A stretch of DNA of 55,295 nucleotides from an uncultured virus (IMG/VR IMGVR_UViG_3300037047_000119) (IMGVR_UViG_3300037047_000119), one strand, 5' to 3'; positions 1-55,295 are shown, counted from the first letter of the stretch. Notes: a model not told the origin generated them from the sequence alone. Made by a program: numbers and translations.

Positions 1-408
1 TTTTTGGGACAAACGACCAGTCTTTTTCATCCCACGGCGGCGTTCCGCATCCGTAAGGTCGTAGTTTCCTGGATGACGATCTTTGGCTTCCTGGGTCAAC
101 CACAGCATCCGTCGTTCCGGAATGTTCCCTTCCGCCAACTCTGCCATCCCGTAAAAAGTGGATGTGATCTCCAGTGTGCGTTTCCCTCGGATCTTGTACC
201 CAAACGACCTCCAGATGGGAGGACCGCCCATCGGGTCTTTCCCTGACCACCCCCGTTTGGCGAAATATTTTTTTGACTCCTCGGCCAATGTCTTGCAGAT
301 ACAATCTCCGAGTTTGGCCAACAACTGGGGAGAGATCGGCAGTTCCGTCATCCTGGAGAGCGGACCTCCAAGAATTGCCCGAATGCGCTGGGGGGTTACA
401 GCACTCAA
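1..408 (-). CDS. Partial ORF running off the left edge (not in ORF track); probable virion morphogenesis protein
   Basis: TTG at 408 with AGGAGG 6 nt upstream; open to position 1 (SAVTPQRIRAILGGPLSRMTELPISPQLLAKLGDCICKTLAEESKKYF...); late-type motif at 433-446. Confidence 0.75.
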   Translation of the reverse strand, partial: MSAVTPQRIRAILGGPLSRMTELPISPQLLAKLGDCICKTLAEESKKYFAKRGWSGKDPMGGPPIWRSFGYKIRGKRTLEITSTFYGMAELAEGNIPERRMLWLTQEAKDRHPGNYDLTDAERRRGMKKTGRLSQK

Positions 409-432
409 AACCAACCTCCTTCTTTTGTTTGT

Positions 433-446
433 CTATAGGAAAGCTA
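433..446 (-). promoter_or_regulatory. Putative late promoter motif (TAGCTTTCCTATAG)
   Basis: Matches 14-mer recurring upstream of minus-strand structural/cargo genes. Confidence 0.6.
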
Positions 447-479
447 CCTGAAAGAGTAGAGCACTCTTAGGAGGATGCT

Positions 480-839
480 ATGAACCCGACCGCTGGATAC
501 TTCTACTACCGCAACCGAACTGGACTGGTTGCGGTCTCGTATGATGAGGGGGACACCCTCATCCTTCCGACGGGCAAGGTTGTTGAGTCATGGACGATGG
601 CGGAGGGAGCTTGGGAGGAAACACCCGAGGATCTGTTCTCCGTGCTCTCGGACAAACAACGCGAGGCTCTTGAAATCCTGGTGGCTGCCCAAGACGACTC
701 CGAGATGGGGGAGATCGTCGCGAATTACACCAAGGCACGCAAGGCCATGGCTCGTCAGCCCAATGCACCACCACGTGAGGTGGTCTATCGGAGGCTGGGA
801 GAGGCTCACTTGGTCGTCAAGTCTGACTTTGATGACTAA
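480..839 (+). CDS. Hypothetical protein, 119 aa
   Basis: AGGAGG RBS, ATG start, GAGTAG motif at 454-459. Confidence 0.8.
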   Translation: MNPTAGYFYYRNRTGLVAVSYDEGDTLILPTGKVVESWTMAEGAWEETPEDLFSVLSDKQREALEILVAAQDDSEMGEIVANYTKARKAMARQPNAPPREVVYRRLGEAHLVVKSDFDD

Positions 840-841
840 GT

Positions 842-994
842 TCACTCCGGAGGCGTGATGAAAGGATACTTTCGGGGGGCGGACTGAGGATCCTGTTTTG
901 CCCAACGGCGCATTCTCCGATGTGCAAACAATTTCAGAAACCGACGCCCTTTAGGGGTATTCGTAAACCAGTTGGTGGTTTCGATTCGTTTCAT
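842..994 (-). CDS. Small basic hypothetical protein, 50 aa (MKRIETTNWF...)
   Basis: ATGA overlap with the stop of 991..2037. Confidence 0.5.
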   Translation of the reverse strand: MKRIETTNWFTNTPKGRRFLKLFAHRRMRRWAKQDPQSAPRKYPFITPPE

Positions 995-2037
995 CCCGTG
1001 TTGACCTGTTGGAGTACTGTTTCCTCGGTTGCGGGATGCCAGAGTCGTAACATTTTGTGGACGGTGCCAAGCTTCTTGATGCAATCTAAAAGATGCCGTT
1101 TTGCATCCCCAGATTTGATTTCAGATTCGGAGTATCGAACCACCGAGTACCCGAGATCAAAATACCCCCGAGCGGTATCTATGTCCGCGGCCACTCTCAG
1201 ACCGGGGTCCCCAAAAATGTACCGTGGCCCGTGAAATGCCTCCCCATCGCAAAGCACGACTACCTTACGTCCATCCCCCAAAGAGATCTTGATGTCGGCC
1301 TCTCGGGGTACTAGACATCCACGCACTGGGACACTCTGCCACTTGTTGTACTCCATAGGGAGTGCAAACCCACTTTGTACCAGATCGTCACTAAACCGTC
1401 TCTCCAACTGTGAACCGTGTTTTAGCTTGCTTAGGCGAGCAGCTTTTTCCTCTGGGGAAAGAGCTGCCCACACTTCATGCGCCCGCTTGGCCATTCTGAT
1501 AGTTCTGGCTCGAATCCTCTGCCTGCTATCCGTTCGGTACTCGTCCTCTCCCAAAGCATCGACCAAAATCCCCCGGTAAACCTTGTAGGTGATTCCCAAA
1601 TCCTGCATAACGGTGGAAACTTTTCGGCCCTCTAAAAAAGCACCCAGAACTGAAAGATATAAGCTATCCCCCTTTTCCCAGTGTACGTTCCGATCGGTAA
1701 GACCATCCCACTGGGATTTGGAACCTGAGGCCATCATTTTTCGGGGGTCATCCAGGATATTTGGATGCCATGCCTCATATTTTCTTTTGCTCATAGTCTG
1801 TCGAAAATCTTCGCACCTTGGACACCGCTTACTGTCTTTGAGATCAATATCCGTGATCTCCCAAAGACTCCCGCATTTACGACATCTCAGTGTAGCACGA
1901 TAGGAGTCCTTCCATTCCTGCCATCGAGACTTTAGTTCTGCATGATCGGGATCGTTATGAAAACGAAAATGCTGGCTCAACGCCACGTAATTCCGAACCA
2001 ATCGACCACAAACCTCACAGGCACCCAAAAACTGCAT
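991..2037 (-). CDS. Free-standing homing-type endonuclease: N-terminal Zn fingers, C-terminal Vsr/DUF559-like domain
   Basis: CEVC..H..H, CRKC, CPRC; C-terminal SQLE...ADI...LCDGEAFHG...VVRYSESE. Confidence 0.7.
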   Translation of the reverse strand: MQFLGACEVCGRLVRNYVALSQHFRFHNDPDHAELKSRWQEWKDSYRATLRCRKCGSLWEITDIDLKDSKRCPRCEDFRQTMSKRKYEAWHPNILDDPRKMMASGSKSQWDGLTDRNVHWEKGDSLYLSVLGAFLEGRKVSTVMQDLGITYKVYRGILVDALGEDEYRTDSRQRIRARTIRMAKRAHEVWAALSPEEKAARLSKLKHGSQLERRFSDDLVQSGFALPMEYNKWQSVPVRGCLVPREADIKISLGDGRKVVVLCDGEAFHGPRYIFGDPGLRVAADIDTARGYFDLGYSVVRYSESEIKSGDAKRHLLDCIKKLGTVHKMLRLWHPATEETVLQQVNTG

Positions 2038-3490
2038 GACCCACCCCCCACAACAATGGGAGGAGGAAAGGAAGAATACCGTAATTGATATTCTCCCAGA
2101 CCGGAGTTCGTCCGCGCTGCTCTACGTCATCTGGTGTGTTTGCCTTCTCAGTCTCCATGGGGGACTGAGCGGAGGCACCCTCCGGATAGAGCGGACTCTC
2201 AGGCACGGCCCACTGCGGGGGAGTCAACCCACCGTCTACCGGCAGAGGCGGGTAGATCCTCTGGCTGTATCGGGTCTGCGGCCAGGGTAGACCAGAAGTC
2301 CCGTCAATCGGAATGTCGTACCGGATGTCCTGCTCATCGAGGTACGCGATGTTGAAATGTTGCTGCAGTCGGTTTCCGCGGTTCGAAGGTCGTCGCACGG
2401 GACCGATAGAGTATCTCTCGTTCGTTTCTTTCACGATGAAATCCCGCTGCGTGACAACGGGAGATGGTCCCATCCAAACCTCGTAGGTGTGCTCTTTCCT
2501 TCGACCCGTGACGCCTTGTGAGATCCGACGCTCGGCATCGTCTGGAGCGACGATGACGTCGTAAGGCCCCTCGTACCCCCCCACAAATCCGCTTCCATAG
2601 CAATCCCGGCACCGGGAGGAGGGCTGTTTGCTGTACTCCCGGATCCGAGCGTCGATCCCACAAGAGCATGGGATACCGGACTGTTTTCGGATGAAAACTT
2701 TAACCCGTTCTCCTCCTTGTTGAAGGATCCACTGGTTCCTTCTTACGGCTTCCCGCCAGATGTAGTCCATCGTCTCAACATCGTTCATTGTCAAAACGGG
2801 ACAGTACTCAAGCGGTGTTTCTCGGTAGCCACTAGGAGTCGAGGCATCCAGTACAACGGTGGTCAGTCGATAGAACAGGTTGGAGTCTAATCCACTACGG
2901 ACGTGGTTCCGATTTGTCCAATACGAAATCTCGACTTGCGTGGTCGAGGTCGGAAGGTAAGGCCCCTCGAATTTCTCCGTGGCCTGATTAAAAGAGGGTT
3001 GATTGATCAGAGTTACCTGACCATTTGGCCCAAACACGTCATGAACCGGAACAACCACGCCATCGATGTACAACACAACATCAGAAGGTGAGTTTCCCGC
3101 AGTGGCCGTCTGATAGGGGCCACCAGGGAATCGTTTAGAGATGGGCATCCGAGTACGGAACATCCACTTGAGATCATTGGGGGCATCCCCCTTGTAAACC
3201 CACGATGTGTTCCAGTCCACAAGTTCTTTGATGATCTGGACGTTCTCGGTGCGGTCCCGGAAAAAGGTGCCTCCCAGAGGATACTCGTTGATCCGGTGGT
3301 ACGGGCCTCGGTCAGAGACATCCGACCGATAAACATTCACCCCCACGACCGTGAATGCGGAGTTGCCCGCAAGCAGGGCGGGACTGTCCCACCGAACGTC
3401 CTGTACACCCCGCTGGTACGTGGTGACTACTTGCCCGTTCTGAGGGGGGAGGGGGATAGTGGATGCACTGGGATCCCAGCCGTGGGACAT
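2015..3490 (-). CDS. Probable neck/head-closure protein with FN3-like N-terminus and Cys-rich insert
   Basis: GVNVYRS (FN3-like); ILQQGGERVKVFIRK..CSC..CRDCYGSGFVGGY; DFIV..NERYSI; late-gene context. Confidence 0.6.
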   Translation of the reverse strand: MSHGWDPSASTIPLPPQNGQVVTTYQRGVQDVRWDSPALLAGNSAFTVVGVNVYRSDVSDRGPYHRINEYPLGGTFFRDRTENVQIIKELVDWNTSWVYKGDAPNDLKWMFRTRMPISKRFPGGPYQTATAGNSPSDVVLYIDGVVVPVHDVFGPNGQVTLINQPSFNQATEKFEGPYLPTSTTQVEISYWTNRNHVRSGLDSNLFYRLTTVVLDASTPSGYRETPLEYCPVLTMNDVETMDYIWREAVRRNQWILQQGGERVKVFIRKQSGIPCSCGIDARIREYSKQPSSRCRDCYGSGFVGGYEGPYDVIVAPDDAERRISQGVTGRRKEHTYEVWMGPSPVVTQRDFIVKETNERYSIGPVRRPSNRGNRLQQHFNIAYLDEQDIRYDIPIDGTSGLPWPQTRYSQRIYPPLPVDGGLTPPQWAVPESPLYPEGASAQSPMETEKANTPDDVEQRGRTPVWENINYGILPFLLPLLWGVGHAVFGCL

Positions 3491-3517
3491 GAAGCACCTC
3501 TCGCCGGAGGCGGAGGC

Positions 3518-3841
3518 TTACTGGTTCGGGGCGTTCCGCAGGATCCGGGCACGGCCGTCGGGGAGCACCTGCCACGGCTGCCCCTCAGCGATCCCGAGCC
3601 GCTGCGCCGCCGTATTCAGCAGCCTCTGCCCGTACTCTTCGTTTTCCATCAAGGAACCCAGGAGTCGCGCCTTGCGAATCTCCAGGGAGCCGATCTCCAG
3701 GGTGATCTGGCTTCCCTTCTGGCGAAGCATCATAAGCTGCGCCATTTCCTCGGGGTTCAGGGTCCCCACGATATCGGGGTCCTGCTGGGTCTCTCCTGCC
3801 ACTTCCGGGATCTCATTCGTCGTCAGGTCGCTCATCTTCAT
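3518..3841 (-). CDS. Coiled-coil hypothetical protein, 107 aa
   Basis: GGAG RBS; heptad-like helix; co-oriented with neighbours. Confidence 0.7.
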   Translation of the reverse strand: MKMSDLTTNEIPEVAGETQQDPDIVGTLNPEEMAQLMMLRQKGSQITLEIGSLEIRKARLLGSLMENEEYGQRLLNTAAQRLGIAEGQPWQVLPDGRARILRNAPNQ

Positions 3842-3881
3842 AGCTCCATGTGTAGGTGCCCCTTAGGGGATGCCCTACATC

Positions 3882-4100
3882 CTACCCGGCGACCTCCCCT
3901 CCTGTGCTCTGCGTGCGGATCATTTCCATCCTCAGTCGCCCAAGGAACTGTCCCGGGACGAGTCCCTTTCGATCCTGAAGCACGAGACGGACAGGTGGAG
4001 ACACCGTCTGAGACAACTGGGTGAGGGACCAGTACACCGTGCCATCGTCTGCGACGTACTCGTACACACGAGCGTTGGCTGCCTTTTTTGAATCTGCCAT
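3882..4100 (-). CDS. Hypothetical protein, 72 aa
   Basis: First ORF after late motif at 4156-4169. Confidence 0.65.
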   Translation of the reverse strand: MADSKKAANARVYEYVADDGTVYWSLTQLSQTVSPPVRLVLQDRKGLVPGQFLGRLRMEMIRTQSTGGEVAG

Positions 4101-4155
4101 GGTGCTACTCTCTTTTGCTTGCCGCCAACTGCGGACTCTGGTCTACAGATGGCTT

Positions 4156-4169
4156 TTATAAACGGGCTA
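4156..4169 (-). promoter_or_regulatory. Putative late promoter motif (TAGCCCGTTTATAA)
   Basis: Recurring 14-mer. Confidence 0.6.
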
Positions 4170-4524
4170 GTGGCCACACCAAACATCGTTGCGGCAATAT
4201 ACGGCGATGGGGATAACGACTTTTAACTCGTAAAAGGCGCACTCATTGAACCCTTGTCATTTCGGTGGGTTGGCAAAAGCCCGTCAGATGTGGCCTCCGG
4301 CCTGGAGACGGCAAACCTTGTAATTTAGGGGGCTTGCGTGTTCACGGACAGATCGAAGTTTTATGGGTAAATGGGCGGATCAAAGGTCAACGATTTCCGG
4401 GGGGTAGCAGTTCGTTCCCCCAGCGTGCCAAAACCCCAGTTTAACTCTGTCGTTGATTCCGTTTTGAATCCGGATGGTTTGAACCATCCCCCAGTCCGGC
4501 CGGTCGAACGACTTTTAATGTTAT

Positions 4525-5103
4525 TTAGCTTCGAGGGCCAGGGAGAGTCGGATTGCTTTTGATTTCGGCTAGTTTGCGGTGGATGGCGGTGCTGAGCGTC
4601 GACTTGGCAACACCCAGCTTGGCAGACCACTCGGCCAAACACCCTGGTGGCATGTGGCCTTTCGGATCGAATTTTACGGCCGAAATAATGCGCATAACTA
4701 CGCGATCCGAAAGGACACGATTCGGCGGAGTACGGGGCTGTGCTGCACGTGCCGCACGCGCCAACGCGGATCTGACGTGATCCTGTTTGTCGAAAGCGTT
4801 TTGAGTCGGTGTGCCCAGAGCCAGATTGTTTTCACGGGCGTCGTTACGGTCACCACTCAGATGTCGGACGTGGATCCCTGGTTGGAAAGCCGCAGCCCCC
4901 CAGACGGCGAAAGCTACCACCTTGTGGAGCGGGACGGAGACATTCCGGTCTGGAAGAGCGAACGTGACCGTAGGGTAGTGTCCCCTGCACATGGTCGGTT
5001 TCAAAAGTTTCCCTGAAACCCCGTAGATGACTCCATGTACGGGGTCAACCCGGTACCCCTGATCCAGGGCAGACTTGATGGCTTTCAGGTGGCGGGATTC
5101 CAT
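4525..5103 (-). CDS. HNH homing endonuclease (HNH_3-type) with C-terminal HTH
   Basis: LHKVVAFAVWG...VRHLSGDRNDARENNLALGT..N; LGVAKSTLS. Confidence 0.8.
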   Translation of the reverse strand: MESRHLKAIKSALDQGYRVDPVHGVIYGVSGKLLKPTMCRGHYPTVTFALPDRNVSVPLHKVVAFAVWGAAAFQPGIHVRHLSGDRNDARENNLALGTPTQNAFDKQDHVRSALARAARAAQPRTPPNRVLSDRVVMRIISAVKFDPKGHMPPGCLAEWSAKLGVAKSTLSTAIHRKLAEIKSNPTLPGPRS

Positions 5104-5117
5104 CTTGTCCTAGAGGG

Positions 5118-5486
5118 TCACCCCTCCCACTCCGTCCCCTTCAGGTCATCGATGCGGACGTAGAACTCGCGGTTGGTGGGGTCCTGGTTGGCCCACTCGA
5201 TCCCGAGGCGGATGGCGTCGTCCTTGCTCAGATGGGGCTCCCGGCGGCCGCCCCGGAGAACCGCCCGGTTGTCGAGGTTGCTGGTGTACCCCAGCGCCCA
5301 GCCGAACACCGTTTCCCACACCGAGGCGCTCTTCCGGCCGCGGAAATGCTGCTCGACCTGCACCTTGCAGATGTCCTCGGAGTTGTAGGTACCGGCGTAG
5401 CATCCCGGACGGCAACGGCGGACGGTCTCCTCGTCCCACTTCGAGGGGTCACCGGCCAGTACCTTGAAGGCGTTCGTGTTCAGCAT
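5118..5486 (-). CDS. Hypothetical protein, 122 aa (MLNTNAFK...)
   Basis: GAGGAG RBS before ATG 5486; bipartite motif at 5525-5550. Confidence 0.75.
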   Translation of the reverse strand: MLNTNAFKVLAGDPSKWDEETVRRCRPGCYAGTYNSEDICKVQVEQHFRGRKSASVWETVFGWALGYTSNLDNRAVLRGGRREPHLSKDDAIRLGIEWANQDPTNREFYVRIDDLKGTEWEG

Positions 5487-5524
5487 TGGGGTTCTCCTCG
5501 GGGACTCTCCGCCCCGCATGTACC

Positions 5525-5550
5525 CTACTCTGAACTCCGGAGCAATGATC
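5525..5550 (-). promoter_or_regulatory. Putative early/middle promoter GATCAT-N14-GAGTAG
   Basis: Same spacing as copies at 6153, 13929 and 38043. Confidence 0.6.
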
Positions 5551-5554
5551 CCAC

Positions 5555-6130
5555 TCAGGTCCCGAACACCATCTCCAACAAACCAGCGAGGACGATGGCG
5601 TGTCCCATCTTTCGCTTTTCATTGTGCAGAGCTTCCTTGAAAGTCATGCCCATACCCTTGAAGTCATAGCCATCAAAGTCCCAGAGGGTGAGGGTCTCGG
5701 ATGCCTTGTAGAGCAATCCTAGCCGCTTCCAAGCCTCCGACTTCAAAACGGCGGCAACGTAAACGGGCACGTAGATCTTCTCCCGTGCCTCGATGTAAGT
5801 CAGCGGCCGGTCTCCCCACCAGGAATAGGCCGGAAGGGCTCCTTTCCCCATGGGGTACCTTACGGCACGGGGATTTCCCCAACCCTCTCGTGCCCACTCG
5901 AAATATTCGGGGGTGGGCAACCCATCTGGCCCAACGTGACAGGGATATGCCTTCGAGAACTGCCATGCATTCTCTACGTTCGTGGCATGAGTCACAGGCG
6001 CACCGGGGTACAGAGGTACCGGACCCAGAAAAAAAGGACTAAGCCCTCTCGACCAAGTCCGAGATCTGCTTGTGGTATCGATGGCGTCGGGGGGACGGAA
6101 ATCCCTCGGGCCTATGACTTTGACTCTCAT
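5555..6130 (-). CDS. DUF6939-like protein (possibly NADAR-related)
   Basis: TTSRS..W.RGLSPF; NVENAWQFSK; LTYIEAREKIYVPVY; GHAIVL. Confidence 0.55.
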   Translation of the reverse strand: MRVKVIGPRDFRPPDAIDTTSRSRTWSRGLSPFFLGPVPLYPGAPVTHATNVENAWQFSKAYPCHVGPDGLPTPEYFEWAREGWGNPRAVRYPMGKGALPAYSWWGDRPLTYIEAREKIYVPVYVAAVLKSEAWKRLGLLYKASETLTLWDFDGYDFKGMGMTFKEALHNEKRKMGHAIVLAGLLEMVFGT

Positions 6131-6152
6131 GATGATCTCTACCCCAAACAAG

Positions 6153-6178
6153 GATCATCCGGCGAGCACCCCGAGTAG
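6153..6178 (+). promoter_or_regulatory. Putative early/middle promoter GATCAT-N14-GAGTAG
   Basis: Upstream of GAGGAGG RBS of the CinA-like gene. Confidence 0.6.
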
Positions 6179-6198
6179 ATGTCTTGAGGAGGTCTACC

Positions 6199-6678
6199 AT
6201 GTGTGCAAGTCATCTTGTCGGCATGCTGAAATCCAGATCCCTGGTCCTCGTTACGGTGGAGTCCTGCACAGGGGGTGCTCTCGCCTCTGCGATCACGGAC
6301 GTGCCGGGAGCCAGCGAGGTGATGCGAGACGGTTTCGTGACCTACTCGAACGAAGCCAAGATCGCTCTCGGCGTTCCGAAAGAGGTCATCACGGCTTTCA
6401 CCGTATACTCCCCGCAGGTAGCAGAGCACATGGCCCTGGCGGGGCTGAAACGGTCGGTAGGTGCTCAGATCGGAGTCGGGATCACGGGTACGCTGAGCCG
6501 TGAGGATCCGGCCAACCCGGGATCCTCAGTGGGAGAGGTCTTCATCGGAATCGCGTCTGCAGATTGGGCTCCGAAATGGAGTCGGATGGAAATTCCGGCG
6601 GGGCTTCCAAGGCCGGAGGCCAAAAGGCTAATCGTCCAGGAGGCGATCCGGCAGTTGAAGGCGTACCTGATCGGATGA
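6199..6678 (+). CDS. pncC: CinA C-terminal domain / NMN deamidase (PncC-like)
   Basis: VESCTGGALAS.ITDVPGAS; FVTYSNEAK; MA.G; GITG; VGEVFIG. Confidence 0.85.
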   Translation: MCASHLVGMLKSRSLVLVTVESCTGGALASAITDVPGASEVMRDGFVTYSNEAKIALGVPKEVITAFTVYSPQVAEHMALAGLKRSVGAQIGVGITGTLSREDPANPGSSVGEVFIGIASADWAPKWSRMEIPAGLPRPEAKRLIVQEAIRQLKAYLIG

Positions 6679-7404
6679 CTACCAGCCCGTGTCCATGCTC
6701 AGGGCTAACAGTTGCTCGGAAAACTTTTTCGCTTGGGCAGGGTCGAGCTTGGCAAGCTCGTCCAGTTTTCTGTATGTGTCGTTACTTTGATTTCTAGTTC
6801 GGATCGCGTGTTCCATGTCCCGGATGAGACTCTGGACATGGTCAATGCCTACGGCCTCATGGGTTTCCTGGATCTTGCGGACGAGGTCCATGATCGGCTT
6901 TACGTGCTGGGGGATCGGAAGGGCTGAGACCTGAGTCTCCATTTGCTTCAGATGTTCCCAATCGATCGGTTTCCCCCTCTGGACGTCAGAGAGCATACGT
7001 CGGGCAACGTACTCCCAACTCTCGGCCTTCTCCGCGGAGAGGATCTCTACGGCCTCCTGGACGTGCCCCTTGGCTTTCGTTGCAGCCTCGTCCGCCGCCT
7101 TCATGGCATCAGGTCCCAGGCGCTCCTGTCCCTTAGCCTCGAACAACTTGGTCCGGTGTCCACCGGACACGGTGAGCGTGACGGCCCACTCGAAACCCCC
7201 GCCTTCTCTCGCTGTACGCTGAATAACACCCTCGTTGATCGTGATGCTGGGGGCACCCCGGTGGGACAACGGGGGGAGATCGTAGGACCGATGCCGAGAA
7301 GAGAACGAAAGTCCCCTGGACTTCTTAGTCACCCAGGGTGACCCGTACCAATCCCCCTTGAGGGAAGCCATGTATCGGCGGGCGACTCGTTGGGCTGCGT
7401 TCAT
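6679..7404 (-). CDS. Putative internal head/cargo protein with N-terminal RVARRY tag
   Basis: Starts MNAAQRVARRYMAS; follows the late-motif gene 7421..8977. Confidence 0.75.
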   Translation of the reverse strand: MNAAQRVARRYMASLKGDWYGSPWVTKKSRGLSFSSRHRSYDLPPLSHRGAPSITINEGVIQRTAREGGGFEWAVTLTVSGGHRTKLFEAKGQERLGPDAMKAADEAATKAKGHVQEAVEILSAEKAESWEYVARRMLSDVQRGKPIDWEHLKQMETQVSALPIPQHVKPIMDLVRKIQETHEAVGIDHVQSLIRDMEHAIRTRNQSNDTYRKLDELAKLDPAQAKKFSEQLLALSMDTGW

Positions 7405-7420
7405 GTGGAAGTCCTTTTCG

Positions 7421-8977
7421 CTAGAGTACTGGCTTCAAACGTTTCGCCAGATCGCGCCGGAACTCCTCATTGAAATCCTGCGCTTGCTGTGCCTGTGTAT
7501 CGGGGTCATCGAAAAACATATCGTCAAGCTGCTGCTTCAACGCTGAAACGGCCTTCTGCAAATCAGCCAACGCCCGCTTCCAGTCCGCCCCGCTCTGCGT
7601 CTCCCCCGAACAAATCGCTGCTAGCACTGCCGCGATTTTGCCCGAATAAGTTGCGGCGAAACCAGAGGAGTAAGACCCCTCACGCAACATGGGCACGAGA
7701 TGTTTGCGCATCTCCGGTACCGCATGGGCTAGTCGAATCAGGTCCCCACGCAGACCCTCATCAAAAGCTTTCTTACCCGTTCCGCCTTCACCATCTTCGT
7801 CCTCCATGATAGCCCCCAGGATCTGCATGAACTCCGCGGGAGACATTCCCTTCATGCGTTCTTTGGTTTCCGGCTTGGCGTTCTTCAAAAACTCCTGCAT
7901 CAGTTGGGCCTCAGTCTTTTTGACGCCACTCTTCGCGGGCTTTTTCTTGCGGAAATCCTTCACCGCTGCGGCGTCGTCATCCGTCAGGGAGTGCTTATCC
8001 ATCACCTTGACGACAGCCTTCGGGTAGTTACCCGAGTGGCTAGACTCCTTGAAAGGATCGGCACCTTTCTTGTAAGCATGTGCTGCGGCCAAAATGGCGC
8101 CGGAAAGTGCCCGCCATTTCTCATCTGGGGTAGAAAAACCGGAAGGACTCATCCCCACCTCTTGCATCAGCTGTTCAACTTTGTGCTCCGACGGGCGGGG
8201 ACTAGTCTTAAGTGACGTCTTGAGAGTCCGGATTTTCTTCGCCATGTCCTGCACCTTGTACGCGGCGCGCAGAAAATCGGAGGGCAAAGCAGCCAAACCT
8301 TTCTGGATGACCTTTGCGGCACCGGGACGCACAATGTGTGCAGCGTCGACAAATGCTTTAGCAGTTTGTTCCAAAACCTGGGGGCGTACCTTAGGACTGT
8401 CGGACTTGGTTTCCGGTTTTTCAGCTTTGGGTTTGGGCTCAGGCTTTTTGGATTCTACCTTCGGAGGCTCAACCTTTTTAGGTTCTACTTTTGGCGGTGC
8501 CGTTGTCCCCTGAGACTTGGGACTGGAGGCATGGAAAAGCTCTTCCGCACGATCATAGAAAATCTCTGCCATGTCCTGAAAATTTTCACCCTCTGCGGCC
8601 ATACCCCGACGGAAAGCTTTCTCGTAGTCCGTAATGGCCTTGGCCATCGTCCGTGTCAGGGAAATCTCTTTGTCTATGTCACCCTTGGACTTGCGGACGA
8701 TGTCGTTCACCCGCATCCGATCCTTCGGGGTCGTCCCCTTCTCGGACAGCGCTTTCGTTCGATCACCCCAACGCTCCCCCTGAGATTTGGGTCCAGGAGA
8801 TTGTTTTTTGACCGTGTGGTTACGGGGGTTAGCTTTCGGGTGTTCCTTCAGATACTCCCTACGGGCATCCTCAGTGGGGAACTCAATGGCCAGCTTGAGT
8901 ACCGGCAAAAGATGACCTCGAAACTCCGGGTGCTCTTTTGCAAACCTGAGGATCTCTTTTCGCAAGGTCGTACTCAT
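7421..8977 (-). CDS. Putative internal head protein, 518 aa, with two copies of the second tag
   Basis: LRKEILRFAKEHPEFRGHLLPVLKLA and LRGDLIRLAHAVPEMRKHLVPMLREG; Lys/Pro/Glu-rich linker; start moved to ATG 8977. Confidence 0.75.
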   Translation of the reverse strand: MSTTLRKEILRFAKEHPEFRGHLLPVLKLAIEFPTEDARREYLKEHPKANPRNHTVKKQSPGPKSQGERWGDRTKALSEKGTTPKDRMRVNDIVRKSKGDIDKEISLTRTMAKAITDYEKAFRRGMAAEGENFQDMAEIFYDRAEELFHASSPKSQGTTAPPKVEPKKVEPPKVESKKPEPKPKAEKPETKSDSPKVRPQVLEQTAKAFVDAAHIVRPGAAKVIQKGLAALPSDFLRAAYKVQDMAKKIRTLKTSLKTSPRPSEHKVEQLMQEVGMSPSGFSTPDEKWRALSGAILAAAHAYKKGADPFKESSHSGNYPKAVVKVMDKHSLTDDDAAAVKDFRKKKPAKSGVKKTEAQLMQEFLKNAKPETKERMKGMSPAEFMQILGAIMEDEDGEGGTGKKAFDEGLRGDLIRLAHAVPEMRKHLVPMLREGSYSSGFAATYSGKIAAVLAAICSGETQSGADWKRALADLQKAVSALKQQLDDMFFDDPDTQAQQAQDFNEEFRRDLAKRLKPVL

Positions 8978-9013
8978 GGGGGCCCCCTTTTTATCCATCA
9001 CACCTGAGAAAAG

Positions 9014-9027
9014 GTATAAACCAGCTA
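9014..9027 (-). promoter_or_regulatory. Putative late promoter motif (TAGCTGGTTTATAC)
   Basis: Recurring 14-mer. Confidence 0.6.
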
Positions 9028-9591
9028 TCGAAAAAAGCGGGACAACCACCGGAAAGCAATCCGGGAGGCCATCTGAAGTTGCTCCGCGGAGCACAACGCA
9101 TCATGTGGGAGTTTTTTCACTCTGTGAAGGATCAGATCTTTTCCCGCCTTGTCAGTCATCGTCTCTAGGACACGGATGTTGTCCTCGTCATCCTCCCACA
9201 CGTGAACAACCTCAACCCCCAGGTACTTTGAGAGGAGTCCCCGCAAAACCCGCTGCTTAAACCCGGGGGTGTCGTTCTGGTTCGAGAGGTATACGTCATC
9301 GAAAGTCAGTCCACGCATCTGCAGAAGTTCAGGGATCCGGTAACGGGCGAACGAGTTGTCTGACCTTCCGGTGCAAAGAACTGCCCACACATTCGGATCC
9401 GAGATACTTCGTTTGGCATCACTGACTGTTTCCTCGACCCACCAAGACGAGTCCGGTCGCTCCGGAACGCATGGTTCATTGAGGGACTCAGGTGCCAACC
9501 ACCAGTTCCTTTTTCTGGGCCAGCCAGAGGGTGAAACGGGACTCCGAAACAGTGTTCCGTCGAAGTCATAGAAATGAATCTGAAGTAACAT
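9025..9591 (-). CDS. HAD-superfamily phosphatase (RNA-repair HAD type) with C-terminal tag
   Basis: FYDFDGTLFRSP; LCTGR; FK; VWEDD; ends ASRIAFRWL. Confidence 0.8.
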   Translation of the reverse strand: MLLQIHFYDFDGTLFRSPVSPSGWPRKRNWWLAPESLNEPCVPERPDSSWWVEETVSDAKRSISDPNVWAVLCTGRSDNSFARYRIPELLQMRGLTFDDVYLSNQNDTPGFKQRVLRGLLSKYLGVEVVHVWEDDEDNIRVLETMTDKAGKDLILHRVKKLPHDALCSAEQLQMASRIAFRWLSRFFR

Positions 9592-9622
9592 CTGGACACC
9601 CCCGCTTACCCATCAGAGTGTC

Positions 9623-9636
9623 TTATCAAAAGGCTA
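9623..9636 (-). promoter_or_regulatory. Putative late promoter variant (TAGCCTTTTGATAA)
   Basis: One mismatch in the TATA part; its TAG is also the stop codon of the upstream gene. Confidence 0.4.
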
Positions 9637-10080
9637 CTGAGTAACAGGGTGCTTGGTAACCCATGGGTCATCTGGTCCTAACCCCCGGCACCACTTCGAA
9701 TCCGTGGACGACCAGCGAACACGACCTTCCCCTCGTTTCCCATGCTTCAAAGCGTACTCGGCCTTCAGGGCCTCCGTGCGCCCCTTGAAGGGCCCGAAAA
9801 GGGCCCTCGGTCGCCACGGGCGCCACTTGGATGTATAACGGGCTCCCCCAGGTAACGACCCATTATGCTGCTCAAGGCGGCGAGCGGGGTTATTCGTACA
9901 TCCTACATAGGTGTATCCGACTTTCTTACCCGGCGGGATGATGAGAGACTGAATCACGTACACGTACCAGATATCGGAGGACTCTCCGGAGTACGCAGCT
10001 TGAAACAACGCTGCAGGGAATGGCCGTTTGCGTCGACGAGGCTTAGTCGTTTTCCCTGCGGAAGCATACTCCCATGACAT
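9634..10080 (-). CDS. GIY-YIG nuclease (SLX1/UPF0213-like)
   Basis: WYVYVI...TYVGCTNNPARRLEQHNG...GARYT..WRPW...ALKAE..LK. Confidence 0.9.
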   Translation of the reverse strand: MSWEYASAGKTTKPRRRKRPFPAALFQAAYSGESSDIWYVYVIQSLIIPPGKKVGYTYVGCTNNPARRLEQHNGSLPGGARYTSKWRPWRPRALFGPFKGRTEALKAEYALKHGKRGEGRVRWSSTDSKWCRGLGPDDPWVTKHPVTQ

Positions 10081-10393
10081 CTAAAAACTCCTCCCACGAA
10101 TCAGGGTCCGTGTCTCTTTTCGCTGTGTTTGCAGCCAGACATGTCCAGACAACATTCCCGTAGGTGTAGCCCAGATCGCCTCGTACTCGGTCCAGAGATG
10201 GTGTGAGCGGGTGGTAGGGTCTGTGTTCGGGGGCACCTAGCGGGACGTGAAACCAATAACAGTGTCCGTCCTGTTCATCCCACTGTGCCTGCATGTCCTC
10301 GACAGTGATCGAAAAGGGCAGTCCTTTACGACGGGCTCTCGTCTGGGCAGCAGAGACCACCTTGCGGATCCAGGAAGGGGAGTCAGGGTACAT
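10043..10393 (-). CDS. His-Me finger (HNH-related) endonuclease-like protein
   Basis: AAGGAGG RBS; QDGHCYW...SLDRV...GYTYGNVVWTC..AN..K. Confidence 0.7.
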   Translation of the reverse strand: MYPDSPSWIRKVVSAAQTRARRKGLPFSITVEDMQAQWDEQDGHCYWFHVPLGAPEHRPYHPLTPSLDRVRGDLGYTYGNVVWTCLAANTAKRDTDPDSWEEFLDVMGVCFRREND

Positions 10394-10424
10394 GGTACCT
10401 CCTTTCTCCTCTTCTCTACTCAAA

Positions 10425-10832
10425 TTAGATGTTGACCTTGGTGATGCCGTGCTGGGCCCTGACAGTTACCTGACCGTGGCGAGTAACACCGGGAGTATCA
10501 CTACCCGTTGTTGGACCCGGACGACCCGGTAATCCGTCGGAGTGAGAGATCTGACGCATCCTAAGTGCCGAAGACATCAAACGGAGTTCCTCCGGAGAGG
10601 CACCCTGCATGCTATCCCAGATCTCAGCACTGTTCATGAACAGGTATGGATTCGGTTCTGAGTGCATGGGATGTCCCGTAGGATCATCTCCCGGCAACAG
10701 GGCACCGACAGCGTCCTCGACTGCCGTCCGGTTCTTCACAGGGGTGTCCTGGGTCACCGCGACCTCTCGGATCGAGGCAAAGGTCGGACATCCGGACAAC
10801 AGCCTCTGAACTTCAGTGTGGCGGTTTTTCAT
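10425..10832 (-). CDS. Hypothetical protein, 135 aa
   Basis: ATGA overlap with 10829..11146. Confidence 0.65.
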   Translation of the reverse strand: MKNRHTEVQRLLSGCPTFASIREVAVTQDTPVKNRTAVEDAVGALLPGDDPTGHPMHSEPNPYLFMNSAEIWDSMQGASPEELRLMSSALRMRQISHSDGLPGRPGPTTGSDTPGVTRHGQVTVRAQHGITKVNI

Positions 10833-11146
10833 CGCACCCGTGGGGGCTCCCGAGTCAGATCTCTGTTGTTGTAGAGATAGTCACGAAGATCCTTCCGCAC
10901 TTCATCCAGCTTTTCTACAAGGATCTCTGCAAACCCCTGCGCCTCTGGGATAGCACTGAAACGCGAAACTTGCTCTAAAGAGCTAGTCGCTTTACCCATG
11001 AAAAGATCAGTGGCCGCACGCTCCAGGTATTCATAGGTGGCCGCGGCATCGTGACCACCCGCTGTTTTCTGAAGTACCGGGATCAGGTGTGAACGGAGTT
11101 CCGGGTGCTCTTTGGCCAGCTTCACAATTTTTTCGCGCAGATTCAT
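10829..11146 (-). CDS. Putative internal head protein with the second tag followed by KTA
   Basis: MNLREKIVKLAKEHPELRSHLIPVLQKTAGG; late motif upstream. Confidence 0.8.
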   Translation of the reverse strand: MNLREKIVKLAKEHPELRSHLIPVLQKTAGGHDAAATYEYLERAATDLFMGKATSSLEQVSRFSAIPEAQGFAEILVEKLDEVRKDLRDYLYNNRDLTREPPRVR

Positions 11147-11181
11147 GGTCTGTCCCCCCGTGATCTTCTGTCATCAAAAGG

Positions 11182-11195
11182 ATATAGAACGGATA
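11182..11195 (-). promoter_or_regulatory. Putative late promoter motif (TATCCGTTCTATAT)
   Basis: Recurring 14-mer. Confidence 0.55.
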
Positions 11196-11253
11196 GCGAA
11201 AGACCCTAGTCTCCCTTTATTCCCTAGTACATGGATGAACCCGGAGGTGCGAG

Positions 11254-11502
11254 ATGAAAGCATGCTTCGCACATTTCAGCCCCTTCGAGACCTCCCAGAA
11301 ACGATCCGCGTGTCCGATCCTGATCCATGACCCAGACTCCCATCCTGCCTTTTTTGTGGGATACCTATTCACGTGTCAAACAACCGGAGATGTGGTGGTA
11401 CTCCATACCAGGGAGACCGTCTTCGTAACGCAATGGCCTAAAAAATGGGGCTGGCTGCCTATTGAAAACCTTCAGGGCGAAATGGACGTAGACACATGGT
11501 GA
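11254..11502 (+). CDS. Hypothetical protein, 82 aa
   Basis: GGAGGT RBS; overlaps next gene. Confidence 0.6.
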   Translation: MKACFAHFSPFETSQKRSACPILIHDPDSHPAFFVGYLFTCQTTGDVVVLHTRETVFVTQWPKKWGWLPIENLQGEMDVDTW

Positions 11503-11720
11503 AATACGTGCAGACACCGTTTCGAGTAGGAGACCGAGTCCGTGTTCGGTTTGGGATCGAGTCTCCTCCTTGCAGAGTGGGTACAGTCTTGACAGTAAAC
11601 CCAGACCGACAAAGTTGTCTCATCAAACATGATGAGACCATTTACCTAGGGAAAATTGGGACGAACTGGGGGATTTTCGGTTGGGGTTGGGATGACCTGG
11701 AACATGAGATGGTGAACTGA
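11496..11720 (+). CDS. Small SH3/KOW-like protein, paralog of 12106..12333
   Basis: PFRVGDRVRVR..PPC..G.V..CLIKHDE..IFGWGWDDLE. Confidence 0.75.
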   Translation: MVKYVQTPFRVGDRVRVRFGIESPPCRVGTVLTVNPDRQSCLIKHDETIYLGKIGTNWGIFGWGWDDLEHEMVN

Positions 11721-12140
11721 ATGCACCCCATCGAGGCCGTTATCACTGGAGTCATGGCGCAGAGTGAAGTCATCGCAAACTACACGGCACTTGAATTGGT
11801 GGAGAGAACTGAACTGACCAAAGTCAGTTTCCGTGTTGACATCCCAGGAAAAGACTCCTTAGAAGCAGTTGCACTCGCAGATCAGCACTTTGACGACATC
11901 CGAAGCCTCGCTGGAAATCCTATGAGCATGAGCATCGAGTTGTCGGAAGAGGACAAACTCGACGCCATTGTCATCCTAGGAGATCCTTTCAAGGTCATTG
12001 ATGACACTGTGTACGAGGCACGCAAAGTTATCAAGGCTGAAAGAAATGAACTTGGACAATGGGTTGGCCGTTACAAACTAACCTGTCTGATTTTGAGGTC
12101 TCAGAATGGAACTGACCCCACGGCTCCGCTATCCGTTTGA
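11721..12140 (+). CDS. Hypothetical protein, 139 aa
   Basis: Abuts the upstream stop codon. Confidence 0.7.
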   Translation: MHPIEAVITGVMAQSEVIANYTALELVERTELTKVSFRVDIPGKDSLEAVALADQHFDDIRSLAGNPMSMSIELSEEDKLDAIVILGDPFKVIDDTVYEARKVIKAERNELGQWVGRYKLTCLILRSQNGTDPTAPLSV

Positions 12141-12333
12141 GCTAGGGGAACGTGTTCGCATCCGGGACGGCGTCAAAGGACCCCCATGCGGCACAGGCGT
12201 TGTCATTCGGATTGAACTCGACAAAGGAGGATGCCTCGTACACCACGATGAGCCTTTCGACTTACCCGTGCTGGGGACGGTGTCCATTTTCGGATGGACC
12301 TGGGATGAGTTAGAACCAGAGTACCTTCACTAG
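12106..12333 (+). CDS. Small SH3/KOW-like protein, paralog of 11496..11720
   Basis: PFELGERVRIR..PPC..GVV..CLVHHDE..IFGWTWDELE. Confidence 0.75.
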   Translation: MELTPRLRYPFELGERVRIRDGVKGPPCGTGVVIRIELDKGGCLVHHDEPFDLPVLGTVSIFGWTWDELEPEYLH

Positions 12334-13874
12334 CGGTACCTGTTATAGTAAGCCACGATCTCGGGGGCGCTGCCGTACACCTCTCGGGGGACGTTCTCGA
12401 AATACTCTTTTTCCAAGTTCTCTTCTGGGGTCACACTCACCACCGATAGAATCCGGGTGCTTCCCCGATACGTGATCGGCCCCGGAAAACGGATCCTTTG
12501 GTACTGAGACTTGGTGTCCTCTCCTGTGGCTCTGCCGTAACTCAGAAACTTGTCAAATGCCTCTTGCATCAGCCGGAACGAGTCCTGTAGCACCTCCGGT
12601 TTTTTCGACCGAGGCTGGTTCCTGGCGAAAGAGGAATCCAACAGATGGATCACGTACCGTTTGACAGCCATGTCGGCGGCATGAAGGACCTCAGCCCCCA
12701 GATGACGGAACGATTTGAACATACGGGGAGAGATCTGACTAATGCGTGCTACCAACCGCTGGGCAAGGAAATTATCCTTGTGGGTTAGGATTGCCTGTAC
12801 GACAGCGGGGTAGTTCTTCAGTGGTATGAACTCTCGCGTTTTGTTGCTCCCCAGGAAAGGAGCAACAATTCGGGCCCAGTCACTTCGGTGTGATCTGAAA
12901 AGATCGAAAGCACCCCGGATAGATGTGAGATCGAGGATCTCGGCCTCCAACACATCTTCGTCCAGAAGCACCCCAGGTGTATGATCCTCTAGCTGCACCT
13001 TGACGATGGCAAAAGCTTCGAATTCACCAACCGATTTCCGAGCATAGTCATCAGCGTCACTCAAAGATGTTGTCAGATAAACCCCCCCAAAGGTGCGAAT
13101 GGAGCGTATCTCGTTTTTCCCAACCTCGGGTTCGTCGTAAACTCGTTGGGCTCCCTCTGTGCCCGCAGGTACGAGTCCCACTTTCAGGATGCGACGCAGG
13201 TTCTTGGCACTCGTACCGTGGTAAAAAGTTCTTTTTGAACAGTACAAATACCGACGTGCCACCCGGCGAGCCGATTTGAACAAACTCGGCTTCAACCGGA
13301 ACGAGAAATTGACCATTGTTGGGTCATAATCGGACAGTCGATAATCGTCCTCAATGATGTGGATTTTCCCGGATCGGGACTTCGCCCAGGAGATCACGAA
13401 AGGCAGGCCCATGTCCGAGTAGTCACTGGAGGAAAACACATCCCCCGGGGACATCGTCTCCAACATCTTGTCAAACAGCTTGACCGCGACACCTTGCCTT
13501 CGGCTACTCTCATGTACATCTACAAAAGCGTGACCCCACCATTTCCCGATCAGGGGAGGTAAACCCATCTCAACCCGGACATCGTTGTTGACCTTCTCGC
13601 TGACAGTTTGGGTGTAGACTTTGTTGACCCCCAACAGAACGTCGTCCCGGAAATAGCAGTAGTACTTGGCCTTCGCGTTCCACTCGTCTTCCCGTCGGAA
13701 CTCTTCAATGTACTTCCATTTGACATACTTGAAACCGGGGAAGTCGAGCTGCTCAGACGGATCCTTTTTGAGCTTACGGTACGTTTTCCGAAACAGCGAG
13801 TCCTGAAACTGATCAAACATGTCCTTGAACAGGGCTCGTAACTCGTTCGCGTTCAAGATGCGGATCTGATCCAT
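12330..13874 (-). CDS. Two-domain cargo protein: GNAT acetyltransferase + RVARRYL tag + ADP-ribosyltransferase-like (HGT) domain
   Basis: VDVHESSRRQGVAVKLF; KSARRVARRYL; FYHGTSAKNLRRILKVGLVP...GVYLT; start moved to ATG 13874. Confidence 0.75.
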   Translation of the reverse strand: MDQIRILNANELRALFKDMFDQFQDSLFRKTYRKLKKDPSEQLDFPGFKYVKWKYIEEFRREDEWNAKAKYYCYFRDDVLLGVNKVYTQTVSEKVNNDVRVEMGLPPLIGKWWGHAFVDVHESSRRQGVAVKLFDKMLETMSPGDVFSSSDYSDMGLPFVISWAKSRSGKIHIIEDDYRLSDYDPTMVNFSFRLKPSLFKSARRVARRYLYCSKRTFYHGTSAKNLRRILKVGLVPAGTEGAQRVYDEPEVGKNEIRSIRTFGGVYLTTSLSDADDYARKSVGEFEAFAIVKVQLEDHTPGVLLDEDVLEAEILDLTSIRGAFDLFRSHRSDWARIVAPFLGSNKTREFIPLKNYPAVVQAILTHKDNFLAQRLVARISQISPRMFKSFRHLGAEVLHAADMAVKRYVIHLLDSSFARNQPRSKKPEVLQDSFRLMQEAFDKFLSYGRATGEDTKSQYQRIRFPGPITYRGSTRILSVVSVTPEENLEKEYFENVPREVYGSAPEIVAYYNRYR

Positions 13875-13903
13875 GACACCACCCCCGTCCTCAGTACCGG
13901 AAT

Positions 13904-13917
13904 CGATAGAAGCTCTA
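13904..13917 (-). promoter_or_regulatory. Putative late promoter motif (TAGAGCTTCTATCG)
   Basis: Recurring 14-mer, back to back with an early motif. Confidence 0.5.
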
Positions 13918-13928
13918 GGGACGCCCGG

Positions 13929-13954
13929 GATCATTTGCCCCGAACTCAGAGTAG
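13929..13954 (+). promoter_or_regulatory. Putative early/middle promoter GATCAT-N14-GAGTAG
   Basis: Upstream of GAGGAGGT RBS. Confidence 0.6.
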
Positions 13955-13974
13955 GTCAACTGAGGAGGTGTACC

Positions 13975-14283
13975 ATGAACCGAAACGCACATTCCGTAAG
14001 CTGGGATGAACAGCCCCTCGGGCGTAAACCCGATCACGTACTCGCCCTCGACCTGGGCGTCAGTCAGGGCACGGTCACAAACGAGCGCAGGGCGCGGGGC
14101 ATCCCGTGTTTCGACCCCCGGCACAGAGGGGGCAAGAGCCACGCTCCGAGAGGCATCAAGTGGGACACCGTCGGGCTGGGTACGGAACCCGACGCGCGTA
14201 TCGCAGCGCGACTTGGGGTCGACCACAGCGCCGTCCGGCGGCAGCGTGTGCGCCGGGGGATCCCGAGATTCGAGAGGGCGTGA
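13975..14283 (+). CDS. Tandem HTH-like repeat DNA-binding protein
   Basis: Two copies of W...LG..PD..[LI]A..LGV....V...R..RGIP. Confidence 0.75.
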   Translation: MNRNAHSVSWDEQPLGRKPDHVLALDLGVSQGTVTNERRARGIPCFDPRHRGGKSHAPRGIKWDTVGLGTEPDARIAARLGVDHSAVRRQRVRRGIPRFERA

Positions 14284-14338
14284 GCAAAAAGCTCCCGGTT
14301 CGAGTAGATCCCTGCAAGGGATCGAACCGAGGAGTCGC

Positions 14339-14704
14339 ATGGCCAGAGAACTCAGCAGGTGGCCCGCCCGCGTCGCGGTGCTTTGTGATGATCGCACCCC
14401 CTTTCTGCATCTGGAGTGGAAAGGGGACGTAGAGCCCTCCGTCAAACACCCAGCAGACTGGGAACTGATCGACCCCGTGGAGGCGGCCTCCCAGCTTCCC
14501 GTCTATGACCCCACGCCAGGGTGGCATCTCTTCGACGGTACCCTGATCATCATCGAGGACGACTTCCCCCCGTTCCCCATCGACGTGGGACAAACGGACC
14601 GCTACTACTGGCACTACGAGTGGGAGGGGTCGTGGAGGAAACCATCCTCCGCCGCAGATCTTCGCTTCTGCCAAGTGGCAAGGAAAACGTGGTATGACGC
14701 CTGA
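14339..14704 (+). CDS. Hypothetical protein, 121 aa
   Basis: GAGGAG RBS; GAGTAG at 14302. Confidence 0.7.
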   Translation: MARELSRWPARVAVLCDDRTPFLHLEWKGDVEPSVKHPADWELIDPVEAASQLPVYDPTPGWHLFDGTLIIIEDDFPPFPIDVGQTDRYYWHYEWEGSWRKPSSAADLRFCQVARKTWYDA

Positions 14705-15089
14705 GGACATCCAACTGGCACGTGAGATTTTCACCAGCCCCCGATGGGTTGATCTTCCGAGCTACCGGACGTATCCCTACTGGGAACCCGCTACCCAGAA
14801 GGTACATCAAAGGTATGAAATGGCTGCCGCACGCCGAGGGGACCTTGTTCCGATGCTCTTCGAAGAGGGACTTCAGAACCCGTGGACTGAGGTGCTTCTC
14901 GTTACGTGGTTCCGCGAAGCTGAGAAACAGCGGCTGAACGTGGGGCTGAAATTTCACAGCGGGGAGGCCCCCGGGTTTCAGTGGGAGATCTGTGACACCG
15001 CCCGATACCTTGAACTTCTCCATCCGAGCAAGGAGTGGAATCGAGGGTTCGTCCACTCGCTGCTGGAACTTTGGCAGGCCAACCCATGA
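14694..15089 (+). CDS. Hypothetical protein, 131 aa
   Basis: Overlapping operon arrangement. Confidence 0.7.
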   Translation: MTPEDIQLAREIFTSPRWVDLPSYRTYPYWEPATQKVHQRYEMAAARRGDLVPMLFEEGLQNPWTEVLLVTWFREAEKQRLNVGLKFHSGEAPGFQWEICDTARYLELLHPSKEWNRGFVHSLLELWQANP

Positions 15090-15487
15090 ATCGACGTGAG
15101 TTTCTGCGTGTCCTGGGCCTCGGAACGGCCGCTGTAACCGTTTCTGCACTGGGTCTCCACCTTGCCCCCCGGCGTACCGTCTCCACCGTCCCACCGGGCA
15201 CTGGGACGCTCCAGCGTGCCATCCTCGAAGCTTCCCCGGGAGACATGCTCGTCCTCCAGTCAGGGGGAACCTACCACGAGCGAAAACTGACCATCCCCAG
15301 GGAGAAAAAGGGACTCTCCATTCAGGGGAATGGGGCTCAGGTCGTCCTCGGGAAATACGTACACGTTTCAGCGGACGACTTCAGACTAGCAAACACCGTA
15401 TTCATTTACCCTAGAAAACCCTGGACCGCTATCGTAAGCGATGCCCAGGGAGCAGTGATCACAGGCAACATTTTCCGTTATGCTTGA
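15086..15487 (+). CDS. Tat-signal protein with a short pectin-lyase-like beta-helix start
   Basis: MNRREFLRVLGLG; TLQRAI..ASPGD.LVL..G.Y.E..TI..LSIQG. Confidence 0.7.
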   Translation: MNRREFLRVLGLGTAAVTVSALGLHLAPRRTVSTVPPGTGTLQRAILEASPGDMLVLQSGGTYHERKLTIPREKKGLSIQGNGAQVVLGKYVHVSADDFRLANTVFIYPRKPWTAIVSDAQGAVITGNIFRYA

Positions 15488-16145
15488 GAGTTCCCCCATG
15501 ACGACATCATCTCTGTCTGACCTGGAGTTCTTCCTCTCCCTGGAATCAGATGGCCAACTCCGCCCGGCTGAGGTTCTGGTAGAACCCTTCAGCGTTTGGC
15601 CACTCCAGCAATGGGTAGAGGAAAACCAGAAAAACTTTCGAGTTCCGAACTGCTTTTTCATGAACCCCGAAACGTTTCAGCGAATCCTACAGATCCCGGG
15701 GCATGGCCTGGACGTGGTCGTCTCCAAAAAGGATCTGGAACAGGGATGCCTCGCCCGACTCATGGGAGTCGACGTGTGCGTCACAGACCAGATCACAAAC
15801 CGCGAAATTTATGCCTCCTGGCATACCCCAACCCAGGTTGGCATGCAGCGCTGGCGTATCCGATACCCCAAAGGGGAGTTCGGATGCCTCGTGGGGGAAC
15901 GACCGCTGAAACCCGAGACCCTGAGCCCACTCTTTTCCATGGTGGAACGCTGGGGACACCCCGTACTGGAACTGCACTTGTCAGAGTCGGACTTCCAGGA
16001 ACTGGTTGCACACGATCCATTCAAACAGATCCTTGACACACCGGAACTGACGCAACTGTGGAACGTCCGGATTTACCGCTCCCTGGAGCTACGACCAGTA
16101 GCAGCCCTCTCGGAAGCGGGCGAAGCACTCCTTCTGTTCCGTTGA
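15480..16145 (+). CDS. Protein with two MCP A-domain-like repeats
   Basis: Two segments align by eye to the MCP segment LSDAYGLIER...IISRLVP (38152..39030). Confidence 0.6.
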   Translation: MLESSPMTTSSLSDLEFFLSLESDGQLRPAEVLVEPFSVWPLQQWVEENQKNFRVPNCFFMNPETFQRILQIPGHGLDVVVSKKDLEQGCLARLMGVDVCVTDQITNREIYASWHTPTQVGMQRWRIRYPKGEFGCLVGERPLKPETLSPLFSMVERWGHPVLELHLSESDFQELVAHDPFKQILDTPELTQLWNVRIYRSLELRPVAALSEAGEALLLFR

Positions 16146-16153
16146 GGGGCATC

Positions 16154-16453
16154 ATGCATCCCCAGGTACACGAGATGATCATTGCGAATTTGGAGGAAGT
16201 TCGGCATCTCCTTGAAAAAGGACTAGAGAGTGCCCGGCGATCCCCAAACCGGGAGCTAATCTTCAGTCAGCTTGCGATGAATACAGAGATGGCTCAGATG
16301 TTTTTGCAGCAGGCACTAGAGGATCTAAGGGACGACCGCACGCTAGGGGAAAAAGCAGCGGATGCTCTTCCGCACATCCACGCCGCGGCGGCACGCCATG
16401 AACGTGAGAAAACGGGTAAGACCTCTCTGCATGCCGTGCCTGAGGAACTCTGA
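16154..16453 (+). CDS. Helical hypothetical protein, 99 aa
   Basis: GAGGGG RBS before ATG 16154. Confidence 0.65.
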   Translation: MHPQVHEMIIANLEEVRHLLEKGLESARRSPNRELIFSQLAMNTEMAQMFLQQALEDLRDDRTLGEKAADALPHIHAAAARHEREKTGKTSLHAVPEEL

Positions 16454-16667
16454 TGATTTCGACCCACGCCAAATACGTGTTAGAGGCACAGGCAGATCCT
16501 CTGCGGTTCGAGGATGGGGGGACAAACAGCCATCCTTCGAGTAGAGAACGAAGACCAGTCCTTGTTCGTTAACGTTCAAAGCTGGTCGGAAGAAACTCTC
16601 CACCCTGCGATCCATGTGTTTGCAGGTCGCAAACGCAGAATCACAATCGAAACATTGGACTGACAAC

Positions 16668-17126
16668 ATGACAGACACAGTAAAAGAGTTCGTGGATCGG
16701 TGCCCGATGGGAATCCTGTGGGAAAAACTGATGGCCTACAAGAGACAGTGCCCGGAACTCACCGCTGAGGCGCGGTTCGCCCGCGAAGAAACCGTCAGCT
16801 ACGCTGAGGGGGAAATTGAACTCCGGTTCCGGGTTAGCGTGCTTGCGGACTCGGAGATGGCCTGCTTCGATCAGGCACACAAGCTCTATCTGTGGCTGGA
16901 GCGGCTGGAGGACGAGGAGGTGGCCATCTCCGAGTCCGACCCGCTGTACCTTAATGACCAGTACGAAGTATCCGCTTTCGTCGTCGGATCTCGCGCCGAC
17001 AAAGATTGGAAGGGTGATCCGGCATATGAATGCCGGATCACCTTGGTGCCAGATCGCCTGACCCCCAAGGTCTGTTTCGATCTAGAGGCCACCATTCGGC
17101 GCACTCCGGGAGAGTCCGAAGAGTAA
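16668..17126 (+). CDS. Hypothetical protein (start uncertain, 16614 or 16668)
   Basis: Long ORF on the operon strand. Confidence 0.65.
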   Translation: MTDTVKEFVDRCPMGILWEKLMAYKRQCPELTAEARFAREETVSYAEGEIELRFRVSVLADSEMACFDQAHKLYLWLERLEDEEVAISESDPLYLNDQYEVSAFVVGSRADKDWKGDPAYECRITLVPDRLTPKVCFDLEATIRRTPGESEE

Positions 17127-17138
17127 TACGGGACTAGT

Positions 17139-17462
17139 CTAAAGCATCGGATGCCGGTCTTCATCCTTGATGAGCCGGATGATCATGTCTTTAGCATCCA
17201 GCATGTCGTCACATGCGAGTCGGATAGCGAGAGCGTAAGAGGCCAGTTCATACATCTGCTGGATGAGGTCTACGTTCCCCGGATCTCCTCCCTTGATCCC
17301 CGCCTTGAGCCGCAGTTTCAAATCCTGCCACAGTGTCTGGAGATCCCTCGTGTAATGCGAAAGCCCCCGGGAACCTAACGCCTGATCCATCTTTTCAATG
17401 GCGCTTTGGGGCACCATCGAGGCTGACTTTGCCATCTGTTCAAGCTGTTTGAGTGCATCCAT
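17139..17462 (-). CDS. Isolated late-type gene, 107 aa, with N-terminal helix then KSA
   Basis: GGAGGT RBS; MDALKQLEQMAKSAS; late motif upstream. Confidence 0.75.
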   Translation of the reverse strand: MDALKQLEQMAKSASMVPQSAIEKMDQALGSRGLSHYTRDLQTLWQDLKLRLKAGIKGGDPGNVDLIQQMYELASYALAIRLACDDMLDAKDMIIRLIKDEDRHPML

Positions 17463-17495
17463 GTTTCAACCTCCAGCGTTGTCCCATACCAAAAG

Positions 17496-17509
17496 GAATA
17501 GGCAGAACA
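17496..17509 (-). promoter_or_regulatory. Putative late promoter variant (TGTTCTGCCTATTC)
   Basis: Resembles the copy at 27012. Confidence 0.4.
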
Positions 17510-17548
17510 ACGATCTCATGGAGTAGAGATGCTCAGGAGGATTCCAAC

Positions 17549-18028
17549 ATGTGGGTGGTGCAAAAAGTCATCCCTCTCGGTTTGTCTAAACCAATCGTCT
17601 GGTGGTCCTGCACAAATGAATGCGGCAGTCGGATGGAGACGAGTGATGAAACCACTCCGCCCTCATGCCCTTGCCCCAAATGTGGAGTCCCAGCGGCTGG
17701 GCCGAGTCCGGAACTTCCCAGTACTCCGGGTGAGACCCTTCACCCGAACCTGGGCAGTCTGTTCGACCTCATGATGAGGGAATCCCGTCAGGGATGCACC
17801 TGGATCTCTGAGGACGATCCAGGACGGAAACTGATCGGGTTCCGAAATGAAACGTACAACACGTGGCACCTCATCACGATCCCGGACATCAAAACACACG
17901 GGCTAGACAATCTGCCCCCAACGGTAAACCCCGGTATTCAACGGGCTAAAAACATCCTGTTGGAATACAGCAAAACGCCACATGGAAGGGTCAAACTGGC
18001 GGCTGCTATGACGAGGGGTAATCCATGA
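17549..18028 (+). CDS. Zn-ribbon protein
   Basis: AGGAGG RBS; CTNEC...CPCPKC; GAGTAG at 17521. Confidence 0.7.
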   Translation: MWVVQKVIPLGLSKPIVWWSCTNECGSRMETSDETTPPSCPCPKCGVPAAGPSPELPSTPGETLHPNLGSLFDLMMRESRQGCTWISEDDPGRKLIGFRNETYNTWHLITIPDIKTHGLDNLPPTVNPGIQRAKNILLEYSKTPHGRVKLAAAMTRGNP

Positions 18029-18492
18029 CCCGTCCGGTACAAATCCCCAAAGGGGCCATGACCAGGGTGGTTGGACGATCCGCATCTGGCAAACACAGCT
18101 TCGCCCTTGAACAGGCAGCCCTCAAACAGCAGAACGGAGGGATCGTCCTCTGGATCGACGCCAAAGCCCGATTCAACCGAGATTTTGTCCTCGCAAAGGG
18201 CGTCTCTCTGGACGACACCCGGTTCTTGCTCTTTTTCCCAAATGGAGCACCCAACATCGCTGGAATCCTGAGTCATGCTTTCCGGATGGCGGATAACATC
18301 CTGGTGGTACTCGACGGAGTCGGGACGTGGATATCAGATGGCACGGACTGGGAACGGGTGCTCACAGAACTGATCCCCTCGATCAAGCCCAACAGTTCGC
18401 TGCTCGTCACTTGCGCCAAGTCAGAGGACTCCGATGCAGTTGCGGGTGGCGTGCTCTGGGGCAATTTCGCGGAAACGACGATCGAGCTATAG
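18025..18492 (+). CDS. Truncated RecA-like P-loop protein, 155 aa
   Basis: GRSASGKHS (degenerate Walker A); LWIDA..F....V...GV.LD; LVVLDGV. Confidence 0.65.
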   Translation: MTRPVQIPKGAMTRVVGRSASGKHSFALEQAALKQQNGGIVLWIDAKARFNRDFVLAKGVSLDDTRFLLFFPNGAPNIAGILSHAFRMADNILVVLDGVGTWISDGTDWERVLTELIPSIKPNSSLLVTCAKSEDSDAVAGGVLWGNFAETTIEL

Positions 18493-18508
18493 AGGGAAAG
18501 AATCGGAC

Positions 18509-18874
18509 ATGTCACTTGGGGATATGGTTACGGCGGATCTACTGGACTCCACTGCCAAAAGCGACCGTAGGTGGAGAGCCCGGGAAGACCTCTGGCATTT
18601 TGGTGGGCGCCGGGGCTACACCCTAAACGAGATGTGCCACGACCTGCGTTCACACGTGAACGGTTCTTGGGACCCCCCATGGCCCCAGGAAAAAGTCGAG
18701 ATGGCCATCAGCATTCTGAAAAGGACACTGGATTCCTGGTATGAGATGGATCCTGCACCAGGAAGCCGAGTCGCAGGACTGAATCATCAGTATGACAAAA
18801 TCATCCATGCCATGTGCCGTACCACTATGCAAATTGCCCAGTGGTATCTGGCAGACAGGGAGGGCAACTGGTGA
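18509..18874 (+). CDS. Hypothetical protein, 121 aa
   Basis: Operon arrangement; GTGA overlap downstream. Confidence 0.65.
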   Translation: MSLGDMVTADLLDSTAKSDRRWRAREDLWHFGGRRGYTLNEMCHDLRSHVNGSWDPPWPQEKVEMAISILKRTLDSWYEMDPAPGSRVAGLNHQYDKIIHAMCRTTMQIAQWYLADREGNW

Positions 18875-19359
18875 GCCCAGAAGACGCTGCAATCCTGACA
18901 AGTCTCGTGAGGCATCCGGATTGGCTATGGCCCATCGAGATGTGGTCAAATCCAATGAGCTATCCGCTCTACTCCCCGAGTTTGAATTGCCACTTTGATC
19001 AAGTCAATAGCTGGAGAGCCATCAATCACCGCCCACTACCTGAGGATCTCATCCCGGACCCACTCGTTGCGTACGGCACCCATCCCAACTGGCCAAACAG
19101 ATGGGGTGCTCATCTGAGATGGCTCCTGGCACAGAGGGGCAGGACTGACCCACCGACTGAGATCCGAGAGATGGTGCGCCTCCTAGTCTACCTGCCCCCC
19201 ACGGGGGAACCAAGGGAGACCGAAAACCCGCCAGAGGAAGATTCCGAGTTCGGGCTCCGATTGGAGCAGGCGAAAAGGCACCTTGAAAGCTACTCCTCGC
19301 TGAACCGGGAACGTTTCGAGTACTTCACCCAGCGAAAACTAATGCGAGAGGACGAGTGA
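18871..19359 (+). CDS. Hypothetical protein, 162 aa
   Basis: GGAGGG RBS; GTG start overlapping upstream TGA. Confidence 0.65.
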   Translation: MSPEDAAILTSLVRHPDWLWPIEMWSNPMSYPLYSPSLNCHFDQVNSWRAINHRPLPEDLIPDPLVAYGTHPNWPNRWGAHLRWLLAQRGRTDPPTEIREMVRLLVYLPPTGEPRETENPPEEDSEFGLRLEQAKRHLESYSSLNRERFEYFTQRKLMREDE

Positions 19360-19631
19360 TGCAGATCCAAGTGAATCAGATCTGGAGACGGGATTCCCCG
19401 GTTGAAAAACTACATCGTTGGGTACTCGGCGTCGGCATAGGTGTAGTCCTGTACGTCGACCTGCACACGGTGAAACCCGTAAAGCCCACCGTGGATGACG
19501 GTCCTCTCACAGAAAATTTCGCCATGTACCTGGATGCTCGAATGACGGACGGGGTGAAGTTTGTAGACGAGGAGACCTTCCGACTGTGGACGCAGCTTCC
19601 GTCAGTGTCCTTGATCGAAAATCAGAGTTAG
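19356..19631 (+). CDS. Hypothetical protein, about 90 aa
   Basis: GAGG RBS; overlap with upstream stop. Confidence 0.65.
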   Translation: MMQIQVNQIWRRDSPVEKLHRWVLGVGIGVVLYVDLHTVKPVKPTVDDGPLTENFAMYLDARMTDGVKFVDEETFRLWTQLPSVSLIENQS

Positions 19632-19933
19632 GCAATCGGCCAACGATCCGTGTACCGGCCCTTGAGTTCCTGGACAACTGTCTCGGGACTCTCAGCCAAC
19701 AACGACCGCACCTGAATGGTCGGAGTCTGCATCATCCCCATCCAAGAGTCCCCCACAGGCCAAACGAACAGAGCGACGTGCAAATCCCCCGCCTGCCCAG
19801 CAGGGAAAAAGTGCTCATCCCCCGCACGCTCCCGATGCTGTACCGGGATCCAATGTGCTCCAGGAGTCAACGGGCAGTGCTCATCCAAGAATTCAGCTAC
19901 CCCTACCGGAGTCAATGTCGTCTCAATGCTCAT
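19628..19933 (-). CDS. Hypothetical protein, 101 aa
   Basis: AGGAGG RBS before ATG 19933. Confidence 0.65.
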   Translation of the reverse strand: MSIETTLTPVGVAEFLDEHCPLTPGAHWIPVQHRERAGDEHFFPAGQAGDLHVALFVWPVGDSWMGMMQTPTIQVRSLLAESPETVVQELKGRYTDRWPIA

Positions 19934-19949
19934 GACCAATCCTCCTAGG

Positions 19950-20192
19950 TTAGAACCACGACAACAAGTCATGGGTACAAACGAAAAAACGATCCTTTGG
20001 CCTCATCAATGGACAACCTTCAGGCATATCTTCCCTCGCGGTGACCACCAGCGGGACGGGGTGAAACACCCAAACCCCTCCAGGTTGGGACGGAGGCGGC
20101 TCCGGACGCGGTCCTGGCGGCGCGGATACCCCCGGCAAAGAACTCACAACCAGAAGGGCACCTAGGCCCATCAGGAACGATCTGCGGTTCAT
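19950..20192 (-). CDS. Small Tat-signal protein, 80 aa
   Basis: GGAGGAGGT RBS; MNRRSFLMGLGALLVV. Confidence 0.7.
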   Translation of the reverse strand: MNRRSFLMGLGALLVVSSLPGVSAPPGPRPEPPPSQPGGVWVFHPVPLVVTAREDMPEGCPLMRPKDRFFVCTHDLLSWF

Positions 20193-20288
20193 CGCCACCT
20201 CCTCCCTGAACACTACCCGTTTCCCATCAAGAGCACCCCACCTCTCTGGTACTGTCCTTCGAGATGACCACCTTCAAAGGAGTGTACC

Positions 20289-21131
20289 ATGATCCTATCC
20301 TGCGCGGAGTTAGCTGAAAAAGGTCTCCAACCGATTGGCCCCGACGGACAAGCCATTGGTCTAGTGTTGTACGTCGACACGGACACCAAAACCTGTGTCT
20401 CGCAGGCACTGTTTCTACGGGACGCCTCCGAGGAGGACCAAAAACGGATCGCGGATCTTTTCCCCTCCCCTAATCCGGAAAAGGAAAAGGGGGACGAGTG
20501 GTACGACCGATACCAGAAAATGGTGCGTGCCTGGATCCAGGAACGGGGATCCCACGTCACAGTCATTCCATACCAAGAGCTAAAAGATGTCAAAACCACA
20601 GACGTGTACTATCCGTCCGGGGGTCATTTCCTTCATGCTCTGAGTCTGATTGAAAACCGCCAAGAGAAGTGGTTGAAAAGTGAACCAGGACCGATTCTGA
20701 TGATCACGGATCCCGTCACCCGGATCCGGCACTGTTTCCCGTACATCCTCGCGGGCTGCAAAAAAGCGATCTGGGGCGAGTGCCCCGAGTGCAAATGCCC
20801 CCCACCACCAGAGTCCAAAGAGGAGATCCTGAAAAGGCTAAACATGACGGAGGAAGACGCCGCATGGTGCCTATATGGCCAGAACGACGGGGCGTACAAC
20901 TTGGCCTCGTACCTGTCCCATCAAAGGTACCAGCAAGTTTCAGAGCATCGGATGTCGTACTATCCGATGGGTGGAACTGGGTTCCCTCAGGAGAAAAAGC
21001 GCACCCCCATCATCCGGGAATGCCCCTATTGTGAAAAACCGATCTTGGTGGAGAGTCGAGCCGTGTTTGGTTCAGACACGGAACTGAGCAAGGCGGAGGA
21101 AGAGAACTGGGATCTACCTGAGGCCCTCTAA
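20289..21131 (+). CDS. Hypothetical protein with CxxC motifs, 280 aa
   Basis: AAGGAG RBS; CPEC, CPYC. Confidence 0.75.
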   Translation: MILSCAELAEKGLQPIGPDGQAIGLVLYVDTDTKTCVSQALFLRDASEEDQKRIADLFPSPNPEKEKGDEWYDRYQKMVRAWIQERGSHVTVIPYQELKDVKTTDVYYPSGGHFLHALSLIENRQEKWLKSEPGPILMITDPVTRIRHCFPYILAGCKKAIWGECPECKCPPPPESKEEILKRLNMTEEDAAWCLYGQNDGAYNLASYLSHQRYQQVSEHRMSYYPMGGTGFPQEKKRTPIIRECPYCEKPILVESRAVFGSDTELSKAEEENWDLPEAL

Positions 21132-21539
21132 GAGAAACCGAATCGACTCCACCAGAACCTTCAAATCCCCGGCCATAACACTCTCACCCGCTCTGAAACT
21201 AGGAAGCAAACCCTGAAGTCGCGCAGCCTTCTCGGAATCCGGTAACGTTGAGTCCAGAACCTGCTGCAACAGAACTTCCCGCTCCTTCGACTGCTGTACC
21301 TGATCCTCATAAGGGCGGGGACGCGAAGCCGTGGGCAAAAGAACGGCAGGTTCTTTACCAGAAAGATCCACAAAGAAAGTCCGAGATCCCACACCGACCT
21401 CGTGACAGAACTGTTTGTACATGTCCAGAGCCCGACGGACGACTTCAGCCCGACTCGATGCCCCTACAACCTCAACAAGAGCATCCATCTGCTCCAGAGC
21501 CTCTGAGGTGAACTCGATCTGCATTCGGTGCTTAGACAT
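21114..21539 (-). CDS. Ribbon-helix-helix (CopG-like) DNA-binding protein
   Basis: RMQIEF...L..MD.L.....ASSRAEVVRRAL. Confidence 0.75.
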   Translation of the reverse strand: MSKHRMQIEFTSEALEQMDALVEVVGASSRAEVVRRALDMYKQFCHEVGVGSRTFFVDLSGKEPAVLLPTASRPRPYEDQVQQSKEREVLLQQVLDSTLPDSEKAARLQGLLPSFRAGESVMAGDLKVLVESIRFLLEGLR

Positions 21540-21654
21540 CTTTACCTCCGTGTGTAGGATCTACATAGATTCTACCCATCGGAGTGGGGTTCGAGACGAG
21601 GAGGACGAGAGAAACCCGTTTCCGAGTAGAGAGGATGAGCCGAAGGAGTAAAAG

Positions 21655-21852
21655 ATGGAAACCAAAGCGGGCGTGTGCCAGGACATCCAGAACATCGTCG
21701 AGGGACACGAGGAGTGGGCTGGCCGAGCCATCCTGAGATACACCCAGGGACTCAGTTCAACCCAACCCCAGATGCTGTACCTGATCTTCCTCCGGGATAT
21801 GCTGCAAACCGCGTATGCAGAGGAAGAAAAATCGGTAGAACGGGGTGGGTGA
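21655..21852 (+). CDS. Hypothetical protein, 65 aa
   Basis: AAGGAG RBS; GAGTAG at 21624. Confidence 0.65.
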   Translation: METKAGVCQDIQNIVEGHEEWAGRAILRYTQGLSSTQPQMLYLIFLRDMLQTAYAEEEKSVERGG

Positions 21853-22318
21853 CACTACAAAAGGGGGAACAGTACCGAGTGCAACGGTCAGACAAACATA
21901 CTTACTCATAAACAATCTTTCAGACTCTGAGTTAGCCTTTCTAGGGGGGTTATTTAAAGAGGTGGCACAGTCGGAGTGGCCTCCAGGAAACGTTCCTGTG
22001 ACACTCTTTGGATCTAGCCCAGAACCCGAGGAAAACTCCGCTGTTCTCGGCGGAGGAGCTAAGGTGGGAATTCATGTGGGTTTCAAACCCAACACTTGTG
22101 AACTCAAAAAAGCTTTTTCACAAAAACCTTCCGACCTGGAGACACTTTATTCAACACTTCCTTCCCTTGAGGCACAAGGATTTGCACTCCGCCCCTCTGG
22201 CGGATTTTGTTTTGATGATCTGGGGCATTTAACGGTAATCAACCGGAAAAAGGCAACTGAAGCGGGGCAACTAAGGTGGCCCCGCCCACTAGAACCTGAA
22301 ACTACGGATCATCCCTGA
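21845..22318 (+). CDS. Hypothetical protein (start uncertain)
   Basis: Overlaps upstream gene. Confidence 0.55.
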   Translation: MGDTTKGGTVPSATVRQTYLLINNLSDSELAFLGGLFKEVAQSEWPPGNVPVTLFGSSPEPEENSAVLGGGAKVGIHVGFKPNTCELKKAFSQKPSDLETLYSTLPSLEAQGFALRPSGGFCFDDLGHLTVINRKKATEAGQLRWPRPLEPETTDHP

Positions 22319-23748
22319 CCCACAAACATCAGGATCCTCTCCCGAGTCCCTTCCGGATCAGCCTTGACCTCGGACTCCCATAGGACGAGACAGTCGATGC
22401 CGATGTCCCGAAAAGCGTTGATCAGTTCCTGCTCATGGTCAAAGGGCGACTTTCCCGTTCGCATTCGGGAGTGCCAGAAATCCCCAAACGTTTCAACCAC
22501 CTTATGAACAGACCGGCGAGGGTGGTCTGGGTCCGAGCCCGGCACAATGAAATCTGGGTTTTTGAAGTGTCCCAGACTCGGAAGCCACCGCCAAAACTTG
22601 CCATCTCCGGTAAACATAAGCTCTGGAGCCATCTTAGCAACCTTTTGCTCCAGTCGATTGGGGCCTTTTCGTTTCATCCTTTGAAGATGGATGATTGCAT
22701 AGCCATGGATCTTCATAGGGTGAGATGGAATCCCATCCACTGGAATGGGTACCCCCGCCCTGAACAAACAGGATTTTGTGAACTGAGCGGTACCTATAAA
22801 ATGCTTGTAGCCATGTCGCTGAAGCATGGTTTTTTCGAGCTTGGCCAGAAAAGTGGAGCACCGAAGAGGGTGTGCAACACCGTACCTTGCCTGGAATGCG
22901 GCCTTAGCCTTGTCCCAATGCCCCACCATTGCCCCCGGAAACTCCACCCCATACCGTTCGAGCATGGTCTCGCGGATAGCCGCCTTGCCCTCCTCTGACG
23001 CGAAATAGTGCGCCCCCCAGTGTAACTCCATCGTCTCCAGTTGTTTCTTGCGAACCTCCGGATCCATCGCTGTCCAGGGAACCCCAAAACGTTCCATGTT
23101 CGTGGCCTGTTGTTTTACCAGCACCTCCGGACTACATGACGGTGCGGGACCACCATAGCGTTCCTCACAAGTTGCTCGAATACGTGCCCGAATCTCCGGT
23201 GCCGCAAGAGTCTCCTCCACCCCATACCGAGCTTTGTTCGTTGCCCTGGTTCGCTGACGCACCTCAGGTAACTGGGTTGGACCCACAACCCCAAGGGCCT
23301 CCCAGTGGACTCGAATTCTCTGTTTCACATCTGATCGAGAGAAAGGATTGTCCTCACCCCGCATGATCGGACGTTTTCCGTCAAGGGATTTCTGCACCCT
23401 GTCAAAGGTGGAGGATTCCCGGCTAAACACACTCCGAGCCCCATATCGCTCCAGATTCGTTTGGGCACATTTCTCCCTTACCGAGGGAGCCTGAGTCACA
23501 GTCTCCACCCCGTACTTCTGCAGACACGTTTTTCTCTTTCGGGACTCCCTTACAGTCTTCCCGTCACGAGTGTTCCAGATGGCACAATCTTTCCTGTGCC
23601 GTTTCATCTGTGTTAAACTGGTGGACTCGTGACCACAGAGACAGGGTAAAACCTTAGGGGAGGACTCAGGATGACATTTGGAAAGGTGCCTTGAATTGAC
23701 TCGATCTCCAGGAAACGCACGTCCACAAAACTGACATGTAACTGGCAT
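22309..23748 (-). CDS. Free-standing homing-type endonuclease: Zn fingers, about 10 E[RK]YG-type repeats, Vsr/DUF559-like domain
   Basis: AAGGAGG RBS before ATG 23748; LQKYGV, LERYGA, KARYGV, EERYGG, MERFGV...; NPDF...VVETFGDFWH...LVLWESE. Confidence 0.75.
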   Translation of the reverse strand: MPVTCQFCGRAFPGDRVNSRHLSKCHPESSPKVLPCLCGHESTSLTQMKRHRKDCAIWNTRDGKTVRESRKRKTCLQKYGVETVTQAPSVREKCAQTNLERYGARSVFSRESSTFDRVQKSLDGKRPIMRGEDNPFSRSDVKQRIRVHWEALGVVGPTQLPEVRQRTRATNKARYGVEETLAAPEIRARIRATCEERYGGPAPSCSPEVLVKQQATNMERFGVPWTAMDPEVRKKQLETMELHWGAHYFASEEGKAAIRETMLERYGVEFPGAMVGHWDKAKAAFQARYGVAHPLRCSTFLAKLEKTMLQRHGYKHFIGTAQFTKSCLFRAGVPIPVDGIPSHPMKIHGYAIIHLQRMKRKGPNRLEQKVAKMAPELMFTGDGKFWRWLPSLGHFKNPDFIVPGSDPDHPRRSVHKVVETFGDFWHSRMRTGKSPFDHEQELINAFRDIGIDCLVLWESEVKADPEGTRERILMFVGQG

Positions 23749-23771
23749 GTGTATCCTCCTTTTCGAGTGCA

Positions 23772-23799
23772 AGGATACACAAAAAGAGCCCTAAGTCAA
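23772..23799 (-). promoter_or_regulatory. sigma70-like promoter TTGACT-N16-TATCCT for the endonuclease gene
   Basis: Near-consensus -35 and -10, directly upstream of the RBS. Confidence 0.4.
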
Positions 23800-23816
23800 C
23801 AAGGTTACGGAAAACC

Positions 23817-24707
23817 TCACACGAAGTTACGAGGGGAAAGCACGCCACGACCTGTGAACGGTCCGAAGGCACTTCGTACCCCCATCCCGAATCTGGGCTG
23901 CTGCAATCCACGGATAAAATGTACAGTACGTGCCTTAGCTTCTGTTCCTTTGTCGAACATAGATTCGGCGTTCTGTTTGAGTGACTCGTACTTGCTTGAC
24001 TTCTCGATGGTGAGACTGACTCCTCCGATGGAGTAGTCGAACTCGTCTGCGACCCAGTTGATGGCTAGTGCGAAACATGCGTGGGCGATAGCGCCCCAGA
24101 GGATAGCTGTTCGCCATGTGGGCATGGTGTTGACCAGTTTGTCGACGGTGTCGATGGTGTTGGTCAGTGGGGGGAACATGTTGAACCAGTCGAGGGCACG
24201 CTCGACGTACTCCAGCAATTCCGCGTCTTCCCAGATTTGACCGAACACACGATTGTATCGTCCGATTGAACCTTCGTGCTCGGGTGGTCTGAAATGGTAG
24301 TGCTTATCTGGGCAGTTGTGGACAACAACGCCACTCTGATGCAACACTAGATTATGGTTATCCGCTACCGTCAAGTCGTACATGTACTGGCGGCTTGGGA
24401 GTTTTAGGGCCCCGATCATGCGGGTGTCGGCGGGATGCCGTTTGAGCCGTCGGCCCCTGTTTTGAGCCGTAACCTCGGCGTCCTCAGTTTCTTGGTTTCC
24501 AACATAAATCCTGTGACTGCCTGTTACGACTAATGTTTGACCTCCAACAGTAATTAACTGCCAGATGTTTTCCCATGGAACTTCGTTGCGATGCACATCC
24601 AATATGGGTTTCCACTCGAAAACACCCTCAGCGTTCATAGACCTAATTTGGAGTCGGCCTGCTTTGAAAGCTGTTTTTAGACGTTCACGCTGCTGATCAG
24701 AGAGCAT
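23817..24707 (-). CDS. C-terminal half of fractured neck/adaptor-type protein: IntC (131 aa) + C-extein (165 aa)
   Basis: AAGGAG RBS, ATG 24707; VTGSHRIY, MYDLTV, VVHN|C; extein FDYSIGGVSL resembles head-tail adaptors. Confidence 0.85.
   Translation of the reverse strand: MLSDQQRERLKTAFKAGRLQIRSMNAEGVFEWKPILDVHRNEVPWENIWQLITVGGQTLVVTGSHRIYVGNQETEDAEVTAQNRGRRLKRHPADTRMIGALKLPSRQYMYDLTVADNHNLVLHQSGVVVHNCPDKHYHFRPPEHEGSIGRYNRVFGQIWEDAELLEYVERALDWFNMFPPLTNTIDTVDKLVNTMPTWRTAILWGAIAHACFALAINWVADEFDYSIGGVSLTIEKSSKYESLKQNAESMFDKGTEAKARTVHFIRGLQQPRFGMGVRSAFGPFTGRGVLSPRNFV
24315..24707 (-). mobile_element. Split intein C-fragment (contains block B TxxH and blocks F, G)
   Basis: TGSH; YDLTV.DNHN; terminal His-Asn followed by Cys+1 at 24314-24312. 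Confidence 0.88.
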
Positions 24708-25605
24708 CTGCCAACTCCTTTTCTGTCCAAACTGCAAAACCCCAACCTTCTGTTTTAGCCACTTTCTCCGCTTCCGCCAGACGTAACCTGACGTGAGAGT
24801 CCAAGGGCTGAGAGAACACCCAACTAGCTTTGACTTCGACGAGGCAAAGATGCCCATCCGTATACTGGATCAAAAAATCGGGCAGAATCCATCGACCGTC
24901 AGCGCACTCAACTCTATGCTCATGTTCATAAATGAGAACAGTTGGGTCTGACTCCAATAGTCGGATAGCTGCCACCTCGTAAGAGGAGCGAGCCCACACC
25001 CGCAGTTTCGTACCTTTGGGAGTTTCAACCCATTGGCTTCTGCCTCTCAAGTAAGTGATCGGGTTTTCCATCATCCTTATGGTTTGTGCCCGGGATCGAC
25101 GAACCCGTTCCTCTAAACTGCGGTGGAAATCCAGGAGTCGTCCTCGGAATACCGTGTCCGCCCACAAAGCTAAACTATGTCGACTAGCATTAGACCTACG
25201 CTCAGGGTTCCATGCTGCCCGGAGTTTGGCTTTCTCTGCCTCGGCGCGCTTCCTCCCCCGGTGGAAATCAAAAACACCGTCCCGCCACTGTTTCTCAAGC
25301 TGACCGGGTCGTTTCTTACCCCTCCAAGAAGCTCCTACCTTGCGGCCAATCTCTTTTAACGTCTTCCTAGACTCGGGGTTCCACATTGCTTGGGTTAGTC
25401 TTTGGATGGCACCATTCGAAAGTCCTGTAACCCGAAACATCTCTTCCCATTGCATACCGGAGGAGTGGAGTTCCGTTACAATTGCGGATCTCTTCTCCCG
25501 AACACCAGCAGGGGGTCGACCCTTCTTTGAAAAAGTAACCCAGTCGATGTCGTATTTCTCCAACAGGGGGAGGAGTTGTGGGTGCGGATTACTACTGAAG
25601 TTCAT
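24697..25605 (-). CDS. Free-standing TnsA-like PD-(D/E)xK endonuclease between the split-intein halves
   Basis: ARSSYE; YEHE; ILPDFLIQY.DG..CLVEVKA; F.VWTE; N-terminal HTH and basic NUMOD-like segments. Confidence 0.8.
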   Translation of the reverse strand: MNFSSNPHPQLLPLLEKYDIDWVTFSKKGRPPAGVREKRSAIVTELHSSGMQWEEMFRVTGLSNGAIQRLTQAMWNPESRKTLKEIGRKVGASWRGKKRPGQLEKQWRDGVFDFHRGRKRAEAEKAKLRAAWNPERRSNASRHSLALWADTVFRGRLLDFHRSLEERVRRSRAQTIRMMENPITYLRGRSQWVETPKGTKLRVWARSSYEVAAIRLLESDPTVLIYEHEHRVECADGRWILPDFLIQYTDGHLCLVEVKASWVFSQPLDSHVRLRLAEAEKVAKTEGWGFAVWTEKELADAL

Positions 25606-26092
25606 CTTTCAAGGTCTCCCACAAGTCATCCATTCTTACCACCATTCGTTCCCCATCAACATCAAGCTCGACCGTCTCTTCCCCCCCAATACAATGGTCT
25701 CGAAGTAGCATCCTCAACTTGCTGATCATCTGCCACTGAGCGGGACCGTACGTTACTACGTTGATGGACTCTGGGGTAACGACCTGGAACTCCTGTACGA
25801 CCTGGGTTAGGGGCTGGGTGATATACTCCCGGAAATACCACCGGATCCGATAAGTGCCCAGGGTTGCGGACGGGGGGATCTGGAGGGCAGCGTAGTACTC
25901 TCCCATCTGTGGGTTGACGGGTGTCCGCTGGGCGGCTCCGATGAGGACCTCGACCTCGGGTGGGCCTGGGTCGACGTAAAACAGGGCAAAATAGATCTCG
26001 GCTGCGTTGGTGGGCTGCCCTTGGGAGTCCACCAGGAAGATGTCGAGATCTCCGCGCCCGAGGGTTTGACCAGGACTGTAGTTCACGGCCAT
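25592..26092 (-). CDS. N-terminal half of fractured neck/adaptor-type protein: N-extein (133 aa) + IntN (33 aa)
   Basis: Ig/BppU-like N-domain (GEYYA..IP..A..G.YRIRW); ends LRDH|CIGGEETVEL... Confidence 0.85.
   Translation of the reverse strand: MAVNYSPGQTLGRGDLDIFLVDSQGQPTNAAEIYFALFYVDPGPPEVEVLIGAAQRTPVNPQMGEYYAALQIPPSATLGTYRIRWYFREYITQPLTQVVQEFQVVTPESINVVTYGPAQWQMISKLRMLLRDHCIGGEETVELDVDGERMVVRMDDLWETLKDELQ
25595..25693 (-). mobile_element. Split intein N-fragment, 33 aa
   Basis: Block A CIGGEETV followed by V.MDDLW, then stop. Confidence 0.8.
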
Positions 26093-26104
26093 GACGAGAT
26101 CCCC

Positions 26105-26395
26105 TTAGTTGATCGCGTCGGTCTCTTGGATGACTACGACCGGATCTGGTTCCGCCGTCTCCTGGAGTACCGTACTGATCTCTGAGAGCAGAGAGAGAAG
26201 AAACTGTCGGTGAACTCGAAGTCGGGACACCACCGATGCCTCTTGCTCCTGTTCCGAGTAGACACAAAAGTCCAGGAGCAGTTCCTCCCCTGTGTCTTTG
26301 AGGACACGGAAAGCATTGGCGAAAGTACCGATCTTGAGCCGTGACGGCACGGTGATCGAAACTTCGATGTGGCCGTCATCTTTTTCGGTCATCAT
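26105..26395 (-). CDS. DUF3467-like protein
   Basis: GTFANAF.V....EELLLDF..VVSRLRV. Confidence 0.55.
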   Translation of the reverse strand: MMTEKDDGHIEVSITVPSRLKIGTFANAFRVLKDTGEELLLDFCVYSEQEQEASVVSRLRVHRQFLLSLLSEISTVLQETAEPDPVVVIQETDAIN

Positions 26396-26709
26396 GTGTT
26401 TTCCCCCTCAAACCACCGTACCAGTGTGTCGAGTATAAAAGTGGAACCCGCGCTCGCGAGTACCCAGACGAGAAAAGACCCGAGGCGTTGCTCCCATGTC
26501 ACAGGGAACTCACCCAGTAACAGCACGGACAGACCCCAACAGATGACGCCGCCTTGGCCCCCACAGCAGAACGAGCACTCCAGTAGTCGGTCGAGAAATT
26601 TGAACCGACCCCAAAGGAAATCGCATTTGTTCTGGAGGAAAAACGCGATGGCATAGGCAACCAGCAGCATTTGCCATGGGGGCAAAAACTGGAGGAGTGC
26701 CTCCGTCAT
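26392..26709 (-). CDS. Small membrane protein (DUF1360-like, possible holin)
   Basis: Three hydrophobic segments; LLECSFC. Confidence 0.55.
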   Translation of the reverse strand: MTEALLQFLPPWQMLLVAYAIAFFLQNKCDFLWGRFKFLDRLLECSFCCGGQGGVICWGLSVLLLGEFPVTWEQRLGSFLVWVLASAGSTFILDTLVRWFEGENT

Positions 26710-26957
26710 CTGTCGACCGAGTGGGTCAGAGACTTCATTGTGCGGATCTCATCCGCGTAACTGAGTGCAGGTACTTTCGCCGTTCTATTGTAATAGGCGT
26801 TCTTCAGATCTCGGAGCCCGTCTTGGGCGTCGAACACAAAATAGAGACGATCACCCTCTCGGGTGGTCTCCATGAAGGGTACGCCCGCCACCTTAAGGTA
26901 GGCTGCGTAGTAGAGATCTGATGTCCGATAGCGTCCATCTCGTGTCTGATCGACCAT
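26706..26957 (-). CDS. DUF5659-like protein
   Basis: TSDLYYAAYL..G......R..FVF. Confidence 0.6.
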   Translation of the reverse strand: MVDQTRDGRYRTSDLYYAAYLKVAGVPFMETTREGDRLYFVFDAQDGLRDLKNAYYNRTAKVPALSYADEIRTMKSLTHSVDR

Positions 26958-27011
26958 GAGAACCTCTCCATTGTTTCCGCCCCGGAAAGGGGGAGTTCCA
27001 CCTCAGGTGAG

Positions 27012-27025
27012 GTATAGACGGAACA
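27012..27025 (-). promoter_or_regulatory. Putative late promoter motif (TGTTCCGTCTATAC)
   Basis: Recurring 14-mer. Confidence 0.55.
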
Positions 27026-27074
27026 TTGAGAGGATACCGGAGTGAGGGCTGGATAGGATTACAGGAGGGCTAGC

Positions 27075-27863
27075 TTAGTTGACGACTACGTTGCCGCTGG
27101 CGTCGTACACAACCACCGCCCGACCCGTGGTCGTGGTCAGGTGTGTTGCGTCGATCCAGAGAGCGGAACCGGAAACGCCGTAGGTCTCTGCGGGGTTCTC
27201 CCACACGTAGGTGGCTGACGCCAGATGCGAAAGCTGACCCGCGAGGCGGGAGATACGCAGGGCGCCGGTGTCCACGAAAGCGCGCACATGCCGCCAATAA
27301 GAGGGATACGTGACAACGCCGTTGACGAGCGCCGGAGCTGCAAATGCTCCCGCTGTTCCAAGGAACGCATTCGCCCCGGCAGAAACCGGAGTCGTCGCTG
27401 CTACACGGAACACTTCGCCACCCAGGATACGGAGAATCTCCTCAACAGTGGCCGTCGAGTTGCCCGTGCCGGTGATGCCGGAGGTGGCAAGACCAGCCAC
27501 CGTCTGGATCGCGGTGTTGATACCCGCGGTTGTCAATGCCAAACCCTGCCGAACACGTGCCAAAATTGCCGTCGCAGCCGCGTTGGCATCTGCAGCAGCC
27601 GGGGCATGGTGGCCCCCCGTGATGTCGTCCACCCGGCAGACAAGGTATGCCGCAAGACCAACGTAGTCAGCGGTGGCATCCATAACACCACCGTCGTTGG
27701 TCAGCGCGACCGTATCATTCTGTGCGTGGTACGCCAGATAACCGGACTGGCCAATGGGATCATACACCCCATTCCTCTGCGACGTATTCGGCCAGAGGTC
27801 CGTTACCTGAAGGTTGTTTTCGTCAATGTCCCTACGAGCCAGTACAATGTATGCCCGTGCCAT
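27075..27863 (-). CDS. Virion structural protein, short paralog of 27878..29800
   Basis: Shared termini YI.LAR.D....QV.DL.PN.SQ and VYD..GNV; Ala/Gly/Thr-rich. Confidence 0.75.
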   Translation of the reverse strand: MARAYIVLARRDIDENNLQVTDLWPNTSQRNGVYDPIGQSGYLAYHAQNDTVALTNDGGVMDATADYVGLAAYLVCRVDDITGGHHAPAAADANAAATAILARVRQGLALTTAGINTAIQTVAGLATSGITGTGNSTATVEEILRILGGEVFRVAATTPVSAGANAFLGTAGAFAAPALVNGVVTYPSYWRHVRAFVDTGALRISRLAGQLSHLASATYVWENPAETYGVSGSALWIDATHLTTTTGRAVVVYDASGNVVVN

Positions 27864-27877
27864 GTGCGGACCTCCTG

Positions 27878-29800
27878 TTAGGCCAGTACGTTGCCGTTGT
27901 CATCGTACACTGTCAACACGCGCGCATTATCCACCTGCGGGAACTGCAGCGCACCCTGGAAAGCCCAGGGGTAGTGCGGAGCGTAGTCACTGTCAGGCCA
28001 CAAAGTCACCGGCGGCATACCCGCTTTGGCAGCGAAAACCGCGAGGGTGCCAGACTGGAGCGAGATCTGGAACGAATCAGTATCCACCGTATGGCGGATC
28101 GGGCTAATCTCCCGGTTCTGCGGGACACCACTCGACTTCACCTCACCATGGCCCCACAGGTCGCCGTTTACCGTAACTGCCTCAGTGAATCCCCCGCGAG
28201 CGGTGGCGTTCCATTCGAAATCGGGATTCAAAACGGTCATGTACTGGTTGTAAGCACCGGCGGCGTTCAGCTTCTTGACCCGGTAACCGCGTCCCGCGCA
28301 GATGGCCAGAATATCGGCCACCGTTCCGGTCGAAGCCGAGGCAGATCCCGTCAGATCCGTGCCACACTGTGCAAGCAGGATGGCGTCGATAGCAGCCTGG
28401 GTCAGGGACAACCCCCCCGTTACACGGGCGCGCAAAGCCGATGTCGTGGCTCTCTGCGTGGTGTTCGTCCACCGCTGGTGCGTGCGGTTCAGCACCTCGG
28501 TCTGCGTGCTGACGGCGTCCTGGACCAGTCTGATATTGTTGCTGACGTCGAACTCCAGGTTGCCGGTGTTTCCTGGCAGCGGGGCTCCCACGTTGTCCAC
28601 AGCACTCAGCGTGATCACGGCGCCCACCGGAACCGCGGCATCCACGTAAGGCCCACCCGTCACTGCTTGCATTGCAGCAATGGAGGCAGCGTCGACAATC
28701 GATGTACGCAGCGAAGTCGCAACCGCAGCATTCGTTCCGCCTGCGGCCTGTGCCAGTGCTGCAAACTCCTGGTTTGCAGCAACAGGAGCAACCGCGGCCA
28801 TCGCGGCTCCACTAAGCACCAACTCCGCCGGAACGGAAGTCGCCAGCGCCAACTGACCCACCAAACCGCGGTTGTCTGCTGTGATGGTAACGGTATCCGT
28901 TCCACCGTTGGCAGCACTGACGGGCACGACCGACGCATTGACCGCGGCAGCCAAAGACCCAGCCGCTAAAATGTCCGTCCCAAGGTGAAGGGTTGAGTTG
29001 AACTCACCCGCTGCTGCAATCGCATTGGTATGAGTCATTGTAGGGCCAGACAATGTGATGTGCGCGGGATCGCCAGACTTCAGCAATGCAAAGTCACCCT
29101 GAGCACCTGGGGCGTCAGCGGTCAGGGTAACGGTCGAGGTACCACCATGTGCCCCCGTGCAGGACACACCAAGCGGAGCAACAGCCGCAAAAAGCGCCTG
29201 TGTTGCGAGGTCATTGATCGCCAGCGTCAACGAGGCCGCACAGAGGATGTCGGAGCCCGCGGCCGCAACGTCAAGGAACTCCTGAGCCGCCGGGTTGGCA
29301 GGTCCCGGATTCACAGCCAAGAAATCGATTTCCTTGATCCGGACTTTGTCGCCTGACACAACAGCGCCGAGGGTAACAGTACCTGCAGCATAATCCTCTA
29401 CACAAGTGAAAACGGTCGTGCCCAGCGTGAAAGTGGTACCAGCAGATACTGCTACGACCTGAGCTCCACCAGTTGCGAAATTGGCAATAGCTGTGAAATC
29501 CACACCAGCCAATGTCACAAGGTCCCCATGAAGTGGACCGGCCATAGTGACCGTGCCGGATGCAACTTCCGCGGCACCCGGTTCGACCCGATCGACCAGA
29601 TAAGCGGCCAAACCGTCCACATGGTTGGCAACCATTCGTCCGGCGGCATCAATGGTCACTGGATCTGCTGTCGGAGCAGCGAGATAACGGTTCTGGGGGG
29701 CCCCCATAGAGGGGATAGACTGGGAGGCATTTGGGTACAGATCAAGTACCTGAATGGTGCCATCCGCCATGTCGTCTCGGGCCAAGCAGATGTAAGGCAT
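27878..29800 (-). CDS. Virion structural protein with three inserted beta-sandwich-type domains
   Basis: Paralog of 27075..27863 plus a long insertion with repeated GTVT..GD.V..F and SL..A[IV]N..VT[LI]TA motifs. Confidence 0.75.
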   Translation of the reverse strand: MPYICLARDDMADGTIQVLDLYPNASQSIPSMGAPQNRYLAAPTADPVTIDAAGRMVANHVDGLAAYLVDRVEPGAAEVASGTVTMAGPLHGDLVTLAGVDFTAIANFATGGAQVVAVSAGTTFTLGTTVFTCVEDYAAGTVTLGAVVSGDKVRIKEIDFLAVNPGPANPAAQEFLDVAAAGSDILCAASLTLAINDLATQALFAAVAPLGVSCTGAHGGTSTVTLTADAPGAQGDFALLKSGDPAHITLSGPTMTHTNAIAAAGEFNSTLHLGTDILAAGSLAAAVNASVVPVSAANGGTDTVTITADNRGLVGQLALATSVPAELVLSGAAMAAVAPVAANQEFAALAQAAGGTNAAVATSLRTSIVDAASIAAMQAVTGGPYVDAAVPVGAVITLSAVDNVGAPLPGNTGNLEFDVSNNIRLVQDAVSTQTEVLNRTHQRWTNTTQRATTSALRARVTGGLSLTQAAIDAILLAQCGTDLTGSASASTGTVADILAICAGRGYRVKKLNAAGAYNQYMTVLNPDFEWNATARGGFTEAVTVNGDLWGHGEVKSSGVPQNREISPIRHTVDTDSFQISLQSGTLAVFAAKAGMPPVTLWPDSDYAPHYPWAFQGALQFPQVDNARVLTVYDDNGNVLA

Positions 29801-29866
29801 GGGTCACCTCTCGAAATCACATCCCAAAGAGGACTCATTGTGAGTCCTCTTGTCGATCAGCGACAG

Positions 29867-29880
29867 GTATAACGGAATTA
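29867..29880 (-). promoter_or_regulatory. Putative late promoter motif (TAATTCCGTTATAC)
   Basis: Recurring 14-mer. Confidence 0.55.
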
Positions 29881-29901
29881 TTCAGGGGGGATCAGAGGCT
29901 A

Positions 29902-30702
29902 TTAGGCGATTTCCATACCGAAAGTGATCTCCACACTGAAAGGAATCACGGCCCCGGCTGTTGGATCTGTGGCAAGTACAATCTCCCTGACGCCGGGCTG
30001 GGCATACCCTCCGCCAGTGGGCACAGTTACCTCCCCCGCGGAAACAGTAAGCATTGGCATCCCCAATCCGAAGGACACCAGCAAATCGTCTCCAGCAGAC
30101 AAATTTCGAAGAATGAGGGAGGCCGCAGGTCGAGGCAGGACAAAATGCAATGGAAGGGAAGTCTGCACCGTCATATCGACAACGGGAAGCTGTCCAGCAA
30201 GGCACCCTGTCCCCAACGGAGCCAGCGACTGCAAACTCAGTACGGACGCACTTGCCCCATAGAAAGAGGCGTAAGGAACCACAAGGATCGGCCCCCTGAT
30301 CGGAAACCCTGGATTGACAGGTCCTGGACTCGTAAGCCAAACCCCACCACGTTGCTCTTGGAGCCGCACATACCAAAGGGCAGCATCAGGAGGAGAACCG
30401 GGAATATCCTCCAGATTCACCTGGAAACTGGTGTGTCCTTTTCGGTTTTCCAGCACGCTCCAGGATTTGGACACGGTGGGGGTCTGTCCTAAACCACCCG
30501 CCCGTACCTCCAGAAAAACCGTACCCCCGGAACCTGCCAAACCACTTCCGGCCATCGTGCCATAAGCGTCTTCCAGCGTGGGAGCCCCATACAAACGGAG
30601 GGCCGTAGTCCCATTCCGATGGCGTGTCACCAGATCGATGAGCCGAGTACTGCGCTCCAGGATTCCCGGACGCACATTGAAGGGACCGAGGAAATCACTC
30701 AT
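29902..30702 (-). CDS. Probable beta-rich structural protein, 266 aa
   Basis: ATGA overlap; composition and context. Confidence 0.65.
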   Translation of the reverse strand: MSDFLGPFNVRPGILERSTRLIDLVTRHRNGTTALRLYGAPTLEDAYGTMAGSGLAGSGGTVFLEVRAGGLGQTPTVSKSWSVLENRKGHTSFQVNLEDIPGSPPDAALWYVRLQEQRGGVWLTSPGPVNPGFPIRGPILVVPYASFYGASASVLSLQSLAPLGTGCLAGQLPVVDMTVQTSLPLHFVLPRPAASLILRNLSAGDDLLVSFGLGMPMLTVSAGEVTVPTGGGYAQPGVREIVLATDPTAGAVIPFSVEITFGMEIA

Positions 30703-31082
30703 GGAACGTCTCTCTTCTCCTGCCGCACGAAGGGTTCATAGCTCGATGCATCTTTTCCCTTACTCGCGGCCAGCTTCTGTGCCTCAGCCCAAGAGTCAAC
30801 TCGCTCACCCCCAACGTTGGGGGACAGTCTCTGAGACAGGGGCTCTCGGTGGTCTTTCATTTTCCGGTCGAGGCGCCGGTTTTTCCGGGACATCTGCCCT
30901 TTGACCCTCAACGCCTTGCTGGGCCAGTCATCCCCAGCCAAGACAAAAGATGTCTTGGAGACCCAACGCCTGGAAACTGCCCCACATTGTGGACATAACT
31001 GTGGAGTCTCGTATTCCGACAGCTTGAGGATGCGTTCAAAATCATGCTCGCACGACGGGCATGAAAACTCATAGGTGGGCAT
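30699..31082 (-). CDS. FmdB-family zinc ribbon protein
   Basis: MPTYEFSCPSCEHDFE...CPQCG...F.L.G..W. Confidence 0.85.
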   Translation of the reverse strand: MPTYEFSCPSCEHDFERILKLSEYETPQLCPQCGAVSRRWVSKTSFVLAGDDWPSKALRVKGQMSRKNRRLDRKMKDHREPLSQRLSPNVGGERVDSWAEAQKLAASKGKDASSYEPFVRQEKRDVP

Positions 31083-33090
31083 CGGGGCTCCTCTCCATCA
31101 GTATCCTCTCAAGATACCAACGTGCCAGCCGAATGGCGGCAGTTCTAGAACTCCCCGTTTTCCCTTTTCGGAGACTGTACTCACTCATCATGTCAAAACA
31201 TGCGAGCACATGCTTGCATGCCCTGTGTGTACCATTCGGGTCTTTGACAGCAGGTTTGGATGCCGTACCTACCGGACTACCATACAGGTATCCGTCTACA
31301 CTGGCCCAATGCTCTGGACCTTGCCACTGCCAGTAAGGGCATGTGCAAGACGTCAAGATATCCAACTTAGCCAAAGCCAATGTCCCACCCTTGGGAACAG
31401 CTTTCACTCGAACCCTGTAAGTGTCCTTTGTCCCGGGTACGTCAAACAGCCACATCAGGTTTTTGAGGTCTACCTTGCGGAGTTTCGGCCGAAGGGATCC
31501 GGATTGCCCGAGTAGATCCTCGTCGCATTGTTCCGAGATCTCGGACATCTTAACTGCGGTTCGGTTGACGAAATCCTTGTTCTCGGGGATGACCTTTGCA
31601 GAACCCGGGTTGTCAAAAACCTCCGGGATGTTGTTGAGTCCCGGAAGAGGATCATCATCCTCGTCCCGATGCAACGGGTAGTCGGTACCACGGTCGAGTT
31701 TCTGCTCTGCCGGAATATCCGCCGGGAAACGTTCCAGCATCCAACCTTGTTTCAAATGTGCCCGACGATCGAAAAACCAAGCATCCGCCAGATCGTCGTC
31801 CTTTTCAACGTCCTCATCTCCACCAGTGTACTCCAACTCCCGGTCAAGGTATGCAATCACGGTATCCAGATCGGAGTCATTTTCAAACACGATGGAGTCG
31901 AACAGACTCTCTAGCGTCACCTGCCAGAACTTCCCAGGGTGCGCAGGGAACCCCAGCGTCGCACGTGCGATGTCCAGATCAATGCTCTGGAGGGTTGCTG
32001 CCTCCCAGCGGGGCAGATACCAAACCGGGATGTTCCAGCTTGAGGATGCAGTTTTTTTCTCATCCCGCAGTTTCTGGGAACGCTCTTTGTTTGAGGACAC
32101 CCCGCCCCCTGGGAAACGCTTGAACCGCTCCGGGAAATCCTGGCGGCGATCCATGTCCTTTTTGTACCTCGGATTAGCATGCCACTTTCGATACCACCGC
32201 CGCATTCGCTGTTTGATGCGATTGCGATTCTCCCGGTAGTACTTCTGAAAATACTTTTTGGCCTGTCCCCTTTGTTCTCTCTGTCGATGGGGACCAGGGT
32301 AAGTGGGCCCCGTGACGGCTGCCAGATTCTGTCGCCTCTGTACGACTGGACTTACCTCTACATCCTCTGGTTTGATGCTATCCTCACCCGGGGTGGCTTG
32401 GGTACGTGTCCGATCCGTATGCAAAGGCTTTCCGTCCAGAGCTTCATCCGAGGATGGAGGGGCGTTGAGGTGCACGTTCTCTATGGGCTTGCTTTTTAGC
32501 CACGGAGGAGAAGGAGCAGCCTGATCAACGGGTGGGCTGCTCGGGGATCTCCTGTATTTCTGGGTTTTCCAGTCCTGCAAATTGTTTCCCAGGCGGCATT
32601 GCTGAGGCTTGGGATCTGGCTCCCCCTGCCAATATGTGGTGACCAGACGCACCCGGTCATTGCCATCGGGAGAGAATACGATGGTCAAATCGAATCGGGG
32701 ATCAGTCCAGTTGATGGGTTCTCTTTTCGCAAAATGCTCCACCCAAGATTTGTACTGACCGTCATTCCGAGACTTGGCGTCGTGGAATGCCTTCAGGAAA
32801 CTCCGGAGAGCCGCACGCACCTGAGGCACCGTCACACTGCGCCAGTCCATCCGGTACTGAGCATGTGGCGTGATGATAAGGTGCTTGAACGGACCTCCAG
32901 CCCCCGGTTCCGATTCGATGCGGTAAACTCTGTTGGCGTCCTGGTTGTCCAGCGCCCGCCCCTGTTCGACTTCCTCCACCAATTGACGCTCCAGACGGGG
33001 ATCTCGGACGGAGTTCTCGATTCTCTGGATGAGGTGGCAAGGACCCCCTGGCCACCCAAGAGGTGGTGTGAGATCTGCTTTTTTGCTCAC
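31069..33090 (-). CDS. Multidomain cargo-type protein: DUF4258-like domain, basic helical region, SWIM-like Zn domain, C-terminal tag
   Basis: ITPHAQYRM..R.V; SCTCPYW...CKHV; SRTAAIRLARWYL; KKA, KTA and RTA linkers. Confidence 0.7.
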   Translation of the reverse strand: MSKKADLTPPLGWPGGPCHLIQRIENSVRDPRLERQLVEEVEQGRALDNQDANRVYRIESEPGAGGPFKHLIITPHAQYRMDWRSVTVPQVRAALRSFLKAFHDAKSRNDGQYKSWVEHFAKREPINWTDPRFDLTIVFSPDGNDRVRLVTTYWQGEPDPKPQQCRLGNNLQDWKTQKYRRSPSSPPVDQAAPSPPWLKSKPIENVHLNAPPSSDEALDGKPLHTDRTRTQATPGEDSIKPEDVEVSPVVQRRQNLAAVTGPTYPGPHRQREQRGQAKKYFQKYYRENRNRIKQRMRRWYRKWHANPRYKKDMDRRQDFPERFKRFPGGGVSSNKERSQKLRDEKKTASSSWNIPVWYLPRWEAATLQSIDLDIARATLGFPAHPGKFWQVTLESLFDSIVFENDSDLDTVIAYLDRELEYTGGDEDVEKDDDLADAWFFDRRAHLKQGWMLERFPADIPAEQKLDRGTDYPLHRDEDDDPLPGLNNIPEVFDNPGSAKVIPENKDFVNRTAVKMSEISEQCDEDLLGQSGSLRPKLRKVDLKNLMWLFDVPGTKDTYRVRVKAVPKGGTLALAKLDILTSCTCPYWQWQGPEHWASVDGYLYGSPVGTASKPAVKDPNGTHRACKHVLACFDMMSEYSLRKGKTGSSRTAAIRLARWYLERILMERSPDAHL

Positions 33091-33479
33091 TTGACACCCC
33101 GACGAAGGTACCGCCGAGCTACCCGTTTGGCGGATTCGGACTGACGCATTTGGGACCCCCCGAAAGCAGACTGGACAGCCTCGTTGACCATGGTCTTGTC
33201 GGAGATCGACAAACGGGCCTCCAGAAAACTCTCCCCCATCTTGGCCAGAGCCAAACTGGTTCGATCCAGAGTTGTCTGGAGTGCATCCAGTCTCATGGGG
33301 ATGGCCTGGATGATATCCCCGGCAACCTCGTAGAAATGTTCACGCTCTTTCGACTTGTCGACTAGCTGAACTGCACGATCCAACAGATGTTGGAGTCGGT
33401 GTGCCTCGACACGAGCCTTCGTGACGCCCTCTGTGAGGAGAGCCCAAGCGGCTTGACTACTAGCAGTTTTTTCGGTCAT
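33087..33479 (-). CDS. Helical protein with N-terminal KTA and C-terminal RVARRYL tag
   Basis: MTEKTASS...SAKRVARRYLRR. Confidence 0.8.
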   Translation of the reverse strand: MTEKTASSQAAWALLTEGVTKARVEAHRLQHLLDRAVQLVDKSKEREHFYEVAGDIIQAIPMRLDALQTTLDRTSLALAKMGESFLEARLSISDKTMVNEAVQSAFGGSQMRQSESAKRVARRYLRRGVK

Positions 33480-33516
33480 CCCTCAGGCTCCTGTCCAATG
33501 TCCTACAGAGCCTGAG

Positions 33517-33530
33517 GGATAAAACGACTA
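33517..33530 (-). promoter_or_regulatory. Putative late promoter motif (TAGTCGTTTTATCC)
   Basis: Recurring 14-mer. Confidence 0.55.
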
Positions 33531-33535
33531 GTGGA

Positions 33536-34678
33536 TCAGCGGCGGGAAATTGCATCCTGAAGATGCTTTACTACCGTTGCCGTCTCGACAGCACAGATCT
33601 GCTGGATGATGTCCGGACGATCCCGGTACATGTCGTAGGCGCGTTTTACACGATCCCGCCAGTGCCCCTTCTTGTCCCACTGAAAGGTGGTCGGGATTCC
33701 GGACGATGCGGCATCCGGAAGCAGTTCTTCTAGCGTGTCCCCGACACGTGCCTCCGCTACATCCCCCGTTGCACCGTTGTGAAGCGTCTGGGAAATCGGG
33801 ACACCAACCTCTTCCTCGGCCTCATCCTCGATGACGAGGGGTGTAGTTTTGGGCTCAGGTTTCACGGGGGGTTTCACGGCAGCCAGTTTCTGGGGACGAA
33901 CCGGGCCACCAGATTCGAGCTTACGTACCGCCTCGCTGACCGCGCGCTCGTCTTTCAGCTCCATGCGGATCGTCGTGGGGGACTTCAAACGAGCGACGGG
34001 ACGACCATCTCCAGTGGGTGCCGCCTCGATCACGGTCTCCGGCTCCACCACGTGGTCACTCTCCGCTTCCTCGACCGCGTGGACGGCATCCCACTCCGCA
34101 TCCGCGGCCACAGCCTCGGGCTCAGGGGACACCTTCTTGTTCGAGGCAAACTTGTAGGTGATCTCAACCGGAACCTCGGAAACCGTCTCCATCCGGACAG
34201 CCGGAGCGCCCGGCTCCACGGATTTCGGTGGTGGCAATCGCACAGGGCCAGGAGCAATAACGGGACGAGCAGAGACCTGATTCTGCTGCTCCATGTGTGC
34301 AGCCATGATGTCATCCCGTCGCCGGGTGGTGTCAGTGAGAGACCCGACCACGGACTCATCCGCGGTAGCAGGGTCGACCTTCATGGCTACCCCCCGGTCG
34401 GACCCCTTCTGCACCGCGGAGTGTACGGACACCCCCGCGGGCTGCGGGACATAGCCCACCTTCTCAGGAGCATCCACTGGAACCAGCCACCCGGAGCGAA
34501 CGGCGCCCAACGTCTGGGGTGACGGATACGTCTGACCCCCATACTTGAGCGTCTGACCATCAAACTCCACCACCGCATTGCCAGGAATGTCCAAAGAGTA
34601 CTGGCCCAGATGCAGTCGTGCTGTTACACGCAGGCGCTGAAACACACCCTCTTGGAACTGAATGTCAACAGGATTCAT
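33536..34678 (-). CDS. Hypothetical protein, 380 aa, with Pro/Glu-rich linker
   Basis: GGAGGAG RBS; GATCCA-N15-GGGTAG variant upstream. Confidence 0.75.
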   Translation of the reverse strand: MNPVDIQFQEGVFQRLRVTARLHLGQYSLDIPGNAVVEFDGQTLKYGGQTYPSPQTLGAVRSGWLVPVDAPEKVGYVPQPAGVSVHSAVQKGSDRGVAMKVDPATADESVVGSLTDTTRRRDDIMAAHMEQQNQVSARPVIAPGPVRLPPPKSVEPGAPAVRMETVSEVPVEITYKFASNKKVSPEPEAVAADAEWDAVHAVEEAESDHVVEPETVIEAAPTGDGRPVARLKSPTTIRMELKDERAVSEAVRKLESGGPVRPQKLAAVKPPVKPEPKTTPLVIEDEAEEEVGVPISQTLHNGATGDVAEARVGDTLEELLPDAASSGIPTTFQWDKKGHWRDRVKRAYDMYRDRPDIIQQICAVETATVVKHLQDAISRR

Positions 34679-34757
34679 ATTCTCTCCTCCGAGAAGTCTA
34701 TTCTCATGCTACCCGAAACATCGGGTGTCTGGATCATACCGAGAAAACAGGGGATCT

Positions 34758-35288
34758 TTATAGGCCAGTTTGCACACCGAGGAAATAACTGTTGGAGACT
34801 TTAGGCACCTGCGAGACGAAGCCGGTGAAAAAGTTGGGGGCATGGGGGAGACCGGCCAGCGTTGCCTCGTCTTCTTTCGTCCACCATCCTCTGGCTGAAA
34901 AGTAAAGAATGTCGTTAGGCTGGTAAACAATGGGAACCAAAGGACCTGCTTGCCGACTTGCCCATGTGTACTTTTCATAGGTAGATGTGGAAATCAGACT
35001 CCCCCCAAATAACAGCGTAGCAAAACGATAGGTGACTTGACTGGACGTCTGAGCCGTTAACTGATCCGCATCCTCATCCGAACCCCAAAGCAAAAAGCCC
35101 CCGAAACGACCGTCAGAGAAAGTAACAGTGCGCTCATCATCAAACCCTGCGGCCCAACGAACTCCCTGCCCTCCCGGCCAGCCCTGCTGAAGCATCTCCG
35201 GGGCAACGGTTACCGTGGTTGCGTCCCCCTTGAAAAAAAGAAGGCAGTCGCGACCACGTACGATTTCCGTGATGAGTTTTTTGGCCAT
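34758..35288 (-). CDS. Cement/decoration-like paralog 3
   Basis: Shares RDC..F.GD, GW.G.QGVRW, YEKYTWASRQ.GPLV with the two upstream genes. Confidence 0.7.
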   Translation of the reverse strand: MAKKLITEIVRGRDCLLFFKGDATTVTVAPEMLQQGWPGGQGVRWAAGFDDERTVTFSDGRFGGFLLWGSDEDADQLTAQTSSQVTYRFATLLFGGSLISTSTYEKYTWASRQAGPLVPIVYQPNDILYFSARGWWTKEDEATLAGLPHAPNFFTGFVSQVPKVSNSYFLGVQTGL

Positions 35289-35289
35289 C

Positions 35290-35808
35290 TCAGATCGCCG
35301 TCTGCACAACTAGAAAAAAGTTGTTAGCCACCCTTGGAACCTGCACCACATAAGCCGTAAAAAAGTCATTTGGAGCACGAGGATCTCCGGAGAGAGTCCA
35401 CTCGTCTTCATTTGTCCACCACCCTCGATTACTCCACCGCAAACGTTCTCCTGTCTGATAGGATATCGGAACCAGAGGACCCATCTGACGACTTGCCCAT
35501 GTGTATCTCTCATAGGTGGACGTTGAAAGCACCCAACCCCCGGCACAGAAAATACCGTACCCTTCTGCAACTTGATTTCTGGTCATCCCCAGGTAACGAT
35601 CGGCGTCTTCATCCGAACCCCACAGAAGAAAACCCCCATAAAGCCCATCGGAGAACGATACCATGAACTCATCTTCCACTGAGTCCACCCACCGAACACC
35701 TTGCGCCCCGGGCCAACCTTGCACTAGCATCTCCGTATGTAGTGCCACAGGAAAAGAGTCTCCCCGGAAATGTGCCACACAATCTCGGGTGCGGAAAATC
35801 TCGGGCAT
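35290..35808 (-). CDS. Cement/decoration-like paralog 2
   Basis: Same conserved blocks; GAGG RBS. Confidence 0.7.
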   Translation of the reverse strand: MPEIFRTRDCVAHFRGDSFPVALHTEMLVQGWPGAQGVRWVDSVEDEFMVSFSDGLYGGFLLWGSDEDADRYLGMTRNQVAEGYGIFCAGGWVLSTSTYERYTWASRQMGPLVPISYQTGERLRWSNRGWWTNEDEWTLSGDPRAPNDFFTAYVVQVPRVANNFFLVVQTAI

Positions 35809-35817
35809 CTCAAAACC

Positions 35818-36336
35818 TCAAATCGATGTCTGAATCGTCATGAAAAAACCATTCTCGGCACAAGGACGCTGACTCACGTATCCTATGTAATAGTCATTTG
35901 GAGCCCGAGGGTCCCCGGAAAGAGTCCACTCATCCTCGGATGTCCAGAGTCCCCGGAGGCTAAAAACGAGCCGGTCACTCTCTTGGTAAGGAATCTCCAC
36001 CAGAGGACCCATCTGACGACTTGCCCATGTGTACTTTTCGTAGGAGGAAGTCATAATTAACCAACCCCCATAGCACAAGGTTGCAAAACGATAAAAAGGC
36101 TGGTTTCCAGAGATCCCCGTATATCCGTCCCCTTCCTCACTCGATCCTTTCAACAAAAAACCTGCGTACAGGCCATCCGACTGCGCGACCATGAAACGAT
36201 CTCCAGGATCGGACACCCACCGAACTCCTTGACCCCCTTGCCATCCCGTGCGAGCTAGAGAGGCATCAACTTCGCAGGTAAAAGCGTCACCTTTAAACAA
36301 AGTTACACATTCCCTGTTTCTCGGGGTGTCAGGCAA
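35818..36336 (-). CDS. Cement/decoration-like paralog 1
   Basis: AAGGAG RBS, TTG start; same blocks. Confidence 0.7.
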   Translation of the reverse strand: MPDTPRNRECVTLFKGDAFTCEVDASLARTGWQGGQGVRWVSDPGDRFMVAQSDGLYAGFLLKGSSEEGDGYTGISGNQPFYRFATLCYGGWLIMTSSYEKYTWASRQMGPLVEIPYQESDRLVFSLRGLWTSEDEWTLSGDPRAPNDYYIGYVSQRPCAENGFFMTIQTSI

Positions 36337-36583
36337 TGTGGTTCTCCTTTAACCAGCACCTAGCGATCCGTTTTCGTGCTTCGATGTGTCGAACAGTGCA
36401 GGGGTCAAAAACAGGAGTTCGACCAAAAACGGCGATGCCGAAGTTTTCAACTACCCCGAAAGCACGTGCTAAATCGGCCTCGGACTCCTCCATCCCGTAG
36501 TACAACAGAACGGACCGCACAGAACTCGCCCCGCACGAGAAATCCGTGGCCTGAAAAGTATCTGGGAAAGGAAGCACGAACAT
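36329..36583 (-). CDS. Truncated C39-like peptidase with C-terminal tag (possible pseudogene)
   Basis: FQATDFSCGASSVRSVLLYYG; only 84 aa, no catalytic His/Asp region; ends RKRIARCWL. Confidence 0.6.
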   Translation of the reverse strand: MFVLPFPDTFQATDFSCGASSVRSVLLYYGMEESEADLARAFGVVENFGIAVFGRTPVFDPCTVRHIEARKRIARCWLKENHIA

Positions 36584-36654
36584 GGTACTCTTCCATATAT
36601 CTCTAGAAACAGTACACTATCGGCATCCTACCGGAAACCCACAGAGAGAAAACC

Positions 36655-36882
36655 ATGAGACGAGTATGGATTTTGAGTTTAGCTCTTTTTCTCGGGTGTT
36701 TACCCGTATCCTCGAATCCTCCCTGCCCATCTCCCCAGGCCAGCCGCTGTTTTAACAACCGGGTCGAACTGTGCAGCCCTGACGGAGAGTGGCTCCGGGT
36801 GATGGATTGTTCCCTGGTCGGGCCGAACTGGGAGTGTCTGGAGATACCCGAGGGGCATGCTTGTTTGGAGGTGGTGAGATGA
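36655..36882 (+). CDS. Small Cys-rich lipoprotein
   Basis: Signal peptide with lipobox FLG-C; six further Cys. Confidence 0.7.
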   Translation: MRRVWILSLALFLGCLPVSSNPPCPSPQASRCFNNRVELCSPDGEWLRVMDCSLVGPNWECLEIPEGHACLEVVR

Positions 36883-37469
36883 ACCTGACACCTGAACTCG
36901 TCAAAAGCTACTGGGAGTACATGACACGAAAACATCGAACGGAGGTCAGGTACAAAACGGATGCGGAGGAGATGAAATCTCTGGCGGATCTTCTCTCCGT
37001 GATGGGGGTTCTCGACCCGACTGACTTTATGACCCGGTTCGCGACAACGATTGGTCGGACGATCTATCTCCCCTTCCAGATCGGTGATGCCTCTTCCTTC
37101 AGTCTTTGGTCCCAGATCGAGATCGGAGCCCATGAACACCAGCACGTCGTACAATTGGACTCCGACCCGAACTTCTTTTCAACGAACTATGTACTAGACC
37201 CCACAAAGAGAGCCCATTACGAGGCCGAGGCTTACCGAGTCAGTATGACGATGAACTTTTGGGCCACAGGGTGTGCACCCCAGCCTGATATGTATGTTGA
37301 GTCTTTGAAGCACTATGGAATAGATGAGAAAGGGATAGACTTCGCAAGGGAATATCTGAGGCTCTCACGGCCCACCATTCTGACACATGGGATCCCGGAC
37401 CAAGCAGCCAAAGACACCATTGGATGGTTCCAAACCAACGCACCTACTCTGCTTGTGTCCCCCAGTTGA
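36879..37469 (+). CDS. HExxH zinc metallopeptidase-like protein
   Basis: GGAGGT RBS, ATGA overlap; FATTIGRTIY...HEHQHVVQ...YEAEAY. Confidence 0.75.
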   Translation: MNLTPELVKSYWEYMTRKHRTEVRYKTDAEEMKSLADLLSVMGVLDPTDFMTRFATTIGRTIYLPFQIGDASSFSLWSQIEIGAHEHQHVVQLDSDPNFFSTNYVLDPTKRAHYEAEAYRVSMTMNFWATGCAPQPDMYVESLKHYGIDEKGIDFAREYLRLSRPTILTHGIPDQAAKDTIGWFQTNAPTLLVSPS

Positions 37470-38022
37470 GCCGGATCTCTTCCAGTTTCTGGTCCAGAGC
37501 AATCGCATCCTTGTCCCCGCGGAAACGGAACACGTTGGGGTGGGTGTATCCCTGATTCCAGGGTCTGTCGGGCATGATCACCAGTCCGCGGGGACGCCAC
37601 GTCAACCACCGCTCTACGTAAGGGGGCCAGTCGTCGACAAGCACCTTCCCGTAAACCAGCCCCTTGTCCTCTGTGAGGGTGACTCCTACTCCCGGGAGAT
37701 GTTCCCGGCACCACTCCACCTTCTCCGTCCAAGCAGATGTGGTGTTGAACGGTCCCTTGGTCAGCACCACCAGCCGAAAACGGTGCCACTTGAGGCGGGC
37801 GATCAGGTAAAACCCGTCCTCCAATCTTGCAAGGTTCCGCCACCATCCCATTTGACGTTTGATCAGGTTCTTACGTGCCTCCAGCCAAGGAGGACCGTCG
37901 TCATGCCCTACGGGCTCTTCCGATTCCCCGGGAGATCGAAGTTGTAGGAGTCCGGCTCGAAGCGCCCCGTCGTAGTCACAGAGCGTCCCGTCCATATCCA
38001 CGAGAGCAATGAGTTCCGTCAT
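37444..38022 (-). CDS. 5'(3')-deoxyribonucleotidase-like HAD (NT5C)
   Basis: LVDMDGTLCDY; LT; EKVEW; K..V.G.VLVDD; PWN. Confidence 0.85.
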   Translation of the reverse strand: MTELIALVDMDGTLCDYDGALRAGLLQLRSPGESEEPVGHDDGPPWLEARKNLIKRQMGWWRNLARLEDGFYLIARLKWHRFRLVVLTKGPFNTTSAWTEKVEWCREHLPGVGVTLTEDKGLVYGKVLVDDWPPYVERWLTWRPRGLVIMPDRPWNQGYTHPNVFRFRGDKDAIALDQKLEEIRLNWGTQAE

Positions 38023-38042
38023 GGGAGACCTCCTGAGATGGT

Positions 38043-38068
38043 CTACTCCAACCAGGAGGTAAAAGATC
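38043..38068 (-). promoter_or_regulatory. Putative early/middle promoter GATCTT-N14-GAGTAG
   Basis: Just past the MCP terminator, before an AGGAGG RBS. Confidence 0.6.
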
Positions 38069-38075
38069 CAGCACC

Positions 38076-38112
38076 AAAAAGCAAGCCCTCCCCCGCTGAA
38101 ACGGGAGAGGGC
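38076..38112 (-). terminator. Rho-independent terminator after MCP
   Basis: GCCCTCTCCCG-TTTCAG-CGGGGGAGGGC followed by TTGCTTTTT. Confidence 0.8.
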
Positions 38113-38151
38113 AGCTTAGGAACTTACCCGGGGGGCTCACGCCCCCTCAGA

Positions 38152-39030
38152 TCACCCGCGGGTGATCGTCAGACGGGTCAGACCGCGCGGGTTGAAGGCG
38201 CCGATACCGATGTTCTCGAAGACCGAGAAACCGATCGTGCGTGCCTTCGGGTCGTCGGCCGAAAGGACCGTCAGTTCCGTACGAACCGGGATGCGACCGA
38301 AGTGCTCCGGCTCGCAGCAGATGTAGACGGTGCCGACCGGGACGAGACGGCTGATGATGATCTGGGCACCCCACAGGGTGGCCATCAGACCAGTTTTCAG
38401 CAACGTCGCCTGCGTCTCGATGTCGAGAATGTCTCGACCGAACTTACGCAGGTCAGCGTAATCACGCGCGTTCATGTAAACGCGCGCAACACGCAGGTCG
38501 TGGCGCTCGATCAGTCCGTAAGCGTCTGAAAGGACCGATCCGGAGATCGGGGCAACAACCGGGATGTCCGGGTTGATCTGCCCACCCAGGCTGTCGAATC
38601 CCGCGGTCGCGATCGAGTCGAGAACCGCGAACACACGCTCGTCCTCTGCGGCCTGGATCTGCGCTTTCGCCAGATCGAGGGAACGCTCGATCAGGTCGAA
38701 GCGGCGCTCCTTAATCTGGGTGAGCGGAATCTCCGGGTTCGCAGCGATCTCGAACAAGGGGAAGATAACACGGCGCGGCTTGGTGATGGCCAGAATGTTC
38801 TGACCTTCCTCACCAACCACGTATGCCGTGACATCTGGATCCTTGTCATAGATCGGCAGTGCGCCATCCGGAAGCTGCTCGACCAGGAAGGTCTTGCGGC
38901 CGACGGAGGCGTAGTCACGACGCAGGCGCAGAGGCTGCGTCATTGAGGCAGCGAGTTTGGCGCGACCCGCGGGGGTCTTGATGTACTCGCCAATCACCTT
39001 CTGCTTGACATCATTTCCCAAGGTGCTCAT
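38152..39030 (-). CDS. Major capsid protein (HK97 fold)
   Basis: Order protease-scaffold-cement-MCP-terminator; AQIQAAEDERVF spine helix; VYMN..DY..L; LWGAQIIIS..VP.G. Confidence 0.85.
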   Translation of the reverse strand: MSTLGNDVKQKVIGEYIKTPAGRAKLAASMTQPLRLRRDYASVGRKTFLVEQLPDGALPIYDKDPDVTAYVVGEEGQNILAITKPRRVIFPLFEIAANPEIPLTQIKERRFDLIERSLDLAKAQIQAAEDERVFAVLDSIATAGFDSLGGQINPDIPVVAPISGSVLSDAYGLIERHDLRVARVYMNARDYADLRKFGRDILDIETQATLLKTGLMATLWGAQIIISRLVPVGTVYICCEPEHFGRIPVRTELTVLSADDPKARTIGFSVFENIGIGAFNPRGLTRLTITRG

Positions 39031-39044
39031 AGCGATTACCCCCC

Positions 39045-39731
39045 TTAGAGCCGCTGATCCCAGACGACTTCCGTCTGGAAGGCGTCAGGTGCCATCTTCA
39101 CGACGCCGATGATCGTGGCGCTTTCGTCCGCCTGTTTCACGAAGGACTCCGCCGTAATCTCTTCCTCGTCGAAAGAAACCAGGGCAGCACCTGCGTTGTT
39201 CAGGTTCCACTTCGGCATCAGGAAGCCGTTGCGCGAAGCCATCAGCTCGTTGCCAGTGGTGTAGACCAGCGCACGACCCGCAGTCGGGTCGCCGTCGGAG
39301 GCGATGACATGGGTCTCGTACAGAGCGGTGCCATAGGTGCCCATGCCGGACACATACGGACCGATCCCAGACGCAAGCGCCGGGATATTCTCGTACGGGT
39401 TACCCGCTGCCGAGTTGATGAAAACGCCCAGTGGCCGGTAGAACTCATCCAGAGTATCAGCCTGATAGGCACCCTGGATAGCGTTCGTACCGGGGCCGCC
39501 TACGAAGTTGTTCCCAGCGTCCTGACGGCAGAAAGCTACGGAGCCGGAGAGAACTCCGACGAGCGTAGTGTTCAGCCGCGTGCTGGGGAACGTCGCGACA
39601 GCAACCGGGTTTGCCTGGGTGAACGCGTCGTCGGTGAGCGTCCCGATGGAGTTCCTGATACCGAGGTTCAGGATCCTCAAGGCGCTTGACGACTCCGTCC
39701 ATCCGCCGCTGGCCTGTCCGTGCAGTGGCAT
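39045..39731 (-). CDS. Capsid cement/decoration protein
   Basis: Directly upstream of MCP; PLGVF...YET...YTTGNELMASRNG...IIGVV..P. Confidence 0.65.
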   Translation of the reverse strand: MPLHGQASGGWTESSSALRILNLGIRNSIGTLTDDAFTQANPVAVATFPSTRLNTTLVGVLSGSVAFCRQDAGNNFVGGPGTNAIQGAYQADTLDEFYRPLGVFINSAAGNPYENIPALASGIGPYVSGMGTYGTALYETHVIASDGDPTAGRALVYTTGNELMASRNGFLMPKWNLNNAGAALVSFDEEEITAESFVKQADESATIIGVVKMAPDAFQTEVVWDQRL

Positions 39732-39858
39732 AACATTCCTCCTATCTGCACCTTGTGTACTGGCCGGTGGATGTAGAAATCCGCCGATACACTACCGGGA
39801 TAACCACCATGGCCATCTCGGCTTAGGGCATCTCTGCCCTTTCACTGTTTATGTGAGT

Positions 39859-39872
39859 GTATAAAGGAAAAA
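39859..39872 (-). promoter_or_regulatory. Putative late promoter motif for cement-MCP (TTTTTCCTTTATAC)
   Basis: Recurring 14-mer variant. Confidence 0.5.
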
Positions 39873-39897
39873 CCGAGGAAATTTAGCGGAGGGGGAA

Positions 39898-39929
39898 AGA
39901 ATCCTGCCAGATTTCTCTGGCAGGATTCT
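39898..39929 (-). terminator. Perfect 14-bp hairpin with GAAA loop after the scaffold gene
   Basis: AGAATCCTGCCAGA-GAAA-TCTGGCAGGATTCT with only a short T tail. Confidence 0.65.
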
Positions 39930-39942
39930 CATCATCGGATGG

Positions 39943-41553
39943 TTACTTGTTGCCGTTGAACACGGAGGAAACGTCCGGGGCGGACTCCCACAAGCGGCTC
40001 AGGTCGGCAATCTCGCCGTTGTTTCCGGCGGTAACCGTACCGACGGTACGGACACCCGGATTCGGGCGGCGGGGCTGCGGGCGCTGACCAGCGGTGCGGC
40101 TGGTACGTGCCTTTTTGTCCGTTTTCTCTTCCTCGACCACCTCGTCCTCTTCGGACTTCTTGGCGGCCTCTTTCTTTTCGGGCTCCTCAGCCTCGGGCTC
40201 CTCAGCCTCGGGCTCCTCAGCCTCGGGCTCCTCAGCCTCGGGCTCCTCTTCCTTCTCGTCGTCGTCCGCCTTCTTGGCTACGCGACCGCCGAAAATCTCC
40301 GCGAGAATGGAATCCTCGTCCGTCAGAGCAACAGGGTTACCTAGAGCATCCTCCTCGGCACCCAGCGAGAAGAGGGAAGCCTCTTCTACCTGCGGCTCTT
40401 CTGCCCTACGAGCGGCCTGCGGAGCGGGAACCGGCTCCGGAACCGGGGCGGGCTCCTCAGCGCGGCGACCTGCGACCTCAGTCTCCATCTCTGCGAGAAG
40501 GGCGACCTCTTCCGGATCCAGACCAACCATGTCACAGGACTTTTTGGCCGTCATCGCGTCGACGACTTCGTCCTCGGTCACGATGTCGTCCTCGTCCTCG
40601 TCCGCCGCGGCAAACACCGCAACCGGACCCAGCCACTCGGAACGAGAGACAAACCCGTCACCGTCGGTGTCCATGCTGGCGAAAAAAGCGCGAGCAGCCT
40701 TCGCGGCAGCAGTCTTGACTTCCTGCTTGTCCGTGGTTGCCTCGGCCTCCTGCCGTACCTGTTCCTCCGTCTTCGGGCTCGGAGCCAGGGTGTCACCCTT
40801 CGGATCGTTCTGATCCGCACGGCGGCCCGCCGCGGCCTTCATCGCGACGATCTCGTCCTGAAGGGCCTGCACCTTCATCATCAGATCGTCGACCTCCGCC
40901 CGTCGAGAAGCCTCGGGAGCAGGAGCCTCAACCGGCATCTCTTCCTCTGCGAGAAGAGCGTCCAGTTCGTCGTCGCCCATGAACATCGGGTCGTCATCGA
41001 CCGGGGGCATAAACTCGTCATCGACCGGAGGAAGGAACTCGTCCTCTACCGGAAACGAGTCGAACTCGTCCTCGACGAACATGTCCTGGGCGAGAAAACC
41101 ACCACCCAAGCGGTTGGCCGTTGCGGTGATGTGGCTATCCGGCCAATCCATCATCGAGAATGCCTGATCCTCGATCATTTCAGCCGTGACACCGCGGCGA
41201 CCCTTCAGCATCAGTGCCGCCAGCCGCAGGCACCGATCAGCCTTCGCCTCGGCCATCGACTCGATCGCCGCACGGAGGCTACGGGCCTCCTTCGGGACAC
41301 GCGGCGGATTCTCATGCGCCGGGTGATCCTGGTCCTCGGTGTCGTAACCGGGGACAGCCGGAGGATTTCCCTGTGGATACGGTGGCGGGTTGGGAGTCTC
41401 CGCCCATGCATCCGGGTCACCCTTCTTGTACGTCTCGTAGGAGGGATCGGGCTGATGTGCCGGATGATCCTGATCCTCAGTTCCGTACCCAGGGTTGGCG
41501 GGAGGAGCAGACGCCTCGCGGCCCGCCGCCCACGTCAGTCGGTCTCGTCTCAT
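39943..41553 (-). CDS. Capsid scaffolding protein, 536 aa, with an EF-hand pair
   Basis: AAGGAG RBS, ATGA overlap with protease; acidic low complexity and coiled coil; DTDGDGFVSRSEW and DEDEDDIVTEDEV. Confidence 0.75.
   Translation of the reverse strand: MRRDRLTWAAGREASAPPANPGYGTEDQDHPAHQPDPSYETYKKGDPDAWAETPNPPPYPQGNPPAVPGYDTEDQDHPAHENPPRVPKEARSLRAAIESMAEAKADRCLRLAALMLKGRRGVTAEMIEDQAFSMMDWPDSHITATANRLGGGFLAQDMFVEDEFDSFPVEDEFLPPVDDEFMPPVDDDPMFMGDDELDALLAEEEMPVEAPAPEASRRAEVDDLMMKVQALQDEIVAMKAAAGRRADQNDPKGDTLAPSPKTEEQVRQEAEATTDKQEVKTAAAKAARAFFASMDTDGDGFVSRSEWLGPVAVFAAADEDEDDIVTEDEVVDAMTAKKSCDMVGLDPEEVALLAEMETEVAGRRAEEPAPVPEPVPAPQAARRAEEPQVEEASLFSLGAEEDALGNPVALTDEDSILAEIFGGRVAKKADDDEKEEEPEAEEPEAEEPEAEEPEAEEPEKKEAAKKSEEDEVVEEEKTDKKARTSRTAGQRPQPRRPNPGVRTVGTVTAGNNGEIADLSRLWESAPDVSSVFNGNK
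40178..40248. repeat. 15-bp perfect tandem repeat x4.7 (EPEAE) in the scaffold
   Basis: Unit TCGGGCTCCTCAGCC. Confidence 0.9.
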
Positions 41554-44324
41554 TTCTGAACTCCTTCGTGGCGACTGCCAGTCACTCGCACCGAAGCCTC
41601 TCTCCGGTGGAGCATTCTTCCAAGGTGCAGCAGAATTGTCCTCTCCTGCACAGTGGGGGTTTTCCCTAGTACCGAAACACACGCGTTGCGGTACTTATCT
41701 GCGGACCCGTACCGTGCCGGGTTCCCTACATGAAGAGCAACTCGGTACAGATGGACAGGGATTCTAACCCCCACCTGATCGTTATACGCTGCAACACCAT
41801 CAATGAGTGCAGCATCCGAGCTAGCAGTTCTGAGAATCGAACTCAGTCCCGCAAGGTAAAGCCTACGAAAAGCCGATGCCTGTTTCACCAGACTCTCGTT
41901 TGTAGACTCCGTGGGCGTCCGACCCGGGACACCCTCTACCGGAACCGTGATCTCTTTCCGGATGCGGCTTTTGACCTGCTCAACCACTGTCCGGTAGATC
42001 TCATCCTCAACATCTTGAAGAGGCCGCTTAGGCTCTTCCGGGGCCGGAGCCGACTCTTCTGAGGGGGGCTCGTCTCCACCCCCCTCATCCAACCAACCGG
42101 CGGAAAACTCCGGAGGACCCTCCACCACAAAAGCGGAACGGGCAGGAAACTCTATCTCGCGAACAACGGAGGCGGCTTTCGCATATGCATCTTGGGTCCA
42201 CTCGGGCGGCGGGCTGGCAAGAATTTTCTGTGCCTGCCGGACGGTCTTCTCCGTGGGGTCCAGGATGTTGCGTGCGACGGCACCTGTGAATGCCGGGGTT
42301 TCAACCCAAGACGCCTCAATGAATGTCACGCCACCAGTTGGGTCGAGTGAATCGTGTCCACACAGTTCCGCGATCCGGTGACGTTGCCCCTGCTCATCGA
42401 AAAAGATGTTACCCTTCTCATAGCGGATGTGAGGGCACATCTCAGTCTCGTCGGCGGCCCAATGTCCACACTTCGTGCAGATCGTGCCATCGACGGTGCA
42501 ATTTGCAACAGAAACGCCCTCAACGATGTAAGTGTGGTCCTCATCCACCTCCATATTGTGGACGTCACCCTCGTAAACGCTCTCCTCAATAGCTGTAATT
42601 GGACTAATTACCCAATCACTAAGGACACGATTGTTCTGGTTACTGTAACTAGAGACCAACGGGGCCTTGGCACAATAACCCTGCAACTCAATCGACTGTG
42701 TGTTCCCGAGAGTCAACAGATACGAGGGAAGTCGCCCCGTAGCCGCGTCGCGTACTGCAACACCACCATTAACAGCCTCTGCCACAGTGACTGAATTAGC
42801 CCCGATACGAGCCTCGAATCGGGCAAACCAACCACACTTTGCCATCAGGGCATGCATCTGACATGCTAGATCCAAGGACACGGTAGTCCCCACCAGAAAC
42901 CCACCATGTGCCTTTGCCCGATGTCCATCCCCATTAAGCCACGTGCCGATCAGGTGTTTGTGGTTCTCTAGTGACCAGTTCATGACCTCAGTAGACAAAC
43001 GTTTACCGTGACTGTATTCCCCTCCGTGCTGAAGGAACCATGCAGTAACACTGCCTCCCGTAACATGCACTGTACAGGTGTTTCTATCGAGACGATCCTG
43101 AACCCAGGGGATGTTCGCTTCCGGGAATTCTTGCTTAAGGAGCCCCACGACTTCGGCCACAAATGTGTTCTTCTCAGATGCAGCAAAATTAAACTGCACT
43201 TCGCAGTGCTTACCTTTGTGCTTAAGGAAACTACCTTCGGCGAGGAAATAGCCCAGCAACCGGGCTTTGCCCTCGGTCGTCTCAATTGTATGCTCCCCAT
43301 CCTTCACTCTGGGAAAAGCAACAAAATCCCCAACCCGAAGCTCGTCTGCCCGAACCTTTATCAACTCAGGGTTCTGGATTTCGTCCATCAGCGCCTTCCG
43401 GCGCTTGAACTCATCCATTGAGTACGTGTTATTCGGATTCAGGATGCGCTTGTCATGCCCTTGCAAGAAACTACGTGTCGTCGGCTTCCTCTCCGAGGGA
43501 GCGTAAACAGGTAGACTCTCACCGCACCCACAAGCGCACACCTCGGCTGGGCGCAAAACATAATAGGGATGGTTCGCTGTCGAAAATATAGGGGATGCAA
43601 GCCCGACGGCATGAACCGTCCGCATATCCCATTTACCGCCCCGGATCTGTTTGTTCAACACCTCACGAGCACGGCCCTTATGGGTCAACACCATATCCCC
43701 GGGTTGTACGTCCTCAATGGCAATACGCCGCCCGTCCGCCATCGTGACGTGTGTCCCAGGCAGAAAACATCCCATAGACAAGGTTCCCATCTTGCCACTT
43801 TCAATGGCTTTGACGAGATCTGCATGTTTGCGATCCGTGGCAATCAGGATGTCAACATAGATTGAGTCCCCAATGTCTCGGGCAGCGGCATCGATGATGC
43901 GACCCTTTGACAAATCCTCAAGCTGAACGTGCTCCACGAAGTTGTGTCCGCCAATGAAAGTGCGGAACGCCTTGAGAAGCACCCCACGAGACCAAGCGTC
44001 CTGATTGTTGTTGATATACTTCTGAGTCTCAGGGGTCACCCGGAAGTCTGAGAATTTCCGATTGACATTGAACCCATTTTCAACAACCGATCCCGTCTTG
44101 ACTCCCGCGGGAGAGAAAACATCCACTGATGCCACGATGGTGGCATGTGTGAGAAGATACTTGCCAGGATCAAAGCTACCACCCAGGAACTGAGAGGCTC
44201 GCTCAACGAGATCCTCCCGGATGTTCCCGGCAGCCTTCGATGCCGCCGTCTTGATCTTCCCCCACTGGGCATTCGTCACATGCGGGTGGACGACTTTCGC
44301 TGTGGCAAATCTCAGAAATGCCAT
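41550..44324 (-). CDS. Prohead (maturation) protease, HK97/herpes-assemblin-like, with intein
   Basis: NNNQDAW; NFVEH; GRIIDA; LSMG|intein|C..CTKCG..CPH; FIEASWVETPA; position before scaffold. Confidence 0.85.
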   Translation of the reverse strand: MAFLRFATAKVVHPHVTNAQWGKIKTAASKAAGNIREDLVERASQFLGGSFDPGKYLLTHATIVASVDVFSPAGVKTGSVVENGFNVNRKFSDFRVTPETQKYINNNQDAWSRGVLLKAFRTFIGGHNFVEHVQLEDLSKGRIIDAAARDIGDSIYVDILIATDRKHADLVKAIESGKMGTLSMGCFLPGTHVTMADGRRIAIEDVQPGDMVLTHKGRAREVLNKQIRGGKWDMRTVHAVGLASPIFSTANHPYYVLRPAEVCACGCGESLPVYAPSERKPTTRSFLQGHDKRILNPNNTYSMDEFKRRKALMDEIQNPELIKVRADELRVGDFVAFPRVKDGEHTIETTEGKARLLGYFLAEGSFLKHKGKHCEVQFNFAASEKNTFVAEVVGLLKQEFPEANIPWVQDRLDRNTCTVHVTGGSVTAWFLQHGGEYSHGKRLSTEVMNWSLENHKHLIGTWLNGDGHRAKAHGGFLVGTTVSLDLACQMHALMAKCGWFARFEARIGANSVTVAEAVNGGVAVRDAATGRLPSYLLTLGNTQSIELQGYCAKAPLVSSYSNQNNRVLSDWVISPITAIEESVYEGDVHNMEVDEDHTYIVEGVSVANCTVDGTICTKCGHWAADETEMCPHIRYEKGNIFFDEQGQRHRIAELCGHDSLDPTGGVTFIEASWVETPAFTGAVARNILDPTEKTVRQAQKILASPPPEWTQDAYAKAASVVREIEFPARSAFVVEGPPEFSAGWLDEGGGDEPPSEESAPAPEEPKRPLQDVEDEIYRTVVEQVKSRIRKEITVPVEGVPGRTPTESTNESLVKQASAFRRLYLAGLSSILRTASSDAALIDGVAAYNDQVGVRIPVHLYRVALHVGNPARYGSADKYRNACVSVLGKTPTVQERTILLHLGRMLHRREASVRVTGSRHEGVQK
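42501..43769 (-). mobile_element. Intein (423 aa) with LAGLIDADG endonuclease
   Basis: CFLPGT.V.MADG; TANHPY; LLGYFLAEG; LIGTWLNGDG; VHNMEV.EDHTY; ends VAN|C. Confidence 0.92.
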
Positions 44325-44956
44325 CAGGCACCTCCTCCCGCACCTAAACGAATTCGGGCAAAGGGCTGCTTGTCTTTTCGCGCCAGATCCTCATCACTGA
44401 GGTAATCCGGATGCCCGATGATGTCACATTTCTTGATCAGAAATAGACATGAGGGGCAGGCCAAAAGTCGCTCACTTGCACCACCACTCCGCTTGTACGA
44501 GGTCGCCCGAAGTTCGGCTTCTTTGCACCTGGGACAATGAAATGCCCCCTTCTCAACCTCTTCGGTACTTGCCTTGTAATGTCGGTCGGGGGCTGCCCAG
44601 TAGAGTGCCTTTTTAATCCAGGCCGCTGCAACCCTTGTGCTCGAAGGTAGTGGGCCTCCGGGCACCGAAACCGTTCCGTTTCCTCCGGGCACGGTATCAT
44701 GATCGATGTCGGGGGCGTCATACTTTCCCGGGAGATGCTTCTGCAGCTCCTCCACCGGGAATCGCTGACTCCCATGTGGCCACTCCACATCAACCATCCC
44801 AATCGCGGGCCACACTGCCACAACGCGCCCCACAATGTCCGAGGTGCCTGAGAGAAATGGATACACGAGGTCCCCCACATCGAACTCGGTAGCCCGCTGC
44901 TGGTAATCTACAAATGCGGATCGATTCCTCATTTGTGGAACCCCGTAGGACGTCAA
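44324..44956 (-). CDS. SH3-like + tag + Zn-ribbon protein (start may be ATG 44932)
   Basis: FDVGD.V..GRVVAV..V.VEWP; STRVAAAWIKKA; CPRC...CPSC. Confidence 0.75.
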   Translation of the reverse strand: MTSYGVPQMRNRSAFVDYQQRATEFDVGDLVYPFLSGTSDIVGRVVAVWPAIGMVDVEWPHGSQRFPVEELQKHLPGKYDAPDIDHDTVPGGNGTVSVPGGPLPSSTRVAAAWIKKALYWAAPDRHYKASTEEVEKGAFHCPRCKEAELRATSYKRSGGASERLLACPSCLFLIKKCDIIGHPDYLSDEDLARKDKQPFARIRLGAGGGA

Positions 44957-44958
44957 GG

Positions 44959-45855
44959 TTAGGAGAAAAGATTGAATCCGTGAGAGGCTTTCTTGGCCTC
45001 TTTCTCGTCGTCCTTCTTCTCGTCGTCCTTCTTCTCGTCCTTCTTCTCAGCCGCCTCGTCCTGCTTCTTCTTTACGTTCTCCAGGAACTGGGGCGGGATC
45101 TCACCGGCCTTCTTGGCCTCTTTCTCGTCTTTCTCAGGCTCCTCTGCCGGAACTTGCTCGTCCTTCTCTTCCGCCACCCTCGCCGTCAGTGCTACCATCT
45201 GGGCAAGGCGATCAGAAACCTGATCAACGTGCGGGAGCAGGAGATCCAGTGCCTCCAAAGTGCGTGCTACCTTGTTGGCCGATGCCTGTCCGACAAGAAC
45301 GTCCCGCTGCATCCCCATGACGGTCTGCGCGAGATTGAACATCGGAGCCGCTACCTTCGGGTCCTTGGCAACGACCCGCATCGCAGCGCCCTGTAGCTTG
45401 TTGCATGCAGTGGCCAAACGGCCGCTCGCTGCCTCACGCCCCATGCGCTCGAAAGCCGCCTGCTTGCCGGAAGAGGCAGGCTGGGGCTCAGGGTTCGGGG
45501 TCATGCCCAGGTCACCATCCTGAACGCGCTCTCGGAGTTCTCGGTTCTCCTGCTGGGAGAATTCGCCCTTCATATAGGACTCGTCACCGTCGCCTCGGAG
45601 CGGACCATTTTTCTCCTCGCCAATACCCTCCGGGTCAAAACCCGGCTCCTTCACTGGATCGTCACCATCGAGCGCCACTCGGTCGAGCCCAGCGACACGC
45701 TCAATGCGGTCACTCAGAAGGTCACAGCGGTATGCGAAATCCGATGCAATCCTCTCAGGAACCCCTAAAGTTACCCACTCTGTCTGGAAGAGAGATGCAA
45801 CACGGTCCAAAGTCTGCGTCACGGACCGAGCGCCCTTCTTCGTCATGGTTGCCAT
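44959..45855 (-). CDS. Nested in-frame gene (298 aa), scaffold-like
   Basis: GAGGAGG 6 nt before ATG 45855 and late motif at 45932-45945; acidic tail with KKAGEIPPQF. Confidence 0.65.
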   Translation of the reverse strand: MATMTKKGARSVTQTLDRVASLFQTEWVTLGVPERIASDFAYRCDLLSDRIERVAGLDRVALDGDDPVKEPGFDPEGIGEEKNGPLRGDGDESYMKGEFSQQENRELRERVQDGDLGMTPNPEPQPASSGKQAAFERMGREAASGRLATACNKLQGAAMRVVAKDPKVAAPMFNLAQTVMGMQRDVLVGQASANKVARTLEALDLLLPHVDQVSDRLAQMVALTARVAEEKDEQVPAEEPEKDEKEAKKAGEIPPQFLENVKKKQDEAAEKKDEKKDDEKKDDEKEAKKASHGFNLFS

Positions 45856-48800
45856 GTCCTGCCTCCTCAAGAAGCTTTCTGCTGTGCGCCAATGGCCAGG
45901 GGCACTCCGCCCTTCGCCATATATGCCTCTCGTATAGAAAGAAAAATCGTCCCGACTTCTAGAAACTGCGGTTTTTTTCTCACCTTCTCTGATGTACTTC
46001 GCATCGTATTCTTTAGGGTCTTGCGTCTCGACCACCCTCCTCAGTTGCACGATTGACGGATGCGTAGGGTCAGAAATCTCGTACTCCTCCTCCAATGCCT
46101 TTTTAAACTCTTCCGCGATCTGCACCCGTACAGAACTACCCAAAAGAAAACAATCGTTTGGATCTGAGTTTTGCTCTAGACAAGTTACAACCTCATCCAT
46201 CAATTTCCGTATCCGTTCAGAGGATTTGACCCGTGTCATAAGTTCGACCCGTAATTGGTCAATGTCCTCCGGTTTGGACGGAATCTTTTTTTTGCCTTTG
46301 GCCGAAGCCGGTGCGGTAGACCACTCGATGTCAGACCCCGGGGAGTCCTTCTTCTCCGGCTCCGGGGAATCCGTCTTCGCGGGTTCGGGCGAGTCTTTCT
46401 TTTCCGACTTCGCACCGGAGTCTTCTTTCCCATCTCCGCCCGAATCCCCACCAGATGCTCCATCAGACCCTCCGCTATGCTCCTCTGCCTGAGCCGTTAG
46501 GACTGCATGCATCGTGGTCATATCGTCCACGGCAAGATCAGCCAACAACCCTCGGAGCAAGTTTTGCTGCCATGGCTCCTTGAGCTTTCTCAGTGCGTCC
46601 TTGAGCATGTTCTCCAGTTCCCGATCTTCCCCCGCGGCAATCTTGGCCAGATCGTTCGCGTCCATGACGGACACACGTGTGTGGAGGCTCGCTCGGCTAG
46701 CTGGAGAGTAAAAGTCTGCGGTCATAAGGTCTGAGACATCTCGACCAGTTTCCATCTGATTCAGAAGAAGTGCCTTCAGTGTCCCCGATGGCTCTGGGAA
46801 AATCGACTGCCCCCCTACCTCTCGGACACGTCGATCATCTTTGGCTGCCAGAGATGCCAGAAACATCCCACTGACTACCTGCGTCAACTGATCGTGCTGA
46901 GGTGTCCCGGACTGCATCTCTGAAAGTTGCTCCGCGGCCTTGGCAAAAGCCTCAGAACGAAGCGCCGGGGTCAACTTGGTGTACAGGTTGTAGGAGGTTC
47001 TCGCGATCCCCTCCATCTTTTTCTGGTCAGCGGGTTCCGACGAGAGCGGTACCACCTTGCTAGGGTTGATCACGCGCTTTCGGAGTACGTCTTGTGCTGC
47101 TAGTGCCTCACCGAACTCATCCGCGGGGGCTCCCTTACGCTTGAGTCCTCCCGCCGTCGAAACGAGTTCCGAGATAAAGTCCTCGTCCAACTCTTGTGCA
47201 TCATACGAGGAAACGGCTTTGTGGTACGCCTCCGCTGCCCTATCCTGAGCTTCAGGTGTCAACTTCTGGAAATGCTCAGCCTCCGGATTGCGACGCGGTA
47301 TACCACCCTCTCCCTTTTCCTCCTTCAGTTGTTTCAACAGTTGTCCCGCAGGAGACTTCGAGCGTTCAAATTCCTTTTTGGATGTTGATTTAGCAGAGGA
47401 ATCGAAAGCATCCAGCAAAGGTTTCATTTCGTAGGCGTGAGATGCTCCGGGGGTTACAATCGCAACACCCCCCGACGCCTCGATCTCTTTGATGCGTTGG
47501 AGCATCTGGTCCTGACGCATCCGATTAAATGTTTTCTGGATTTTCGCAACCGGATTATCCTTCATCTCGGATAAGAGTTTCCGGTCCTCGTCATTCTCAG
47601 CATCATGTGGGAATGCGGCCATATACATGGCCCTCGGCGGATCCGTAGGAATTCCCCAGGTTTGAAGTTTTTCCTTCACCTCGGGGGAAATAACCAGATC
47701 TGTCCCTTGTCCTGCCTCAAAAGCTGTCATGGCCGCAAGCACATCCTCAACGGGATGTCCAGACTTTGCTGCTAAATCTTTTACAGCATCGGATTCCGCA
47801 TCAAGAACCTCTCCCCCAACCTCATCACTCCATTTAACATACAGTCGATCCCAACTGTCTTGTTTTACGCGACGCCCAAATTTGTCCCCTAAAGCCTTAG
47901 CAACTCGCTCCTGCTCCCCCCCGGGGAATCCCTCCTCCACGCCCTCAGCAAGGAACACTACCTGCTTACCCGCTTTGAGAGCTTCCTCAGCCGCTTTGAT
48001 CGCGGCAGGGATGACCGTCTCATCTATATAGGCATGTTCAGCCCCCAACTCCTCGCCATCCTCAAAAATGGCGTGGTTGGTACCCAGAATTAAAGACCCC
48101 CCAGGAGTCTTAGCTTGGTGTTCCTCTACCCATTCGGGAGATCCATCAAAAGCGGTCTCCTGAGTAGGATCCCGACGCTCTGGCGTTTTCTTTTTAGGGG
48201 TTTCCCCCTCGGGATCCTTCTTTAACTCTTGCTCCATCTCCTCCGTGGGGACGCCCTCCGGAGGCTCCAGGTCGTTGGTTAACTCTTTCTCCATCTCCTC
48301 GGTAGGAACTGGATTCGGAGGCTCTAGATCGTCCTTTTTTGCAGCCTCTGGGTCTTGCCCCTTAGCGTAAGCCTGAGCCTGCTCCCGTTCGGGAAACGTC
48401 TGGGAATCCCCAGCCTGAGTCATACCCCGCCAGCCGGATTTCGTTTTCCACACTTCTCCCGGACGGTGCTGGCCCTTCGGTGGTTTCGGAGTGGAGCGTC
48501 TTTTAGCAACGTGCTTGTAGTTACGGGACAAATCCTTGTCGGTCTCTGCACCAATAGGTTTCACGTCCGGATCCGAGTCCGTCTCCACACGCTCCCGCCG
48601 CAAGTCATCCCGTGGGGGCTTTTTCTTTGGGGAGGGACGGACGAGTCGTTCGACCTCTTCGTCCTCTCTCTCCCCCTCACTTTTCGTAGCTACCTTCAGC
48701 AGCCTGTTCTCCGCGTGAACCGTCCGTGAGGCACATCTGTCACAGAGTGCCATCATTTCAATACGATCCGGAGACATACATCGACACTGGGTCATGTCCC

Positions 48801-48882
48801 CACATACGGGGCATGTCAGCTTGTAGTGCTGGTTCCCCAGTATCCGACGCACATCCGCCGCGGTAGGAAAATAGGAGGACAT
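44959..48882 (-). CDS. 1307-aa head-associated protein containing a Tiki/EreA/ChaN-like domain
   Basis: GAAGGAG RBS; LILGTNH, VFLAEG, RQDQML.RI, IVTPGASH; many [KR]xA motifs. Confidence 0.7.
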   Translation of the reverse strand: MSSYFPTAADVRRILGNQHYKLTCPVCGDMTQCRCMSPDRIEMMALCDRCASRTVHAENRLLKVATKSEGEREDEEVERLVRPSPKKKPPRDDLRRERVETDSDPDVKPIGAETDKDLSRNYKHVAKRRSTPKPPKGQHRPGEVWKTKSGWRGMTQAGDSQTFPEREQAQAYAKGQDPEAAKKDDLEPPNPVPTEEMEKELTNDLEPPEGVPTEEMEQELKKDPEGETPKKKTPERRDPTQETAFDGSPEWVEEHQAKTPGGSLILGTNHAIFEDGEELGAEHAYIDETVIPAAIKAAEEALKAGKQVVFLAEGVEEGFPGGEQERVAKALGDKFGRRVKQDSWDRLYVKWSDEVGGEVLDAESDAVKDLAAKSGHPVEDVLAAMTAFEAGQGTDLVISPEVKEKLQTWGIPTDPPRAMYMAAFPHDAENDEDRKLLSEMKDNPVAKIQKTFNRMRQDQMLQRIKEIEASGGVAIVTPGASHAYEMKPLLDAFDSSAKSTSKKEFERSKSPAGQLLKQLKEEKGEGGIPRRNPEAEHFQKLTPEAQDRAAEAYHKAVSSYDAQELDEDFISELVSTAGGLKRKGAPADEFGEALAAQDVLRKRVINPSKVVPLSSEPADQKKMEGIARTSYNLYTKLTPALRSEAFAKAAEQLSEMQSGTPQHDQLTQVVSGMFLASLAAKDDRRVREVGGQSIFPEPSGTLKALLLNQMETGRDVSDLMTADFYSPASRASLHTRVSVMDANDLAKIAAGEDRELENMLKDALRKLKEPWQQNLLRGLLADLAVDDMTTMHAVLTAQAEEHSGGSDGASGGDSGGDGKEDSGAKSEKKDSPEPAKTDSPEPEKKDSPGSDIEWSTAPASAKGKKKIPSKPEDIDQLRVELMTRVKSSERIRKLMDEVVTCLEQNSDPNDCFLLGSSVRVQIAEEFKKALEEEYEISDPTHPSIVQLRRVVETQDPKEYDAKYIREGEKKTAVSRSRDDFSFYTRGIYGEGRSAPGHWRTAESFLRRQDMATMTKKGARSVTQTLDRVASLFQTEWVTLGVPERIASDFAYRCDLLSDRIERVAGLDRVALDGDDPVKEPGFDPEGIGEEKNGPLRGDGDESYMKGEFSQQENRELRERVQDGDLGMTPNPEPQPASSGKQAAFERMGREAASGRLATACNKLQGAAMRVVAKDPKVAAPMFNLAQTVMGMQRDVLVGQASANKVARTLEALDLLLPHVDQVSDRLAQMVALTARVAEEKDEQVPAEEPEKDEKEAKKAGEIPPQFLENVKKKQDEAAEKKDEKKDDEKKDDEKEAKKASHGFNLFS
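45932..45945 (-). promoter_or_regulatory. Putative late promoter motif inside the 1307-aa ORF (TTTTCTTTCTATAC)
   Basis: Close match to the copy at 39859; about 75 nt upstream of a strong RBS+ATG. Confidence 0.5.
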
Positions 48883-48885
48883 GCG

Positions 48886-50043
48886 CTACTCCTTCTTGAA
48901 GATGCCTCTCTGAGGGGTGAACTCATAGCCATGTTCTTCAAGCCAAACCCGAAATTTCTTGTCTACAGTCACACGAGAGATCTTGGCCGGAATCGCCCCT
49001 GCAAGGACAATCACCTCGTTCTGCCCGTGGAACAAAAACTTTTGGCGCACCTCTCTTGGGAACGCCGTAAAGTCTACGAGCACTTGCGCGGACGGGATCT
49101 CCGCCTGAACCAGGAAATTCAGGGACTTTGAGGCTTCTCCGCTGTAAAAAGCGGTTGCGACTTCCGGGACGGTGGACCAGCTACTCTCTTTTCCTCGTTT
49201 GAGTTTCAAAGGAGCGCCCACCACCACATCCGTTAGATTCCGGAGTCCCGTGCGGGAATACAACTGCTTGAGGAGTTTGGCTTCGGTCAGCCCCGAGTAA
49301 TCCCCGAAATCGTCCAACTGTGTCCCGAATCCACGAAACACCTGAATGCTGGAGTATGGCTTGGGGGCATTCTCCTTTAGCCACTCGAAAGCGTCTGGTC
49401 GAATCCTCTTGCCCGATTCCTTGGTGTAACGTTCCAACTCCATTTCGACCCATCGAGGCAAACTGAAACCGGACACACCCTCACCGGGATCGTTTCGTAA
49501 CGTCACTCCATCGACCAATGTCATGTCGGACAACAGCACATCTGCAAACACAAAGGTGGACCCTCGCGGGGTCACGTACCCATCGAAAAACTTTCTGAAA
49601 TCGGACAGACCGACTCCAAGCATCTGACCTTCGAGCCGATTCTGTTTTGCGATCCACTGTGCCATTGCCCTGAAATCGATGTCGGCCATCGACCAGTATC
49701 TGCCTGCCTGTGTGGGATCTACCACCCCTGCTTTGAACAACTGATAGACATCCCGTTCTGACTTCATATCAAAAATGCGAAGTGGTCGTTTGGTCCTGTA
49801 GATATAGTTGTATTGATAGGAAGCAGTACTGTAATGACTGTAGTTTCTACGGAACATCGCGTACTGCGCCGGATCTGATACAGGAGCCAGAAGCGACGCA
49901 TTGGAGGAATCGTTAAAATCGTATTGCTCGTAACGGTAAAACGTCCCCTCACTTAGTGGTTTCGGGGTGAACACGTAAAAAAACCACCCATGCGGGCTTG
50001 CCGACCTCGCACGCGATCCCCCGGAAGAGGCATCGGTTTCCAC
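48886..50043 (-). CDS. ADP-ribosyltransferase-like protein (R-S-E type C-domain); start unclear, may be a frameshift extension
   Basis: VFRG...SSWST...A..F...QNEVIV; no clear RBS at GTG 50043. Confidence 0.7.
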   Translation of the reverse strand: METDASSGGSRARSASPHGWFFYVFTPKPLSEGTFYRYEQYDFNDSSNASLLAPVSDPAQYAMFRRNYSHYSTASYQYNYIYRTKRPLRIFDMKSERDVYQLFKAGVVDPTQAGRYWSMADIDFRAMAQWIAKQNRLEGQMLGVGLSDFRKFFDGYVTPRGSTFVFADVLLSDMTLVDGVTLRNDPGEGVSGFSLPRWVEMELERYTKESGKRIRPDAFEWLKENAPKPYSSIQVFRGFGTQLDDFGDYSGLTEAKLLKQLYSRTGLRNLTDVVVGAPLKLKRGKESSWSTVPEVATAFYSGEASKSLNFLVQAEIPSAQVLVDFTAFPREVRQKFLFHGQNEVIVLAGAIPAKISRVTVDKKFRVWLEEHGYEFTPQRGIFKKE

Positions 50044-52166
50044 TTCTGGATGTGGGTTTCCAGCTCACTTTTCATCTGGATCAAAGCCCGATGTTCTTGC
50101 TCGATCTGACGAGTGTACAAGACATAGTAGTCGCGCCAGTTGCGCATGGCCAATGTGTCTGACCCGTCAGGCTTAATGAGAGGACTTCCCGGTCGTCGCG
50201 AGTTTGGGATCTCAGTGATCTCCCCACGCTCCAACTGACCCTGAGTCTTCACGATCCAATCCAGATGTGGGAGGATCACCTGACTGAGATACTCCTGTGT
50301 GCCCTTGGAACTGACCTCGAAGGGCTGATAACTCACACCGAAACACGGCCCAGAGTGCCAGGAGTATCCATACCCCCCCCTAGCCCGTTCTCCCTGAACC
50401 GTCCACCCGTGCCGCATGATGTGCCCACGTACCAGCTTCACATTCGAGAAACACGCCGGACAGGTACCCGTATTGTCCAACGTCCGATCCGTGATCGGAC
50501 GAGTCAAATCGGAAACGGCCTCCTCCCCCATCTGATCAAGGTGCTTCTGTGCCAGTTCCTTCAGCCCATTCTTGTACGCCCACGTTAGAAACGCCGCAGG
50601 CTGCATCTTGTGGAGGTCCTCGATGCGTCCTCTGTCATCCACACGCATCGGGAAAGAGGGGGATTCTCCCTGGGGGGTATGTACCTGGAAAGAGGGAACA
50701 CCCATCCACCAGCCTTGTGTTTTGATCGACGGCCGATTGGTGTAGGAACTGATGAAAGGACTACCGATCTGTCCCACATACAACAGACCTACCGGAGGAC
50801 TATCAGGAGGACTCCCCTCCTTGAGTGGGAATTCCCGTCGGCCGATTGCAGCCTCAGCCTCAGACCGAAACCAAAAATGAACGGGCTCTTTGACTCCCGC
50901 GTAACCCCAGGTCTCAGCATTGTGCTCCTTGAGCCAATCCTTCAACACACGGGCAATGATGTCGTCGTTGCCCAACTGACGAGCGGCGGTGCTCTCCGTC
51001 ACCGACCACCCGATCAGGGCTAGGGCCTCCCGCAACAGGTCGATGTCATACGTCCCTGTTTTCCCCTGTCCCTTCGCGAAAACCTGGAGGAGCTTGAGCG
51101 CGGGTGATGCCACCGCGGCCCGCAACCAACGAGATGCCAGTTTCGACGCGGTCGGAGAAATCCGATGCCGAGTCGTTTGTGGTTCATTCCAAACTTTCTC
51201 CTCCTGGAACCGAATGTTCTGTTTCCGCTGCAAACCCTGAAACAGGGGCTCTCCGCCGTCTTGCGTCCGGAGATTCGACCCATAGAAAGGAAGCCCCATG
51301 TAGGCCATCCAACGCGCCCCAAAACGCAGGAGCGCCGCCCCTACCCCTGACCGGCGCTCCGCCGGTTCAGTGCAGATGAAATCAACCATAGGCTTGTCGA
51401 TGTGATATTTCTTGTAACTCTCAAACTTCTCCAAATAGGGTTGCGCCATCTGGAGAAGTTCTTCTGACCGCTGTCGAGGTGGGGGAGCATCCTCCGGTTT
51501 GTATTCCCTTCCCCACAACAACCATTTGGCCTTCGACCACAGTTCATTGAGGTCCCGTTTTTCTGCGGGCTCCAACAACCCCCAACGCCCCCCAACCCGT
51601 GCAAGCCAGTGCCAAATGGTCGGGAATTTTTTGAGAAATCGTTCCTTGGGGATGTATGAAATCTTGAGATAACCTACCTGCTTACCCTCTATGTAAGCCT
51701 CGACCGTGTGTACTACAAACCCTTTGTCCGATGGTCCTCTGTCTCTCGGATCGTCCTCGAACGTCTTGAACGTGATCTCGCGTCCGTCTTTGGTGAGGTA
51801 CTCGTCGGAACTAGCACGTGCCGTCTTCTGCACTCGCTGCCCGCAGTTGGGGCAGAACGCGGCACTCCCCGGGACCACCGTTCCGCAGCCCGGACACGGG
51901 CGAGTCACCTTCTCGGGTTCCCCGAACTGGAGGACGATCCAGTAGGGCCCCTTCCCGTACGTCCCGATCCCGTGGTACTTGAACCGACCGTTCTGCCACT
52001 TCCAGTCGTGGCCCTCGTGCTCGGACCGGATGTTGTGCGTACCGAACGAGGTCGTCGGAGTGGGGGTGCCCCGCCCGAACCAGTAATAGACCACGTCGGG
52101 CTTTTCGGGCATCGGGAAACCCCGTACCAGCCCTTGAAATGGATGCACCTCATATCGGGATTTCAT
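49953..52166 (-). CDS. Polyvalent cargo protein: Zn ribbon, GNAT, tag, Cys/His domain
   Basis: CPGCG..CPNCG; QKTARAS; CTEPAERRSGVGAALL; ASKLASRWLRAA; GTCPAC..HGW..H..PC.G. Confidence 0.75.
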   Translation of the reverse strand: MKSRYEVHPFQGLVRGFPMPEKPDVVYYWFGRGTPTPTTSFGTHNIRSEHEGHDWKWQNGRFKYHGIGTYGKGPYWIVLQFGEPEKVTRPCPGCGTVVPGSAAFCPNCGQRVQKTARASSDEYLTKDGREITFKTFEDDPRDRGPSDKGFVVHTVEAYIEGKQVGYLKISYIPKERFLKKFPTIWHWLARVGGRWGLLEPAEKRDLNELWSKAKWLLWGREYKPEDAPPPRQRSEELLQMAQPYLEKFESYKKYHIDKPMVDFICTEPAERRSGVGAALLRFGARWMAYMGLPFYGSNLRTQDGGEPLFQGLQRKQNIRFQEEKVWNEPQTTRHRISPTASKLASRWLRAAVASPALKLLQVFAKGQGKTGTYDIDLLREALALIGWSVTESTAARQLGNDDIIARVLKDWLKEHNAETWGYAGVKEPVHFWFRSEAEAAIGRREFPLKEGSPPDSPPVGLLYVGQIGSPFISSYTNRPSIKTQGWWMGVPSFQVHTPQGESPSFPMRVDDRGRIEDLHKMQPAAFLTWAYKNGLKELAQKHLDQMGEEAVSDLTRPITDRTLDNTGTCPACFSNVKLVRGHIMRHGWTVQGERARGGYGYSWHSGPCFGVSYQPFEVSSKGTQEYLSQVILPHLDWIVKTQGQLERGEITEIPNSRRPGSPLIKPDGSDTLAMRNWRDYYVLYTRQIEQEHRALIQMKSELETHIQKWKPMPLPGDRVRGRQARMGGFFTCSPRNH
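49977..49983 (-). other. Candidate -1 slippery site T_TTT_TTT
   Basis: GGT TTT TTT ACG in frame of 49953..52166; a -1 shift enters 48886..50043. Confidence 0.45.
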
Positions 52167-55100
52167 CTGTCTACCTTATGCCAACGCAGAATTTTGAGCA
52201 GGGACAAATCCATCACGGCGATACTCTCATCCCGAACTGATCGTTCATAGAACCTAAATATGGTGTAACCATAAGGGGAAGCTTCCCGAATGATATCAGG
52301 AGCCTCTTCATAGGGGATGCGTTTATCCGTGGGATCAGGATTCGACCCCATTACACGGAGTCGGATCTCTTCCGCTAATGGATCCTGATAGGGGTTGAAA
52401 ATCTTACCCTTTTGGAAATCGACTGCCACCTCGGCAAGCCACCCTCCCCGAGGACCTTCTGAAATATACTCCGCCTGAGTTTTCCGTCCCTTCGGCTGAC
52501 TGAGATAGATGGCATGATGACGGCCGGGTCGAAAACGGTCAAACCTCTCTGATGTGCCATGTAAGAACACCCCAGGAGGCCATGTATTTGCTTCCCTCCG
52601 AAGCGCTGGATTTCTATACATCCCAGCGGAGAGCGAAAAATCTACATGCCGACCTTTATTTTCAACGAACCCAAACCGCTTGTAGAACTGAACCAGACGG
52701 GATCTGCTGGTCGTACCCTTTCGGTCATCCCGCAACGCGGGACTAAGCACGACTCGAGCACCCTGTTGATCCGCGAACCGGCATAGGAGGGACATGGCCT
52801 CCGTTCCTACACCCTGTTTGCGGGCGGCCTTGCCTACCACTAACAGGTTAAGCTGGATGTCCCCCTGCTGAGTCAGGTACAGGTCAAAGGACTCCAGACC
52901 CAGGTCTTGCTCTACTTGCTCCCCGAAAGATCGGACGGCCGCCGCGGAAACCGACGCCGTCTTGCCCCGTTTCATCCCCTCCTCCACGAGAGGGACCCAA
53001 ACGGGGTAACGGTGCCGCACGTCCCCGTCGAGGAAATACGACGCGAAGCTATCCGCAAATGCCTCGTGCATGTTGCCGTTGCTGAAAGGCAATTGCGCCG
53101 TATCCCAAACGTCCACCCCGGCCGCTTCCGCAGCCGCTATGAACTGACGAAGTCCCCAGCGGTCGAGCACAGAGTGACCCACCTCATGGGTGAAAACGAA
53201 ATCCCGAGGATCCTCAGCGAGATTCCAGAACTTCGGATAGATCTCAATGCCCCGAGATGTGTAGCGTGCCTCGGGGTGGTTTCCGGCGCCCGGATGAGTC
53301 ACATGCCAAACACGGTCCCTCAAAAAGGGTCTAACCTTGGGGTGACGGCGGAGATACTCTTCAACCCAGGCATTCAACTCCGGGTCCCCAGAGTGATTCG
53401 AGGTCTTGGTACGTTTGTACTGGATGTCACCGGGGCCAGCGTCATAAGACTCGGCCTTGCCCGCTTGCTCCAGCTTCTCCCAGTAAGACCTGTTCTCGGG
53501 GGAGGTAATCATACCGGAACGGAAAGAGCCCCCATAGCGTGTGGCCCAGGCATACGCCGTGTCGTGCAGCAGTTTGGAGAGCCCCTGACGACGGAACAGG
53601 GGGTCTACATACACATTCCCGACATACCAGTAACCACCGTCTCTCGGAGAGGGTACCAGAATGAGATAACCCGCGTTCGCATCCTCTTTGGTGTTGGCTA
53701 AGAAAACGTATGCGCTGCTGTGCGTAGTGAATTGCCCGTTGTCAGGTTCCACCGTCACACGGAGATTGTTTCGCTCCACCAGTAACTTGGGGGTGGAACC
53801 CCGTTTGTCGAGCTTCGCATCTACCGTCCCATCCTTCAGGAAGTCATCCTCAAGTCCGGGGACAAGATACTGACTCTTCAAGGTCGCGGGCTCGTGTCCT
53901 ACCGCCTCCGCCGTTTCCTCCAGAGCCTTCTTGAACTCTTCCTTCAGCTTCTTTTCTCGCTCTTTCTTGTCCTCGGGCAGTTTGCCACCCTTGCCTCGGA
54001 CAGCTTTGAGCCGCGTCTGCATCTCCGTGTTGGCGTGGTAACCTCGGATGTCCTTCGCTGTGACATCGAACGGTTTCAAATACGCATTGACATCTTCCGC
54101 CTTCACACCACCGCAGATCTCGTCATTGTCCTTCTTGCCCTTGACGGCTTCCCTGAGTGCCGTCAAAGAACCGGGGGAATCGATCACCTTCTCATGCTTG
54201 ACTCCGGACTTACCCACGTACTTGATGGTGGCTTTGTCCTTCCCCAACGTGAGATGTTTGACTTTCCACCCGGTCACTCCGAAATGACCCTCTTTGGCGG
54301 ACTCATCGTTGCCCACCCGCTCATAGGTGGCATCCATGAGGCCAACCGCCAGAGCCACCATTCGAGTGTGCTCATCCTCTGACTTCAGATCCTTCTGCAC
54401 CTGCTTGCGCAAATCCTTGATGGTCTTTCGCAGCTTTTCGACACGTTCCGCCTTCTGCCGATTGCGGTTGGCGATCTGACGGTCGGAGTACTCGTAGACC
54501 GTCATCTCATCCCCGTCCTGGGTCTTGACGGTTTTCTTGTCCTTGTAACGCGCCGCTGCCGCTTGCAAATAGCGGACAGCGAGTCGTCTCGCCTTGAGAT
54601 ATCGTCCGTGCTCATCCATGTCGACTAAACCCCGGCTGTCAAACCTGTCCCACATCCGAGTAGAGTCAAAAGTCTGACTATGGGAAGCGTAAAAACGAAC
54701 TCCTCGTCGTGCCAACCATTGTTTAGCAAACAGGTAGAGTGCGGATGCCACACCTTGGCGCTGGAACTCTTCTTGTACCTCAGCCCAAGAGGGCCGAGCG
54801 AGACCAACATCCCGTCTCATATTGACGTATTTTTTCCGCCAGATATCCTCGTCTCCTGCTTCCTGTCCTATCAGTCTTGGATACTTGACAGCGAACACAT
54901 CGGCACTTGGGAATTCCTTGTCAAACCGTTTGGGATCCCAGAATCCCATCTCAAGTTCCCCTGCCGGATCCCCATCCACATCCACCCAGAACGTGATCTG
55001 CCTGAACCCCAGCTTGGTCAACTTGGGGTAAGGACGATTCTCCTGCACCCGAAACGTGATCCGTCGACCATCCTTGGTTGTAGTGGAGGCAAAGCGTTTT

Positions 55101-55294
55101 CTGAAAGGATCCAACTCCTGAATGATCGTCACTCTTCCCGCTGCGACAACCTCAGGCAAACGACCATTCCTAGTCCCCTTCCAATAGAGACGTGCGAACT
55201 GAGCTACCGACTCAGGGTCCCGGATCTCCAGCGCTTGGTTGTAAAGCGCGGCATCGGCGTAATGCACCAGTCCCTCAACCCGCACCTCGAACAC
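52163..55294 (-). CDS. Polyvalent protein (5'-partial): GNAT, tag, DNA topoisomerase IB, GNAT, zincin, GNAT, ART-like
   Basis: QRQGVASALY; ARRLAVRYL; ERVGN, YVGKSG, AKDIR, VGH, SQYL; FRRQGLSKLL; HEVGH..EAFA; RKQGVG..FYKRFGF; FLHGTS..IYLS. Confidence 0.85.
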   Translation of the reverse strand: MFEVRVEGLVHYADAALYNQALEIRDPESVAQFARLYWKGTRNGRLPEVVAAGRVTIIQELDPFRKRFASTTTKDGRRITFRVQENRPYPKLTKLGFRQITFWVDVDGDPAGELEMGFWDPKRFDKEFPSADVFAVKYPRLIGQEAGDEDIWRKKYVNMRRDVGLARPSWAEVQEEFQRQGVASALYLFAKQWLARRGVRFYASHSQTFDSTRMWDRFDSRGLVDMDEHGRYLKARRLAVRYLQAAAARYKDKKTVKTQDGDEMTVYEYSDRQIANRNRQKAERVEKLRKTIKDLRKQVQKDLKSEDEHTRMVALAVGLMDATYERVGNDESAKEGHFGVTGWKVKHLTLGKDKATIKYVGKSGVKHEKVIDSPGSLTALREAVKGKKDNDEICGGVKAEDVNAYLKPFDVTAKDIRGYHANTEMQTRLKAVRGKGGKLPEDKKEREKKLKEEFKKALEETAEAVGHEPATLKSQYLVPGLEDDFLKDGTVDAKLDKRGSTPKLLVERNNLRVTVEPDNGQFTTHSSAYVFLANTKEDANAGYLILVPSPRDGGYWYVGNVYVDPLFRRQGLSKLLHDTAYAWATRYGGSFRSGMITSPENRSYWEKLEQAGKAESYDAGPGDIQYKRTKTSNHSGDPELNAWVEEYLRRHPKVRPFLRDRVWHVTHPGAGNHPEARYTSRGIEIYPKFWNLAEDPRDFVFTHEVGHSVLDRWGLRQFIAAAEAAGVDVWDTAQLPFSNGNMHEAFADSFASYFLDGDVRHRYPVWVPLVEEGMKRGKTASVSAAAVRSFGEQVEQDLGLESFDLYLTQQGDIQLNLLVVGKAARKQGVGTEAMSLLCRFADQQGARVVLSPALRDDRKGTTSRSRLVQFYKRFGFVENKGRHVDFSLSAGMYRNPALRREANTWPPGVFLHGTSERFDRFRPGRHHAIYLSQPKGRKTQAEYISEGPRGGWLAEVAVDFQKGKIFNPYQDPLAEEIRLRVMGSNPDPTDKRIPYEEAPDIIREASPYGYTIFRFYERSVRDESIAVMDLSLLKILRWHKVDR

Positions 55295-55295
55295 C

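Follow-up and report, generated by a model that had tools for sequence, protein, structure and literature searches.

A probable split-intein cassette with a TnsA-fold endonuclease in the putative head-to-tail adaptor gene of a huge-phage clade

Fractured genes, as presented in the available text of Dassa et al. (2009; PMC2677866), consist of an N gene fused to IntN, a free-standing endonuclease gene, and a C gene fused to IntC, all on the same strand. The hosts given there are DNA or nucleotide enzymes, a terminase, and one protein of unknown function, and the nucleases are GIY-YIG or Vsr-like. Atypically split inteins have very unequal halves, with IntN/IntC lengths of 25/104 aa for AceL-TerL, 37/115 for GOS-TerL and 30/104 for Cat (excerpts of PMC11766414). 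Their S2 split site lies after helix 1, the IntN range is approximately 15–37 aa, and few natural short-IntN examples are named (AceL, GOS, VidaL and PolB16; excerpts of PMC13014065). Contiguous inteins are reported from the portal, minor capsid and tape measure proteins of actinobacteriophages (bioRxiv 10.1101/2025.01.02.630785, partial text).

The locus described here lies in a 55,295-nt stretch of DNA from an uncultured virus (IMG/VR IMGVR_UViG_3300037047_000119), referred to below as the window. It quite probably carries a split-intein cassette with a TnsA-fold endonuclease, inserted in the head-to-tail adaptor gene of a huge-phage clade, which would be undone by protein trans-splicing and spread by homing; splicing, cleavage and the virion role are all predictions. 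All features are on the minus strand, as follows.

25592..26092 (−): N gene, 166 aa, made up of a 133-aa N-extein and a 33-aa IntN whose first residue is Cys
25694..26092 (−): N-extein, 133 aa; Ig-like domain (approximately residues 1–107) and the first helix of an adaptor-like helical domain, based on a model of the uninterrupted allele L001
25592..25693 (−): IntN (33 aa) with its stop codon; carries Cys1 and block A; net charge −8 (11 D/E, 3 K/R)
25615..25620 (−): Shine-Dalgarno-like GGGAGA within the IntN codons, 9 nt before the nuclease ATG, read from the sequence
24697..25605 (−): free-standing endonuclease gene, 302 aa; helical N-terminal part and C-terminal TnsA-fold PD-(D/E)xK domain (residues 188–302)
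24715..24720 (−): C-gene Shine-Dalgarno AAGGAG, lying in the final conserved nuclease codons
23817..24707 (−): C gene, 296 aa, made up of a 131-aa IntC ending in His-Asn and a 165-aa C-extein starting with Cys
24315..24707 (−): IntC, 131 aa; block B Thr62/His65, block F Asp111, His130-Asn131
23817..24314 (−): C-extein, 165 aa plus stop; Cys+1 first, then the remainder of the adaptor-like domain, with a second and a third intein site empty here
23815..23834 (−): hairpin resembling a terminator where the C gene ends, a consensus match only

The coordinates, residue counts and overlaps of the initial annotation all held on recount, and its length for the joined exteins (298 aa) was reproduced. 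The N gene overlaps the nuclease gene by 14 nt, which in turn overlaps the C gene by 11 nt.

Apart from the order of the parts, the locus shares with the published fractured genes the overlap between the nuclease 3′ end and the C gene (6–69 bp there), a phage origin, and the existence of endonuclease-less derivatives; one published terminase also has an early split and a 122-aa C part. It differs in its host, a probable virion adaptor, in the TnsA fold of its nuclease, and in the overlap of the N gene with the nuclease, where the published loci have a spacer of 27–51 nt (all from the available text of PMC2677866). According to the same text, 15 of 16 fractured loci have a hairpin before the nuclease start, whereas none is found in the window (folding z of +1.8); among five relatives folded at this position, only L143 has a stable one (z of −2.5). 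With AceL, GOS and Cat, as described in part above, the locus shares a short IntN, a long IntC that holds block B and, in the window, Cys1/Cys+1, but the host here is not a terminase and the IntC is longer, with an extra helix-like opening segment. No TerL-named solved chain was matched by the IntC profile (E≤1) or the IntN profile (E≤10), so that no close kinship to TerL-type inteins is shown, although distant kinship is possible. The fractured-gene device is known; the new variations are the host protein, the TnsA-fold nuclease, and the life cycle seen in relatives. A literature search, with most subscription journals outside its scope, returned no split intein in an adaptor gene and no TnsA-fold nuclease in a fractured gene. 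The initial annotation had proposed a natural split intein in a virion structural protein as the novelty. This stands for the split form in the adaptor, but not for an intein in a structural protein as such, because contiguous ones are already in print; the actinobacteriophage inteins likewise have non-enzymatic virion hosts and a sporadic distribution, but the split example there is in a nucleotidyltransferase, and the term “head-to-tail” does not occur in the partial text (bioRxiv 10.1101/2025.01.02.630785).

In the ORF listing, the C gene begins at an ATG further upstream (24857). We place the start at the Met at 24707, which is conserved across 20 aligned IntC sequences (at least 90%) and is preceded by AAGGAG at a distance of 7 nt, bearing out the earlier claim that the C gene has its own ribosome-binding site; a Shine-Dalgarno-like motif, contained in the terminal conserved codons of the nuclease, precedes the C gene in 26 of the 29 split loci for which an ATG was found (30 examined). 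Terminator-like sites number 11, compared with 5.6±2.5 in shuffled sequences, and a promoter scan was at chance level (3 vs. 2.7). RNA-level splicing was considered and rejected, since there are no Rfam matches at E≤1 in positions 22000–27500 and the intein motifs render it unnecessary; no RNA data set carrying the locus was listed. Directly downstream of the C gene is a second free-standing nuclease gene (22309..23772, minus strand), which matches DUF7487 and homing endonuclease PHROGs, and similar genes are located 3′ of the adaptor gene in L001, L043, L138, L141 and L226.

No assembly error is evident in the split arrangement. One contig of a first sequencing run (X1, possibly the source) spans 23000–27000 with 0 differences, and short contigs from two other studies, also with 0 differences, cover 24088–24431 and 24444–24725 (X2) and 25623–25773 (X3), confirming the IntC start and the C-terminal and N-terminal junctions. 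The window comes from a large tailed phage, with genes for a major head protein (PHROG E 8e-48) and for a protein that matches head maturation proteases; relatives sit on contigs of up to 619 kb. The protease match is within a 924-aa ORF (41550..44324, minus strand) that also contains a contiguous intein of approximately 420 aa, with Hint matches from residue 186, an end near residue 606, and probably an internal endonuclease domain. Other genes of the window, all on the minus strand, include a long ORF in which a topoisomerase IB catalytic core is fused to two GNAT domains (52163..55294), three tandem paralogous genes of approximately 172–183 aa that adjoin the capsid module (34758..36336; no PHROG match for the two tested), and a 491-aa ORF (2015..3490) that weakly matches a virion-structural PHROG (E 0.056) and is possibly another neck component.

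The initial annotation had called for uninterrupted homologs of the joined exteins. C-extein scans gave 56 viral loci and 119 metagenome matches, of which the best 80 were taken, and a further 80 loci came from a nuclease profile and 32 from an IntC profile; single-sequence scans gave 1 locus for the N-extein and 0 for the nuclease. Among 252 loci plus the window, both exteins could be parsed in 161, corresponding to 116 distinct alleles; the loci left out are distant nucleases, other inteins and truncated contigs. The exteins form one uninterrupted ORF in 84 of the 116 alleles, and an intein is present at the same codon in the other 32, although searching with the intein itself has enriched the set for it; 15 of the 99 alleles recovered with the extein alone carry it. 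The initial annotation would have been refuted by exteins that match separate proteins in relatives; the continuous ORF of the 84 alleles speaks against this, and the empty alleles closest to the window are 76% (N) and 84% (C) identical to its exteins. Twenty-three of the 32 intein alleles, the window included, are split with an intact copy of the same nuclease. The remainder are split with a frameshifted nuclease (one, L047), with internal nuclease deletions (five) or with an HNH gene in place of the nuclease (one, L226), or are contiguous (two, L017 and L244). As in other fractured genes, a conserved host gene is present in two ordered parts on the same strand, with the intein halves in frame with both.

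Cys1, TxxH, the block-F Asp and the terminal Asn are present in all 32 intein alleles, so the motifs originally read from the window (block A, TxxH block B, block F and HN|C) correspond to invariant catalytic positions, and together with the +1 residue they place all 32 among class 1 inteins (Cys/Ser1, TxxH, Asp, Asn, Cys/Ser/Thr+1). The +1 residue is Ser (23) or Cys (9) in the intein alleles, while the 84 empty alleles have Asn (78), Ala (2), Arg (2), Asp (1) or Trp (1), and Cys, Ser or Thr in none. Because Ser and Cys occur only in occupied alleles, the occupied allele carries an altered host codon. The penultimate intein residue is more variable (Ser in 23, His in 5, Lys in 2 and Gly in 2), and is His in the window. 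All 30 split alleles have an IntN of 29–41 aa with a net charge of −5 to −9, and IntC, with its extra segment at the start, ranges from 124 to 152 aa. In the window, the 33-aa IntN appears from its sequence pattern to end after the predicted first helix, fitting the S2 position, and block B (Thr62/His65) is on IntC, as in the short-IntN class. The window IntC scores 30.3 bits with TIGR01443, for which the cut-off is 15.6, and solved inteins are matched by a 20-sequence IntC profile (best E 4e-9); the assignment is therefore not due to chance.

A model of the window IntN/IntC complex scored 0.94, compared with 0.02 for the best of three controls, with 100% agreement of contacts between runs, a partner pLDDT of at least 92, and a pLDDT of 94 for the modelled IntC. 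Of 157 solved complexes, 116 attain this mark, as do 2 of 215 mismatched pairs. The two halves may thus associate into one HINT domain, but since solved inteins exist, the pass may reflect likeness to them. The window intein is at most 52% identical to that of any relative, and IntC residues 66–105 (approximately) depart from the consensus and are more polar than those of the relatives. Intein and nuclease are under purifying selection in relatives: dN is far below dS in all 8 usable pairs (12 intein or nuclease pairs less 3 saturated and 1 second-site pair), for example 0.06/0.89 for IntN, 0.21/0.77 for IntC and 0.13/2.18 for the nuclease, with dS saturated in 4 of 14 pairs overall, including both window pairs. 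The most likely reading of these patterns is that unequal split-intein halves join two gene products into one protein by splicing.

The earlier description of the nuclease as TnsA-like was borne out by both sequence and fold. The TnsA-like Pfam model matches each of the 12 aligned copies, though weakly in most, and the structural model of residues 188–302 matches TnsA (1t0f_A) with a Z of 12.6 and an rmsd of 2.0 over 108 aligned residues; the next match has a Z of 7.8, and Vsr and I-Bth0305I score 6.7 and 6.4. D243, E257 and K259 are invariant in the 12 copies and form a canonical PD-(D/E)xK motif. A Vsr-like (EDxHD) homing endonuclease was therefore rejected, given this motif and the Z of 12.6 for TnsA vs. 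6.7 for Vsr. The nuclease also matches PHROG 218 (E 3.7e-8); a PDB sequence search with its profile gave nothing useful. Tn7 TnsA and the T4 gp4-type head completion nuclease share the catalytic fold and the PD-(D/E)xK motif (PMC7824862, in part), but the nuclease here has approximately 190 extra N-terminal residues, the helical part of which is probably DNA-binding, and its close relatives are confined to one intein site. The 7 best full-family matches of a nuclease scan are all in this site, while four further loci and one typical distant match are unrelated free genes or short head-completion-like nucleases; a profile search gave 46 representatives at E≤1e-30, for which no gene context was available. 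The extra N-terminal residues and this confinement point to a homing role, and not to transposition or packaging.

Nuclease deletions keep both ends of the gene (L051, L227 and L223), since the C gene draws its ribosome-binding site from the nuclease gene. L234 and L143 are identical at 1335 of 1344 nt, but L234 lacks 771 nt inside the nuclease gene. In L226 the HNH gene that replaces the TnsA-fold nuclease is located at 2172..3011. Two proteins, P0068 and P0038, look like chimeras of the TnsA-fold and HNH nuclease types.

Phage head-to-tail adaptors are typified by T4 gp13 and P22 gp4; they have a helical-bundle fold and form a ring beneath the portal. We modelled the uninterrupted homolog L001 from 79 sequences (pLDDT 77.5, pTM 0.51), and the model shows an Ig-like domain (residues 1–107) and a helical domain (residues 114–273), the latter being compared as part of the full model. 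Nine of the ten top structural matches to the helical domain are phage portal-tail or neck chains, although the titles name complexes and not chains. The best is 9k09_d (Z 10.7, rmsd 3.8, 111 aligned residues), and the T4 neck chain 9lu4_D also matches (Z 9.4, rmsd 4.5, 115 aligned residues); identity is 6–16%, and these Z values are below the level (approximately 13) under which, in helical bundles, the tool cautions that a match may represent a common arrangement. By sequence, the host matches a Tunturi_5 “head-tail connector protein” (the depositor's annotation; 30% identity over 94%, E 2e-29), and a connector PHROG with an E of 0.018. Fold and annotation thus lend moderate support to the original “neck” label, and the host protein is very probably a head-to-tail adaptor. 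Phage G gp165 is also matched (E 6e-4 by sequence and 1.7e-8 by fold); no published role was found for it, so the match was not used for function. Other searches were less informative: Pfam, PHROG and NCBIfam gave only PF23961 for the N half, below the cut-off (E 0.009), and nothing for the C-extein; a PDB sequence search with the host profile gave nothing useful; Foldseek against the PDB gave no row at E≤0.001, the rows being filled by Ig-like domains; and the Atlas gave only unnamed viral clusters, plus one BppU_N lead, in 10% of members. Within the helical domain, the intein site comes after the first helix (residues 115–128), and in the model the N gene would therefore supply part of the core, so that both pieces would be needed. 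Stand-alone genes resembling the Ig-like N-extein domain (approximately 25–32% identity) occur in L028, L030, L033, L141 and others, 0.4–5 kb upstream of the adaptor gene and within one sub-clade.

The distribution of the intein over the extein tree is close to random scatter, with 24 state changes compared with 28.2±1.8 after shuffling (14 of 500 shuffles gave 24 or fewer; FastTree); such counts give no direction of gain or loss. L055, which carries the intein, and L056, which is empty at the first site, are 98–99% identical over flanks of 4.6 and 5.0 kb, but only 80.6% identical between the two intein sites, the divergence beginning approximately 30 nt upstream of the first site. This tract looks like co-conversion, but could also result from ordinary recombination or have been driven by the second-site nuclease. 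In the intein tree, the contiguous L244 lies among split alleles (supports 99/99 and 99/88). Grouping the two contiguous copies L017 and L244 together is rejected (AU p 0.019), as is a clade of split alleles when second-site inteins serve as the outgroup (p 0.035, quick tree); these p-values are modest, the groups were picked after viewing the tree, and recombination could mislead. Re-fusion of the split halves is the simplest reading of these topologies. If both contiguous copies nest within the split lineage, splitting would be reversible here; the model in the available text of Dassa et al. (PMC2677866) has no step in which the halves re-fuse by losing the entire nuclease gene.

Relatives of the locus thus show nuclease deletion, HNH replacement, a co-conversion-like tract and a second split intein. 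Whether they represent an undescribed type of self-mobilising split intein with a TnsA-fold nuclease, which homes throughout the clade, installs its own +1 nucleophile, can un-split, and in six relatives leaves the gene in three pieces, is a proposal to which we give an even chance. In the preferred reading, which we hold to be quite probable, a mobile IntN–TnsA-fold endonuclease–IntC cassette would have inserted in the probable head-to-tail adaptor gene of a huge-phage clade, and the overlapping frames would be translated into three proteins. The acidic 33-aa IntN would dock into the 131-aa IntC to complete the HINT fold, and class 1 splicing through Cys1, TxxH, the block-F Asp, Asn and Cys+1 would join the 133-aa and 165-aa exteins into the 298-aa adaptor. 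The nuclease would most likely cut empty alleles near the site and so drive homing, and repair would copy the flanking codons, bringing in the +1 Cys or Ser that is absent from empty alleles.

Among other readings, the one with the most in its favour, though still unlikely, makes the nuclease a passenger that split the intein in the past without mobilising it, and attributes the patchy distribution to repeated loss. The nuclease is deleted or frameshifted in 6 of 32 alleles and replaced by HNH in 1, and the state-change counts cannot give direction; but a passenger fits poorly with the purifying selection on the nuclease (dN 0.13, dS 2.18), the location of the 7 best nuclease-scan matches in this one site, the co-conversion-like tract, and the lack of a Cys/Ser+1 scar in any of the 84 empty alleles. 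The split intein could also be real and its host another virion or assembly protein, which we regard as distinctly unlikely. Neither Foldseek (E≤0.001) nor a sequence search matched the host in the PDB, its N-terminal Ig-like domain resembles baseplate BppU-type domains, the genes next to it lack annotation, and 12 kb separate it from the major capsid gene; against this, the nine portal-tail or neck chains among the ten top fold matches align to the same residues, and there are the connector-annotated homolog and the weak connector PHROG.

That the family splices while the window copy is decaying or slow is suggested by the divergent polar IntC residues 66–105 (approximately), which are confirmed by two assemblies, and by the best identity of 52%. 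This is improbable, however, in view of the full set of catalytic residues, both ribosome-binding sites, the intact nuclease frame and the pLDDT of the modelled IntC (94), and because the adaptor gene looks single and conserved in the clade. Least probable, and by our estimate very much so, is that the intein halves merely clasp the adaptor pieces together without splicing, like the insertion-derived tails of the fragmented Aeh1 NrdA, which provide a precedent for non-splicing assembly (PMC3045599, in part). The site is at the start of a low-confidence loop (residues 140–155) that might tolerate an attached domain, and the penultimate His is absent in 27 of 32 alleles; but a clasp would need neither the four catalytic positions, invariant in 32 of 32, nor a +1 Cys/Ser that occurs only with the intein, and the window copy does have the penultimate His. 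Trans-splicing combined with homing is therefore the reading that we prefer, and under it phage assembly would require trans-splicing to produce a neck ring protein, the splicing and the virion role being predicted.

Short-IntN split inteins are wanted for protein semisynthesis, and the adaptor family adds 30 distinct split alleles at one site. The gene also displays most of the proposed stages of intein splitting, together with the apparent re-fusion, and with these stages side by side in one gene the Dassa model becomes directly testable. A second intein site, with Ser1/Ser+1, lies downstream in the same gene; it is split in 9 and contiguous in 2 of the 116 alleles, usually with a Vsr-like nuclease, and adds nine Ser1/Ser+1 split alleles. 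Six alleles (L046, L051, L223, L225, L233 and L236) are split at both sites and are thus three-piece genes. To judge from their sequences, these relatives would need two non-cross-reacting trans-splicing reactions to make the adaptor, and such naturally co-occurring pairs should be orthogonal.

A third intein site is present near the C terminus of the adaptor gene in L222 (3200..3739), where the intein is contiguous with Ser1/Ser+1. The second-site split intein of L056 (5493..6906), also Ser1/Ser+1, has no Cys in its 31-aa IntN or in its IntC as read from a probable GTG start; PolB16 is given as the only known natural cysteine-less atypically split intein in the available text of PMC13014065. 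In its IntC, the second-site intein of L056 shares 99% identity with the contiguous copy of L055.
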